NCBI GenBank assembly: GCA_028875655.1
Contig: JAPPCX010000069.1
Coordinates: forward strand, 13,268-77,267
Source of the DNA: Chloroflexota bacterium
GTDB lineage: Bacteria; Chloroflexota; Dehalococcoidia; Lucifugimonadales; UBA3495
Direction: 5' to 3'
DNA length: 64,000 bases
The notes under the pieces were generated by a model. That model saw only the letters and a program-made list of their open reading frames with translations, did not search any database and had not been told where the DNA came from. Position 1 is the first letter of the stretch, and each line of letters opens with the position of its first letter. Positions 1-64,000 of the stretch are shown in pieces. The position numbers and the translations under genes are program-made.

Positions 1-7004: not shown

Positions 7005-7910
7005 TTAACACGCGGTTGCAACCACTGGCGCGCCACTGCCGACGCCTAGCGTTGCGGCAGCACTGCCGTCCACGATCGCGATTTCGAGGCGGCCGTGGCT
7101 GCCGATTAGAGCGCTGAGGCCGTGACCGGGTGGGTCGTGGAAGGTGCGGGACAGGCCGATTATGGTCTGGCCGGCGATGGTTACGGTTACGTTGGGGCTG
7201 CCGGCGGTTGCGCCGATTTGATCCGTCAGGTCGGCGGTGATGTTGGTGACCAGGTTGCCGAAGGCGTCGGCGAAGATGACCTGGCCGCGTATAATGTTTC
7301 CGTTGGGTTGAGGGATGGGTAGAGAGAGGGCAGTGATAGTTGACGTGGATTCGCCGAGAGCGTCCGCGGACGCGCCGGCGGACAGGTGGGCGGCCACGGG
7401 AGCGAACACGTCGCGGCCGTGGAAGGTGGCGCTGACGGGGTGTTGCCAGTAGTCGGGGTTGGTGAGGCGCCAGGCGCGGCAATGGTTGGGAACGGGCGCA
7501 TTCGGGCGAGCAACACTGCTTGCGGAACCAGCGGTGGGTGCGGGCGCAAGGTCGGGTTCCCTGGTGTCGCCGAAGGACGGGACGTACTGGCGGCAGACCA
7601 GGGTGAGGAGGCCATTGTCGGGGGCGACGAACCGGGCATCGGGGGTTTCCAGCAGGATAGCGGCGCGGTCGGTGCCAACGCCGGGATCGACGACGGCGAC
7701 GAAGACGCTGCCAGTGGGGAAATAGCGGCAGGAATCGGCGAGGACGACGGCTCCGTGGCGCACGTCCTGGGGGCCGATGCCGTGGGTGAGGTCGATGACG
7801 TGGGCGGCCGGGTTGATGCCGTGGATGACGCCGCGCATCATGCCGACGTAGGCGTCGGACAGGCCGAAGTCAGTGAGCAGTACGATGGGCGGCGCGGTCA
7901 TGCCGGCCAC
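7005..7910 (-). CDS. SAM hydroxide adenosyltransferase / SAM hydrolase family protein (DUF62, chlorinase/fluorinase-like)
   Basis: N-terminus IVLLTDFGLSDAYVGMMRGVI, plus VAVVDPGVG and TFHGRDVFAPVAAHL motifs. 301 aa. Confidence 0.8.
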   Translation of the reverse strand: MAGMTAPPIVLLTDFGLSDAYVGMMRGVIHGINPAAHVIDLTHGIGPQDVRHGAVVLADSCRYFPTGSVFVAVVDPGVGTDRAAILLETPDARFVAPDNGLLTLVCRQYVPSFGDTREPDLAPAPTAGSASSVARPNAPVPNHCRAWRLTNPDYWQHPVSATFHGRDVFAPVAAHLSAGASADALGESTSTITALSLPIPQPNGNIIRGQVIFADAFGNLVTNITADLTDQIGATAGSPNVTVTIAGQTIIGLSRTFHDPPGHGLSALIGSHGRLEIAIVDGSAAATLGVGSGAPVVATAC

Positions 7911-7920
7911 GAACGACGAG

Positions 7921-8136
7921 CTAGCTTGGGAAGCGCGCGCTGACGGTGGATACGACCAGGAAGATCACGATGAGGACGATGGTGAGCTGGAACAGGGTGC
8001 GCTCCAGGCCGCGGCGCGTGCGGACAGTGTTCTGGGCACTGCCGAACATTCCGCTGCCGGCCTCGCGCACCTGGGACAGGATGATGAGCACCAATACGAT
8101 GGAAGCGATGATCTGGGCGATGTTGAGGAAGGCCAT
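7921..8136 (-). CDS. secG: Preprotein translocase subunit SecG
   Basis: 71 aa with two TM helices and a central GSGMFG motif. Confidence 0.8.
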   Translation of the reverse strand: MAFLNIAQIIASIVLVLIILSQVREAGSGMFGSAQNTVRTRRGLERTLFQLTIVLIVIFLVVSTVSARFPS

Positions 8137-8168
8137 TGTGTGTCTCCGTGACCGTTGATTGTATCACG

Positions 8169-9665
8169 TTAGGGTTTCTGCGCTTCCAGTCCTTCCTGGA
8201 CAAGGCGGAGGGCTAGATCGGGCTGGGCCTGGCCTTTGGTGATGCGCATGACCTGGCCCATGAGGAAACGGGCGGCGTTTTCCTTGCCGTCGAGATAGTC
8301 TGCGACGGCTTTGGGGTTGGTGGCGATAGCCTCGGCGACGGCGGCTTCGATGGCGCCGGTGTCGCTGATCTGGGCGAGACCCTTTTCTTCTACTACGTCG
8401 GCGGCGTTACCGCCGGTGGCGTACATCTCCTCCAACACGGTTTTCGCCAGGGAGGTGGACAGGGTTCCGTCCGCGATGAGGGACAGCAGGTCGGAGAGGC
8501 CGGCCGGCGCGACGGGCGAGTCTGCGATGTCCCGGTGGTCCTGGTTGAGCAGGCGGGAAAGGTCGCCCAGGATCCAGTTGGCGACTTCTTTCGCGGAATC
8601 CTGGTCAGCGTCGGGGTCGCGTGAGGAGCTGCGAAGAGACAGGGCGGCCTCGAAGTAGTCGGCCATGGCGCGGGAGCCGGTGAGCAAGTCGGAGTCGTAT
8701 TCGGACAGACCGTAGTCGGACATGAAACGGGCTTTGCGTTGGGGGGCGAGTTCCGGCAGCGCGGTTTGGAGTTGGGCGACCCAATCGCGGCCGATATTCA
8801 GCGGCGGCAGGTCGGGTTCGGGGAAGTAGCGGTAGTCGTGGGCGTACTCTTTGCTGCGCTGGGAGACGGTGACCTCGCGTTCCTCGACCCAGCCGCGGGT
8901 TTCCTGCACCACCTGGCCGCCGTCCTTGAGGACGCGGCGCTGGCGTTCCACTTCGTACTCCAGGGCCTGGACGACGGAGCGGAAACTGTTCATGTTCTTG
9001 ATTTCGGTGCGGGTGCCGAAGGTGTCGCTGCCCATGGGGCGGATGCTGACGTTGGCGTCGCAGCGGAAATTGCCGTCCTGCATGTTGGCGGTGGACACTC
9101 CGAGGAACTGGACGAGGGAGTGCAGTGAGGTTAGGTACTGGCGGGCTTCCTCGGGTGAGCGCAGGTCGGGCTTGCTGACGACTTCCATGAGAGGGACGCC
9201 GGAACGGTTGACGTCCACGAGGGAGTAGCCGGCGCCGCCGTCGCCGTCGGGGAAGTGCTGCATCTTGGCGACGTCTTCCTCAAGGTGGACGCGCTCGACG
9301 CCGATGCGTCGCCGGTCGTGGCCAATGCCGGGGTCGCCGTTGATTTCCAGGTAGCCGCCCAAGGCCAGTGGGAGGTCGTACTGGGAGATCTGGTAGCCCT
9401 TCATCAGGTCAGGGTAGGGGTAGTTTTTGCGGTCGAACTTGGTGAAGTCGGGGATGTCGCAGTGCAGGGCCAGGCCGGTCATCATGGTGTACTCGACGGC
9501 GCGGCGGTTGATGACGGGGAGCGCGCCGGGCAGGCCGAGGCAGACCGGGCAAGTGCGGGTGTTGGGTTCGGCGTCCTGGTAGTCGGCGGGACAGGCGCAG
9601 AACATCTTGCTGCGGGTGTCGAGCTGGACGTGGACTTCGAGGCCGATGACGGTTTCGTATTGCAT
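8169..9665 (-). CDS. gatB: Asp-tRNA(Asn)/Glu-tRNA(Gln) amidotransferase subunit B
   Basis: Start refined to MQYETVIGLEVHVQLDTRSKMFCAC (ATG at 9665). Full-length GatB-like sequence with a C-terminal YqeY-like tail. Confidence 0.9.
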   Translation of the reverse strand: MQYETVIGLEVHVQLDTRSKMFCACPADYQDAEPNTRTCPVCLGLPGALPVINRRAVEYTMMTGLALHCDIPDFTKFDRKNYPYPDLMKGYQISQYDLPLALGGYLEINGDPGIGHDRRRIGVERVHLEEDVAKMQHFPDGDGGAGYSLVDVNRSGVPLMEVVSKPDLRSPEEARQYLTSLHSLVQFLGVSTANMQDGNFRCDANVSIRPMGSDTFGTRTEIKNMNSFRSVVQALEYEVERQRRVLKDGGQVVQETRGWVEEREVTVSQRSKEYAHDYRYFPEPDLPPLNIGRDWVAQLQTALPELAPQRKARFMSDYGLSEYDSDLLTGSRAMADYFEAALSLRSSSRDPDADQDSAKEVANWILGDLSRLLNQDHRDIADSPVAPAGLSDLLSLIADGTLSTSLAKTVLEEMYATGGNAADVVEEKGLAQISDTGAIEAAVAEAIATNPKAVADYLDGKENAARFLMGQVMRITKGQAQPDLALRLVQEGLEAQKP

Positions 9666-9751
9666 GGACGGCTCCGCTGATTCGGAATTCCGCCAGTCAG
9701 TATAGCAAAGGCGGTTGGCGACGGGTTGGCGCGTAGCCGGAGACAGGGTCG

Positions 9752-9760
9752 TGGTAGAAT
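9752..9760 (+). promoter_or_regulatory. Candidate extended -10 promoter element (TGGTAGAAT)
   Basis: A TGnTAnAAT motif lies 34 nt upstream of the ATG at 9794. The same motif class recurs upstream of four other genes. Confidence 0.35.
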
Positions 9761-9793
9761 CGAGACGGACAGGCTGGAATATGGAGGCTGGAC

Positions 9794-9958
9794 ATGGAGC
9801 TGTTTGAGCCAATCCTTGGAATAACCATGATGGTGATCGGGCTGATTATGGTGCTGGGTGGCATGGGCCTGCTGTTTTACGCGGTATGGACGAGCGGCAA
9901 TAGCCGGTCGCCGGCCGAGCAAGCGGCCAACAGCAATGTTGAGGTAGAACCTTCATGA
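9794..9958 (+). CDS. Small membrane protein (54 aa, 1 TM; below the ORF-track size cutoff)
   Basis: A GGAGG RBS precedes the ATG. Sequence MELFEPILGITMMVIGLIMVLGGMGLLFYAVW... The stop overlaps the next start (ATGA). Confidence 0.45.
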   Translation: MELFEPILGITMMVIGLIMVLGGMGLLFYAVWTSGNSRSPAEQAANSNVEVEPS

Positions 9959-10185
9959 CTGGCTCATTGGCCACTGCTGGCGTCCTTATTGTCCTCTTTG
10001 GTCTGATTATTTTGGGCGGCGGCGTACTGGTGTGGATGGCGCCGGTTCCAGCGGAGGATATGACCCCGGCAAGGGAGATTCTACTCAACATTGCAGACTG
10101 GATGATCAAGGCTTCGGTGGGAGCGATTCTCGGGTTCGCCGGCTCACGTCTTGCAGTCAGAAGAAGCAGCGCGGCAACGGCGTGA
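9955..10185 (+). CDS. Small membrane protein (76 aa, 2 TM)
   Basis: ORF track. The TM segment VLFGLIILGGGVLV is paralogous to that of the preceding mini-ORF. The two are translationally coupled. Confidence 0.5.
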   Translation: MTGSLATAGVLIVLFGLIILGGGVLVWMAPVPAEDMTPAREILLNIADWMIKASVGAILGFAGSRLAVRRSSAATA

Positions 10186-10285
10186 TGAAATACCACCGTT
10201 CGGATTCGGGAACGCTGCAATTGAAGGTGAGGCCGGTCATCATGGTGTACCCGCAATCGGGGTATGCTATTGACGAGTAATCGCC

Positions 10286-13210
10286 ATGACGCAGTCACAG
10301 GCTACAATGACGCCGCAGCAGTTCATTGCCAAGTGGCGGCGCAGCGCCGGCGGGGAAATGGCTGGGGGGCAGGAATGGTTTATCGACGTGTGCCGCATGG
10401 TGGGTCACGGGACGCCCAACGAAGTTGACCCGCGACAGGAGTGGTACACCTTTGAGCGCACGTTGCGTCAGAACACCGGACGACCCGGGCGGGCCGACGT
10501 TTTCAAGCGGGGTTATTTTGCCTGGGAGTTCAAGGGCGCGCACAGTGACCTGGACGCGGCCTACCGCCAACTGCAGCGTTACCGGGAGGCCCTGAATAAT
10601 CCGCCCGTGCTGGTGGTGTCCGACTTTCGCACGATACGGGTGCATACCAACTTCACCAACAAGGTGTCGGTGGTCCATACTATCGGGCTGGACGACCTGC
10701 ACGAGCCGGACGCGCTGGAAATTGTACGCAGCATTTTTCACAACCCGGACGCGCTGGAACCGGAAATCAGTCCTAATGAAGTTACCGAAGAAACGGCGGG
10801 AATTTTCGCTACGATAGCCCGGTTGATGCGAGAGCGGGGAGTTGATTCTCTGGAGGTTGCACGTTTCCTGAACCGGCTGGTGTTCTGCTTTTTTGCGCAA
10901 GACGTAGGTCTTTTGCCGAACCGGGTATTGTCGCAGTTGTGTGAGAACTACCACGATGACCCGGCGGAGTTTGACGCCGGCTTGCGGGATCTGTTCGTCC
11001 AGATGAATGAAGGCGGACGCTTCGGCGTTGAGCGAATCCGTCAATTCAACGGCGACCTGTTCAGAGAGCCGGCCACCGTTTTGATGACGACGGAAGAACT
11101 TGAAAATCTGGCCGAGGCGCCGAAGCGCAATTGGGCGCATATCGAGCCATCAATTTTTGGCACGCTTTTTGAGCGCGCGGTTGATCCTGACAAGCAAGGG
11201 CTGGTGGGTGCGCAGTACACGTCGGAGGAGGATATTCTGTCGGTCGTCAGGCCGGTGATAATCAACCCGCTGCTGGCGGAATGGCACGACGTGGAGAGCA
11301 AGGTGGGCGGCCTGATGCTGCTGGAAGGGCAGCGGGACGAAAAGCAGGCCCGACAACTGCTGCTGAAATTTCAAGGACGGTTGTCATCGCTGCGAGTGCT
11401 GGACCCAGCGTGCGGCAGCGGCAACTTTCTGTACGTGGCGCTGCGTCAGCTGCACGATTTGGAAAAAGCGGTATTGACGCTGGCGGCGGAGTTGGGGTTG
11501 CGCAATTTTCTGCCCGAGGTGTCGCCGGAGCAGTTTTACGGCATCGAAATCGACCCTTACGCCAGCGGCCTGGCCCGCACTGCCCTGTGGATTGGGCATC
11601 TGCAATGGCTAATTGAAAACGGCCACCAGTACAACCGGGAGCCGGTGCTGGGTTCGCTGAATACTATTGAATGCCGCGACGCCTTGATTGAGTTCATCGA
11701 ACCATGGGCCGAGGGCAATGCCCTGCTGGAACCGGATCTGTCCGCATATTCCGCGTACACTGATGAGGACCGCCGTGAACTGCGTGAGCTGGAGGAAGTG
11801 ACCTGGCCGGAGGGCGATGCTCTTTTAGGCGCCCATAACTCCCACCGAGAAGCCCGTTGGCCGACGGTAGATTACATCGTTGGCAACCCTCCTTTCCTGG
11901 GCCATTTCCCCTTCCGTGAGCAATTGGGGGATAGATATGTGAATGCCGTGTATGACCTGTACGGCGACCGGATCCCCAACTCCAGCGACCTGTGTTGCTA
12001 CTGGCTGGAAAAGGCGCGGGCACAGATTGCCGACGGCAAAGCGAAACGGGCCGGGCTGCTGGCGACACAGGCGATACGCTTCCAGTCCAACCGGCCCGTG
12101 CTGGTTAACATCAAAGAGAGCGGCGACATATTCGCCGCGGTTTCCGACCAGGATTGGGTGCTGGACGGCGCCAACGTACACATTTCCATCATTTGCTTTG
12201 ACGATGGCAGCGAGACAACGCGCGTCCTGGACGGCGAGCGGGTGAACAACATTAACGCCGACTTGACTGGCGGGGCCGACGTGACCCAGGCCAGGCATTT
12301 AACAGAGAACGATGACCTCAGTTTTATGGGCGTTACAAAGGTCGGCCCTTTTGAAATTACCGGCGAGGTTGCCCAAGAAATGCTGCGCCAGCCTAATGTT
12401 CACGGCAAGCCTAACAGCGACGTGATCAAGCGCTGGCTTATCGGAAGGGATATTAACCAAGTATCCCGCGATATGTGGATAATTGATTTTGGCGTAGATA
12501 TGTCCGAGGGTGACGCCGCGCTGTATGAAGCTCCTTTCGAGTATGTAGTGGCTAACGTAAAGCCTGAAAGATTGCAGAACAACAGGCGTCGCTATGCCGA
12601 ATTATGGTGGATACATGCTGAAGCGCGTCCCGGTATGCGACAGGCGTTGAACGGCTTGGAACGTTACATCGGCACCAGCATGGTATCCCGTCACCGGATG
12701 TTTGCGTGGATTGACGGCGACGTGCTGCCGGACGCCACCATCATCGTGTTCGCCAGCGACGATGATTACTTCTTCGGTGTGCTGCAAAGCCGGATACATA
12801 CGCTTTGGGCTGAGGCTTCAGGAACGCAGTTGCGTGAATCTCAAAGCGGGCTGCGCTACACACCCACCACGTGCTTTGAGACATTCCCGTTTCCGGAGCC
12901 TACGGATGAACAGCGGGAGGCCATCGGCACCGCGGCCGCCGAGCTGAACCGGCTGCGGGAGAACTGGCGTAACCCCACCGATATGTTCGGCAATCCCGCT
13001 CTCAACGCAGATCAGCTGCGCCGCCGCACCCTCACCAACCTGTACAACGAATACCCCACCTGGCTGGCCCACGCCCACGCCACGCTGGACGCGGCGGTGG
13101 CGGCGGCATACGGCTGGCCGGCGGATCTGGCGGACGGCGAGGTATTGGAGCGGTTATTGGAGTTGAATTTGGAGCGGGCGGGCGCTGTGACAATGGCATC
13201 GGACGTATAA
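10286..13210 (+). CDS. MmeI-family Type IIL restriction-modification enzyme (fused endonuclease plus N6-adenine methyltransferase plus TRD)
   Basis: The N-terminal GRADVFKRGYFAWEFKG carries D-X9-E-X-K spaced as in MmeI, followed by DLDAAYRQLQRY. SAM motif I is LDPACGSGNFL and catalytic motif IV is GNPPF. 974 aa. Confidence 0.8.
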   Translation: MTQSQATMTPQQFIAKWRRSAGGEMAGGQEWFIDVCRMVGHGTPNEVDPRQEWYTFERTLRQNTGRPGRADVFKRGYFAWEFKGAHSDLDAAYRQLQRYREALNNPPVLVVSDFRTIRVHTNFTNKVSVVHTIGLDDLHEPDALEIVRSIFHNPDALEPEISPNEVTEETAGIFATIARLMRERGVDSLEVARFLNRLVFCFFAQDVGLLPNRVLSQLCENYHDDPAEFDAGLRDLFVQMNEGGRFGVERIRQFNGDLFREPATVLMTTEELENLAEAPKRNWAHIEPSIFGTLFERAVDPDKQGLVGAQYTSEEDILSVVRPVIINPLLAEWHDVESKVGGLMLLEGQRDEKQARQLLLKFQGRLSSLRVLDPACGSGNFLYVALRQLHDLEKAVLTLAAELGLRNFLPEVSPEQFYGIEIDPYASGLARTALWIGHLQWLIENGHQYNREPVLGSLNTIECRDALIEFIEPWAEGNALLEPDLSAYSAYTDEDRRELRELEEVTWPEGDALLGAHNSHREARWPTVDYIVGNPPFLGHFPFREQLGDRYVNAVYDLYGDRIPNSSDLCCYWLEKARAQIADGKAKRAGLLATQAIRFQSNRPVLVNIKESGDIFAAVSDQDWVLDGANVHISIICFDDGSETTRVLDGERVNNINADLTGGADVTQARHLTENDDLSFMGVTKVGPFEITGEVAQEMLRQPNVHGKPNSDVIKRWLIGRDINQVSRDMWIIDFGVDMSEGDAALYEAPFEYVVANVKPERLQNNRRRYAELWWIHAEARPGMRQALNGLERYIGTSMVSRHRMFAWIDGDVLPDATIIVFASDDDYFFGVLQSRIHTLWAEASGTQLRESQSGLRYTPTTCFETFPFPEPTDEQREAIGTAAAELNRLRENWRNPTDMFGNPALNADQLRRRTLTNLYNEYPTWLAHAHATLDAAVAAAYGWPADLADGEVLERLLELNLERAGAVTMASDV

Positions 13211-13214
13211 ATGA

Positions 13215-13247
13215 GAAGCCCCCCATCCGGATCCGGATGGGGGCTTC
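13215..13247. terminator. Intrinsic terminator hairpin between the convergent RM gene and acs
   Basis: gaagccccccatccgga/tccggatgggggcttc forms a stem of about 16 bp followed by gtttta. Confidence 0.75.
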
Positions 13248-13269
13248 GTTTTATCTATGGATGGACGTC

Positions 13270-15237
<1,968 letters not shown>

Positions 15238-15314
15238 AGCAGTGAACCTCCGGGGCAGGAAATGGCGATGTGATACGCGGAGATATTAGCATATCGCTGT
15301 CGCGCATGGCCGGA

Positions 15315-15323
15315 TGATAAAAT
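15315..15323 (+). promoter_or_regulatory. Candidate extended -10 promoter element (TGATAAAAT)
   Basis: TGnTAnAAT followed by CGG, upstream of the Uma2 gene. Confidence 0.3.
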
Positions 15324-15378
15324 CGGCATACCATCAGTTCACTTGCCCCGAGCGCGATACAACGCGGAGGAACCGCAG

Positions 15379-16074
15379 ATGACGACAACGTTGACGACCG
15401 TAATGCCGCCGGCCCGGCCTTTCAGCGTGGAGGAATGCGCCGCCCTGGCGCAGGCTGGCATCATTGACGCGGGCGAGGAGGCCGACGTGCTGGCGGGCCG
15501 TCATCGCTTCACGGTGGACGAGTTCCTGGCCATGGAGGCGGCCGGCGTTCTGTACAAGTCCGACCGTGTTGAGCTGATCGATGGAGTGATAATCATTATG
15601 CCGCCAATCGGCGATAGCCACGTAAGTGGGTCCAACTGGGGAACCACCTTGTTCGTACCGCCGCTGTTGGGGCGCGCCACCGTGCAGGTGTCCGGGCCAA
15701 TATACCTGAACGATAACACTGCACCGCAGCCCGACATCACGCTAGTGAGATGGAATGCTCCAGGTTCCGGCGTAACCGGACATGCCACGCCGGAGGACGT
15801 GTACCTAGTCATCGAGTTTGCCGACACTTCGCTGGCGTTTGACCAGGGGCCGAAGCTGGCCCGGTACGCCGCCGCGGGCATCCCAGAGGTGTGGGTGGCC
15901 AACCTGCGGGCGCGGGAGGTTACCGCCTACGCGGAGCCGTCGGGCGCCGAGTACGGCAACGTCCGCACGTATCGCGTGGGAGAGAGCATCAGCCCGGGCG
16001 CTTTTCCCGACGTGGCGCTGGCGGTGGCCGATTTTATGCCGCCGGTCGATGAGGAGAGTGGGGAGCCGCTCTAG
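15379..16074 (+). CDS. Uma2-family (DUF820) putative restriction-endonuclease-like protein
   Basis: A GGAGGA RBS precedes the ATG at 15379. Motifs: RVELIDGVIIIMPPIG..H, PDITLV, YLVIEFADTS, AAGIPEVWV. Confidence 0.8.
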   Translation: MTTTLTTVMPPARPFSVEECAALAQAGIIDAGEEADVLAGRHRFTVDEFLAMEAAGVLYKSDRVELIDGVIIIMPPIGDSHVSGSNWGTTLFVPPLLGRATVQVSGPIYLNDNTAPQPDITLVRWNAPGSGVTGHATPEDVYLVIEFADTSLAFDQGPKLARYAAAGIPEVWVANLRAREVTAYAEPSGAEYGNVRTYRVGESISPGAFPDVALAVADFMPPVDEESGEPL

Positions 16075-16158
16075 CTTCCGCAGGCAGCGCACGTAGCGCG
16101 CTTCTGATCAGGTCGTGCGACACGCCGGCAGCGTGGCGATGGCGTACAATCAACCGCC

Positions 16159-17598
16159 ATGCCTGCCGCCGTAGAACCGAGCGCCGTTGTGTCCGCCCGC
16201 ATAACGTGGCGGACGATTGCGTTGGCGTCGGCGTCGGCGCTGGGGATGGTGCTGGCGTCGTTGGACTTTTCGGTGAACGTGGCGTTGCCGGCGATGCGCG
16301 ACGCTTTCGGGACGGACCTGGCGGCGGTGCAGTGGGTGATCGTGGTGTTTATCGCCACGCGGGCGGGGCTGGCGCTGGGAGCGGGGGCGTTTGCCGACCG
16401 GTTCGGGCTGCGGATGGTGTACCTGTTCGGGACGGCAACCTACCTGGTGTCGATGGTGTGCATGTCGTTTTCGCCGACGCTGGAGTCGCTGGTTGGCTTC
16501 CGCGTGCTGCAGGCGTTGGGGACGGGCTGCCTATACAGCACGGCGCCGGCCATCGCTGCGACGGTTTTCCCGGAGCACCGCCGGGGGCTGTCCATGGGGT
16601 TCACGTCGGCGAGCCTGGCGTCGGGGATGGTGATGTCAACGCTGGCGGCGGGGCCGCTGGTGCAGCTGTTCGACTGGCCGGCGGTGTTCTGGGGCCGGAT
16701 TCCGCTGACGGCGCTGGCGTTGGTGATCGGGCTGCTGGCGGTGCCGGGATCAATCAGCGGGGAATCGAGGAGCGCGCCGAGGCAGAAGTTTGACGTGGCG
16801 GGCGCGGTTTTGGTGCTGTCGTTGCTGTGGTGCCTGATGATTGGGCTGCGGCTGGGGCAGTCCGTCGAAGGCGGATGGACCTCGCCATTAGTGTTGGCGT
16901 TGCTGGCGGGGGCGCCGGTGGCCCTGGCGTTGCTGGTGTGGGTGGAACGGCGGGCCGAGTCGCCGGTGCTGCCGGGGGCGCTGGCCAGGCTGAGCGGGTT
17001 CCAGACGGCGACGGGCGCCATGTTCCTGGGCCATTTTTCGCAGTTCGTAATCTGGTTCATCTTCCCGTTCTACATAACCGATTCGTTGGACCGCAGCCCG
17101 GTGACGCTGGGGATACTGTTCGCCGTCATGTCGTCGTGCAACATCCTGTCGTCGCCGGTGGGTGGCTGGCTGTGCGACCGCTGGGGGGTGCGTCCAGTCG
17201 GCTCGGTTGGCCTGGGGCTGACGGCGACGGGTTTGCTGGTAATGTCGGCGCTGGACGACGGGTCGGCGATTTGGCATCCGGCGGGGGCAATTGCCATCGT
17301 GGGCCTGGGCGTGGGCTGGTTCCAGTCGGCGGCCTACGCGCTGATGCTGGGCAGCGTGCCGTCGGCGCGGTTCGGCACGGCGTCGGGCGCGATGTCGCTG
17401 GCCCAGGCGTCGGGCACGGTGCTGTGCGTGGCGATAGTGGGGGCGATATTCGCCGGACTGAGCGATCACTACGAAGCCACGTTGCCGGTCAGCGAGTCGT
17501 TCCTGCTGGCCTACCGGGACGTGTTCCGGATCGGGGCGACCACCGCCGCTTTGGGAGCGATATGGTTCGGGCTGCGGGCGCGACAGCCGGGGCGGTGA
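16159..17598 (+). CDS. MFS transporter, 14-TM DHA2/EmrB-like
   Basis: 479 aa, about 14 hydrophobic segments, and an MFS signature around GAFADRFGLRMV. Confidence 0.8.
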   Translation: MPAAVEPSAVVSARITWRTIALASASALGMVLASLDFSVNVALPAMRDAFGTDLAAVQWVIVVFIATRAGLALGAGAFADRFGLRMVYLFGTATYLVSMVCMSFSPTLESLVGFRVLQALGTGCLYSTAPAIAATVFPEHRRGLSMGFTSASLASGMVMSTLAAGPLVQLFDWPAVFWGRIPLTALALVIGLLAVPGSISGESRSAPRQKFDVAGAVLVLSLLWCLMIGLRLGQSVEGGWTSPLVLALLAGAPVALALLVWVERRAESPVLPGALARLSGFQTATGAMFLGHFSQFVIWFIFPFYITDSLDRSPVTLGILFAVMSSCNILSSPVGGWLCDRWGVRPVGSVGLGLTATGLLVMSALDDGSAIWHPAGAIAIVGLGVGWFQSAAYALMLGSVPSARFGTASGAMSLAQASGTVLCVAIVGAIFAGLSDHYEATLPVSESFLLAYRDVFRIGATTAALGAIWFGLRARQPGR

Positions 17599-17610
17599 CT
17601 ACGTCGCGCG

Positions 17611-17664
17611 CCCTTCGACAGGCTCGGGATGAGCGGGGCTAACGACAGGTTAGGGATGAGCGGG
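17611..17664 (+). repeat. Copy 2 of the dispersed intergenic repeat (CCCTTCGACAGGCTCGGGATGAGCGGG ... CAGGTTAGGGATGAGCGGG)
   Basis: Same bipartite structure as 84-126. Intergenic, between the MFS gene and the FTR-like gene. Confidence 0.6.
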
Positions 17665-17741
17665 TGCTAATGACAAGGGCCGCTCCCGATGAGCGGCCCC
17701 AGTTAGTCGTTAACAGCGCGGGCAGGCCAACGCCGGGGTGG

Positions 17742-18236
<495 letters not shown>

Positions 18237-18318
18237 TTAATGATAATAGGATATGTCAACATCCGCAACGCCGCCGAAACCCAGCGCGCGGGCTTGATGC
18301 CGCCGGAAATGAGGTTAT

Positions 18319-18327
18319 GCTAAAATG
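18319..18327 (+). promoter_or_regulatory. Candidate extended -10 promoter element (TGCTAAAAT) for metG
   Basis: TGnTAnAAT lies 42 nt upstream of the metG start. A GAGGAGG RBS is at about 18355. Confidence 0.35.
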
Positions 18328-18368
18328 TCCTGGTGATTCGGCTGCGGTGAGTTTGAGGAGGGGTACCC

Positions 18369-20063
18369 TTGCCCGAACGAATTTTCATTGGCGTCGCGTG
18401 GCCCTACGCCAACGGGCCCCTGCATATGGGACACATCGCCGGCTGCTATCTGGCCGCCGATATTTTTGCCCGTTACCATCGCATGAAGGGCAACGAAGTG
18501 CTGATGGTGTCCGGCTCGGACGCCCATGGCACGCCGATCACGATTCGGGCCGACCAGGAGGGTGTTGAACCCGACGTGATCCTGGACCGCTACCACACCC
18601 AGTTTCTGGATACCTGGCAGCGCCTGGGCATCACCTTCGACCTGTTCACCACGACGCACACCGAGAACCACCAACGGGTGGTGCAGGACATCTTCAAGCG
18701 CCTCCAGGAACAGGACTACATCTATGCTGACACCATGCTGCTGGCGCATTGCGCCGGCTGCTCCCGTTTCCTGCCCGACCGCTACGTTGAGGGGACGTGC
18801 CCCCACTGCCGCAACGAGCGCGCCCGGGGCGACCAGTGCGACAGCTGCGGCCACACCCTGGACCCCATCGACCTGGTGGAGCCGCGTTGCAGCATCTGTG
18901 GCGACACGCCCGACTTCCGAGATTCCGAGCACTTCTTCCTGCGCCTGTCCGCTTTTGAGCAGCCTCTGCTGGACTGGATTGGCGACAAGGACTTCTGGCG
19001 TCCCAACGTAGCCAATTCCACCCGCGGATTCCTGCAGGGCGGCTTGAAAGACCGCGCCATATCCCGGGACTTGACGTGGGGTGTTCCGCTCCCGATGGAA
19101 GGTTACGAAGGCAAGCGCATCTACGTCTGGTTTGAGGCCGTGATCGGCTACCTGTCCGCGGCCGTGGAGTGGGCGGAGCGCAGCGGCAAGCCCGACGCCT
19201 GGGAAGACTTCTGGAAGGAAGACGACACCAAGGCGTACTACTTTATCGGCAAGGACAACATTCCTTTCCACAGCATCATCTGGCCGGCCATGATCATGGC
19301 CTACGGCGGGTTGAACCTGCCCTACGACGTGCCGGCCAACGAATTCCTCAGCCTTGAAAACCGCAAGTTTTCCACCAGCCAGAACTGGGCGTTGTGGGTG
19401 CCGGACTACCTGGACCGCTACGACCCGGACCCGTTGCGCTACATGCTGTCGATCAACATGCCGGAGACGGGCGACACCGATTTCAGCTGGAACGAGTTTG
19501 TCCGCCGCAACAACGACGAACTGGTCGCCACCTACGGCAACCTGGTGAATCGGGTGCTGCGGTTCACCTACCGCAACTTTGACGGCCAGGTGCCCGTGGA
19601 CGCCGCGCCGCCCGAAGACGTTGAGATTGCCTTGCTGGATTCGGCTCGGCAGGCCATGGCGGACGTGGACAACAGCCTGTATCACACCAGGTTCCGCGCC
19701 GGCATCAGTCGCGCCTTCGCGCTGGCGCAGGAGTCCAACCGTTACCTGGACGCCCGCGCGCCGTGGCAGTCCATCAAGACCGACCGGGCCGACGCCGCCC
19801 GTTCGCTGGGCACGGCGATCCGGGTGCTGAACTGCCTCAAGGTAATACTGGCGCCGTACCTGCCCTTCACCAGCCAGAAGGTACACGAGTTCCTGGGATT
19901 CGACGGCGACGTGAACGGGGAACCGTGGGATTTCGACGCGCTGGTGGAGAGCATCAAGCCCGGCGCGCCGTTGCGCAACCCGTCGGCGCTGTACGCCAAG
20001 CTGGACACCGCCGTCACCGAGCAGGAAGCCGAATCCGCCATTGGCGGAGGCGTTCCCGCCTGA
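18369..20063 (+). CDS. metG: Methionyl-tRNA synthetase
   Basis: HMGH (HIGH) and KFSTS (KMSKS) motifs plus CPHC/CDSC zinc knuckles. TTG start. 564 aa. Confidence 0.95.
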   Translation: MPERIFIGVAWPYANGPLHMGHIAGCYLAADIFARYHRMKGNEVLMVSGSDAHGTPITIRADQEGVEPDVILDRYHTQFLDTWQRLGITFDLFTTTHTENHQRVVQDIFKRLQEQDYIYADTMLLAHCAGCSRFLPDRYVEGTCPHCRNERARGDQCDSCGHTLDPIDLVEPRCSICGDTPDFRDSEHFFLRLSAFEQPLLDWIGDKDFWRPNVANSTRGFLQGGLKDRAISRDLTWGVPLPMEGYEGKRIYVWFEAVIGYLSAAVEWAERSGKPDAWEDFWKEDDTKAYYFIGKDNIPFHSIIWPAMIMAYGGLNLPYDVPANEFLSLENRKFSTSQNWALWVPDYLDRYDPDPLRYMLSINMPETGDTDFSWNEFVRRNNDELVATYGNLVNRVLRFTYRNFDGQVPVDAAPPEDVEIALLDSARQAMADVDNSLYHTRFRAGISRAFALAQESNRYLDARAPWQSIKTDRADAARSLGTAIRVLNCLKVILAPYLPFTSQKVHEFLGFDGDVNGEPWDFDALVESIKPGAPLRNPSALYAKLDTAVTEQEAESAIGGGVPA

Positions 20064-20087
20064 TCCTTACCCATCGAGCGATACGAC

Positions 20088-21086
20088 GTGGTCACCGGGC
20101 TGGACTTGAAAACCGTTTCCATCTACGCTCCGGTGGTGGATCAACTGGCTCAGGTCGAAGAGCAGCTCCACGAGCTGTGCCAAACGGACATCGCCGATCT
20201 GGACCCGCTGCTGGATTATGCGCTGCGTTCCGGCGGCAAGCGTGTCCGGCCGGCGCTGACCCTGCTGGCCGCCGAGTTTCACCCCCACGAGCGCCGGCGA
20301 TCTCAAATCATGGCCTCCGCCGTGGAACTCCTGCACCTTGCGACCCTCATCCACGACGACACGGTGGACAACGCGGGGATGCGCCGCGGCAAGCCCACCA
20401 TCAACAACCTATACGGCAACCACGTCGCCGTGTTGTTGGGCGATTACCTTTTCGCCACCTCGGCTACTTTCGTATGCGACACCGAAGTCATCAGGGTTAT
20501 CCGCCGGTTCTCCGAGACCATAATGGAGTTGGCCAGCGGCCAGTTGATCGAGTTTTTCACCACTTTTGATCCACACAAAGCCCGCCGGCTGTACGACGAG
20601 CGCATCTATCGCAAAACCGCGTCCCTGTTCTGCACGTCGGCAGAGTCGGGGGCCATCTTGGGCAACGCTCCGGAAAATGAGGTCCAGGCGCTACGGAAAT
20701 ACGGCCACAACATCGGCATGGCCTTCCAGATCGTAGATGACCTGTTGGACGTGCAGGGCGACGCCGCCGAAATCGGCAAGCCCGTGGGCAACGACCTGCT
20801 GCAAGGTGTACTAACGTTGCCCAGCATCATGCTGATGGAGCGCTATCCCGCAGACCACCCCATTGACTCCCTGTTCTCAGCGATCAAATCCGGCAATGGC
20901 GAGGTGGACGACCTGCTCGAACGGTCGTTGGCGATGATCAACGACTCCGACATCATCCCCGACTGCTTCGCTACGATACGGGATTACTGCACCGCCGCCG
21001 CCGCCGCGCTGGACGAACTGCCCGACTGCCCGCCCCGCCGTTCGCTGCTCCAGATGGTGGACTACATCCGCGAGCGCACGCGGTAG
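20088..21086 (+). CDS. Polyprenyl diphosphate synthase (hepta/octaprenyl type)
   Basis: FARM motif LIHDDTVD and SARM motif VDDLLD. 332 aa. Confidence 0.85.
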   Translation: MVTGLDLKTVSIYAPVVDQLAQVEEQLHELCQTDIADLDPLLDYALRSGGKRVRPALTLLAAEFHPHERRRSQIMASAVELLHLATLIHDDTVDNAGMRRGKPTINNLYGNHVAVLLGDYLFATSATFVCDTEVIRVIRRFSETIMELASGQLIEFFTTFDPHKARRLYDERIYRKTASLFCTSAESGAILGNAPENEVQALRKYGHNIGMAFQIVDDLLDVQGDAAEIGKPVGNDLLQGVLTLPSIMLMERYPADHPIDSLFSAIKSGNGEVDDLLERSLAMINDSDIIPDCFATIRDYCTAAAAALDELPDCPPRRSLLQMVDYIRERTR

Positions 21087-21092
21087 GACAGG

Positions 21093-22601
21093 CTAGATAC
21101 CGGAGCGCCAGGCCACCCGGCCGGCTACCACCGTTGCTACCGCTCGAACCGCCGGCAGATCTGCGAGCGGGGTTGCGAACGAGTTCGGTCCCACGACTGC
21201 CAGATCGGCCGGGTATCCGGGCGCGATGCGGTTGTGCCCGGTGTGCTTGCCCAAAGCGTCTGCCACCGAGGGCAAGCCTAGGCCGCCTATAGGGGCGCCG
21301 GCAGCCGTGCGCCGGGTAATAGCCGCTGCCATCGCTGCCCACGGGTTCGGCTCTACCACCGGCGCATCCGACGCCAGCGCTACCGGGACGCCCAGCGCGT
21401 CCAGCGCTCCGGCCGGATAGAGGTGAGGTAGCAAGTCTTTGGACACCGTGCGCAAGTACCGTGCGCCGTCGTAATGGAGAAACCCGGTGTTGACCACTGC
21501 CTGCGCTCCCGATTGCGCCACCAATTCGGCAACGTCGGGCGGGCACTCGCCGCAGTGCTCGATGCGGTCTTGACCAACCGGCGGCGGATGATCGGACAAC
21601 GCCAGGGCGGCCGCGACTACCGCGTCGCGTTCCACCGCGTGAATCGCCACCGGGTAACCCATGCCGTGCGCCGTCGCCACCATTTCCGATAATTTCTCCG
21701 GGTGCGGATGCAGCCGCCCGGACGACGCGGTCAGCATGATCTTGGCGTGGCCGACCGTCAGCATTCTGCCGCAGGCTGTATCTCCGTAACCCAGGCCAGC
21801 GTCGCGCATTGCTTTGAGGTAAACGTAACCCACCATCATGGTAACGCGCTGTGGCAATACACCTGTTTCAACGATTTCCGCAAACGTCCGCCATCGCTCC
21901 ATCCCGTTGTCCGGCCCGGCGTCCGTAACGGCAGTAATGCCGTACCGCAGTATCCGCTGCCCCAACTCCCATAATGCGGTGCGGAACTCATGGACCTCGC
22001 TGGCGCTTGATCTTCCAATGCGCTCCCTCAGCCACCCGTTCATCTCCAGCAGCAGCCCCGTAGGAACGCCGCTGGCGTCCCGCGCTATCATGCCGCCCTG
22101 CGGATCCGGCGTGCTGCGCCCGATACCCACGGTGGCCAGCCCGAGACTGTTCAACACGCAGGCGTGCCCCGAGCGATGCTCCACTCGCACCGGCCGCTCC
22201 TTCGCAATGCTATCCAGATCATGCCGGCTCAGATGCCGCCCCAGACCAACCGGGGAATCGTCGTAGCCGTAGCCGCGGACCCATCCGTCACCGTGTGCCG
22301 CCGCCTCTCGCAACACTCTGACCACCGCTGCCACGTCCGGGGCAGCCGTAGGCCGGCAGTCTGTGCCGCTGAGAGTCGCCGCTGCCGCGAACAGGTGGCA
22401 ATGAGCGTCCACGATTCCCGGTACGATAGCGCGGCCTCCGCAGTCAATCACGTCCGTGTCCGCTCCGGCCAATCGCATCACTTCCACGCCGTTCCCTACC
22501 GTCGCGATAACGCCGTCGGCGATAGCAACCGCATCGTCTCCCGCTGACTGATGCACTGCACCGTTTCGTAAAATCAAATCAACAACCAAAATCCCGTCCA
22601 T
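21093..22601 (-). CDS. Amidohydrolase-family metal-dependent hydrolase (YtcJ-like)
   Basis: Start refined to MDGILVVDLILRNG. Contains VDAHCHL metal ligands. About 500 aa with a TIM-barrel hydrolase pattern. Confidence 0.7.
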   Translation of the reverse strand: MDGILVVDLILRNGAVHQSAGDDAVAIADGVIATVGNGVEVMRLAGADTDVIDCGGRAIVPGIVDAHCHLFAAAATLSGTDCRPTAAPDVAAVVRVLREAAAHGDGWVRGYGYDDSPVGLGRHLSRHDLDSIAKERPVRVEHRSGHACVLNSLGLATVGIGRSTPDPQGGMIARDASGVPTGLLLEMNGWLRERIGRSSASEVHEFRTALWELGQRILRYGITAVTDAGPDNGMERWRTFAEIVETGVLPQRVTMMVGYVYLKAMRDAGLGYGDTACGRMLTVGHAKIMLTASSGRLHPHPEKLSEMVATAHGMGYPVAIHAVERDAVVAAALALSDHPPPVGQDRIEHCGECPPDVAELVAQSGAQAVVNTGFLHYDGARYLRTVSKDLLPHLYPAGALDALGVPVALASDAPVVEPNPWAAMAAAITRRTAAGAPIGGLGLPSVADALGKHTGHNRIAPGYPADLAVVGPNSFATPLADLPAVRAVATVVAGRVAWRSGI

Positions 22602-22635
22602 CCTGTATATCCATGCAAAGACGGACTCCCCGCCG

Positions 22636-22644
22636 ATGCTATAA
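22636..22644 (+). promoter_or_regulatory. Candidate extended -10 promoter element (TGCTATAAT)
   Basis: Identical 12-mer tgctataatcgg to the one at 56501. Lies 53 nt upstream of the MBL gene start. Confidence 0.35.
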
Positions 22645-22696
22645 TCGGCCCCGCTCAGCGCAGCCGTCAACTACCGACGGCGTCAAGGAGGGAACC

Positions 22697-23500
22697 ATGC
22701 CGGAACTGGAAATCATTATGGGCGGGTATTCGATCAATACCGACCAGACGCGCCTTGGTCTGTGCACGGTGACGCTGATCCGCGGTGAGGTACTGTCCAT
22801 TGTCGATGTGGCCCACTTTGGCCGCCGCAATATGCTGGTGGACCAGTTGGAGGCCAACGGCATATCGACGGGTGACATTGGCCGCGTCATCCTGACCCAT
22901 GCGCACTGGGACCACTCCCAGAATACCGACCTTTTCCCCAACGCGGAAATCGTCATCCACGCCGACGAGTTGGAATACAGCCGCAATCCCCGGCCCGGCG
23001 ATCTGGCCACGGCGCGCTACTTCGCCAACACGCTGCTCGATCAAAACGTCCGCACCGTCAGCGGCGAAACTGAACTGGAACCGGGCGTGCGGCTCATCGA
23101 AACCCCGGGGCATACGCGCGGCCACGTCAGCGTAGTGGTGGAGACCGCCGGCGGCACGGTGTGCGTGGGCGGCGACGCCATGTCCGACGCCGGCGCCATC
23201 GGCCGAGGGACGCCGGCCATCGTCTTCTGGAGCGAGGCCGACGCCCGCGCCAGCATCCAGAAGATCGTTGCCGCCGCCGACACCATCTACCCCGGACACG
23301 ACCGCCCCTTCCGCGTCGAGGCCGACGGCGGCATCACTTACTTGGCGGATTCCCCCACTCTGGAGGTAAGTGGCGTCCTGCACTACGCCAGCGGCGCTTT
23401 CACTGTGAACATCGGTCGTGCGGAACATCCCGGCACCACGGTGATGCCCAGCGCCATTGACTACCGAGGCGGCGGGCACAACCATCCCGGCCATTGCTGA
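22697..23500 (+). CDS. MBL-fold metallo-hydrolase (lactonase-like)
   Basis: An AAGGAGGGA RBS precedes the ATG at 22697. Contains the HAHWDH zinc motif and a later GHTRGH. Confidence 0.8.
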   Translation: MPELEIIMGGYSINTDQTRLGLCTVTLIRGEVLSIVDVAHFGRRNMLVDQLEANGISTGDIGRVILTHAHWDHSQNTDLFPNAEIVIHADELEYSRNPRPGDLATARYFANTLLDQNVRTVSGETELEPGVRLIETPGHTRGHVSVVVETAGGTVCVGGDAMSDAGAIGRGTPAIVFWSEADARASIQKIVAAADTIYPGHDRPFRVEADGGITYLADSPTLEVSGVLHYASGAFTVNIGRAEHPGTTVMPSAIDYRGGGHNHPGHC

Positions 23501-23504
23501 TGCC

Positions 23505-24407
23505 ATGCGCGCCGTCGTATTCGACTGGGACCTCACCCTCTGGGATAGTTGGGGCATTCACCTGCGCTTGATGGAGAACACGGCGGCCGAGCTCGGCGTG
23601 GCAGCGCCCTCCCCAGAGGCTGTGGCCGCCGAGTTTCACCGTCCCTTTCGCCAGCATCTGCTCTGGTTTTTCGGCAGCCGGCCCGATGCGGAGGACGAGC
23701 TCGAGAGGATACTTGCCAGCTACCTGTCCCGCTACGACGGCATCCTGGCGTTTCGCAACTACCTGTTCCCCGGCGTTGTCAGCCTGCTCGGCGCGCTGAA
23801 ACGCCGGGGTATGCGCATCGGCGTACTGTCCGACAAGATTCCTGAATTCGGTCAAGCTGAGTTGCAGCGGTCAGGACTGGCCGGCCTGGTGGAATACGCG
23901 GACTTCAAGACCGACGCCCGCCCCTACAAACCCGCGCCCGACGGACTCTACACCGTGCTCGACGGGCTGGGGATCAATCCCGAAGACGCCATGTACGTGG
24001 GCGACGGGCCGCAGGACGTAGCATGCGCTCGCAGCGTGGGGGCAGCGTCCGGCGCGGCGCTGTGGTCAACTATAGATCGCGACGCTACCCTGGGAGAGGC
24101 GCCGACTTACCGGCTGTATCGACCGCACCAGGTTCTGGCGGCGGTTGCCGAGGCCGACGGTTCAGATGGCGCTGACCCGTGGGTGCGGCACCTACCCTGG
24201 CCCTGGCGACCCGACGCCGACAACCCACAGGATGATCAAGACTCGGGGATTGTCTCGTCCGACGGCAGCAGGGATGAACCCGATTCGCCCACGTGGACTT
24301 CTTGGCCGATGGCCGCCCAATGGCGCGGACGCACTGGGGAACTGGCTCAATTGCCCAGCGAGGCCAACCCTATCGCGCCATTGTCCCTGAGATCACGCCT
24401 TCGCTAG
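23505..24407 (+). CDS. HAD-superfamily hydrolase (phosphoglycolate-phosphatase-like) with a C-terminal extension
   Basis: DWDLTLWDS (DxD motif I) and VGDGPQD (motif IV). About 90 extra C-terminal residues. Confidence 0.7.
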   Translation: MRAVVFDWDLTLWDSWGIHLRLMENTAAELGVAAPSPEAVAAEFHRPFRQHLLWFFGSRPDAEDELERILASYLSRYDGILAFRNYLFPGVVSLLGALKRRGMRIGVLSDKIPEFGQAELQRSGLAGLVEYADFKTDARPYKPAPDGLYTVLDGLGINPEDAMYVGDGPQDVACARSVGAASGAALWSTIDRDATLGEAPTYRLYRPHQVLAAVAEADGSDGADPWVRHLPWPWRPDADNPQDDQDSGIVSSDGSRDEPDSPTWTSWPMAAQWRGRTGELAQLPSEANPIAPLSLRSRLR

Positions 24408-25292
24408 ATGAGCCGCCGCCGCGGTGTGCTGGTCGTCAGCGTGGTAGGACGACCTCACTAGCGGGCCGGCAGCCACGCGCTTGAAGCCCATCGCTTCGCC
24501 GTCCAGACGCAACTCCTCAAACTCGGCCGGCGTGTAGAAACGGTCTATCTTGATGTGCTTGATGGATGGGCGAAGGTACTGCCCGATGGTCAGGAGGTCG
24601 CAGTCCACGGAGCGCAGATCCGCCATCGTCTGCCGCACTTCGTCCATCGTTTCGCCCATGCCCACGATGATGCCCGACTTGGTAGGCAGGGATGGGTTGA
24701 TCTCCTTGACCCGGCGGATCAATTCCAGGGACTGGGCATAGTCGCCCTTGGGTCGAACGCGGCGGAACACGCGCTCGACGGATTCGATGTTGTGGTTGAG
24801 GACCTGGGGTTCGGCGGCGACGACTTTCTCCAACGCATTCCAGTTGCCATCAAAATCGGGTATCAGCACTTCCACCCGGCAGTCGGGTACGGCGGCGCGC
24901 ACCTGCTTGATGCAGGCGGCGAATATGCCGGCGCCGCCATCGGGGAGATCGTCCCGGTTCACCGAGGTGATGACGCAGTATTTCAACCCCATGCGCTTGA
25001 CGGTTGCGGCAAGACGGAACGGCTCGCCCAGGTCCAGCGTGCCGGGCCGGCCCGTGGTGACGGCGCAATAAGCGCAGGCGCGGGTGCAGATGTCCCCCAG
25101 GATCATGAAGGTTGCGGCGGAGCGTTCCCAGCACTCGCCGATGTTGGGACAGTGGGCTTCCTCGCATACGGTGTGCAGTTGGCTGTCGCGCATCAGTTGT
25201 TTCAACTCGATGTAGCGTGGCCCACCAGGCATACGGACCTTGAGCCAGTCGGGCAGGCGTGGGCGGATGGGAGTTTCGGTTTGCGTGGTCAT
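24393..25292 (-). CDS. lipA: Lipoyl synthase
   Basis: Start refined to MTTQTETPIRPRLPDWLKV. Contains CEEAHCPNIGEC and the radical-SAM motif CTRACAYC. Confidence 0.95.
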   Translation of the reverse strand: MTTQTETPIRPRLPDWLKVRMPGGPRYIELKQLMRDSQLHTVCEEAHCPNIGECWERSAATFMILGDICTRACAYCAVTTGRPGTLDLGEPFRLAATVKRMGLKYCVITSVNRDDLPDGGAGIFAACIKQVRAAVPDCRVEVLIPDFDGNWNALEKVVAAEPQVLNHNIESVERVFRRVRPKGDYAQSLELIRRVKEINPSLPTKSGIIVGMGETMDEVRQTMADLRSVDCDLLTIGQYLRPSIKHIKIDRFYTPAEFEELRLDGEAMGFKRVAAGPLVRSSYHADDQHTAAAAHLAKA

Positions 25293-25357
25293 GTTCGCTC
25301 CTGGATTCCCGGACGCCAAAGGCGCATCTGCGACCTTCGCGGGAAGGCTGGAAGTAA

Positions 25358-25987
25358 TCAAAGCATTTGCACGAGGCGGGGGTTCAGCCGGCATTTTTCG
25401 GCGGCGATGATGGCGTCGATATCTTGCACAGCGTCATCGAGCGCTCCGTTGCGGTTCACCACCCGGTAGTCAAACTCGTCGATTCGGCTCAGCTCGACGG
25501 ATGCCTCCTGCAAGCGGCGTTGCATCTCGGCTTCGTCCTCGGTGCCGCGTTGGGCCAGGCGGCTTCGGAGTTCGTCCATGCTGGCCGGCATCACGAAGAT
25601 GGTCAATGCTTCCGGCGCGATGCTGCGGATGGTGGCAGCGCCCTGCACGTCAATTTCAAGGATAACATCCTTGCCCGCTATCAGCGGATCCCGTACCTGA
25701 TGGCGGGGCACCCCATACCATCGGTCGTACACTTGGGCAGATTCCAGCAACTCGTCCCGCTCCCGCATCCGCAGAAAAGTGTCCACATCCAGGAAAATGT
25801 AGTCCCTTCCGTCCACCTCACCCTCGCGCATCGGTCGGGTGGTGGCGGTGACCGCGAAGTGCCAGGGCCGCTCCAGTCCCCGCAATGCGGCGACCAACGT
25901 GCCCTTGCCCGATGCGGAAGGGCCTGATAAAACGACGAGCAGGGGCGGCGCCGGGCTGGCCAGCGGTAGTTCGCCGGCCCCGGTCAT
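25358..25987 (-). CDS. gmk: Guanylate kinase
   Basis: P-loop LSGPSASGKGT. The start overlaps the aroA stop (ATGA). Confidence 0.9.
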   Translation of the reverse strand: MTGAGELPLASPAPPLLVVLSGPSASGKGTLVAALRGLERPWHFAVTATTRPMREGEVDGRDYIFLDVDTFLRMRERDELLESAQVYDRWYGVPRHQVRDPLIAGKDVILEIDVQGAATIRSIAPEALTIFVMPASMDELRSRLAQRGTEDEAEMQRRLQEASVELSRIDEFDYRVVNRNGALDDAVQDIDAIIAAEKCRLNPRLVQML

Positions 25988-27279
25988 GTTTCGCCGGTCA
26001 ACGATGCCAGGTGCTCCCAGAACGTGGGGTACGACACGGAGGCATCCTCCGCGCCGTGAATCACGGTGTCGCCCGACGCGACCAGCCCGGCCACGGCCAT
26101 GGACATTGCCAGGCGGTGGTCGCCGTGGCTCTCTACATCAGCCCCGGAGAGGTGGCCCACGCCGCGAATCACCATGCCGTCGTCGCGGGGTTCCAGCTTA
26201 CCACCCAGGCGCGTCAATTCCGACACGGTGGTGGCGATGCGGTCGGATTCCTTGACGCGCAGCTCGGCGGCATCCCGGATGATCGTGTCGCCCTCGGCGA
26301 AACAGGCGGCGACGGCGAGCACGGGCAGTTCGTCGATCATGATGGGAATGATTTCGCCGCCCAGCTCGATACCCTTGAGGTTGGCAGACGATGCCACCAC
26401 GTCGGCGACCGGCTCGCCGCCCTCCACGCGCTCGTTTTCCAGTAGCAGCGAGTCGCCGGCGCCCATCATTTGCAGCGCGTCGATGATGCCGGCCCGGCTG
26501 GGGTTGAGGCCCACGCCGGTGATGGTTACCCGGGCGTTGGGGTGGATCAATCCGGCAACCATCCAGAACGCCGCCGATGAAATGTCGCCGGGCACGGCGA
26601 CGTCCACCGCCTGCAAATCGGCGGGATGCAGGGTGAGCGCCAGGCCGTCGGTTTCGACGCGCGCGCCCATGGCCGTCATCATGCGCTCGGTGTGGTCGCG
26701 AGACAGCGCGGGCTGGTACAGCACGGTCGGCCCGGATGCCGACAGGCCGGCCAGCATGAGGCACGATTTGACCTGGGCGCTGGCGACGGGCATTTCGTAC
26801 TCGATGGAGCGCAGGTTTCCACCACGTATCGCCAACGGGGCCAGCGTATTGCCGCTGCGCCCCATGATGGACGCGCCCATCTGCTGCAAGGGCTGGACGA
26901 TGCGGCCCATGGGCCGGGAACGCAGAGAACCGTCGCCGGTCAGTACCGACAAGAAGTCCTGGCTGGCCAGCAGGCCGGACAGCAGCCGCATTGAAGTGCC
27001 GCTGTTGCCGGCGTCCAGCATATCGGCCGGTTCCTGGAGATTCGGTCCCAAACCGGAAACCTGGAAGCTCCCCGGCTCGCCCAAGGGCTCAATGCTGACG
27101 CCCATGGCGCGCAGACAGGCGGCGGTGGAGCGGACGTCGGCGCCATCGGAGATGCCGGTGACGGTTGCGCCGCCGTTGGCGATGGCGTTCAGAATCAGAG
27201 AACGGTGGGAAACCGACTTGTCGCCGGGCACAGCCAACGCGCCGGCCAGTCGTTCGGGGCTGCGGACGGTCTGCTCCAC
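25984..27279 (-). CDS. aroA: 3-phosphoshikimate 1-carboxyvinyltransferase (EPSP synthase)
   Basis: Motifs VPGDKSVSHR, AGNSGTSMRLL and RVKESDR. 431 aa. Confidence 0.95.
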   Translation of the reverse strand: MEQTVRSPERLAGALAVPGDKSVSHRSLILNAIANGGATVTGISDGADVRSTAACLRAMGVSIEPLGEPGSFQVSGLGPNLQEPADMLDAGNSGTSMRLLSGLLASQDFLSVLTGDGSLRSRPMGRIVQPLQQMGASIMGRSGNTLAPLAIRGGNLRSIEYEMPVASAQVKSCLMLAGLSASGPTVLYQPALSRDHTERMMTAMGARVETDGLALTLHPADLQAVDVAVPGDISSAAFWMVAGLIHPNARVTITGVGLNPSRAGIIDALQMMGAGDSLLLENERVEGGEPVADVVASSANLKGIELGGEIIPIMIDELPVLAVAACFAEGDTIIRDAAELRVKESDRIATTVSELTRLGGKLEPRDDGMVIRGVGHLSGADVESHGDHRLAMSMAVAGLVASGDTVIHGAEDASVSYPTFWEHLASLTGET

Positions 27280-27295
27280 GAAAATCTCCTGCGCT

Positions 27296-28360
27296 TTACC
27301 CGCGGTCCGACTGGCGGCGGTCTCCGCGGTTATCGTCCTTGCGGTCGTCGTCTCGCTGACCCATCATTCGACGCATTGCGCGTTCGCCCCAACTGCCCAT
27401 GAACATCTGGCTCATGGACTGGCCGAAGGTGGGGTATTCGGACGCCTGCTGCATTTCACGGGCTTTTGGGTTTACTTCACCGGCCATCCATTTGGCCCGC
27501 GCAATACGCGCGTCCTCGAACAGCGTTTCCACGGCTTCGCTGTCGGGCGGATCGCCGTTGGTGTCAAGCAGCTTGCGGTACTCGTAAAGTTCCCGAATGA
27601 AGGCGTCGATCCAGGCAACGATTGGCTGGGCGTTGCTGACGCAGATGTCACGGTGCATGATAGTGTCGCCGGACGCCAGCCGGGTAATGTCTCGATAGCC
27701 CGACGAGGCCAGCTGTCCGATGTCGGACCAGTTGGCCGACTTGCTGGTGCATCCCACCAGGGCGGTGGAGAGAACAAAGGGCAGGTGGCTTACGGCGGCC
27801 ACGAAACTGTCGTGTTCATCCACGCTGATGAAATACGGTACGGCGCCGATTGCTTCGGCGAGGGTGGTAATCTCACCCACCGCGCGCTGGCTGGCCCTGG
27901 GGCTCGGGATGACGCAATAGGGCTTGCCGGAAAACAGGGTTCCGTCGGCGTTTTCCGGGCCCGGGGTTTCGCGGCCGGCCATGGGGTGACCACCCACGAA
28001 GTCCACTTCGTCCGGCAGCAACTCGTCGGCCCATTGGAGCACCTGGGTCTTGGTGCTGCCCACGTCGGTGATGACGCAGCCTTCCGGCAGGTAGGGCGCC
28101 ATGCCCTCCATGAGCTCGCGCATGGCCAGCACCGGCGTGGCCAGCACGATGATGTCAGCCTCCTCAATGGCGCTGCCCCAACGGTTTTCGACCTTGTCGA
28201 AGGCGTTCATGCGATTCGCGCCGGAGCGGGCCGCGTGTTCCGCGTCCGTGCCCACCACGGTGAGGTTACGCAGGGATGAGGCGCGCAGGGCCAGCCCCAA
28301 TGATGTCCCGATCAAGCCGGTGCCGATAACGGTAACTTGTGCCACGATGAAGTCTGCCAA
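27296..28360 (-). CDS. tyrA: Prephenate dehydrogenase with a charged C-terminal extension
   Basis: Rossmann motif VIGTGLIGTSLGLAL, plus GGHPMAG. Sits in a shikimate-pathway context upstream of aroA. Confidence 0.85.
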   Translation of the reverse strand: MADFIVAQVTVIGTGLIGTSLGLALRASSLRNLTVVGTDAEHAARSGANRMNAFDKVENRWGSAIEEADIIVLATPVLAMRELMEGMAPYLPEGCVITDVGSTKTQVLQWADELLPDEVDFVGGHPMAGRETPGPENADGTLFSGKPYCVIPSPRASQRAVGEITTLAEAIGAVPYFISVDEHDSFVAAVSHLPFVLSTALVGCTSKSANWSDIGQLASSGYRDITRLASGDTIMHRDICVSNAQPIVAWIDAFIRELYEYRKLLDTNGDPPDSEAVETLFEDARIARAKWMAGEVNPKAREMQQASEYPTFGQSMSQMFMGSWGERAMRRMMGQRDDDRKDDNRGDRRQSDRG

Positions 28361-28484
28361 CGTGAGAATTGGGGTAAGTGTACAACATCCGTTACGGTTG
28401 GGGAAATCGTGACCATAAGGATTCGCCGTTTGTTGTAGAATTGCGCCGCGAACGGAACTTCAATCTCACACCATCGGAGGCACA

Positions 28485-30155
28485 ATGTCCCAGCTGATGA
28501 CCGGCAAACAGGCTCTTTTGGAAATGCTCAAGGCCGAAGGGGTCGAGTATATTTTCGGCAATCCCGGCACCAGCGAAGGCCCAATCATCGACCTGCTCGG
28601 GGACTACCCCGAGTTTCGGTACATCCTCACCCTCCAGGAGAGCGTGGCCGTTGGCATGGGTGAGGCATACGCGCGGGCCACCGGGCGGGCGTCCTTCGTC
28701 AGCCTGCACGTTGACAGCGGGCTGGCCAACGGCATTGCGCTGATGCTGGACGCGCTGAATACCGGCACGCCGATGGTGGTTACCTCGGCCAACTACGACG
28801 CCCGCAAGGTCAACGAGACGATAACCGACCTGGCGAACCTGGTCCGTCCCGTCACCAAGTGGGCAGTGGAGCTTAATCACCCTGACCAGATACCCAGCGT
28901 GATACGACGGGCGTTCAACGAGGCGAACAGCCATCCCAAGGGGCCGGTGTATGTCGGGTTCACCTCCAACGCCCTGGAGGGGATGGCCGAAATGAACATC
29001 GTCCCTTCGCGGCCGGTGCATGACGCAACGCGACCCGGCGCCGACGGCATCGCCGAGGCCGCCTCGCTGCTGATGGACGCCAGCCGGCCGATGATGCTGG
29101 TGGGCGACCGCCTGTCCGACGACGACGCGCTGGACCAGGCTGTCGAGTTGGCCGAGCTGATGGGCCTGCCCGTGTACCAGGCGCGCGGCGCGGAAGCAGC
29201 CTTCCCAACCACGCACGACCAGTTCCTGGGCGCGCTGTCGCTCCGGGTCACCCAGCAACGCACCGTCCTGCAGGAGGTTGACCTGGTGCTGGCGGTGGGT
29301 TCGGATCCCTTCGAGGAGTTGTTCTACTGGGGCGACGTGATCCTGCCGCCGGAGGCCAGGCTGGTCCACATTGATCCGGATCGTAAAGCCATCGGTCGTT
29401 CGGAGCCTACCGACGTGGGCATCGTAGGCCACTGCGGACTGGCGCTCTTGGATCTCATTGCCGCCGTGAAAGAACGACTGTCGCCGGGGGACTTTGCTGA
29501 GATCGAGCAGCGCAAGCAGGAGGTGATCCAGCAACGGAGGGACAGCCGCGCCGCGTTTGAGGAATCGGTCGCGGAAAAATGGGACCACAAGCCCATGACG
29601 CCGGCCCGAATGATGTCGGAGTTGGCCGACGCCATACCCGACAACGCCATCGTGGTGGATGATTCCATCAGCAACCGGGGGGTGATGCGCCACTACTTCC
29701 AGGCGGAACGCCGGGGCGACCTGCGGGGCGTGCGGGGCCAGTCCATCGGCGGCGGGATGGGCGCCACCATGGGAACCCAGTGCGCCCATCCCGACCGACC
29801 GGTGTTCGGCATCATCGGCGACGGGAGCGCCATGATGACGATTCAGGGGCTGTGGACGGCCGCCAACGACAACATCCCCTGCATCTTCGTCATCTGCAAC
29901 AACGGGATGTACCGGGTGCTGAAGGTGAACTTCAACGTTTATCAGCAGGATGTGCTGGAGTTGCCGGAAACGTCGGGCGGGCGTCTGCTCTATTCGGACT
30001 TCGGCACGCCCTTTGACATGGCGGCCATCGCCAACAGCATGGGCGTCCACGGCGAGCGAATCACCGAGCCGTCCCAGATCAAACCGGCGGTGGACCGCGC
30101 CATCGCATCGGGCAAGCCGGCATTGCTGGACATGGTAATCGACGGCGATCTGTAG
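28485..30155 (+). CDS. Thiamine-diphosphate-dependent enzyme (acetolactate synthase large-subunit / benzoylformate decarboxylase-like)
   Basis: 556 aa with the TPP motif GDGSAMMTIQGLWTAANDNIPCIFVICNNGMY. Confidence 0.8.
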   Translation: MSQLMTGKQALLEMLKAEGVEYIFGNPGTSEGPIIDLLGDYPEFRYILTLQESVAVGMGEAYARATGRASFVSLHVDSGLANGIALMLDALNTGTPMVVTSANYDARKVNETITDLANLVRPVTKWAVELNHPDQIPSVIRRAFNEANSHPKGPVYVGFTSNALEGMAEMNIVPSRPVHDATRPGADGIAEAASLLMDASRPMMLVGDRLSDDDALDQAVELAELMGLPVYQARGAEAAFPTTHDQFLGALSLRVTQQRTVLQEVDLVLAVGSDPFEELFYWGDVILPPEARLVHIDPDRKAIGRSEPTDVGIVGHCGLALLDLIAAVKERLSPGDFAEIEQRKQEVIQQRRDSRAAFEESVAEKWDHKPMTPARMMSELADAIPDNAIVVDDSISNRGVMRHYFQAERRGDLRGVRGQSIGGGMGATMGTQCAHPDRPVFGIIGDGSAMMTIQGLWTAANDNIPCIFVICNNGMYRVLKVNFNVYQQDVLELPETSGGRLLYSDFGTPFDMAAIANSMGVHGERITEPSQIKPAVDRAIASGKPALLDMVIDGDL

Positions 30156-30166
30156 GAGGACTAATC

Positions 30167-30934
30167 ATGCGCACCAACACCACCAAAGCCAAGCTCAACG
30201 ATGGCGGAGTCGTGTTCGGGGCGATCATCACCCGTTACGCTCCCGACATGGTCGAGATTTTCGGCGCGCTGGGGTACGACTTCGTGATGATTGACTGCGA
30301 ACACGGCCCTGCTGACCTGGACCAGGTCGAGCACATGGTCCGCGCCGCCGAGTCTTTCGGTATCACGCCCATCGCGCGGATTCCCGACCATTCCGATCAG
30401 ACGATACTGCGTTACCTGGACCGTGGGTTGCAGGGCATTATTGTGCCTCACGTCAACACCGGGGAGCAGGCGGCGGCCATCGCCCGGGCCGCGCGTTACT
30501 ATCCCGACGGCTACCGGGGCATGGGCGGCGGGCGCGCCCAGGACTACGGCATTGGCGTTAACCGCGACGAGGCCACCGCCTGGGTCAACTCCCAGGTGCT
30601 GGTCATCCCGATGGTGGAGGACGTTGAAGCCGTGGGAAACCTGGACGACATTCTTGCGGTGTCGGGCGCGGACGTTCTGCACGTGGCGGCGTCGGACCTG
30701 GGCCAGAGCATGGGCAACCCCGGGGTCGCCGAAGTGCGCAAGGTGATGAGCGACGTTATTCCGCGAGTGCGCGCCGGCGGCAAGCACGTCGGAGTCGGTG
30801 GCAACAACCCGGCAGACACCGCCGGCGTCGCCGAGTTCGTGAGGCAGGGGGCGAACTTCGTGACCGTCTCGGGTTGGGGCCTGCTCCGCATCGCCGGAGA
30901 AAATTTCCTGCGAGACGTGAAAGCCGCGCTGTAA
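30167..30934 (+). CDS. HpcH/HpaI-family 2-keto-3-deoxy-acid aldolase
   Basis: 255 aa with an HpcH/HpaI-like pattern: DFVMIDCEHGP, PIARIP, GIIVPHV, IPMVE. Confidence 0.75.
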   Translation: MRTNTTKAKLNDGGVVFGAIITRYAPDMVEIFGALGYDFVMIDCEHGPADLDQVEHMVRAAESFGITPIARIPDHSDQTILRYLDRGLQGIIVPHVNTGEQAAAIARAARYYPDGYRGMGGGRAQDYGIGVNRDEATAWVNSQVLVIPMVEDVEAVGNLDDILAVSGADVLHVAASDLGQSMGNPGVAEVRKVMSDVIPRVRAGGKHVGVGGNNPADTAGVAEFVRQGANFVTVSGWGLLRIAGENFLRDVKAAL

Positions 30935-30960
30935 CTTATATCTTTGTGCCGAAAACCGTG

Positions 30961-30982
30961 GGGGCGAATAATCATTCGCCCC
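30961..30982. terminator. Hairpin GGGGCGAAT-aatc-ATTCGCCCC between convergent genes (repeat family with 33736-33767)
   Basis: Perfect 9-bp stem located between the stops at 30934 (+) and 31009 (-). Confidence 0.7.
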
Positions 30983-31008
30983 TACAACTCTATGACTGTG
31001 TGTCTTCG

Positions 31009-32136
31009 CTAGCCCGTCCGTTCCGTCTCAATCCGTTCCCGCAATATGGGCAGTAACTCATTGGCGGCCCGCTCGCATTCCTCAACGTGGGGGAACCCAC
31101 TCAGGATAAACTCGTCGATGCCCAGCCGCCAGTATCCCAGCAATTCATCCGCTACCTGTTCCGCCGTGCCCACCAGCGCGCTGCCGCAGTTCACCCGCAC
31201 CTCGGACAGCCCGTTCCAGAGGTGTTTGCCCAAGCGGTGATCCTCGGCTTCCCTGGCCTGGGCCTGCTGCCCGACCATGGGCGTGCCGGCGATTGCCGAC
31301 TGGCGTTGCGCCTTGACTTCCGGCGCGGCGTCGGCGATGAGGCTGCGGGCGGCGTCCCAGGCTTCCGCCTCACTGTTCCTGATTACCAGGTGGGTACGCA
31401 GCCCCAAATTCACGGGCCGACCGGTGACGTCCAACTGTTCGCGCAGGTCGTTGACTCGCTGAGTCGTGTCCGGCAAAGGTTCGATCCAACCCAGGTGCAC
31501 ATCCGCCTGCCGGGATGACAAGCCCAATGCTCGTGGGGATGCTCCGCCCAGGTAGAAGCGTGGGGCATCGTCGCCCGGAGCAGGGGCGCAGTAGGCGTCT
31601 TCCAGCCGGTAGAAATCGCCCTGGTAGCTGACCGGCTGCGGTTCCTGCCAGAGAGCGCGGCAGGCTTCGATGAACTCCTCGGCGCGCTCGTATCGGGTGG
31701 CGTGGCTGCTGACCTCGCCAACGCGCTCAAAGTCATTCTGGATGCCGCCAGGCACGATGTTGATGTCCAGCCGCCCGCCGGACATTTCGTGGAACGCCGC
31801 CGCCATCTGCGCGAACAGCCCCAGCGCGATGAACCCGGGACGGACGGCCACCAGGAACCGGATGCGCGACGTCACCGCGGCGAGGGCGGTGGCGGTGGTC
31901 CAGGTCTCGGCCAGCGGGGCGTCCTCCGAGAACAGCCCGTTGGCGAACCGGGTGGGTATGAGCATGGAGTAAAAGCCGCAGTCCTCGGCGGTTTGGGCAA
32001 CCCGTTTCAGGTAGTCAAAGGTGGGCGGACGCTGCGCGCGCAAAGTGCCGGCGCGGTGGCCGTCGCCGTCGATGGGGATGAACCAGTCGAAACGGGGTTC
32101 GGGGCGTCGGAGAGTTCCGTTGTTGTTAGCCATCAA
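31009..32136 (-). CDS. LLM-class (luciferase-like) flavin-dependent monooxygenase, SsuD-like
   Basis: 375 aa with a luciferase-like TIM-barrel pattern (FDWFIPIDGDG..., LDINIVPGG). Confidence 0.75.
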   Translation of the reverse strand: MMANNNGTLRRPEPRFDWFIPIDGDGHRAGTLRAQRPPTFDYLKRVAQTAEDCGFYSMLIPTRFANGLFSEDAPLAETWTTATALAAVTSRIRFLVAVRPGFIALGLFAQMAAAFHEMSGGRLDINIVPGGIQNDFERVGEVSSHATRYERAEEFIEACRALWQEPQPVSYQGDFYRLEDAYCAPAPGDDAPRFYLGGASPRALGLSSRQADVHLGWIEPLPDTTQRVNDLREQLDVTGRPVNLGLRTHLVIRNSEAEAWDAARSLIADAAPEVKAQRQSAIAGTPMVGQQAQAREAEDHRLGKHLWNGLSEVRVNCGSALVGTAEQVADELLGYWRLGIDEFILSGFPHVEECERAANELLPILRERIETERTG

Positions 32137-32176
32137 TTACTCACCTAACCTTGCGCTTCTGCGCTGATATTGCCGG

Positions 32177-33148
32177 TTACTGGTCGTTTTCCTCTCCGCT
32201 CGTTTCCATGGGAACCGGCATTGGAGGGTTGGGGTTTTGTTCCATTTCCCGCTGGTACCACATGAACATTACGATGCCGGCGCCAATTATGCACATCATG
32301 TCGCCTGGAACCCACAGGGTCAGCCCGCCCAAAATCTGGTCGGAAGAGTATGAGAAGCCTTCCCATGGCCGCGGCAATTCCTGGTAGGCCGAGTAGATCA
32401 CCCTTTCCTGGAAGACGATGGCCGCCCCCAGCAGCGTGTTGGGCAGCACTATCAACCCCAGGTACAACACCCGCAGGCCGTAGTGCAGGCGCGACCGGTG
32501 CGGCTTGGGATCCACCACGATCCACCAGAACAGGAACCCGCTGATCAGCATGGTGGCGTGCATCAACTCATGCACCCAGTCGTTGTGCACCGCCAGGTCG
32601 TGCGGACCGGGAACTTGCCAGAAAAACAGTAGCCCCAGGAACAGCACAATCGTGAACACCGGATTGGTAATCTTTACGTATATCCACCGCGCCGCTGCCG
32701 TCCGCACGATGCGGCGAATCACGCCCTGCCGCAACCACGTCGGCATACCGCGCAGCATCGGCGTCAATGGGGCGCCCAGCAGGATAAGCAGCGGGCCGAC
32801 CATACGCACCAGGATGTGCTGGACCTGGTGGATCGCGAAGTAGTGCTCGGCAAGCGGCTCAACGGGCGATTGCAGGGCGGCGAACAGCACGACGATGCCG
32901 GCGAAAAAGCTGGCTTTTTGCCAATTGCTGACCGGATGGGTGGGGTTTGGCCAGTTGTTCAGGCCGTTGATGTAGAAATACAGGGACGCCAGCAGGAGCA
33001 GGCTGGGGATGGGATTGGTGATGAATCCCCAGGCCGTGAGAGGGGTCTGCCCGGGCGGGATGCCCTGGTGGGCCGACGCGATGCCCGCGCCGACGGTCAG
33101 CGCCGCGAATCCCCCGGCTAAGACGCCGGCCCACAGCGCCCGGCGCAT
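32177..33148 (-). CDS. Cytochrome c oxidase assembly factor CtaG (caa3-type) family membrane protein
   Basis: Start refined to MRRALWAGVLAGG. The protein is polytopic and rich in His and Trp. The 518-aa track ORF's N-terminal 195 residues are out-of-frame overlap with the upstream gene. Confidence 0.65.
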   Translation of the reverse strand: MRRALWAGVLAGGFAALTVGAGIASAHQGIPPGQTPLTAWGFITNPIPSLLLLASLYFYINGLNNWPNPTHPVSNWQKASFFAGIVVLFAALQSPVEPLAEHYFAIHQVQHILVRMVGPLLILLGAPLTPMLRGMPTWLRQGVIRRIVRTAAARWIYVKITNPVFTIVLFLGLLFFWQVPGPHDLAVHNDWVHELMHATMLISGFLFWWIVVDPKPHRSRLHYGLRVLYLGLIVLPNTLLGAAIVFQERVIYSAYQELPRPWEGFSYSSDQILGGLTLWVPGDMMCIIGAGIVMFMWYQREMEQNPNPPMPVPMETSGEENDQ

Positions 33149-33723
33149 TATGCCGCCGTCGTGCCGGGCCCTTCGGCCCGCTGACGCTGGTTGCGTCGGA
33201 TTCGCCAGACCAGGTAGCCGGCGCCGACGGCCAGAATCACGGCGACTCCGATGAACACGTAGCCGGCTTCGGGGTTTGTGGTTGGCGAAATAACGTTGAA
33301 TTGAAAACCGTCCACCGGGTGAGATTGACCGCCGGGTTCCTCGATGTCCAGCACCGTGTCCCATACTCCCGGGCTGTCCATTTTGACGGTGGCGAAATAG
33401 ACGCCGGGTCCGACGGGGCTGGCGTGGGCGTAGCCGGCTTCGTCGCTGCCCTGCCGGGAGGTATGCACGGTTACCTTGGCATCGGGCGCGGGCGTACCTG
33501 AGGCGGCGTCGCGGACCTGGACGATGAACTGGACGGATTGGAGAGAGGGGAGCGGCTTGGCCTCGACATCCACCACGTAGGGGCCGGCCTGGGCCTCGGC
33601 GCGGCGGGTTTCGGGGCCGATGATGTCCTGCGCAGACGCTTGGGCGGGCAGTGCCATACCGATGCCCAGAAGCGCCAGGAAAAGCAACCCAATCGGATTC
33701 GCAATCTTGCCGAACAACTGCAT
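33148..33723 (-). CDS. FixH/YtkA-like secreted Ig-fold protein with a C-terminal TM anchor
   Basis: Signal peptide (ALPAQASA), a beta-rich middle and a TM tail. The stop overlaps the ctaG start by 1 nt (TAATG). Confidence 0.5.
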   Translation of the reverse strand: MQLFGKIANPIGLLFLALLGIGMALPAQASAQDIIGPETRRAEAQAGPYVVDVEAKPLPSLQSVQFIVQVRDAASGTPAPDAKVTVHTSRQGSDEAGYAHASPVGPGVYFATVKMDSPGVWDTVLDIEEPGGQSHPVDGFQFNVISPTTNPEAGYVFIGVAVILAVGAGYLVWRIRRNQRQRAEGPGTTAA

Positions 33724-33735
33724 CCACCTGCAAGG

Positions 33736-33767
33736 ATATAGGGGCGAATTATCACTCGCCCCTATAT
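33736..33767 (-). terminator. Hairpin ATATAGGGGCGA-attatcac-TCGCCCCTATAT (same family as 30961-30982)
   Basis: Perfect 12-bp stem just downstream of the stop of the 33800-34459 gene. Confidence 0.65.
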
Positions 33768-33799
33768 TGTACGCTATCGCGGCGGGTTCCCCCGGCGCG

Positions 33800-34459
33800 C
33801 TAGGGCTGGAAGGTCTTGCGCCAAATTCCGGGCGAACCGGGGGCGTGGGTCATCACGTCGCGCATCCGGCCGTTGTCCGGGTGGGCTTCACGCTGCTCCA
33901 GCCAGGGCGCGGTGGATGAGACTTCAGGGTTCTCGAACTCGTACACGGTGGCGTAGGCCGGCTCGCCGCGCACCGCCTTCCAACGGCGTCCACGGATGCA
34001 GCCGGGCACCTTCTCATAGTTGGGCACGTACACCGTCGAGTACCAGTTGTTCCATTCCGAGTCGCTGTCGGCGGGTACGTCCATGCGCCCAATCTGTAGC
34101 GCGGGCGACATATCGGCGCCGGCCAGCGCGTCGGACAGGTCGGTCGGGTGGATCATGGTGTACACGTTGTTAATCAGGGTCGTGGCGACGGCGCGGGGGC
34201 CGACCTTCTGGCCCCACGGGGTCGGCGGCCGATTCTTGAAAGCGTCGGTATTGATTACGTCGGCGGATTCCAGCTCATACATCGCCAGGTGCTTGGGGCC
34301 GCTGCTGGTGGCCTCGTAGCGGGCGGCGTTGAGCACGCCTGGGATGGCCAGCAGTTCCTGCAAGTGCTCGGTGTTGTACCACTGGTTGAACTCTTCCTCA
34401 ACGTCGGCGGGGACTTCGCACCAGACCATCATCAGGCCGGTGCCGCGGATTTTTGGCAT
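33800..34459 (-). CDS. Tandem dimeric alpha/beta-barrel (EthD/DUF4286-like) protein
   Basis: Two similar halves: EEFNQWYNTEHLQELLAIPGVLNAARYE and SEWNNWYSTVYVPNYEKVPGCIRGRRWK. Confidence 0.45.
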   Translation of the reverse strand: MPKIRGTGLMMVWCEVPADVEEEFNQWYNTEHLQELLAIPGVLNAARYEATSSGPKHLAMYELESADVINTDAFKNRPPTPWGQKVGPRAVATTLINNVYTMIHPTDLSDALAGADMSPALQIGRMDVPADSDSEWNNWYSTVYVPNYEKVPGCIRGRRWKAVRGEPAYATVYEFENPEVSSTAPWLEQREAHPDNGRMRDVMTHAPGSPGIWRKTFQP

Positions 34460-34591
34460 GGTGTGCCTCCTGTGCGTGATTCTTGGAGTCGGATTGACGG
34501 CAGGCAGTGTAACATAACGTACTGGCTGATTTAGACGGCTAATGTAAAATATCGCCCTCCTGATCGTATCAATGGGACGGATACAAGCATT

Positions 34592-36919
34592 GTGAAAAGA
34601 ATCTTTTTCGTCAATCGCGGATGGGCGCTCGGTCTCGCAGCGCTCGCCGCATTTGCAATCGTGGCATGCGGCGGCGTTAGCGAAACGGAACTAACGGCAG
34701 TTCAGGCCGAGGTGGTCGTCCTGCGGGCGGAGGTTGCGTCCCTGAGTGCAGGCGAATCCCGAGCGTCCCAACCCGCCGGCGCGCCGGAGGCAGCCGAGTC
34801 TTCCGCAGCATCCACCGATGACATTCGCCGGCTGGAATCCGAAATCGACCGTATCGCCAGCGACATTGATACTAAAACCACGCAACTGCAACAGGCATTG
34901 GCTTCCGGCTTGCTCCAGCCGCCGGCGACAGCTCCGCCGCGGCCGCCAGCCGGCCCAACCTTCACTTTGCAACTGCTGCACGCTGCCGACATGGATAGCG
35001 CAGTGGGGGCGCTGGAGAACGTCGAAAACTTTTCCGCCATGCTGGACGGCTTCCGGCGGCAATTTCCCAACAACACTCTCGTGTTGAGTTCGGGGGATAA
35101 TTACGTCCCCGGCCCCCGCTATTTCGCCGCCGGAGACGACTCCAACGATGCACTGCTGGGCATTGCCGGCAATGGTCGCGGCGACATCGCGTTCCTCAAC
35201 GCCATGGGTTTCCAAGCATCCGCTCTCGGCAACCACGAACTCGACCAGGGCACAAGTGCCTTTGCCAGCATCATCCGTTCCGAAACCGACGGGGGCAGAA
35301 CCTATCCCGGGACCCGATTCCCCTACCTGTCCAGCAATCTGGACTTCACCACGGATGAAAACCTTGCCGGCTCGGTGGTTCCTGACGGTCAGGAGGCGAT
35401 GCTGGTGGGCGGCAGTCTGGCGCGCAGCGCGGTCGTCACCGTGGGCGGCCAGCGCATCGGCATTGTCGGGGCCACCACGCCTACTTTGGCCTCCATCACG
35501 GGAGCCGGCGACATCGCCGTAGCCCCGGAAGACATCTTCGACGTGGACGCGCTGGCCGCGATTATTCAGGACGCCGTGGACGAATTGGTTGACCAGGGCA
35601 TCAACAAGGTCATCCTGCTGTCCCACATGCAGCGCATCAACATCGAGCAAACCCTCGCCACCCGGCTGGAAGACGTTGACCTAATCGTCGCCGGCGGTTC
35701 CAACACGCTCCTGGCCGACGAAACTGACCGGCTGCGGCACGGCGACACGGCCCACGACACTTACCCCTTGACCTACCGCGCCGTTGATGGCGCGCCGGTG
35801 CTGCTGGTCAACACCGACGGCGACTACAAATATCTGGGCCGGTTGGTGGTGCAGTTTGACTATGCCGGCCGGGTGATTCCAGGCTCCGTAGATCCATACC
35901 TGAGCGGAGCCTACGCCACCGACCGCCAGGGTGGTCAGGCTTTCGTCGGACAGCCCATCCCGGAAGTGAGCCGCGTCGCCGAATCCCTGGGCAGCGTCAT
36001 CATCATCCGCGACGGCAACATCATCGGTCGAACCGACGTGTACCTGGACGGCCGGCGCAGCATCGTACGCACTCAGGAAAGCAACCTGGGCAACCTGGTG
36101 GCGGATGCCTTCCTATGGATCGCCCGGCAGGTTGATCCTGACGTGCAGGTATCCCTCAAAAACAGCGGCGGCATCCGGGACGCCATCGGACTCGTGGTTC
36201 AGCCTCCCGGCACAACCGACCCGGCGGAAGTGCAATTCCTGCCGCCCTCGGCCAATCCCGCGACCGGGAAGCTGCAAGGCGACGTATCCCAATTCGACAT
36301 TCAAGGCGCCCTGCGCTTTGACAACGGTGTGGTCATCGTACCCCTGACGGCCCGGCAACTGGTGGAAGTCATCGAGCACGCCATCTCCGCCGACGGCATC
36401 GGAACAACACCATCCGGCGGATTTCCCCAGGTGGGTGGAATGCGCTTCAGCTTCGACCCGACGGCTCCCTCCGGCCAGCGCATCCGCTCGCTAGCAGTAA
36501 TCGATGGCAGCCAGAATGTCAGCGACCGCGTAGTCGAAGGCGGCGAGTTGACAGGAGACCCGAAGCGCGTAATCAAGATGGCCACGCTGAACTTCCTGGC
36601 CAACGGCGGCAGCGGCTACCCGTTCCCGGTGCCCCAACCGGGCCGGATTGACTTCAGCGGCGAGTCCGGCCAGTACAACCCGCACGACGCTGACTTCCCC
36701 GACAGCAACGGCAACGGCGTGATTGACGAGCCGGTGGCTGCCGCCGACCCTGGATTGGCCGATGCCTTCGCCCCCGGTAAGGAACAGGATGGCCTTGCCG
36801 AGTACCTGGCGCACTTCCATGCGGAGACGCCCTTCAGCCAGCAGGAAACAACTCCCCTGCACGACCAGCGCATCCAGAACCTCGGCATCCCAGGCAAAAC
36901 CGACACTGTCTTCCAGTAG
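34592..36919 (+). CDS. Lipoprotein bifunctional metallophosphatase / 5'-nucleotidase (UshA-like) with an N-terminal coiled-coil linker
   Basis: Lipobox IVAC, metallophosphatase motifs HAADMD, GDNYVPG and GNHELD, and a 5'-nucleotidase C-terminal domain. 775 aa. Confidence 0.8.
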   Translation: MKRIFFVNRGWALGLAALAAFAIVACGGVSETELTAVQAEVVVLRAEVASLSAGESRASQPAGAPEAAESSAASTDDIRRLESEIDRIASDIDTKTTQLQQALASGLLQPPATAPPRPPAGPTFTLQLLHAADMDSAVGALENVENFSAMLDGFRRQFPNNTLVLSSGDNYVPGPRYFAAGDDSNDALLGIAGNGRGDIAFLNAMGFQASALGNHELDQGTSAFASIIRSETDGGRTYPGTRFPYLSSNLDFTTDENLAGSVVPDGQEAMLVGGSLARSAVVTVGGQRIGIVGATTPTLASITGAGDIAVAPEDIFDVDALAAIIQDAVDELVDQGINKVILLSHMQRINIEQTLATRLEDVDLIVAGGSNTLLADETDRLRHGDTAHDTYPLTYRAVDGAPVLLVNTDGDYKYLGRLVVQFDYAGRVIPGSVDPYLSGAYATDRQGGQAFVGQPIPEVSRVAESLGSVIIIRDGNIIGRTDVYLDGRRSIVRTQESNLGNLVADAFLWIARQVDPDVQVSLKNSGGIRDAIGLVVQPPGTTDPAEVQFLPPSANPATGKLQGDVSQFDIQGALRFDNGVVIVPLTARQLVEVIEHAISADGIGTTPSGGFPQVGGMRFSFDPTAPSGQRIRSLAVIDGSQNVSDRVVEGGELTGDPKRVIKMATLNFLANGGSGYPFPVPQPGRIDFSGESGQYNPHDADFPDSNGNGVIDEPVAAADPGLADAFAPGKEQDGLAEYLAHFHAETPFSQQETTPLHDQRIQNLGIPGKTDTVFQ

Positions 36920-37009
36920 CGGTGAATCCCAAATAACCCGGTTGACGCCGGAAGCAGGCAAGGCGTGTGATAACATTACCGCCGTCCCGTTCCGCTGTTT
37001 CCGACTGCC

Positions 37010-38215
37010 ATGACCTACCCCCTCCTCTCCGGCCTCCGCGTCCTCGAAATAGGCTCTATGCTTTCCGCGCCTTACTGCGGCAAGCTGCTGGCCGACGCCG
37101 GCGCGCGCGTCGTCAAGCTGGAAGCGCCGGACGGCAGCGATGTGGCGCGACGGTATGGCCCGTGGCCTGGTGATATTCCGCATACCGAACGCAGTGGATT
37201 GTTTCTGTACCTGAACTCCAACAAGGAGGGGATCACCGCCAACCTGGAAACTCCTACCGGACGCAGCATCATGCGTCGCTTAGTCGCATCGTCCGACGTG
37301 GTTGTGCACAACGTGCCGCCGGCTGACATGGAACGGTTGGGGTTGGACTACGACACGCTGGCCGATGACAACCCCAACCTCGTCATGGCCAGCATCAGCC
37401 CGTGGGGACTTTCCGGCCCTTGGCGTGACTACAAAGCGTATGACATCAACCTCGCCGCCGCCGGTGGCATCTGCGAGGGTTTGGGCGAGGCCGACCGTGA
37501 ACCGCTGAGTTTCGGTACTCCCGAGGTGGGCTACTTCGCCGGCATGGCCGCCGCGTCATCCATCGTCATGGCCCTACTCGCCCGCGAGACTCACGGCGGC
37601 CAGCACATTGACATCGCCGAGGCCGAAACCATGGCCGGCCTCTACAACGGACCGGAAGCGCTGATGGCGGTGTACCAGTGGCGCGTCACCCGGCGCACCG
37701 GCCACCACGCCCTGGATTTCCCCTATCCCAACTGCATCTTGCGCTGCAAGGACGGCCACATATTCGTCGGCTCGCCGGAGGGACGGCAGTGGGGCCGACT
37801 GTTGCAGATCATGGGCAGCCCGGAGTGGTCGCAGGAGCAGCGGTTCCGCAACCGCACCGCCATGAACAACCTCTACGCCGACGAGGTGGACGGCTACGTG
37901 GAAGCGTGGCTCGCTGACTACACCAAGGCCGAACTGCTGGAAATAGCCCTGGAACATCGCATCCCCCTGGCCCCGGTTCGCACCTATGACGAGGTGCATG
38001 CCGACCCCTCGCTGGCCGACCTGTTCGTGGTCATCGAACGCGACGACACCGGCCCGGTTGCCTATCCAGGGCCGCCTTACAAGTTGAGCGACGCCGACGT
38101 TACCCCTCCGTCGCCGGCCCCAACGCTGGGCCAGCATAACCGCGCGGTGTTGTGCGAGGAGTTGGGTTTCTCTCTCGAAGAATTGGTCAAGCTCCACCAG
38201 ACCGGAATCATCTGA
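37010..38215 (+). CDS. Family III CoA-transferase (CaiB/BaiF), paralog 1
   Basis: LSGLRVLEIGSMLSAPYCGKLLADAGARVVKLE plus a full-length family III pattern. Confidence 0.85.
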   Translation: MTYPLLSGLRVLEIGSMLSAPYCGKLLADAGARVVKLEAPDGSDVARRYGPWPGDIPHTERSGLFLYLNSNKEGITANLETPTGRSIMRRLVASSDVVVHNVPPADMERLGLDYDTLADDNPNLVMASISPWGLSGPWRDYKAYDINLAAAGGICEGLGEADREPLSFGTPEVGYFAGMAAASSIVMALLARETHGGQHIDIAEAETMAGLYNGPEALMAVYQWRVTRRTGHHALDFPYPNCILRCKDGHIFVGSPEGRQWGRLLQIMGSPEWSQEQRFRNRTAMNNLYADEVDGYVEAWLADYTKAELLEIALEHRIPLAPVRTYDEVHADPSLADLFVVIERDDTGPVAYPGPPYKLSDADVTPPSPAPTLGQHNRAVLCEELGFSLEELVKLHQTGII

Positions 38216-38226
38216 ACGGTGCCGCC

Positions 38227-38487
38227 ATGCTGTTGCGAATCGGAATCGTTTGTCTGGTGGTATTCTTGGGCAGCTGTCTCATCGCCCGGCAGATTGCCCT
38301 CAGTAAAAACCACCGCCCGGAGGTTATCATCGCCGCCGGCATTATCGTGGGCGCCATCGTATTCGCTGGCCTTTGGACGGTGAGCCTCGTGTACCAGCCG
38401 CTGTACACCAAGATTGCCGGCGCAGTTGCACTGGCCGCGATGCCGGCCGTCGCCGCCTGGATAGTTCCGGAACGAAAACAGAAATGA
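38227..38487 (+). CDS. Small membrane protein (86 aa, 3 TM)
   Basis: ATG at 38227, sequence MLLRIGIVCLVVFLGSCLIAR... Wedged between two CoA-transferase genes. Confidence 0.45.
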   Translation: MLLRIGIVCLVVFLGSCLIARQIALSKNHRPEVIIAAGIIVGAIVFAGLWTVSLVYQPLYTKIAGAVALAAMPAVAAWIVPERKQK

Positions 38488-38508
38488 CCCACTGGCAAAG
38501 CGATACGT

Positions 38509-39771
38509 ATGTCTGAAAACACTACACACCTCAGCGACGGCGAGAGCCACGGCGCCCTGGCCGGCTACCGGGTGCTGGACTTCGGCTGGGTGCTGGCCGG
38601 CGCCATCCCAGGCATGGTACTGGCCGACATGGGCGCAGAGGTCATCAAGGTCGAAACCCGCCAACGGCTGGACTATATGCGCTTGGGCCGCCCCATCGTC
38701 GGCGACCAACCGGACCCCGAGCAGAACCCCATGTTCCACAACGTCAACCGGGGCAAGCTCAGCGTAACCCTTAACATCGGCGAATCCGAGGCTGTGGAAC
38801 TGGCGAAACGCTTGGTCGCCAAATGCGACGTGGTGATTGAGAACTTCTCCCCCGGCGTGATGGATCGCCTGGGCCTGGCTTATGAAACGCTCCGCGCCAT
38901 TAAGCCCGACATCATCATGGCCTCCATATCCTCTACCGGCCAGGAAGGCCCGTTCCGGGATCTGCGCGCCTACGCCCCGTCCATCGGCGCCCTGTCCGGC
39001 CTCGACAGCACCATGGGGTACGAGGGCGGCGGGCCGCTGGGACTCAAGCACGCCTTCGGCGACATCTGCGGCGCGCTGCACGCCGTGTTCGCCATCGTGT
39101 CCGCGCTGTACCGCCGCAACCGGACGGGTGAAGGACAGTACATCGACGTGTCCATGCTGCGCGCCACGGTAGTTACGCAAGGGGCCGGCCTGATGGAACA
39201 CGCGCTGACCGGCCGGGCGCTGCAACCTCGCGGCAACTATGACCCCACGATGGTTCCCTACGGCAACTACCCTTGCGCCCCGGGCTCCGATGGCAATGAT
39301 GACAAGTGGATCTCCATCGCGGTTGCCGCCGAAAGCGAATGGCAGGGCTTGGTGGAGGCAATGGGCAGCCCGGCATGGGCAAAGGACCAACGGTTCGGCA
39401 GCCAGTACCGGCGGCAGCGGCACCGCCGGGAACTGGATGGGCTGCTGTCCCAGTGGACGGCCCAACATGATGCCGACGCCCTCACCGAGCTGCTGCAAGG
39501 CCACGGCGTCGCTGCCGCGCCGGTGCTCAGCGCCGAGGAGCGTCTGTTTCACCCGCACTTCATGGAGCGCGGGTTATACCGCGACATCGATCACCCGGCC
39601 CTGGGCGCGGAGCCCATATTCAACTTGATGTGGGGGCTGAGCAAAACTCCTTCCGCGGTGCGTCGCCACGCGCCGCTCATGGGCGAGCATAACCGGCAGG
39701 TGCTGTGCAATACGCTGGGATTGAACGAGGCGGAACTGGCGGAGCTGGAAGAAAAGCGGGTGGTATATTAG
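38509..39771 (+). CDS. Family III CoA-transferase (CaiB/BaiF), paralog 2
   Basis: LAGYRVLDFGWVLAGAIPGMVLADMGAEVIKVE. 420 aa. Confidence 0.85.
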   Translation: MSENTTHLSDGESHGALAGYRVLDFGWVLAGAIPGMVLADMGAEVIKVETRQRLDYMRLGRPIVGDQPDPEQNPMFHNVNRGKLSVTLNIGESEAVELAKRLVAKCDVVIENFSPGVMDRLGLAYETLRAIKPDIIMASISSTGQEGPFRDLRAYAPSIGALSGLDSTMGYEGGGPLGLKHAFGDICGALHAVFAIVSALYRRNRTGEGQYIDVSMLRATVVTQGAGLMEHALTGRALQPRGNYDPTMVPYGNYPCAPGSDGNDDKWISIAVAAESEWQGLVEAMGSPAWAKDQRFGSQYRRQRHRRELDGLLSQWTAQHDADALTELLQGHGVAAAPVLSAEERLFHPHFMERGLYRDIDHPALGAEPIFNLMWGLSKTPSAVRRHAPLMGEHNRQVLCNTLGLNEAELAELEEKRVVY

Positions 39772-39802
39772 CCGGGATTATGAACAACCGAGAGGATCGG
39801 CA

Positions 39803-41038
39803 ATGACGCAGCAACAACCCCAGCAACAGGTCGTGGAAACGCTGCCCGAAGTGGAGGGCGGCATCTCCGACGAAGCCCTCGCTGCCGCCCGCGCCATGAT
39901 CGGCGTGCGGATGCGCACCGAGCAGTACGTCCGCCAGGCCAACCTGGACACCATGCTCAACTTCGTCAACGGCATCGGCGACGCCAACCCGCTCTTCCGC
40001 GATCAGGAATACGCCGCCTACTCCAAGTACGGCAGCGTCATCGGCCACCCCTGCGCGCCGTACATGCGTCATTGGTCGGGCCGAACCCGTTGGGGCCTGC
40101 CCGGCGTCCATGGCTTCTTTGCCGGCAACGATTGGGAGTTCTTCCGCGTCCTGCGTCCCGGCGATGCCGTCAACTGCGTGGAGCGCGTGCTGGACGTGCA
40201 GGAGAAGCAGAGCCAATACTCCGGTCGTCTGGTCATCCAGTACGTTGAGACCACCTACTCCAACCAGCGCGACGAGGTGGTCGCCCGCGTGGTGGGCTGG
40301 TGTACCCGCCACCAGCGCCGCGCCTCCCGCGAGCGCGGCAAATACGCCGACGTGCCCAAGCGCCACGAGTACACCGAGGACGAACTGGCCGCCATCGACG
40401 AGCAGGTGCTCAACGAAACCGCCCGCGGCGGCCAGCCCCGCTACTGGGAGGACACCGAAATTGGCGAGGAACTGCCCACCGTCGTGCGCGGCCCACTATC
40501 CTTGCAGGACGTAAGCGCGTTCCTCGTCGGCACCGGACGCTCCAGCGCCCACGGCGTCCTGCTCCGCGAGGCCATGCGCCATCCCAACCACTTCTTCCGC
40601 AACCCCGAATCCGGCGGCGGACTGGAATATACGGGCATCGGCCACCTGCGCGATTCCGTCGCCGAGGCCGTCGGAGTCCCCGGCGCCTACGACTACGGCC
40701 CGCAGCGCGTCTCGTGGCTGGGCACGTTGATGACCAACTGGATGGGAGACGACGCCTTCCTCAAGCGCCTGCGCGTGGAAACCCGCCGCTTCAACGTCTA
40801 TGGCGACACCCAGTTCCTCAAGGGCCGCGTCGCCCGCAAGTACATCCACGACGGCAACGCCCTGGTGGACGTGGACATCTGGGCCGAAAACCAGCGGGGC
40901 GAAGTAACCGCCCCCGGCATGGCCACCGTGCAGCTCCCTTCGCGTAACCCCCACAACCCCTGGTTCACCGACGGCAGCCACCTCTCCCTCCGCAATGTCC
41001 CCCTGCCGGAGGAGGCCCCGCCAATACTGCCGGTTTGA
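39803..41038 (+). CDS. Double hot-dog MaoC-like (R)-hydratase/dehydratase
   Basis: 411 aa. The N-terminal MaoC_dehydrat_N-like region (NFVNGIGDANPLFRD) is followed by a second hot-dog half. Confidence 0.7.
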   Translation: MTQQQPQQQVVETLPEVEGGISDEALAAARAMIGVRMRTEQYVRQANLDTMLNFVNGIGDANPLFRDQEYAAYSKYGSVIGHPCAPYMRHWSGRTRWGLPGVHGFFAGNDWEFFRVLRPGDAVNCVERVLDVQEKQSQYSGRLVIQYVETTYSNQRDEVVARVVGWCTRHQRRASRERGKYADVPKRHEYTEDELAAIDEQVLNETARGGQPRYWEDTEIGEELPTVVRGPLSLQDVSAFLVGTGRSSAHGVLLREAMRHPNHFFRNPESGGGLEYTGIGHLRDSVAEAVGVPGAYDYGPQRVSWLGTLMTNWMGDDAFLKRLRVETRRFNVYGDTQFLKGRVARKYIHDGNALVDVDIWAENQRGEVTAPGMATVQLPSRNPHNPWFTDGSHLSLRNVPLPEEAPPILPV

Positions 41039-41039
41039 T

Positions 41040-41384
41040 ATGATGGATGAAAATGACGAAGAACATGGCTCGACTTTCTTTCCGTGCCCGTATTTGGGAG
41101 GCCTAGCGGACCTGAATGATGAACGGGAGAGGCACATCAGAGATGGTCACGGTGAACTCCTCCCTGAGCGTGTTGAACTTATCGAGCTCACATTAGCCGC
41201 TCCGGAACGGATACAGCGCAAGATACCGGACGATAACTCCCTCCAATTCTGTCGCTGGTATCAGGATTTGGGAAAGTACGTGGTCGTAGCCGTGGTCAAC
41301 GATTCCAGACCGCGCAAGTGGATAGTGACCGCCTATGTCACCCACAGATTGCCCAGAGGAGAAATAATATGGCAGCGCGACTGA
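41040..41384 (+). CDS. Putative toxin, barnase/EndoU/RelE-like (PBECR/DUF4258-type) small protein
   Basis: 114 aa with ERHIRDGHGELLP...AAPERIQ...KYVVVAVVND...WIVTAYVT. The pattern, from memory, is H-I-x-x-x-H-P-E-like plus a VTAY tail. Confidence 0.45.
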   Translation: MMDENDEEHGSTFFPCPYLGGLADLNDERERHIRDGHGELLPERVELIELTLAAPERIQRKIPDDNSLQFCRWYQDLGKYVVVAVVNDSRPRKWIVTAYVTHRLPRGEIIWQRD

Positions 41385-41779
41385 GTTTTGCCTACGACAG
41401 GATCGGCGATATCCTGTTCGTAGGCAAATGCCGCCCATATCGGGAGCAAGACTCTGATGACATCGAGGATATGGTCATTGCCAGATTCAACCCGCATACC
41501 GACGAGGTTGAAAGCTTTGAGGTGTTGTTTCTGTCAGGCCGAATTGCCAGCCACGACCCGTTCCAGTTGAACATCCCAGTTGCCGCCGGCGCAATCAACG
41601 ACCAGCCGGTGCCGGCTGAATTCGACTGTCTGGTAGAACCCGGCTTAGAATGGCTCACCATCCCACGCGCCGCCGTCGTGGGCATGGAGCTGGACACCCG
41701 GCCCCCCAAACGCCCCACCTATCCCGGCAACCGTCCCGCCGACGTAAGCCGCTTCGAGTTGCAACTTACCGCAGCCTGA
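41369..41779 (+). CDS. DUF2283-like putative antitoxin
   Basis: MAARLSFAYDRIGDILFV...DMVIARFNPHTDEVESFEVLFLS fits the DUF2283 pattern. Overlaps the preceding ORF by 16 nt. Confidence 0.5.
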   Translation: MAARLSFAYDRIGDILFVGKCRPYREQDSDDIEDMVIARFNPHTDEVESFEVLFLSGRIASHDPFQLNIPVAAGAINDQPVPAEFDCLVEPGLEWLTIPRAAVVGMELDTRPPKRPTYPGNRPADVSRFELQLTAA

Positions 41780-41904
41780 TGCCCACCATGCTGGACGTAT
41801 CGCATTTGCAGTCTGCGGATTAGCGCTACGGACTAAACCCGTCCTCCGGTATCAGCACAGCTCGGCGGAGAGTTAGGGCCGTCGCTTCTGTCACAGCTCC
41901 GCCA

Positions 41905-43266
41905 TTGTCGAAAGTTATCATGTTCACGATTGGCGTAGTTTTACGTCGTTCCACGTTGTTGGTATTCACGGTTTTCGTCTTGACCGCTTGTGGTTCGGAT
42001 ACGAAACCCACGGCTACTCCCGAAGTTGCAGCACATATTGCTACGGCGGTGACGCGGACCCAGACTCTACCCGCTGCTACGGCGTCGCCACAACCGATGC
42101 AACTGCAACCCGCTACATCAGTGCCACCCCCGGAACCTACAGCTACGCTGGAGCCAACCAAAACCCCAACTGCCGCGGTGACACCGGCACTGTCGCCGAC
42201 GAAAGCGCCTACTCTAACACCCGAACCAACGCTTACGCCGACGCCTGAGCCAACGCCGTATGTCATACATGGCTATTGTGGCCGTTTATGTGATGAGGCG
42301 TTTTGGGTTTCTGCTGCAACAATCGAAAGCGTGCAGGATGAACTGGATGAAGGTGCAGATCCCGGAGCAAAGGATGAATTCGGTCAAACCCCGTTACATT
42401 GGGCATCGAAGCTGAACACGTTAGTGTTTAATTCTGATACTACGGCCATTGAGTTACTCTTGGATCATGGTGCCGACATTGATGCCAAGAATAGCCACGG
42501 TTGGACGCCCTTGGTTGAGATTGCTGATACGGACAACACCGCAGCCATAAACTTTCTGCTAGAACGAGGGGCTGATGTCAACGCGAAGGATAATCGCAAC
42601 TCTACGGCATTACACAGAGCCGCGACTACTTATCCCGATCGCATCGAGTCGTTGCTCTATCATGGAGCTGACATAGATGCCCAAGACAATGAGGGTATGA
42701 CACCCATGCATTACGCGGCATTTGATGGAACCCTCTCATCTATCACGACGTTACTCGACCACGGGGCCGATATGTCTATCAGAGGCAGCAATGGCATGAC
42801 AGTCCTTCATAACGCCGCTGTTTATAATCACGACCCGGCAGTCATTAACCTTCTGATGGAAAGAGGTGCGAATATTAATGTTAAAGACAACAGAGGTAGA
42901 ATACCTTTACATATCGCTGCCGCTGATTTCAGCGAGCCGGCGCGAATAGCATTGCTGTTGGATTTGGGCTCTGATATTGAAGCTAGTGATGAGCAAGGCG
43001 CGCGGCCATTGCATTATGCTGCAACTAATGAGGATGTCAGGATAACTGGACTGCTACTTGACCGTGGTGCCGATGTTACGGCTAAGGATTATGCCGGCCA
43101 AGCGCCATTGCATTATGCGGTGTTTAACGGAGAACCGACTGTTGTTTCGCTATTGCTCGACCAGTCTGCCGATATTGCGGCCAAAGATTATTATGGCCAA
43201 ACGGCCTGTGATTATGCAGAGGCAAATGATAGCTTGCCGGAGATCCGTCTTCTCGTGTGCCAATGA
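41905..43266 (+). CDS. Ankyrin-repeat lipoprotein (about 9 repeats) with a Thr/Pro-rich linker
   Basis: Lipobox VLTAC, a TPEPTLTPTPEPTP linker, then repeated TPLHxAAxxxxxxxxxxLLxxGAD units. GC is visibly lower than the flanks. Confidence 0.85.
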   Translation: MSKVIMFTIGVVLRRSTLLVFTVFVLTACGSDTKPTATPEVAAHIATAVTRTQTLPAATASPQPMQLQPATSVPPPEPTATLEPTKTPTAAVTPALSPTKAPTLTPEPTLTPTPEPTPYVIHGYCGRLCDEAFWVSAATIESVQDELDEGADPGAKDEFGQTPLHWASKLNTLVFNSDTTAIELLLDHGADIDAKNSHGWTPLVEIADTDNTAAINFLLERGADVNAKDNRNSTALHRAATTYPDRIESLLYHGADIDAQDNEGMTPMHYAAFDGTLSSITTLLDHGADMSIRGSNGMTVLHNAAVYNHDPAVINLLMERGANINVKDNRGRIPLHIAAADFSEPARIALLLDLGSDIEASDEQGARPLHYAATNEDVRITGLLLDRGADVTAKDYAGQAPLHYAVFNGEPTVVSLLLDQSADIAAKDYYGQTACDYAEANDSLPEIRLLVCQ

Positions 43267-43366
43267 TTTTGTCCGGCACCCTTGCCGAATCTGTCGGCCG
43301 ATGACCCACACCCAAGTCAGTGATACAGTGACCTACAGTTGCCTTCACAGCCAGTAGCAGTGTGCC

Positions 43367-43703
43367 ATGACCATCATCGCCAAACCCACCACCGACACTC
43401 CCACCGCCATCGCCCCCGACGGCGCCATCGTTCTGCGTCTCTCGGCCTTGGGCATCGACCATCGCGCCGCCGATTTTCCCGTGCGGTTCATCGAGTTCTG
43501 CGAGCAGAACGATCTGTACGAGATGGAAGTCACCGCCGAGGGGGAGTTGCTGATACTTCCTATGACCGGATACCAGGGCAACAAGCAAGAACTTAACGGG
43601 TCAATCAGAGCCGCAGTTACTCGATGCCCCGGACATCCTTGACGGTGACGACGTGCTACCCGGATTCGCCTTCCCGGTACGACGGTACATCTTCGATATA
43701 TGA
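43367..43703 (+). pseudogene. Decayed Uma2-family endonuclease gene (internal deletion plus frameshift)
   Basis: The N-terminal part (YEMEVTAEGELLILPMTGYQGN) ends at a TGA at about 43640. The family C-terminus (DILDGDDVLPGFAFPVRRYIF) continues in another frame. Total length is about 112 codons against about 190 expected. Confidence 0.65.
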
Positions 43704-44935
43704 ATATGACTAGCAGCCCCAGACCCACCACAGCCCTCCCCAACCTCCGCGTCCTGGAGGTTGCGTCGCTCATCCCCGGCCCCTACTGCGGCAAGCTCCT
43801 CGCCTCTCTCGGCGCTACCGTCATCAAGGCCGAACCACCCAACGCCGGCGACCTTTCCCGACGCCGCGGCCCCTTCCCCAACGACGTTCCCCATCCCGAG
43901 CGCAGCGGCCTGTACCTTTACCTCAACACCGGCAAGCAGTCCATCACCCTCAACCTGCACGACCTGGCCGGACGCGACCTGCTGCGCCAACTGGTCGCCC
44001 GCGTCGATATGGTCGTCCACGACTATACGCCGGCCAACGCTGCCGCCGTCGGACTCGACGAACCATCCCTCCGAGCCGCCAATCCCAACGTCATCATCGT
44101 CCCAGCAACCCCTTTCGGCAGCACCGGGCCCTACGCCGACTACCGCGCCGGACACCTCGCCACGTTCCACGCCGGCGGCGAGGGCTGGCTGCTCCCCAAC
44201 GGTGTCGCCCTCGATACGTTCCCCGACCGTCCGCCCATCGTGGCCGGCGCCAACATGGGTGACTACCAGGCGGGGCTCACCGCCGCCGTGGGCGCGCTGG
44301 CCGCCGTCCATCATCGCCTGGCCAACCCCGACGCATCCGCCGGCCAGATGGTTGACGCATCATCCCAGGAAGCCCAGTTGTCCGTCGGCTACATGCCCAT
44401 CCAACGCCACGAATCTGAGGGCATCACTGAGACCCGATTCTCCCGTTATTTCCGCGTCGGCGGCGTGCTACCCGCGTCCGACGGCTACGTGGAGTTGCTG
44501 ACGCTGGAGCCGCGCCAGTTCCAGGGCCTCCTCGAATTCATGGGTAATCCTGACTGGGCCAGCCCTGAGATGTTCAGCGACCCGGCCACCCACGGCCCGG
44601 AACTCAACCGCCACATGCGCGACTGGTTCAGCCAGCACACCCGCGAGTGGCTCTACGCCGAAGGCCAGGCCCACGGCGTCCCCGTCGCGCCCTACTACAC
44701 GCCGTCCGAGGTTTTCGCCAGCCCCCAGCAGCGGGAACGCGACTTCTACGCCACGGTCAACCACCCCGAAACCGGCCCCCTGGAATACACCGGCGCCCCC
44801 TTCCAGCTCAGCGAAACCCCCACCACCTTAACCCGCGCCTCCCTCCTCGGCGAGCACAACGCCGATGTGTACTGCGGGCTGCTGGGCTATGCGCCGCAGG
44901 AGTTGGCGGCACTGAGGAGGGCCGGTGCGGTGTGA
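43700..44935 (+). CDS. Family III CoA-transferase (CaiB/BaiF), paralog 3
   Basis: LPNLRVLEVASLIPGPYCGKLLASLGATVIKAE. 411 aa. Confidence 0.85.
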   Translation: MNMTSSPRPTTALPNLRVLEVASLIPGPYCGKLLASLGATVIKAEPPNAGDLSRRRGPFPNDVPHPERSGLYLYLNTGKQSITLNLHDLAGRDLLRQLVARVDMVVHDYTPANAAAVGLDEPSLRAANPNVIIVPATPFGSTGPYADYRAGHLATFHAGGEGWLLPNGVALDTFPDRPPIVAGANMGDYQAGLTAAVGALAAVHHRLANPDASAGQMVDASSQEAQLSVGYMPIQRHESEGITETRFSRYFRVGGVLPASDGYVELLTLEPRQFQGLLEFMGNPDWASPEMFSDPATHGPELNRHMRDWFSQHTREWLYAEGQAHGVPVAPYYTPSEVFASPQQRERDFYATVNHPETGPLEYTGAPFQLSETPTTLTRASLLGEHNADVYCGLLGYAPQELAALRRAGAV

Positions 44936-45090
44936 ATAGTCCGAGCGCAAAAAGGCTGGCCGGATTCTCGATTTTCGCGCCGCCATCAGTTAGTTTGAGA
45001 TCATCGGTCTCAACGAATTGCAGGTCGTTTGGCATCGAAACAAGATTTCCACTAATATACCGACTTCCTTACTACATTCAGGTGATCATC

Positions 45091-46005
45091 ATGCTAGAAC
45101 GTACTATAGACCTTGAAACCACTACTTGGACTCTGGTCTATGATCGGCAAGGCCAAGACATGGTCAGCATTGATGCGGAAGATTTGGCCGATACGCTACA
45201 GGCTCTCCGCCAGATAGTGCAACGAAGCAATCAGATCGTCAATGGCGCTGCTTCGGATGCTTCTCTGCGAGTGCTAGCCACAAGACCGGGATCTTTTGAT
45301 CTAGTTTGTCAGATGTCGGTAATGTTTGCTGGGGCTATGGTTCCGATGGCATCTCAGTACGGCCCTGCTGTCATGGCTCTCAAAACCCTTTTGTTCGGGG
45401 GCAGTGACGTAGAAGGCATTTTTAATATATTCAAGTATCGCCGAGGCCACCCAATCAGGCCTCAAAATATTACGGCGGATGTCGTGAACATTGTAGAAGG
45501 AGATGTGAATTACAATATTACAGTAGACGAACAAAGTATTTTGCAAGATGTTATCATCCAGACTGGAATGCGTGATATGGTAAGACCAATGCAAAGAGGG
45601 GATGTCGACGTGATGTCATTTCGAGATGACGATCGTGAGATGGTGACTTTCCACCACGATGATTTTGATTGGCGTGTCATGGAAACGGTCGCTTCGGAGG
45701 AGTTCAATACTATCAACATAGATAGTCAGCGTTTGCGCGTAGTGGCACCAAATCTAGGCAACCCCTACGCAAAATGGCGCTTGAGTGATGGTTCTACAAC
45801 AAATTGGTACTCTATATTAGATGAATCTTTCTTGAAGCGCGTTACCGATGGTGAAGAGCGATTCGGCACAGGGGATACTCTTGAATGCAGAGTCCGGATC
45901 GTACAATCTGTAGACGATATGGGCAAAATCAGAAGTGAGTATTTAATATCACGAGTGGCCACCCACTACGCGGGTGGAGTGCAATTGGCTCTTCCCGAGG
46001 TATGA
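45091..46005 (+). CDS. Orphan hypothetical protein in an AT-rich islet
   Basis: ATG at 45091 preceded by AGGTGA. 304 aa. Codon usage and GC (below 50% by eye) differ sharply from the neighbours. The upstream part of the 452-aa track ORF is overlap with the CoA-transferase gene. Confidence 0.6.
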   Translation: MLERTIDLETTTWTLVYDRQGQDMVSIDAEDLADTLQALRQIVQRSNQIVNGAASDASLRVLATRPGSFDLVCQMSVMFAGAMVPMASQYGPAVMALKTLLFGGSDVEGIFNIFKYRRGHPIRPQNITADVVNIVEGDVNYNITVDEQSILQDVIIQTGMRDMVRPMQRGDVDVMSFRDDDREMVTFHHDDFDWRVMETVASEEFNTINIDSQRLRVVAPNLGNPYAKWRLSDGSTTNWYSILDESFLKRVTDGEERFGTGDTLECRVRIVQSVDDMGKIRSEYLISRVATHYAGGVQLALPEV

Positions 46006-46220
46006 TCCATCTGCCCCCGATGGAGTCCGGCTCCAAGTAAGACTTGTCTCCTCGAATCACGGTCAGGTCGTGTTGCTCGGTCTTGCAAGGGTGAAATTTG
46101 ATCCTCTCATGGTGTTGGTGCATTGCGTTGGCGTGGGCTGTCGCGTCGTATAATGCCTCTATTCTCGCGAACCCATCCGCCCGAAACGCGCCGGGTTCGC
46201 CATCACTGGAGGCAATCCCT

Positions 46221-47042
46221 ATGGACTTCGGACTCGAAGGTAAGCTCGCATTCGTCGGCGGCGCCAGCCGCGGCATCGGCAAGGCCATCGCCCTGGAACT
46301 CGCCCGTGAGGGCGCGGACGTCGTCGTCGGCTCTCGTTCCATGCCTGACCTGGAAGCGACCGCCGCCGAAATCGTCGAGACCACCGGCCGCCGCGCCATC
46401 CCCATGTCCTTTGACGCTACCAACCGGGAGCAGGTGGACCGCGTTATCAACGCCGCCGCCGATACCCTGGGCGGCCTGCACATCCTGGTCAACAGCGCGT
46501 CCCTGCCCGGCGGCTCGCCCAGCGCCACCGGGCCAATCGAGGACCTGATCGATGAGGACCTGATCAGCGACTTCGACGTTAAGTTCGTTGGCGCGCTGCG
46601 CTGCTCCCGCGCCGCCATCCCTCTGCTCAAGGCCCAGGGTTATGGGCGCATCATCAACATCAGCGGACTCAACGCCCGCAACGCCGGCAACCTCAGTGGC
46701 GGCGCGCGCAACACCTCCCTGGTCCACATGACCAAGACCCTGGCCGCCCAGCTGGGACAGTTCGGCATCACCGTCAACTGCATCCATCCGGGCACCACCC
46801 GCACCGAGCGTACCCCCAGCCTGCTGGCCGCCCGTGCCGAGCAACTCGGCGGCGTATCCCTGGAAGAGGCCGAGGCCCAGGACTTCGCCCCCGGTTCGCC
46901 CCGCGGCAACCACATCTGCCGCATGGTGGACGCCTCCGAAATCGGCTACCTCACCGCCTTCCTCGCCTCCGATAAAGCCTGGGCCATCACCGGCGAACTC
47001 ATCGCAGCCGGCGGCGGCACCGGCAACGCGGTGTACTACTAG
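46221..47042 (+). CDS. SDR-family oxidoreductase
   Basis: A GGAGG RBS precedes the ATG at 46221. Contains the Rossmann motif GGASRGIGKAIA. Confidence 0.8.
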   Translation: MDFGLEGKLAFVGGASRGIGKAIALELAREGADVVVGSRSMPDLEATAAEIVETTGRRAIPMSFDATNREQVDRVINAAADTLGGLHILVNSASLPGGSPSATGPIEDLIDEDLISDFDVKFVGALRCSRAAIPLLKAQGYGRIINISGLNARNAGNLSGGARNTSLVHMTKTLAAQLGQFGITVNCIHPGTTRTERTPSLLAARAEQLGGVSLEEAEAQDFAPGSPRGNHICRMVDASEIGYLTAFLASDKAWAITGELIAAGGGTGNAVYY

Positions 47043-47069
47043 GGCGGACGGCTACTGCGGAGCATTGCC

Positions 47070-48272
47070 ATGACCAACTCAGCCGCTCCCCTCTCCGGCG
47101 TCCGCGTCGCCGACTTCTCCGTCCACGCCGCCGGGCCTTTCGCGGGCATGATCCTGGCGTCGTTGGGCGCGGACGTAATCAAGGTGGAGTCGGCGGCGCG
47201 GCTGGACATAACGCGCCGCCCTCACGCCATGTACGGCAAGCCGCCGTCGTCCTTCGAGCAAGTCAACGGCAGCAAGCGCTCCGTAACCCTCAACCTCAAG
47301 GAGCCGCGGGCGCTGGAGCTGGCCTACGACCTGGTGCGCATCTCCGACGTGGTGCTGGAGAACTTCCGGCCGGGCGTCATGGATCGCCTGGGCCTGGGCT
47401 ACCCGCAACTTCGTGAGATCAAACCCGACGTCATCATGGTGTCGCTGTCGTCCAACGGGCAGACCGGCCCGGAGGCCCGCTACGCCGGGTACGCCCCCAT
47501 GTTCGCTGCGCTGGGCGGCCTAGGCTACCTCACCGGCTACCCCGATGGGCCACCAGTGGAACTGCGCCACGCCATGGACCACACCGGGGGCATGATGGCC
47601 GCGTTTTCTGCCGTCGCCGCCCTGTGCGCTCACAGGAACCACCAGGTTGGGCAGCGCGCCGACGTTGCCGTCCGCGACATCGCCACGGCCTTCATGGGCC
47701 ACGCCCTCATGGACACCGCCATGAATCAAAGGGACGCGCAACGCATGGGCAATCGGGACGACGCCATGGCACCACACGGCGTGTTTCCCTGTCTAGGCGA
47801 AGACCAATGGATCACCATCACCGTGGCTAACGATACCGAGTGGGATGCTTTGAAGCAGGCAATGGGCAACCCCGCGTGGGCCGAATCCGACGACTACGGC
47901 GACGCATTCCAGCGCTGGCAAAACCAGGATGCTCTCGAAGCGCGCCTGTCCGAATGGACCGCCGCCCGCGACGCCTTTGAACTCACCGCGCTGTTGCAAG
48001 ACGCCGGCATCGCCGCTTTCCCATCGCTCTCCGCTGACCAGTTGATGGATGACCCGCACCTCGCGGCCCGCGAGGTGTTCCCGTTGACTACTGACCCGCA
48101 CCGTGGACAGCAACGCGCCGTCGCGCCGCCATGGCGTTTCTCTGAGACTCCCACCGACCCGTTGCGCTGGACGCCGGAACTTGGCCAGAGTAACCAGGAG
48201 GTATTCTGCGGCCTGCTGGGCATGGACGAAACTGAACTGCGCTCGCTACAGGATGCCCAGATCGTTTGGTAA
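47070..48272 (+). CDS. Family III CoA-transferase (CaiB/BaiF), paralog 4
   Basis: LSGVRVADFSVHAAGPFAGMILASLGADVIKVE. 400 aa. Confidence 0.85.
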   Translation: MTNSAAPLSGVRVADFSVHAAGPFAGMILASLGADVIKVESAARLDITRRPHAMYGKPPSSFEQVNGSKRSVTLNLKEPRALELAYDLVRISDVVLENFRPGVMDRLGLGYPQLREIKPDVIMVSLSSNGQTGPEARYAGYAPMFAALGGLGYLTGYPDGPPVELRHAMDHTGGMMAAFSAVAALCAHRNHQVGQRADVAVRDIATAFMGHALMDTAMNQRDAQRMGNRDDAMAPHGVFPCLGEDQWITITVANDTEWDALKQAMGNPAWAESDDYGDAFQRWQNQDALEARLSEWTAARDAFELTALLQDAGIAAFPSLSADQLMDDPHLAAREVFPLTTDPHRGQQRAVAPPWRFSETPTDPLRWTPELGQSNQEVFCGLLGMDETELRSLQDAQIVW

Positions 48273-48299
48273 CTTACCGGTTCCGCCAGGAGACAAACC

Positions 48300-49103
48300 G
48301 TGACCGATTACTCCTCATACGAACACCTGCTCATCGAAAAATCCGACGGCATCATCACCCTGACGATGAACCGTCCGGAAACCCTCAACTCCACCAACTT
48401 CAAGCTCCATAACGAGTTGAGCCGCATCTGGCTCGACATCGCCGCCGACCCCGAGGTCCGCGTCGCCGTCGTCACCGGCGCCGGCGAAGCCTTCTCCGCC
48501 GGCGGCGACTTTGAGATGATCGAGCAGGCCATCGACAACCCGGCCATCGTCGCCCAGAACACCAAAGAGGCCGGCGACATCGTCTATAACATCCTGAACC
48601 TTGACAAGCCGGTCATCTCCGCCATCAACGGCGTTGCCGTGGGCGCCGGCCTGGCCGTGGCCCTCATGGCCGACATCTCCATCGCCGCCGAAGACGCGCG
48701 CATTACCGACGGACACATCCGCCTCGGCGTCGCCGCCGGCGACCACGCCGCCATCATCTGGCCCCTGCTCTGCGGCATGGCCAAGGCCAAGTATTACCTG
48801 CTCACCTGCGACTTCCTCGACGGCAAAGAGGCCGAGCGCATCGGCCTCGTCAGCATGGCCGTGCCCCGCGACGAGCTCATGGAAACGGCAAACCGGATCG
48901 CCCGCCGCCTCGCCGACGGCCCCCAGCCGGCCATCCGCTTCACCAAGCGCGCCCTCAACCAGTGGCTCCGCCAGGCCGGCCACACCTCCTTCGACTACTC
49001 CCTCCTCGCGGAAGCCTTGGGCTTCTTCGGAGACGACGTCAAGGAAGGCCTCGCCGCTCTCCGCGAACGCCGCCGCCCCGAATACCCCTCCGCCTCTGCC
49101 TAG
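48300..49103 (+). CDS. Enoyl-CoA hydratase/isomerase (crotonase) family protein
   Basis: Oxyanion-hole region [19 protein letters not shown]. 267 aa. Confidence 0.85.
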
Positions 49104-49109
49104 CCTTTT

Positions 49110-49136
49110 CCCGCTCACTGTGAGCCTGTCGAAGGG
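49110..49136 (-). repeat. Copy 3 (inverted) of the CCCTTCGACAGGCTC... dispersed repeat
   Basis: The reverse complement reads CCCTTCGACAGGCTCACAGTGAGCGGG. Confidence 0.55.
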
Positions 49137-49178
49137 CCGCCGCTCCCACTCACCCCATCATTCCCACCCCCACCCGTC

Positions 49179-49198
49179 ATTCCCGCGAAAGCGGGAAT
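49179..49198. repeat. Hairpin ATTCCCGC-GAAA-GCGGGAAT (REP-like element / possible terminator)
   Basis: Perfect 8-bp stem with a GAAA tetraloop, preceded by a half-copy (catcattccc). Confidence 0.6.
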
Positions 49199-49213
49199 CC
49201 AGAAAGCTCGATA

Positions 49214-49461
49214 ATGGGAACCTTCACCTACCCATTGGAAGTTATCTCCCGAGACGGGAGCCGTTCCGAAACGGTGGACGCCACGGTTGACACCGGTTCC
49301 ACTTACACCTGCCTGCCGGCGACTTTGCTGTGTGAGTTCGGCATAGTTCCCCTACCGCCGTATCCGATCGGAACTGCCGGACGGCAGCACCGCAGATGAC
49401 GACGCAGGTCAAGCGTATGTCCGCCGTTCAGCATATCCACCACCGCACAGATGGCGAACAT
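49214..49461 (+). pseudogene. Frameshifted or truncated retropepsin-like aspartyl protease gene
   Basis: MGTFTYPLEVISRDGSRSETVDATVDTGSTYTCLPATLL carries the D-T-G-S active site. The expected continuation (RRIRSELPDGSTADDDAGQAYVR) is in another frame after about 49355. Confidence 0.55.
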
Positions 49462-50229
49462 TCAGCAAGCACGGATTAGTTCCATAAACACGCTCTTGTC
49501 CGCCACCTTCACCATTCCTACCGGTTGCTCATAGGAAAGGTTCACCTCCGGCCATAGTGCTCCGTCCTTGTCTATCTCGAACTGGCGTTTGGCATACCCG
49601 ATGACTACCCCTGTTATAGCCCAATTTCCGCTACTTAACGGTGTTGTTGGACGCGACGGGTCAGGCCACGTTGGAAAGACCACTGGCCCACCCGAAAAAC
49701 CAATGGCTACACTGCCCCAATAATACCGCGGATTTCCCCCACCGTAGAATGTTGTTGGTGCGGCCATGGGCATAGGATATGATGGGGCGTCGCCTTCAGG
49801 CTCTAGTCTTCCAAATATGTCAGTGCCGTAATCCATTGGGAAACCAAGTGCGTACCCTGTCTGCCCGAACGTTATCTTCCCAGTCTCGATCTGAATTTCT
49901 GTTGGGGGACAAAGTTGTCGGTCTGCGGCCAACACGGCCACGTCATTATCCTCATCCTTGCCGATAGTTTTCCAGTTGAATGTCGAGTCCCAACCTTCCA
50001 TAAGAATCTGCGGTTTGTATTGGCTCGCCTTGGCCACATGGTTTGCAGTGACCAAATACTGCTCGCCGTCAATTTCTACCGCAAACCCGGTACCACAAAT
50101 CTTACCGTTTTGCCCCAAGCAAAAAACTCGCGACAGCAGATTCACAGTCACGTAGGGCATAATCAAATGTAAGGCGTTCTCTCTGATGTTGAGCATGGTT
50201 CCTCCAGTAGTATCCCTGGCTTTTGGCAC
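49462..50229 (-). CDS. Trypsin-like (S1/Trypsin_2-type) serine protease without a signal peptide
   Basis: Catalytic triad contexts TANHV (His), DNDVAVL (Asp) and GFSGGPV (Ser). Lower-GC islet. An alternative start is M12 at 50196. Confidence 0.7.
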   Translation of the reverse strand: MPKARDTTGGTMLNIRENALHLIMPYVTVNLLSRVFCLGQNGKICGTGFAVEIDGEQYLVTANHVAKASQYKPQILMEGWDSTFNWKTIGKDEDNDVAVLAADRQLCPPTEIQIETGKITFGQTGYALGFPMDYGTDIFGRLEPEGDAPSYPMPMAAPTTFYGGGNPRYYWGSVAIGFSGGPVVFPTWPDPSRPTTPLSSGNWAITGVVIGYAKRQFEIDKDGALWPEVNLSYEQPVGMVKVADKSVFMELIRAC

Positions 50230-50506
50230 ATCCGCCGTAGGCTCATTATATGCAATGGCCCCGTTGCGTGAATGTCCGGGTCGTTGAAACGACGGGGGTG
50301 GGGTGGTAGTGTTCTAGAAAGTTGGCCAGCGTCTCTCTAGCTAGGTTGGGCGTGCCGAAGCCGGATATGTTCATCTTGGCCCATTGGTCAGAGCCCATAG
50401 ACTGGGCGTCCGCTATGCCCACAACCTCCTCCCATCAAGCCATCCGCCCCGCCTGCTCGCCGAACTACCGCCCAAACAGCCCCGTCGGCACCCCACTCCT
50501 TGCCAA

Positions 50507-50908
50507 TCAAGCAAGCGCCAACCCCAAATCCCGCGCCGCCGTTTCCTGTTGCTCGTCCAGCGTTACAAAAACCAGGTCAGGAACCAGTTCGGCGAAGAAC
50601 AGGGCGGTGGCTAGATGCCACAGCCGGATAGGTTCCAGTTGCGCGACTCGCAAGACCGTCGCCATTTCAGCATCCAGGCGACGGTTCGGCATAATCCAGC
50701 GGATGCTGGACAGCACGGCATCGTCAAACTCTCGCCCTTCCAGCGCGAAAACGACGCGCATCTCCGCTTCCAGCAGATTAGCGGACAGTAGATAGCGGAA
50801 ACTTTCCAGCTTCCGCCGTATGGATGTTGTTACCGGCTCCTCTCCGGCAATCAGCGGGGTGAGCGCGGTGGTATCGACATAGGCGGCGGCAAGTAGCGGC
50901 GTTGTCAT
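50507..50908 (-). CDS. vapC: PIN-domain VapC-like toxin
   Basis: 133 aa with YVDTTAL (Asp1), LLEAE (Glu), WHLATAL and VTLDEQQETAARDLG (Asp4). Confidence 0.7.
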   Translation of the reverse strand: MTTPLLAAAYVDTTALTPLIAGEEPVTTSIRRKLESFRYLLSANLLEAEMRVVFALEGREFDDAVLSSIRWIMPNRRLDAEMATVLRVAQLEPIRLWHLATALFFAELVPDLVFVTLDEQQETAARDLGLALA

Positions 50909-50914
50909 GGTAGG

Positions 50915-51112
50915 CTAGCTTCTGTCTCGTCGCTCCAGCAACCGCTTCAGGGCGCCGGGAATGTATGCGATGGGGCGCAGTGATTCCCGCGGCCCCTCCC
51001 CCCCAATCAAGACACCCTGCGCGTGCAGCTCGGCAATGCGCCGGTCCAAGTCGTCGGGTTCCGATGCCGCGGTTGTGGTATCTTTGCGGCCATCAATGTT
51101 TTCGGTGTCCAT
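50915..51112 (-). CDS. Putative VapB-type antitoxin (65 aa)
   Basis: The ATG at 51112 gives MDTENIDGRKD...IAELHAQGVLIGGEG...ALKRLLERRDRS. It ends 6 nt before the vapC start. Confidence 0.5.
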   Translation of the reverse strand: MDTENIDGRKDTTTAASEPDDLDRRIAELHAQGVLIGGEGPRESLRPIAYIPGALKRLLERRDRS

Positions 51113-51215
51113 AGCCGTTATCTCCCATCCTTTGTGCTCAAATTGTATCCCTTGCCTGCGGGCATTACAATCTCGCCGGAAAATCACCCCCCTGACCAAC
51201 CAGGTGAACCAACCC

Positions 51216-52145
51216 ATGTACCCACCCCACATCTTCGCCGACAACCCCATCAACCGCGGCGAGGTCGAACGCCGCGACGAGGACTGGATCATCCAACAGT
51301 CCCAGGAACCCCGCAGCAAGTTCCTGCCCTTCCGTAACCTCAATGTACTGCTCACTGACGACTCCCCGCCGGAGTTGGGCTGGCTGTCCGCGCAACAGGC
51401 GCAGCCGCTGCCGGCCAGCGCCGAGTGGATCTTCCTCGGTCTTCTGGATGGCGTCGCCCACTTTGCCTACGACCTCTCCAAGAACTCCGCCGTAGCCGAG
51501 CAGGTCCTGGACGCCACCGGCTGGCATTTCGAGGATTGCCGCACCGCCGGCGAAACCATGTCCGGCCCCAACACGGGTATGCTCTCCCAGGCCCGCGCCC
51601 AACTGGACTGGAACCTCCGCCACGGCTTCTGCTCCGTCTGCGGCCACCCCACCGACAAGGGACGTGGTGGGCAGGTGCGCCAGTGTCCCGCGTGCAGTGC
51701 CCAGCATTTCCCCCGCACCGACCCGGTGGTCATCACCGTCGTCGCCGACACCGACGGCGACCGCTGCCTGCTGGGCCAATCCCGCGGACGCCTGCAACGG
51801 ATGCGTGCCTACTCTGCCCTGGCCGGGTTCATGGATCAGGGCGAGTGCATCGAGGAAGCCGTGGCCCGCGAGGTCATGGAGGAAGCCGGCATCCGGGTCA
51901 AGAATGTCCGCTACCACTCGTCGCAACCCTGGCCTTTCCCGTCGTCCCTGATGATCGGCTGCATCGCCGAAGCCGACACCACCAACATCAACATGGACAA
52001 CGAGGAGATGACCGACGTCAAGTGGTTCACCCGCGCTGAGGTCCTTAAAGCCCTGGAAGGCCGCAGCGAGGAGCTGACGGTGCCGGGTCCCATTGCCATC
52101 GCCCACCACCTCATCAAGGCTTGGGCCACCGGCGAAACGCCCTGA
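51216..52145 (+). CDS. nudC: NAD(+)/NADH diphosphatase NudC (Nudix with zinc ribbon)
   Basis: Zinc ribbon CSVCGHPT...CPACSAQHFPRTDP and Nudix box GFMDQGECIEEAVAREVMEEAGI. Start refined to MYPPHIF. Confidence 0.85.
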   Translation: MYPPHIFADNPINRGEVERRDEDWIIQQSQEPRSKFLPFRNLNVLLTDDSPPELGWLSAQQAQPLPASAEWIFLGLLDGVAHFAYDLSKNSAVAEQVLDATGWHFEDCRTAGETMSGPNTGMLSQARAQLDWNLRHGFCSVCGHPTDKGRGGQVRQCPACSAQHFPRTDPVVITVVADTDGDRCLLGQSRGRLQRMRAYSALAGFMDQGECIEEAVAREVMEEAGIRVKNVRYHSSQPWPFPSSLMIGCIAEADTTNINMDNEEMTDVKWFTRAEVLKALEGRSEELTVPGPIAIAHHLIKAWATGETP

Positions 52146-52265
52146 TTCGCTGTTTCCGTCGATCGGATAGGCAACAAGGCCGGACGGTGTGACGCTGGCC
52201 CTGTTGCGCCATCCTGCCGCCATTTCGTACGCTGGACTTATCCTGCAACGGAGGCGCGCCGCCAT

Positions 52266-52934
52266 TTGACCGCTATTCACCCTTACACCGACAGTTCCCT
52301 AGTGGTAGACCTTGACGAACCATCTGGGCAATTCCCGTATGTGCACTACCCACCCTACTCCGGTTCGTATCTGCGCGATTTCCTCGCGCACCTGAACAGC
52401 AGATTCGGCGGCGACGTCGCATCCGCTGTGCCCTCCCTGGGCGAGCCGGGTCTCTACGCGCTGAGCGCGGCCCTCGCGCTCGGCCTCCATGTGGGTCAGT
52501 TCGAGGCCGGCGACAACCTGTGCGACGCGCTCGTTGCCGAACTGCGCTGGAGGAACTGCAAGGGGATGGGAACGCAGCCCCGGGGTTCGGTGCGTCGCGG
52601 GCGTCTGATCCAGATAGCAGCCAGCTGTACGACGCTGACCGTGGCCGGAGCCTCCCATTTGCAGCGGCACAACCTGGCGGGAAATTGCCCATTCTGCCGC
52701 GCTGCCGATTTCCGGGTTTTCCTGCCCGCGGTGCGTTGGCGCTGTTTTGCGTGCGGACGGCAGGGCGGGCTGCTGGAATTCGCCGAGAGCCTGCTGCACA
52801 CCGGCGCAGGCTACCGGCCGGACTCAACCCACAGCCGGTACTCTGCCGATTCCATGGTAGCCGGAGCCAGCGGCGCGACCGCCACCACCAGCCTCTCGTC
52901 TGACGATGTTTGCACCGGAACCGACCCAACGTAG
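52266..52934 (+). CDS. Hypothetical protein with a primase-type (CHC2-like) zinc finger; possibly a gene remnant
   Basis: NCPFCRAADFRVFLPAVRWRCFACGRQGGLLEF resembles the DnaG/phage-primase zinc-binding motif. TTG start. The 3' end overlaps the convergent peptidase gene by about 124 nt. Confidence 0.35.
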   Translation: MTAIHPYTDSSLVVDLDEPSGQFPYVHYPPYSGSYLRDFLAHLNSRFGGDVASAVPSLGEPGLYALSAALALGLHVGQFEAGDNLCDALVAELRWRNCKGMGTQPRGSVRRGRLIQIAASCTTLTVAGASHLQRHNLAGNCPFCRAADFRVFLPAVRWRCFACGRQGGLLEFAESLLHTGAGYRPDSTHSRYSADSMVAGASGATATTSLSSDDVCTGTDPT

Positions 52935-54928
52935 CGGTCGTTCTCGGCATCCCATCGCAACGTTATCCGTGTGGCCGGCGATTCCAAGGCATCGCTCAGG
53001 ACCCAGACAATCCAGTCCTGCCGAACTCGGTTGTTGACCGGCACGAATCCATCCGCCACCCAATTATTCGCGTGGGCGTCGGATTCGTCGCCTGAAACGC
53101 GCATCGCCTGCAAACACATTCCCGGCCCGTTGATGGCATCGTCGGTAACGTAGTGGAACCTTACCAACGCGTTCTGGCCGGCGTATGCCGCCAGCGAGGC
53201 CTCCCCGTACTGCCAACCATCCGACGCGCCCGTGTAGCCAAACCCGTAGCTGTTTCCCACCGGGTTGGCGTCCGTTGTGCCCGTTGCCCGCAGCACCTCC
53301 CAGGTTTCTCCATCGTCCACGGATGCCGACACGTAAAGGTAGTCCCATTCCTCCTCGATGTTGTGCCAGTAGCGGTAGGTAAGCCTGGGCTGGGACCCAT
53401 CCGCCGCCGGCGCCGGGACCGTCAACCGCCGTGTCAAGGTCGCGGAGATTGAGTCGCCCCGATTGCTCCACCAGCATACGCCGTCCACTTCCGTCGGCAG
53501 CAACGGCGTCGTGGCGGAACCCTCAAAATGCACGGTCGCGTTCCCTGGCGCGTCCTGAATCTCGACGTAATCGATGCCGTACTGAGCCAGCGATTCCACA
53601 GGTCCTTCATCGTCCGCCGGCTGCCGCCGGGTGATGGACGCCTGCACATCCAGGTTCCGGTATCCGTGGGGGCCGGACTCCAGGTCTTGGCGGTTCGCCA
53701 CCATCCAGTCCGCGAACACCGTAGCAAAATCAACCGGCTGGCCGTGGGCGGTTGTCGCTCCCCGTTGGGTCAAAAACTCATCGACGGCGGCGATCCCGTC
53801 GCTTTGAATCGCCAGCAGGTCCTGTAGTCCTCCCTCCGGCGCGTATTTTTCCCGCAGATAGTGGGCGAACAGCGCGGCCGCCCCGTAGTTCAAGCCCACG
53901 TCGGCTTCCAGGTGGTCGGGCCAGTTGACCAGCGACGCATCGGGTCGGCGCAGGTAGCGGTAGATGCTTCTGGCCTGGTACCCGGCTTCCGTCACCGCCA
54001 GTTCGGAGAGTCCTTCGTTCAACCAGGTGGCCTCGGATTCGTCGGCCTCCTGGTGAATTACGTGCTGCAATTCGTGCGCCAGTATGTTCAGGAATCCGGC
54101 GTCGCCGTAGGCCGCTGCACGCGTATTGATGTAGATGGCCGACACCTCGTTGCTGTACGGGCTGACGCTGGATGGATAGCGGTCGCTTCCGGATACATAA
54201 CCGCCAACGCCGGGAATCCGCCCGCTGATGACGTGTACCCGGTCCGGTTCGTCGCCACTGGCGAATACGGCTTCGACCCATGGAAAGACCCGACCCTCAG
54301 CCTCAGCTACGGTGTCGGACAACGCTTCGTCCTCTACGGATACGGCGTCGGCGATCCACCAGTAAGCGTTGTCCGAAATAGCGAGCAGGCGGAACCGGTT
54401 GTTCACCATCGTGCGCCGTGGGTAGTCCAGCGTCCAGAAGTCGCGGACATCGCCGACCCGCCAGCCGTCGTTGCCCGGTTGCCCGGTCGCCGGCGGCTCA
54501 GCGCCTTGCCACCGCATTTGTTGAGCCAGGAGCCAGAGGTCGCGCGGGGGTGGAACCGGAAAGTCGCTGGCCGTCATTGCGCGTTCCGGTGATTGATCCT
54601 GGCGTGATTCGCTTTCGCCGCTCTGATTGGCGCGTCCGGCCGGGCGTGCCGGCGCGGTGTCAGATTCGGGAGTAGCGGTCATTACGACGGTGGACGAGGG
54701 AGTCCCTGTGGCCGGGATTCTGGTAGCCTCGTCCGCAGGGATAGTGGTCGCCGCGGGAGCGTATTGCACGTCGCCGGCCGGGTGGTCTGCAGCGCACCCG
54801 ATCCCTATCCACAGCAACGCCAGAAGCACGAACAGGGTCGCCAGCCGGGGCCGCAAAGCGATCAGCGGTCCGTGGCCTCCATTGCTATGGCTCGGGGCTG
54901 GGTGGCTGCTCATTCGTGTCCGGTTCAT
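52811..54928 (-). CDS. Secreted or lipoprotein gluzincin (MA-clan, M1-like HExxH...E) metallopeptidase
   Basis: Lipobox-like IGIGC, then LAHELQHVIHQEADESEATWLNEGLSE (HExxH plus a downstream NEG-type Glu). 705 aa. Confidence 0.7.
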   Translation of the reverse strand: MNRTRMSSHPAPSHSNGGHGPLIALRPRLATLFVLLALLWIGIGCAADHPAGDVQYAPAATTIPADEATRIPATGTPSSTVVMTATPESDTAPARPAGRANQSGESESRQDQSPERAMTASDFPVPPPRDLWLLAQQMRWQGAEPPATGQPGNDGWRVGDVRDFWTLDYPRRTMVNNRFRLLAISDNAYWWIADAVSVEDEALSDTVAEAEGRVFPWVEAVFASGDEPDRVHVISGRIPGVGGYVSGSDRYPSSVSPYSNEVSAIYINTRAAAYGDAGFLNILAHELQHVIHQEADESEATWLNEGLSELAVTEAGYQARSIYRYLRRPDASLVNWPDHLEADVGLNYGAAALFAHYLREKYAPEGGLQDLLAIQSDGIAAVDEFLTQRGATTAHGQPVDFATVFADWMVANRQDLESGPHGYRNLDVQASITRRQPADDEGPVESLAQYGIDYVEIQDAPGNATVHFEGSATTPLLPTEVDGVCWWSNRGDSISATLTRRLTVPAPAADGSQPRLTYRYWHNIEEEWDYLYVSASVDDGETWEVLRATGTTDANPVGNSYGFGYTGASDGWQYGEASLAAYAGQNALVRFHYVTDDAINGPGMCLQAMRVSGDESDAHANNWVADGFVPVNNRVRQDWIVWVLSDALESPATRITLRWDAENDRYVGSVPVQTSSDERLVVAVAPLAPATMESAEYRLWVESGR

Positions 54929-55523
54929 CCCGGCGCGGATCGGTATTGTAGCGGTTCATTGCTATATTGATGCCTTCGGACAACAGACATTCCACCGCCT
55001 CGGCTGCTCTGAAGATGGCATCGGCCACCGCCGGAGTCTCCTCGTCCGAAAAACGGCCCAGCACGTGGTCAACGCTGCCCGACATGCCGGGCCCTCCGAT
55101 GCCAATGCGCAGTCTAGGAAAATCTACTGTATGCACCGCTCGTATGATGTCCTTGATGCCGTTGTGCCCGGCGTCGGAGCCGTGCGCGCGCAGGCGAATC
55201 CGGCCCACCGGCAGCGCCATTTCGTCGTAAATCACCACCAGGTCCGCCGGCCGGCCGCCGAACCTCGCCAACAGATACGCCACCGACTCGCCGGACAGAT
55301 TCATGAACGTCCGCGGCTTGGCCAGCACCACCGGCTTCCCGTCCCGGTATCCCTGCCCCAGCGCCGTGGTCCGACGACGGTCGCTGATGGCAATCCCCCA
55401 GCGCTGCGCCAGCAGGTCAACGCAGCCGAACCCCACGTTGTGACGGGTATCCCGATAACGAGGGCCTGGATTCCCCAAGCCCAGGATGATTCGGGTAGGT
55501 ATGCGTTCCTGCTCCTGTTCCAT
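54885..55523 (-). CDS. pth: Peptidyl-tRNA hydrolase
   Basis: Start refined to MEQEQERIPTRIILGLGNPGPRYRDTRHNVGF. Confidence 0.9.
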   Translation of the reverse strand: MEQEQERIPTRIILGLGNPGPRYRDTRHNVGFGCVDLLAQRWGIAISDRRRTTALGQGYRDGKPVVLAKPRTFMNLSGESVAYLLARFGGRPADLVVIYDEMALPVGRIRLRAHGSDAGHNGIKDIIRAVHTVDFPRLRIGIGGPGMSGSVDHVLGRFSDEETPAVADAIFRAAEAVECLLSEGINIAMNRYNTDPRRDEPDTNEQPPSPEP

Positions 55524-55710
55524 GACCAACTCGGCCAACAAGGTTGCCACGACACCGCGCCGTTGACAAGGGCGATAGCGCCGGCGTGACGCGGCTCCCG
55601 CGCTTTTACAGCATAGGTCGTTCCTGATATAGTTTCGCAGCGTACTTGGCGCACTCTCCCCGGCCCAAGCCGGGGGTTTTATTTCCAACACGTAGCCTGT
55701 TCGTGCTTTC

Positions 55711-56475
55711 ATGGGTCACATTCGTAGATTGGCTCCGGTTCTGACGCTCGTTGCCGTGATATGCGTCAGCGCCTGGTTGCTGGCGTGTGCTGCGCCCTCG
55801 TCGGACGGACCGGATGCGGAATACGCGGCCACGGTCCAGGCTTTGCTCCCGACATCGGAATCTTCCCCGGCGACCCCCTCCCGGAGCGACACTGCCATCC
55901 CGCTTACTGATGCTCCGGCCACTTCAACCGATAGGCCGCTTCGCGCCACTGACACGCCGGTTCCCGTCATCAACACGCCGGAACCGACCTATACCCCCAG
56001 GCCATTGCCGACTTACACGCCGCGCCCTGCTCCCGTTCCCGCCAGCGAAAGGGAGCGCACCCAGGGAGTACCGTTCCAGGCCGAAACCCTGGACGGGTCG
56101 GTGTTGACCCTGACGGATACCTATGGCACTCCGACGCTGCTGGCGTTCTGGGCGCCCTGGTGACCCCACTGCCAGCGGGAGTTGCCCGCTGTCGCCGCGC
56201 TTTACCGGGAGGAACTGCGGGACGCCGGCGTGCATATCATCGGCGTGTCCCAGTTCAACACCACCGAGGTGGCGACCAGGGAGTTTGTGGAGCGCAATGA
56301 ACTCACCTTCCCAAACTTCTACGACCCCGACGCGGCGGTCGCGTCCGCCTACGGAATCAGGGGCGTTCCCACCTACGTTTTCCTGGACAAGGATGGCCGC
56401 GTGGCGCGCACCAGCGCCGGAGCGCGGGGAGTCGGGCTGATCGAAGCGGTGCTGAACGAATTGCGTGTGGAGTGA
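55711..56475 (+). CDS. TlpA/ResA-like thioredoxin-fold lipoprotein with an in-frame TGA (candidate selenocysteine, U-x-x-C) at 56161-56163
   Basis: Lipobox LLAC. TLLAFWAPW-TGA-PHCQRELP matches FWAxWCxxCxxExP. The same frame continues (track ORF 56182-56475) through the cis-Pro motif GVPTYVFLDKDG. Confidence 0.7.
56173..56191 (+). promoter_or_regulatory. Candidate bacterial SECIS hairpin
   Basis: CAGCGGG-AGUUG-CCCGCUG is a perfect 7-bp stem starting 9 nt after the UGA, with G-U in the apical loop. Confidence 0.45.
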
Positions 56476-56500
56476 GCCCGAGTGTAGCGAACCGGGGTTG

Positions 56501-56509
56501 TGCTATAAT
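56501..56509 (+). promoter_or_regulatory. Candidate extended -10 promoter element (TGCTATAAT) for rpsF-ssb-rpsR
   Basis: Consensus TGnTATAAT lies 36 nt upstream of the rpsF TTG start. An AGGAGA RBS is at about 56532. Confidence 0.45.
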
Positions 56510-56544
56510 CGGTTCCCGTTCTTATCATTGCAGGAGAGTGCGAC

Positions 56545-57267
56545 TTGCGCCACTACGAACTTGTAACCATCCTCAGCCCGATGCTGAACCAAGACGACGC
56601 ATCCGCCACGTGGGATGAAATAAAATCGTTTATCACCAATCGCGAGGGTGAAATCACCGCCGAACAGACGTGGGGAACCCGCCGTTTGGCGTACCCGATC
56701 CGCAAGGGAAACTACAATTTCCTGGAGGGGTCCTACTACCTGAGTTCCTTCGCCGTGGACAACCCCTTCAACCGCGAGCTGGAGAATTACCTGCGTCTGC
56801 ACGATAACGTGCTGCGCGCGCTGGTGGTTCGTTGCGATGGCCCGCTGGCCGATAAGCCGGCGCCCGGGCCGTTGACCGCGCCATCGCGGTACATCCCGCC
56901 GGGACGCGGTCGCCGCAACGACGGCGGCGGGCCGATACCGGAAGCTCCGGCCGGCGCAACCGAGCGCGGCTCCGGCCCGCCTGCAGGCGCTGCCCCGGCC
57001 GCTCCGTCGTCCGAAGCCTCACCAGCCGCACCGAGTGCCCCAGCCGATGCGCCGGTTACCGAGGCGACTCCCGAAGCCCCGCCGGCGGACCAGACTGCGG
57101 CCCAGGCCGTACCCGCGGCCGCTCCCGCAGAACCCGTGGCCGCTCAGGCTCCTCCCACCGAGGAGTCAGCGGCGCAGCCCGCGCCCGACGCTCCGGCTCC
57201 GGCCGCTGAACCGGCAGCAACGCCCGAACCCGACGCCGGCGAATCCACGACCGAAAGTTCAACGTAA
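56545..57267 (+). CDS. rpsF: 30S ribosomal protein S6 with an Ala/Pro/Glu-rich C-terminal extension of about 140 aa
   Basis: MRHYELVTILSP...WGTRRLAYPI...YYL core, followed by a low-complexity tail. Confidence 0.9.
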   Translation: MRHYELVTILSPMLNQDDASATWDEIKSFITNREGEITAEQTWGTRRLAYPIRKGNYNFLEGSYYLSSFAVDNPFNRELENYLRLHDNVLRALVVRCDGPLADKPAPGPLTAPSRYIPPGRGRRNDGGGPIPEAPAGATERGSGPPAGAAPAAPSSEASPAAPSAPADAPVTEATPEAPPADQTAAQAVPAAAPAEPVAAQAPPTEESAAQPAPDAPAPAAEPAATPEPDAGESTTESST

Positions 57268-57274
57268 TCCCGGC

Positions 57275-57766
57275 ATGAACAAGATCATCATCATCGGCAA
57301 CCTGGGTCGAGACCCGGAGATGCGCTATTCGCCATCCGGAAACCCAATGACGTCGTTCAGCATTGCCAGCAATCGCCGTTACACCACTGCGGCCGGCGAA
57401 CAGCGAGAGGAAACCGAATGGTTCAACTGCACCGCTTTCGGTCGTCTGGCCGACGTATGCAACCAGTACCTTACACGTGGTCAGCAGGTTTACGTTGAAG
57501 GCAGGCTGCGGTCGAGACAGTACGACCGCCGGGACGGTACGCCCGGTTTCTCTCTGGACGTGAACGTCACCGAGATGCAGATGCTGGGTCGGCGCGGCGA
57601 CCAACCGGACGATGCCGGGGGATACGGCGGCGGTTACGGTGAACAGCGTGGGGGATATGCCGCTTCGCAGGACGCCGGATATGGTGAACCACGCGGCGGC
57701 GGGTACGGCTCTTACGGAGCTGGTGATCCTGCCGACTCTGCGGACGTTGACGACCTGCCTTTCTGA
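57275..57766 (+). CDS. ssb: Single-stranded DNA-binding protein
   Basis: MNKIIIIGNLGRDPEMRY OB-fold, a Gly/Tyr-rich linker and an acidic tip DVDDLPF. Confidence 0.95.
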   Translation: MNKIIIIGNLGRDPEMRYSPSGNPMTSFSIASNRRYTTAAGEQREETEWFNCTAFGRLADVCNQYLTRGQQVYVEGRLRSRQYDRRDGTPGFSLDVNVTEMQMLGRRGDQPDDAGGYGGGYGEQRGGYAASQDAGYGEPRGGGYGSYGAGDPADSADVDDLPF

Positions 57767-57817
57767 ACCTGCCAACGGCAGACGCAAGCTTAGGAAATTT
57801 TCAGAGGAGCTCCTCAA

Positions 57818-58264
57818 ATGACTACACCCGCCCCGTCCTCTCCGCCCCCGGCCGAAACACCGCAGTCTCCGCCCGCCGGCGCTGCCCCGCGTCCGCCTTC
57901 AGGAAACTTCGGGAACCGCCCGGGTGGCCCTCCAGGTGGTCCCGGCGGCCGCCCGGGTGGACCCGGCGGTCGGCCCCCGGGACGGGGCGGCCCGCGCGGC
58001 GGCGGTCGAGGCGGCCGGCGCTACGGCCCGCGACGCCGGGTTTGCGCGTTCACGGTCGAGGGCGTGGTTCCCGACTACAAGGACGTTGACCGTCTGCGGC
58101 GGTACATCTCTGAGCAGGGCAAGATTGAACCGACCCGCAAGACGGGCACGTCGGCCAAGAATCAGCGACTGCTGGCCCAGGCGATCAAACGGGCGCGCTA
58201 TCTGGCGCTGCTGCCCTACGCACCTGAACACAGTATCAACATTGGTATGCGTTCCGGTCGTTAG
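57818..58264 (+). CDS. rpsR: 30S ribosomal protein S18 with a Pro/Gly-rich N-terminal extension of about 70 aa
   Basis: C-terminal core [48 protein letters not shown]. Confidence 0.9.
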
Positions 58265-58302
58265 TTGATCGCACCGAATTTGACGCTACCGCTGGCAAAG
58301 AC

Positions 58303-59529
58303 ATGGTGAACCTGCCGCTGCCCTGGAAACGCAGCGCCGATACCGCAGCCGAGGATCCACCGGACGCATCGGATAGGCGTCCGGTCCGCCGACGCGGGGG
58401 TCGCAACCGGCGCGTCGGCATCAGCGATGAGAACGCCGCGGCCGCCGCCAGAGCACGACGCAGCGTTGAGCGAAGACGCCAGCGCATCGCCTTCATCATC
58501 GGAGGCGCGCTGATACTGATCATCGTTGCCGTGGTGATGGCCGGAGTTTACCAGGCGTACATACATCCCCCACGGGTAATGGCCGGCGAGGTCCGGGGCG
58601 TGAAATTCACCATGGGAGACCTGGTGGAGCGCATACGTGTCCTCCAGGGCATTGACCGCTACCAGGGCGGCCAGGTTGACCTGAGCACCATTCCGTTCCA
58701 GCTCCTGACCGACTTGCTGCACGTTGAGATATTACGCCAGGCGGCTCCCGGCCTGCAGATCAACGTCACCGACGAGCAGATCGAAGAGGCCATCAGGGGG
58801 CGGTTCCGACCGGAGCCGCAGCCCGGACAGGAAGTTGACGACGCGCAACTGGATGCAGAGTACCGGAATACATACACAGGGTTCCTGACGCAGGTGAACC
58901 TGGACGACGCAGCCTATCGCCGCATCGTGGAAGAGCAATTGCAGCAGCGGGAACTCTTCGCCCGCATGCTGGCCTCACTTCCTGAAGAAGCGCAGCAGGT
59001 GGAGTTGCAGGCCATCTCCATAAGCATCAACTCCGACGCCGTTCCGGAGGCGGTGAAGGAGCGGTTGGAACTCGGCGAAGACTTTGCGACGGTGGCGCGA
59101 GAAATTTCCCGCAACGATGGGTACATCGGCTGGGTGCCCGAAGGCGCGTTCCCCGATTTCGACCCCTACCTGTTCGGGGAAACCGAGGTCACCGAAAGCG
59201 GCGAAACTAAGCGTAAACCTCCGCTGCTGTCGGCGGGCGACGTTTCCGAGCCGATATACGTGGACCAGTCGATTTTCCTGATCCGGGCGATCGGCGCCAT
59301 TGAGACCCGGGAGATTGAGCCGGCGATGCGCTTTCAGATGGCCGGCGCCCGGGTGGAGGAATGGAAAGACGACCAGTTGACCCAGGGCACGCAGGAAGGC
59401 TGGGTCAAAATCAATTTTGACAGCAACCGGTACGCCTGGGTCACGGAGCAGGTGCGGTTGACTCGGCCGAGGGTTACCCCTGAGCCACAGCGAGAGCAGG
59501 GCGGCTTCCCTGGTGGACTCACCAGGTGA
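58303..59529 (+). CDS. Membrane-anchored SurA-N/PpiC-type peptidyl-prolyl isomerase-like chaperone
   Basis: N-terminal TM segment (IAFIIGGALILIIVAVVMAGV), a SurA-N-like helical region and a parvulin-like segment (FATVAREISRNDGYIGWV...SEPIYVDQSIFLI). Confidence 0.6.
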   Translation: MVNLPLPWKRSADTAAEDPPDASDRRPVRRRGGRNRRVGISDENAAAAARARRSVERRRQRIAFIIGGALILIIVAVVMAGVYQAYIHPPRVMAGEVRGVKFTMGDLVERIRVLQGIDRYQGGQVDLSTIPFQLLTDLLHVEILRQAAPGLQINVTDEQIEEAIRGRFRPEPQPGQEVDDAQLDAEYRNTYTGFLTQVNLDDAAYRRIVEEQLQQRELFARMLASLPEEAQQVELQAISISINSDAVPEAVKERLELGEDFATVAREISRNDGYIGWVPEGAFPDFDPYLFGETEVTESGETKRKPPLLSAGDVSEPIYVDQSIFLIRAIGAIETREIEPAMRFQMAGARVEEWKDDQLTQGTQEGWVKINFDSNRYAWVTEQVRLTRPRVTPEPQREQGGFPGGLTR

Positions 59530-60866
59530 CCGCGATCCGCATGGCGCCGCGCAACACAACCGTCAACATCAGCCTGATGGGGCTGGGAACCGTGGGTGGC
59601 GGCGTGGCTGCCGCTTTGGCGGGAAACGCTGAGGCGATCAAACGCAAGACCGGGCGCACAGTGCGGCTCAAGCAGGCGCTGGTCAGGGATGTTTCCCGCC
59701 CGCGCGACCCGTCACTGCCTGCCGGGTTGTTGACTACGAACCCCGAAGATATTCTGGCCGATCCCGACGTCGATATCGTGGTGGAGATGATGGGCGGCGA
59801 CTCGCCGGCCGGGAGCTATCTGGAGCGGGCCATCACCGCGGGGAAGCACGTGGTCACGGCCAACAAGGAGGTCATGTCCCGCCGTGGGCCGTCCTTGCTG
59901 GCACTGGCGCAGGAAAAGCGCGTCAATCTGCTGTTTGAGGCATCTGCCGGCGGTGGCATACCCATCGTCGGCTGCTTGATGTCCCAACTGCTGGCGAACG
60001 ATATACGCTCCATTCGTTCCATCATCAACGGCACCACCAATTACATCCTGACGCGGATGGCCCGGCAACAGACGCCTTTCGCCGATGCTCTTGCCGAAGC
60101 TCAGGCTCGCGGTTACGCCGAATCCGATCCTACTAACGATATCGAAGGCATCGACGCCGCCTACAAGCTTTCGGTGCTGGGCAGCCTGGCCTTTCACCGG
60201 CCGATACCCCACGATTCGATCTATACCGAAGGCATCAACCGTCTCGCCCCCGAAGACTTCCGGTACGCCGCCGAGTTGGGATACGCCATCAAGTCGCTTG
60301 CCATAGCCGTGGCCGAGGATGACGGGGCCGTGCGTGCGCGGGTTCACCCGGCGCTGGTCCCCGAGGATCACCTGTTGGCAAAAGTTGACGGCGTGTATAA
60401 TGCCGTTGAGGTGACCGGAGACCTGTGCGGCCAGATAATCCTGCACGGACAGGGCGCTGGGCGCGAGGCGACCACTAGTGCCGTGATGGGTGATGTGCTT
60501 AACATTGTGCGTGGGCTGGCCAACTCGGAGGGGCCGCCGCCGCTTCCGGACACTCCCAACGTGGCAAGCAACGGCGGGCCGCTTGCGGCGGTGGACCCCA
60601 TCGACGAGTTGTCCAGCGCCTACTACATGCGCCTCACCTGCGCTGACCAGGCCGGCGTTCTGGCGCAAATCGCTCAAATCCTGGGAGACGGCAACATCTC
60701 CATCGCTACCGTTATCCAGAAAGACACCGACCCGGGCAGCGGCACCGCTCAACTGGTGATCACTACGTACCCCTCTCGGGAGGCAGACGTGCAAACCGCG
60801 CTGCGCGCCGTCGGCGAATTGAGCGTCGTCGTCAGCGTCAATAACCTGATCAGGATAGAGGAGTAA
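59526..60866 (+). CDS. hom: Homoserine dehydrogenase (with a C-terminal ACT domain)
   Basis: NAD-binding motif LMGLGTVGGGV, plus NKEV, a catalytic region and ACT (YYMRLTCADQAGVLAQIA). The GTG start overlaps the upstream stop (GTGA). Confidence 0.9.
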   Translation: MTAIRMAPRNTTVNISLMGLGTVGGGVAAALAGNAEAIKRKTGRTVRLKQALVRDVSRPRDPSLPAGLLTTNPEDILADPDVDIVVEMMGGDSPAGSYLERAITAGKHVVTANKEVMSRRGPSLLALAQEKRVNLLFEASAGGGIPIVGCLMSQLLANDIRSIRSIINGTTNYILTRMARQQTPFADALAEAQARGYAESDPTNDIEGIDAAYKLSVLGSLAFHRPIPHDSIYTEGINRLAPEDFRYAAELGYAIKSLAIAVAEDDGAVRARVHPALVPEDHLLAKVDGVYNAVEVTGDLCGQIILHGQGAGREATTSAVMGDVLNIVRGLANSEGPPPLPDTPNVASNGGPLAAVDPIDELSSAYYMRLTCADQAGVLAQIAQILGDGNISIATVIQKDTDPGSGTAQLVITTYPSREADVQTALRAVGELSVVVSVNNLIRIEE

Positions 60867-60903
60867 GTCAGGGCACTGAGCTTCAGGACTGGCGGGAAAT
60901 CTG

Positions 60904-61971
60904 ATGGGCGTTGGCGTATTGCAACAATACCGTGAACTGCTGCCGGTCAGCGAGGAGACCCCCATCTTTTCTATGGGGGAGGGGGACACGCCGCTGGTGA
61001 GGTCTCGAAATTTGGGGCCTGAACTGGGATGCGACCTGTATTTCAAACTGGAAGGATGCAACCCCACCGGATCTTTCAAAGATCGGGGGATGGTGGTGGC
61101 CATCGCCAAGGCCATGGAAGAACATTGCCTGGGCGTGATGTGCGCTTCTACCGGGAATACCAGCGCGTCGGCCGCCGCCTATTCGGCGTATTGCGGTCTG
61201 ACTTGCTGGGTGCTGATTCCGAAAGGTGAGGTGGCCCTGGGCAAGCTGGCCCAAGCCATGGCCTACGGGGCGCGCATCATTCTGGTGGATGGCAATTTTG
61301 ACGCCGCGCTCGCCCTGGTCCGGCAGTTCACCGAAACAAGCCCGATCACTTTGGTAAATTCGGTCAACCAGCACCGGATCGAAGGTCAAAAGACCGCCTC
61401 GTTCGAAGTGTCCGACGTGTTAGGCGACGCTCCAGACTACTTGTTTATTCCGGTCGGCAACGCGGGCAACATCACCGCCTACTGGCGAGGGTTCGTTGAA
61501 TATCACCAGCTTGGCCGCAATGATTCGTTGCCCAGGATGATGGGTTTTCAAGCCGAGGGCGCGGCCCCCATCGTTCAAGGCAAACCCATACCTTATCCGC
61601 AGACCATCGCGTCGGCCATACGGATCGGGAACCCCGCGAGCTGGAAATTCGCTGAACGGGCACGCGACCAGTCCGGGGGCGTAATCGATGCCGTTTCCGA
61701 CGACGAAATCCTGGACGCGTACCGCCTGCTGGCGTCGCAGGAGGGTATTTTCGGCGAACCCGCCTCCGCCGCGTCGGTCGCGGGGTTGCTGAAATTGTCC
61801 CGCAACGGCCTGGAATTGCGTGGGAAGCGGGTTGTGTGCGTCGTTACCGGCACGGGTTTGAAAGACCCTGACCTAGCCGTCAGCAGCGCTCAGGCGCACA
61901 CGGTCGAAATCCAGCCGAACCTGGAGGCCATTGAATCGGCGATCATGGAATCCATTCCCAAGGGATCTTGA
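60904..61971 (+). CDS. thrC: Threonine synthase
   Basis: PLP-lysine motif NPTGSFKDRG. 355 aa. Follows hom. Confidence 0.9.
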   Translation: MGVGVLQQYRELLPVSEETPIFSMGEGDTPLVRSRNLGPELGCDLYFKLEGCNPTGSFKDRGMVVAIAKAMEEHCLGVMCASTGNTSASAAAYSAYCGLTCWVLIPKGEVALGKLAQAMAYGARIILVDGNFDAALALVRQFTETSPITLVNSVNQHRIEGQKTASFEVSDVLGDAPDYLFIPVGNAGNITAYWRGFVEYHQLGRNDSLPRMMGFQAEGAAPIVQGKPIPYPQTIASAIRIGNPASWKFAERARDQSGGVIDAVSDDEILDAYRLLASQEGIFGEPASAASVAGLLKLSRNGLELRGKRVVCVVTGTGLKDPDLAVSSAQAHTVEIQPNLEAIESAIMESIPKGS

Positions 61972-61999
61972 CCCTGCCTCCGGTGTGATTACACGAACC

Positions 62000-62578
62000 A
62001 TGACCGTCGCTGCTCCCAAAATGAACTCCGCCGCCATTGAGGTCGCGATCGGAACCGTTCTCAAATACGTCGATGAGGACAGCGGTCGCGAAGGTTTGTG
62101 GCGCACTCCGGAACGGGTGGCGGAAATGTATGGCGAAATATTTTCGGGCGTGGGCAAGGACCCCGCCGAGGAGATTGACGCCATCTTTTCCGAGGACGTC
62201 TCCCGGGATCCCGTCATGATCCAGGATCTGCAATTCTATTCGATGTGTGAACATCATCTGCTGCCCTTTTTCGGTCAGGCCAGTCTCTTGTACGTTCCCG
62301 ACCGCCACATCGCTGGCATCAGCAAAATCGCCCGGGCGTTGGAAACGGCGTCGCGGCGGTTGCAGGTCCAGGAACGGCTGACCGCCCAACTGGCCGACGC
62401 GGTGGTTTGCCGGGTCAGGCCCCTCGCCGTGGTCTGCCGCCTGGAAGCCGAGCATCTTTGCATGTCCATGCGTGGAGTGCAAAAGCCGGGGCATCGTATG
62501 GTGACTACGGCGGTGCGGCTGAGCGGAGAGTCGGCCGGCTACTCCAATCACGACTTGCTTGCCATGTTGGAAGCGTAA
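62000..62578 (+). CDS. folE: GTP cyclohydrolase I
   Basis: Motifs RTPERVAEMY, MCEHHLLPFFG and RLQVQERLT. Start refined to the ATG at 62000. Confidence 0.9.
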   Translation: MTVAAPKMNSAAIEVAIGTVLKYVDEDSGREGLWRTPERVAEMYGEIFSGVGKDPAEEIDAIFSEDVSRDPVMIQDLQFYSMCEHHLLPFFGQASLLYVPDRHIAGISKIARALETASRRLQVQERLTAQLADAVVCRVRPLAVVCRLEAEHLCMSMRGVQKPGHRMVTTAVRLSGESAGYSNHDLLAMLEA

Positions 62579-62589
62579 GGACGTTGCCC

Positions 62590-63600
62590 ATGACCGCGTT
62601 CGAAGCGCCGATACCGCTTGCTTCTTTCGATCAAATTCGTTCCCAATGGCAGGAGCTTTTGGGGCGTTCCTCCGTGAACAATTTGTACATTACACCGGTG
62701 TGGCAGGAACTATGGTGGAGCGCTTTCCAAAATGGGCGGTCTCTGGCGGGCTTTTATCTCACCGACGCCGCCGGAGAAGTCACGGCTATCGCGTCGCTTT
62801 CCAGGGCCGAGGACCAGTATTCGCTGTTGGGCAACAGCGATACCTTTGACTACAACGACTTTATCGTTGCCGCCGGCGCGGAAGAGATTTTTTACCCCAC
62901 GTTGCTTGATACCATATCGGCCAATGGGGCGACGCGGCTGGACCTCTATTCCATCAGCGAAGAATCGCCCACCCTGGCCATACTGCCGGACCTCGCCCGA
63001 GCCAACGGGTATACGGTGAACGTCGCCGAAGAGGATGTAGCTCCGCGCATCGAGTTGGCCGAAACCTGGGATGACTATCTGGCGGGGTTGAGCAAGAAGG
63101 ACCGGCACGAACTGCGGCGCAAACTCCGCCGCTTGGACGCGCAGGGCAACTGGCGTTGGTACTGTGTTTCCGATCCCGTGGAGGCCGGGAAGTGCATGGA
63201 TACTTTTGTGGATCTGATGCGTCGCAGCGACCCGGCTAAGGCCGAGTTTCTCACCGAGGAGCGGGAGGCTTTTTTCCGGCGCATGGTGGAAGCCACCGCA
63301 TCGGAAGGTATGCTGCGGTTGTTTTTCATGGAGATGGACGATCTGCCGGTGGCTTCTTCGCTCTGCTTCGATTATGACGGCGTGCGCATGTTGTACAACA
63401 GCGGACATGACCCCGAATACCGCTACTACAGCGTGGGACTCCTCCTGCACTCGTTGTGCCTGCGCGATGCCCTGGAGAGGGGCTACCGGTACTTCGACTT
63501 TCTGCGGGGCAACGAACCGTACAAGTACCGCCTTGGCGGAACCGACCGCCAGTTGTATCGCATCAGCCTGGAGCCAACGAGCGAGGATGCTGTCACGTGA
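62590..63600 (+). CDS. GNAT-family (CelD/BioF2-like, Acetyltransf_6) acetyltransferase
   Basis: Start at MTAFEAPIPL. The C-terminus YRYFDFLRGNEPYKYRLGG is typical of this family. Confidence 0.7.
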   Translation: MTAFEAPIPLASFDQIRSQWQELLGRSSVNNLYITPVWQELWWSAFQNGRSLAGFYLTDAAGEVTAIASLSRAEDQYSLLGNSDTFDYNDFIVAAGAEEIFYPTLLDTISANGATRLDLYSISEESPTLAILPDLARANGYTVNVAEEDVAPRIELAETWDDYLAGLSKKDRHELRRKLRRLDAQGNWRWYCVSDPVEAGKCMDTFVDLMRRSDPAKAEFLTEEREAFFRRMVEATASEGMLRLFFMEMDDLPVASSLCFDYDGVRMLYNSGHDPEYRYYSVGLLLHSLCLRDALERGYRYFDFLRGNEPYKYRLGGTDRQLYRISLEPTSEDAVT

Positions 63601-64000
63601 ACGGCTACGGTATCATCAGGATCGCCCTCCTGGCCTATCATGCCTGCCCTCTGGCCGCCCCCGGCCAGGGCAAGTCCGGCGGCATGAACGTGCACGTGCG
63701 AGAGATTGCCCGGGCCCTGTCCGACCGGGGCGTCGGAGTTGACATATTCACGCGCATCCACGAAGGCCAGTGTCTGGATGCGCCGGGAATCGTGGACAAT
63801 GTCAACGTGGTCCATATCCCAGCCGGCCCGGAGGACGCTCCTCTGTCCCAGCAGTTTGAACACCTGCCGGAGTTTCTGGATGGCATCTTGTCGTATCGCA
63901 ACCGCAATCAGGCGAACTATGAGGCCGTCCATTCCCACTACTGGTTGAGCGGTCTGTCCGGCCGGGAATTCGCGGCAACCATCGGCGCGCCGCACGTGAT
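63597..64000 (+). CDS. GT4-family glycosyltransferase, MshA-like (partial; runs off the window)
   Basis: The GTG start overlaps the upstream stop (GTGA). Translation IRIALLAYHACPLAAPGQGKSGGMNVHVREIARAL...HSHYWLSG. It has no stop in the window, so it is absent from the ORF track. Confidence 0.75.
   Translation, partial: MNGYGIIRIALLAYHACPLAAPGQGKSGGMNVHVREIARALSDRGVGVDIFTRIHEGQCLDAPGIVDNVNVVHIPAGPEDAPLSQQFEHLPEFLDGILSYRNRNQANYEAVHSHYWLSGLSGREFAATIGAPHV

Follow-up and report, generated by a model that had tools for sequence, protein, structure and literature searches.

In the 64-kb stretch of DNA analysed here (hereafter the window), the ORF reading gives a single plus-strand frame over positions 55711-56475, with one TGA as its sole break. 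The two ORFs on either side of this codon (55711-56163 and 56182-56475) share that frame, and the junction reads ...GTPTLLAFWAPW-TGA-PHCQRELPAVAALY..., with the motif FWAPW-TGA-PHC-QRELP. The original prediction had named two same-frame ORFs joined as TLLAFWAPW-TGA-PHCQRELPAVAALY, and every sequence point that we checked agrees. Read through the TGA, the frame would encode a pre-lipoprotein, the parts of which are listed in Table 1 together with the upstream elements.

Table 1. Features of the locus, in window coordinates
Feature	Position	Strand	Remarks
Putative sigma-70-like promoter, TTTACA-17 nt-TATAGT with TG extension	55605..55633	+	10/12 consensus matches; function presumed
5' leader hairpin with T-run, intrinsic-terminator-like	55657..55686	+	~25 nt ahead of the start codon
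Coding sequence, 254-residue pre-lipoprotein selenoprotein (predicted)	55711..56475	+	In-frame UGA = Sec151; terminal TGA at 56473-56475
Lipoprotein signal peptide, lipobox L-L-A-C	55711..55788	+	Cys26 = 55786-55788; read from sequence
Low-complexity Pro/Thr/Ser-rich linker	55789..56040	+	Length and sequence vary among species
TlpA/ResA-like thioredoxin-fold domain	56041..56472	+	Spans the UGA; Pfam, NCBIfam and PDB matches
Putative UGA(Sec) codon	56161..56163	+	N-terminal nucleophilic Cys position of CxxC
Active-site motif U-P-H-C	56161..56172	+	Family form U-P-[H/Y]-C; aligns to CPHC of the ResA variant chain 3c71
SECIS-like hairpin CAGCGGG/CCCGCUG, loop AGUUG	56173..56191	+	Inside codons Q-R-E-L-P-A-V
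cis-Pro of the thioredoxin fold, G-V-P-T	56368..56370	+	GVPTYVFLDKDGRV; invariant P63 in alignment A1; aligns to L-P-T of ResA

Upstream of the start codon, the promoter-like block is kept in close orthologous loci. The leader hairpin that follows, CCCCGGC-CCAA-GCCGGGG with its T-run, is conserved in the loci L001, L003, L004, L008 and L011, and has a variant stem in L005.

For similarity searches, the product was fused into 254 residues with Cys written at the TGA. Pfam analysis revealed matches to AhpC-TSA (PF00578; 9.1e-23 over residues 122-232, 81 bits against a cut-off of 26) and Redoxin (PF08534; 2.8e-20 over residues 124-239, 73 bits against a cut-off of 26.6), both of which cross residue 151. 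The best match in the PDB is Bacillus subtilis ResA (3c71) with an E-value of 2.9e-18; StoA, Mycobacterium tuberculosis DsbF and further proteins of TlpA type come next. With ResA, the alignment is unbroken over residues 9-137 of the 142-residue domain, from strand β1 through the CxxC motif and Glu-[Leu/Phe]-Pro to the cis-Pro. At the sequence level of this match, WAPW[U]PHCQRELP aligns on WGTWCPHCKKEFP, and GVPTYVFLDKDG aligns on the cis-Pro loop. An alignment of the fused product to these families had been suggested as a check, and the AhpC-TSA, Redoxin and ResA matches all run continuously across the TGA; the fold also continues to the cis-Pro, as had been claimed, with GVPTYVFLDKDGRV present.

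Among the NCBIfam models, the ResA subfamily (NF002854) ranks at the top and StoA second. As the ResA score of 90.3 bits stays under the curated cut-off of 170, the predicted protein is ResA-like and not a ResA equivalog. No NCBIfam selenoprotein model scored above its own cut-off for the fused product. The features found in the sequence are matches above the family thresholds, a CxxC-type site followed by xxE[LF]P, the cis-Pro loop and, by motif prediction, an N-terminal anchor. We therefore assign the predicted product to the ResA/TlpA-like proteins (cd02966), among which no named family claims it as an equivalog. In at least 46 of 51 orthologues, a hydrophobic stretch precedes the lipobox [LIVT]x[GA]C, which together with the family matches across the TGA bears out the proposed identity as a TlpA/ResA-like lipoprotein. 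The distance from the lipobox Cys to the Sec position ranges from 93 to 170 residues across the orthologues.

Conservation of the internal TGA

The clusters returned by a protein search, about 98 in number and 60-98% identical, are without exception 97-residue C-terminal fragments that start at one and the same residue, indicating that gene callers everywhere stopped at the same place. GenBank annotates one orthologue (MCE2501071.1) as a 97-residue "TlpA family protein disulfide reductase", a piece that has neither the CxxC motif nor strand β1, and hence no active site. In a genome scan, each species was represented by a single genome, and 50 Dehalococcoidia loci were obtained, including "SAR202 cluster bacterium" and sponge-associated bins, in addition to a partial locus (L052) as the 51st. 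In what was recovered, the clade is restricted to SAR202-like Dehalococcoidia.

In all 51 of these orthologues the internal codon is TGA, in frame, with FWAPW ahead of it and P-[H/Y]-C behind. The active-site motif U-P-[H/Y]-C-Q-R-E-L-P and the G-V-P-T of the cis-Pro loop are invariant. Upstream of the UGA (36 codons) the amino-acid identity is 0.66, and downstream (103 codons) it is 0.71; about 50% of the identical residues use differing synonymous codons, and the 51 orthologues have no other stops or frameshifts. At the sequence level, purifying selection acts on both halves of the gene.

The two halves always lie side by side in one frame, even though their surroundings change among the 50 loci: only 14 show the arrangement pth / target / rpsF-ssb-rpsR, and in the rest the flanking genes are unrelated. 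Near the target, the orthologous loci contain no ccdA, resBC or sco genes, and nothing in the gene context points to a substrate. The codon at which the downstream ORF is supposed to begin is TTG in 46 of the 51 orthologues. In the other five it is TTT or TTA, neither of which is a start codon, and the next in-frame start lies 18-39 codons further in. An independent lipoprotein ending at the TGA would have spoken against the original prediction; the N-terminal piece instead carries β1 and is always found in frame beside the C-terminal piece. Judged by these sequences, 55711-56475 is one gene and not two split reading frames.

The TGA also serves as an ordinary stop codon in these genomes. It ends 8 of the 24 Pfam-supported genes in the window, and the target itself ends on TGA in 23 of the 51 orthologues (TAA in 19 and TAG in nine). 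On these two counts, a genome-wide reassignment of TGA was rejected.

The nearest full-length homologue, P0091 (locus L059; 167 residues, 51% identity), reads FWAPW-C-PYC-QKELP and has TGT at the site. The homologues from Planctomycetales, Omnitrophota, Thermoanaerobaculia, Runella and Bacteroides likewise all have CxxC, with TGT or TGC. The alignments thus show that the TGA pairs with Cys in homologues, forming a predicted Sec/Cys pair at the N-terminal nucleophilic position, which is where the TGA had been proposed to replace Cys.

The hairpin downstream of the TGA

The predicted perfect 7-bp stem with an AGUUG loop, 9 nt past the UGA, agrees exactly with the sequence. Behind a spacer at 56164-56172, it consists of a 5' arm (56173-56179), a loop (56180-56184) and a 3' arm (56185-56191), and the apical loop lies 16 nt after the UGA. 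The loop has G-U at positions 2-3 and reads A-G-U-U-[G/U/A] across the orthologues. The local free energy of the hairpin is -13.2 kcal/mol, and the fold of the 61-nt region has a z-score of only -1.33 against shuffles. The window contains 42 perfect 7-bp hairpins, and 1.2% of its TGA triplets have one starting 5-20 nt downstream. Judged from the window sequence alone, the hairpin is only modestly unusual, so that the case rests on comparative evidence.

Covariation was analysed in an ungapped alignment of 51 sequences (A2). The stem is paired in 92% of the cells, compared to 45-63% in a control where the 3' arm was slid by 1-3 columns. Two pairs covary, namely 17-33 (AU 20, GC 20, CG 3, UA 1, GU 1) and 18-32 (GC 31, AU 11, GU 4). 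The observed covariation score was reached by none of 500 shuffles, and RNAalifold independently recovers a 6-bp core of the stem. At the codon level, the covariation pairs a switch between synonymous codons on one arm (CAG/CAA or GGG/GGA) with an Ala/Val exchange on the other. The codons of Arg+5 (CGG), Glu+6 (GAG) and Pro+8 (CCC) are each identical in 51 of 51 sequences, with an entropy of 0, and the Leu+7 codon is TTG in 46 of 48, whereas all other conserved codons of the gene have entropies of 0.24-2.08 bits.

The hairpin had been expected to be absent from Cys forms, and P0091, with its TGT, has none. For the closest Cys form the free energy amounts to -1.7 kcal/mol, and the averages are -4.9 kcal/mol for the Cys forms and -13.3 kcal/mol for the Sec forms, a gap that is due partly to the lower GC content of some out-groups. 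The comparison of these sequences shows that the downstream stem is selected as an RNA structure. Altogether, the TGA in 51 of 51 orthologues, the covariation of the stem and the frozen synonymous sites place the arrangement of UGA and hairpin beyond chance.

Bacterial SECIS elements have been described as stable stem-loops that follow the UGA immediately and carry a G in a small apical loop (PMC1088965). The compatibility of the hairpin with such an element, as originally proposed, is strengthened by the two covarying pairs, the frozen codons and the absence from Cys forms. Scans against Rfam, which is without a usable bacterial SECIS model, gave no match at the gathering threshold over the whole window, and only opposite-strand noise matches in a permissive scan of 56100-56300.

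Decoding of the UGA and its alternatives

We propose that the in-frame UGA encodes Sec, and that the gene is a genuine UxxC TlpA/ResA-like selenoprotein lipoprotein with hairpin-directed recoding, a reading to which we assign a probability of about 0.88 from the sequence comparisons. The short SECIS-type hairpin would direct the recoding, presumably by recruiting SelB carrying Sec-tRNA(Sec). The resulting pre-lipoprotein of about 254 residues would be exported and then lipidated at Cys26, so that the Pro/Thr-rich linker tethers the domain to the outer face of the cytoplasmic membrane. There the thioredoxin-fold domain would present the active site Sec151-Pro-His-Cys154, in which the selenolate replaces the nucleophilic Cys and may engage Cys154 or the cysteines of a substrate in a short-lived selenenylsulfide. 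The product would thus act as an extracytoplasmic thiol-disulfide oxidoreductase.

Genes for the Sec pathway were sought in the window and around the orthologues. ARAGORN found no tRNA-Sec in the window or in the 50 orthologous loci (~20 kb each, ~1 Mb), tblastn of the window and these loci with approximate queries of E. coli SelA, SelB and SelD returned only a generic GTPase match, and the Pfam annotation of 55 window ORFs contains no Sec genes. With a coverage of ~20 kb per genome, these results do not weigh against Sec use. The window does hold the second Sec candidate of the original prediction, a gene resembling the FTR catalytic subunit (17742-18236, minus strand) with C-H-TGA at 17910-17912, which shows the same TGA/Cys pattern. 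Its product weakly matches the NCBIfam model "FtrB family double-selenoprotein" (1.1e-10). Among 80 metagenomic relatives, the CH[U/C] site is encoded by TGC or TGT in 75 and by TGA in five, the latter including relatives at 97% and 92% identity. An FTR selenoprotein family has been described from GOS data (PMC2398784). In addition, BSepDB, which admits only organisms with at least two Sec-pathway genes, lists two Dehalococcoidia MAGs in the top ten bacteria by selenoprotein genes, with 49 and 46 (PMC13326102). A literature search found nothing joining "selenoprotein" and "SAR202" and only incidental mentions for "selenocysteine" and "SAR202", and Peng et al. 2016 hold nothing on Chloroflexi.

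The comparative data show a translated codon and a selected hairpin, not which amino acid goes in, and the Sec machinery was not found in the window and the ~20-kb orthologous flanks. Both points would suit a decoding without selenium, in which a near-cognate tRNA (Trp or Cys), perhaps helped by the hairpin, yields a full-length W/CxxC protein. Against it stand a hairpin with a small G-containing apical loop after the UGA, which is the bacterial SECIS signature (PMC1088965), the second redox-Cys/TGA pair in the same window, and the documented richness of Dehalococcoidia in selenoproteins (PMC13326102). Moreover, the site is the exact catalytic position at which homologues have Cys, Trp at residue 151 would abolish catalysis, and Cys insertion would be better served by TGT or TGC, yet none of the 51 orthologues carries either. 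We consider decoding without selenium highly improbable, and infer that Sec rather than another amino acid is inserted.

The UGA might also act as a regulated or partial terminator, with the hairpin serving pausing or attenuation and a functional lipoprotein of about 150 residues made beside the full-length form. A conserved signal peptide is part of the N-terminal ORF, and bacterial Sec insertion is typically inefficient, so that some truncated product is to be expected in any case. Such a short product would consist of the linker and one β-strand of the thioredoxin fold, without the active site, and conservation upstream of the UGA is limited to fold elements while the linker is variable, which makes a functional short form scarcely credible. 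Further rival readings are a pseudogene, a mistake of sequencing or assembly, and a pair of genes in which a 97-residue fragment is translated separately from an N-terminal lipoprotein. The public annotation does call only the 97-residue piece, as in MCE2501071.1, and this piece mostly begins with TTG. Yet the same TGA is found in all 51 independent genomes and recurs where one sequence was assembled several times independently, the frame without further stops or frameshifts and the selection on both halves are at odds with a pseudogene, and the separate fragment would lack the CxxC motif and β1 as well as, in five species, a start codon. These readings are effectively refuted by the comparative and hairpin evidence. 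Recoding of the UGA as Sec thus remains the preferred reading.

The redox direction of the predicted selenoprotein can be judged by analogy. Its scaffold and CxxCxxE[LF]P motif resemble those of the reductases ResA, TlpA and CcmG, and the genome encodes a caa3-type oxidase assembly factor, so that a reductase of ResA/TlpA type would have a job. A reductase for cytochrome c or CuA maturation is our guess, held at slightly better than even odds. An oxidase or isomerase appears less probable, at roughly one chance in three; it is suggested by the Pro-His dipeptide of the active site, which DsbA also has, and by the actinobacterial oxidases with a TlpA fold.

The protein could further be a core selenoprotein in its own right that is common to the whole clade of SAR202-like Dehalococcoidia. 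With its DsbA-type U-P-H-C active site on a lipid-anchored TlpA scaffold, it would serve there as the main envelope disulfide oxidase/isomerase or as the reductase for cytochrome c / CuA maturation. The curated NCBIfam selenoprotein models do not capture the protein of this clade, their scores staying under the cut-offs, but we regard such a central role as unlikely. If it were true, an aerobic and abundant marine clade would need selenium to build its envelope or its respiratory chain.

Public records truncate the gene, with the consequence that metabolic reconstructions and protein-family statistics miss redox enzymes of abundant marine bacteria. The case is consistent with Sec use in envelope redox proteins of SAR202-like Dehalococcoidia, including sponge-associated lineages. 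The hairpin is a candidate for a clean, natural minimal SECIS within the codons of a conserved active-site helix, and could help to refine bacterial SECIS models. Current understanding is unchanged, because the selenoprotein class has been known since 2004, and both the mechanism and the abundance of selenoproteins in Dehalococcoidia are on record. The high significance originally attached to the locus is thus not sustained, as UxxC Prx-like/TlpA-like and FTR selenoproteins have long been catalogued (PMC13188914, PMC2398784). The protein adds to the known Prx-like/TlpA-like selenoproteins, an addition that is useful for annotation and unsurprising to a specialist.

Relation to known selenoproteins and oxidoreductases

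UxxC selenoproteins with AhpC-TSA, Redoxin or TlpA-like domains are catalogued predicted families, listed under names that include "Prx-like thiol:disulfide oxidoreductase", "Redoxin family protein" and "UGC-containing TlpA family" (PMC13188914, PMC9312934, PMC2398784, PMC1088965). The Prx-like selenoproteins (PF00578, UxxC/UxxU) were reported by Kryukov & Gladyshev 2004, and appear as "Prx-like 1/3" in the GOS survey (PMC2398784). Since selenoprotein lists name their entries by domain and Sec motif, the present protein belongs to the Prx-like/TlpA-like group. It shares with the Prx-like selenoproteins an AhpC-TSA/Redoxin-type thioredoxin fold with Sec, as predicted, in place of the first Cys of CxxC, a small hairpin immediately behind the UGA whose apical loop contains G, and many Cys homologues. 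In their described features, it differs from these selenoproteins, whose reference member is WP_010940744.1, by the lipoprotein signal, the long Pro/Thr linker and the Pro-His/Tyr dipeptide.

The ResA-like WAxxUGC selenoprotein (NF041054), which is among the top NCBIfam matches with an E-value of 4.7e-16, has a similar ResA/TlpA-like fold and the same W-A-x-x-U context. However, the score is 59 bits against a cut-off of 300, only positions 90-201 of the 354-position profile match our protein, and U-P-H-C (UxxC) is found here compared to U-G-C there.

The best matches among solved structures, with E-values from 2.9e-18 to 1e-15, are the ResA group, and the wider family of ResA (1ST9, 3C71, 3C73), StoA, TlpA, CcmG/DsbE and M. 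tuberculosis DsbE/DsbF shares with our protein the pattern W-x-x-W-C-x-x-C-x-x-E-[FL]-P and the cis-Pro. An extracytoplasmic, membrane-tethered location is also common to both, that of our protein being predicted by motif. Compared to ResA, the active site of which is natively CEPC, our protein has Sec (predicted) in place of Cys and a lipobox in place of the transmembrane anchor.

Like the SECIS of E. coli fdhF, the hairpin is a stem-loop within the coding region, placed shortly 3' of the UGA; its small apical loop contains G-U and, as the covariation indicates, it is selected as an RNA structure. By contrast, with 19 nt and 6-7 bp it is much shorter than the fdhF element, and it lacks a bulged U. 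Its 16-nt spacing from the UGA to the loop is at the low end of what the bacterial SECIS consensus allows.

The region upstream of the selenoprotein gene

The longest open reading frame of the peptidyl-tRNA hydrolase gene pth shares 2 nt with the start codon of the TlpA/ResA-like selenoprotein gene. As its Pfam match starts only from residue 75, the true start of pth probably lies near 55520, which would leave a divergent intergenic region of ~190 nt between the two genes. Upstream of the selenoprotein gene lies a near-consensus putative promoter, and ~25 nt past it begins an intrinsic-terminator-like hairpin with a T-run, the end of which is separated from the selenoprotein start codon by another ~25 nt. 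Close orthologous loci keep this block of promoter and hairpin, one of them (L005) with a variant of the stem, and Rfam gave no match to the block. Possible readings of it are an attenuator in the leader, a 5' stem-loop with a stabilising role, or a very small sRNA.

Features of the window outside the selenoprotein gene
Feature	Position	Strand	Remarks
Ankyrin-repeat protein, 390 aa	1479-2648	-	Ank_2, 4e-73
MmeI-family type IIL restriction-modification enzyme, 974 aa	10286-13210	+	
Uma2-family putative endonuclease	15343-16074	+	
Ferredoxin-thioredoxin-reductase (FTR)-like gene	17742-18236	-	TGA at 17910-17912
Catabolic cluster	39803-49103 (+) and 28485-32136		
pth, longest ORF	54885-55712	-	Pfam match
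Putative promoter and terminator-like hairpin	55605-55686	+	TTTACA-17-TATAGT, TG-extended, then hairpin with T-run
PLP-dependent (PALP) enzyme ORF	60880-61971	+	ends in TGA

Gene content of the window

The catabolic cluster encodes two family-III CoA-transferases, an enoyl-CoA hydratase, a short-chain dehydrogenase, a MaoC/FAS1-like dehydratase, a luciferase-like monooxygenase and a TPP enzyme; this is the catabolic set usually linked with the marine Dehalococcoidia group SAR202. Ankyrin repeats cover nearly the whole length of the 390-residue protein. Such proteins are typical for sponge-symbiont genomes, and its presence fits the close relatives in sponge-derived bins (loci L007, L012 and L023). 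The MmeI-family enzyme is encoded near the Uma2-family endonuclease.

Further in-frame TGA codons

The PALP reading frame closes at the TGA in IPKGS-TGA-PCLRCDYTNHDR. This TGA has 22 further in-frame codons behind it and is probably a true stop. The FTR-like gene has C-H-TGA where the CHC motif is expected, and keeps the CPC motif. The aligned codon encodes Cys in 75 of 80 metagenomic relatives and is TGA in the other five. A candidate hairpin, GGGC-GGUCU-GCCC, lies 17 nt 3' of the UGA. Against NCBIfam FtrB_double_U the match is weak (41 bits, below the cut-off of 160). The gene probably represents a variant of the known FTR selenoprotein that has a single Sec.
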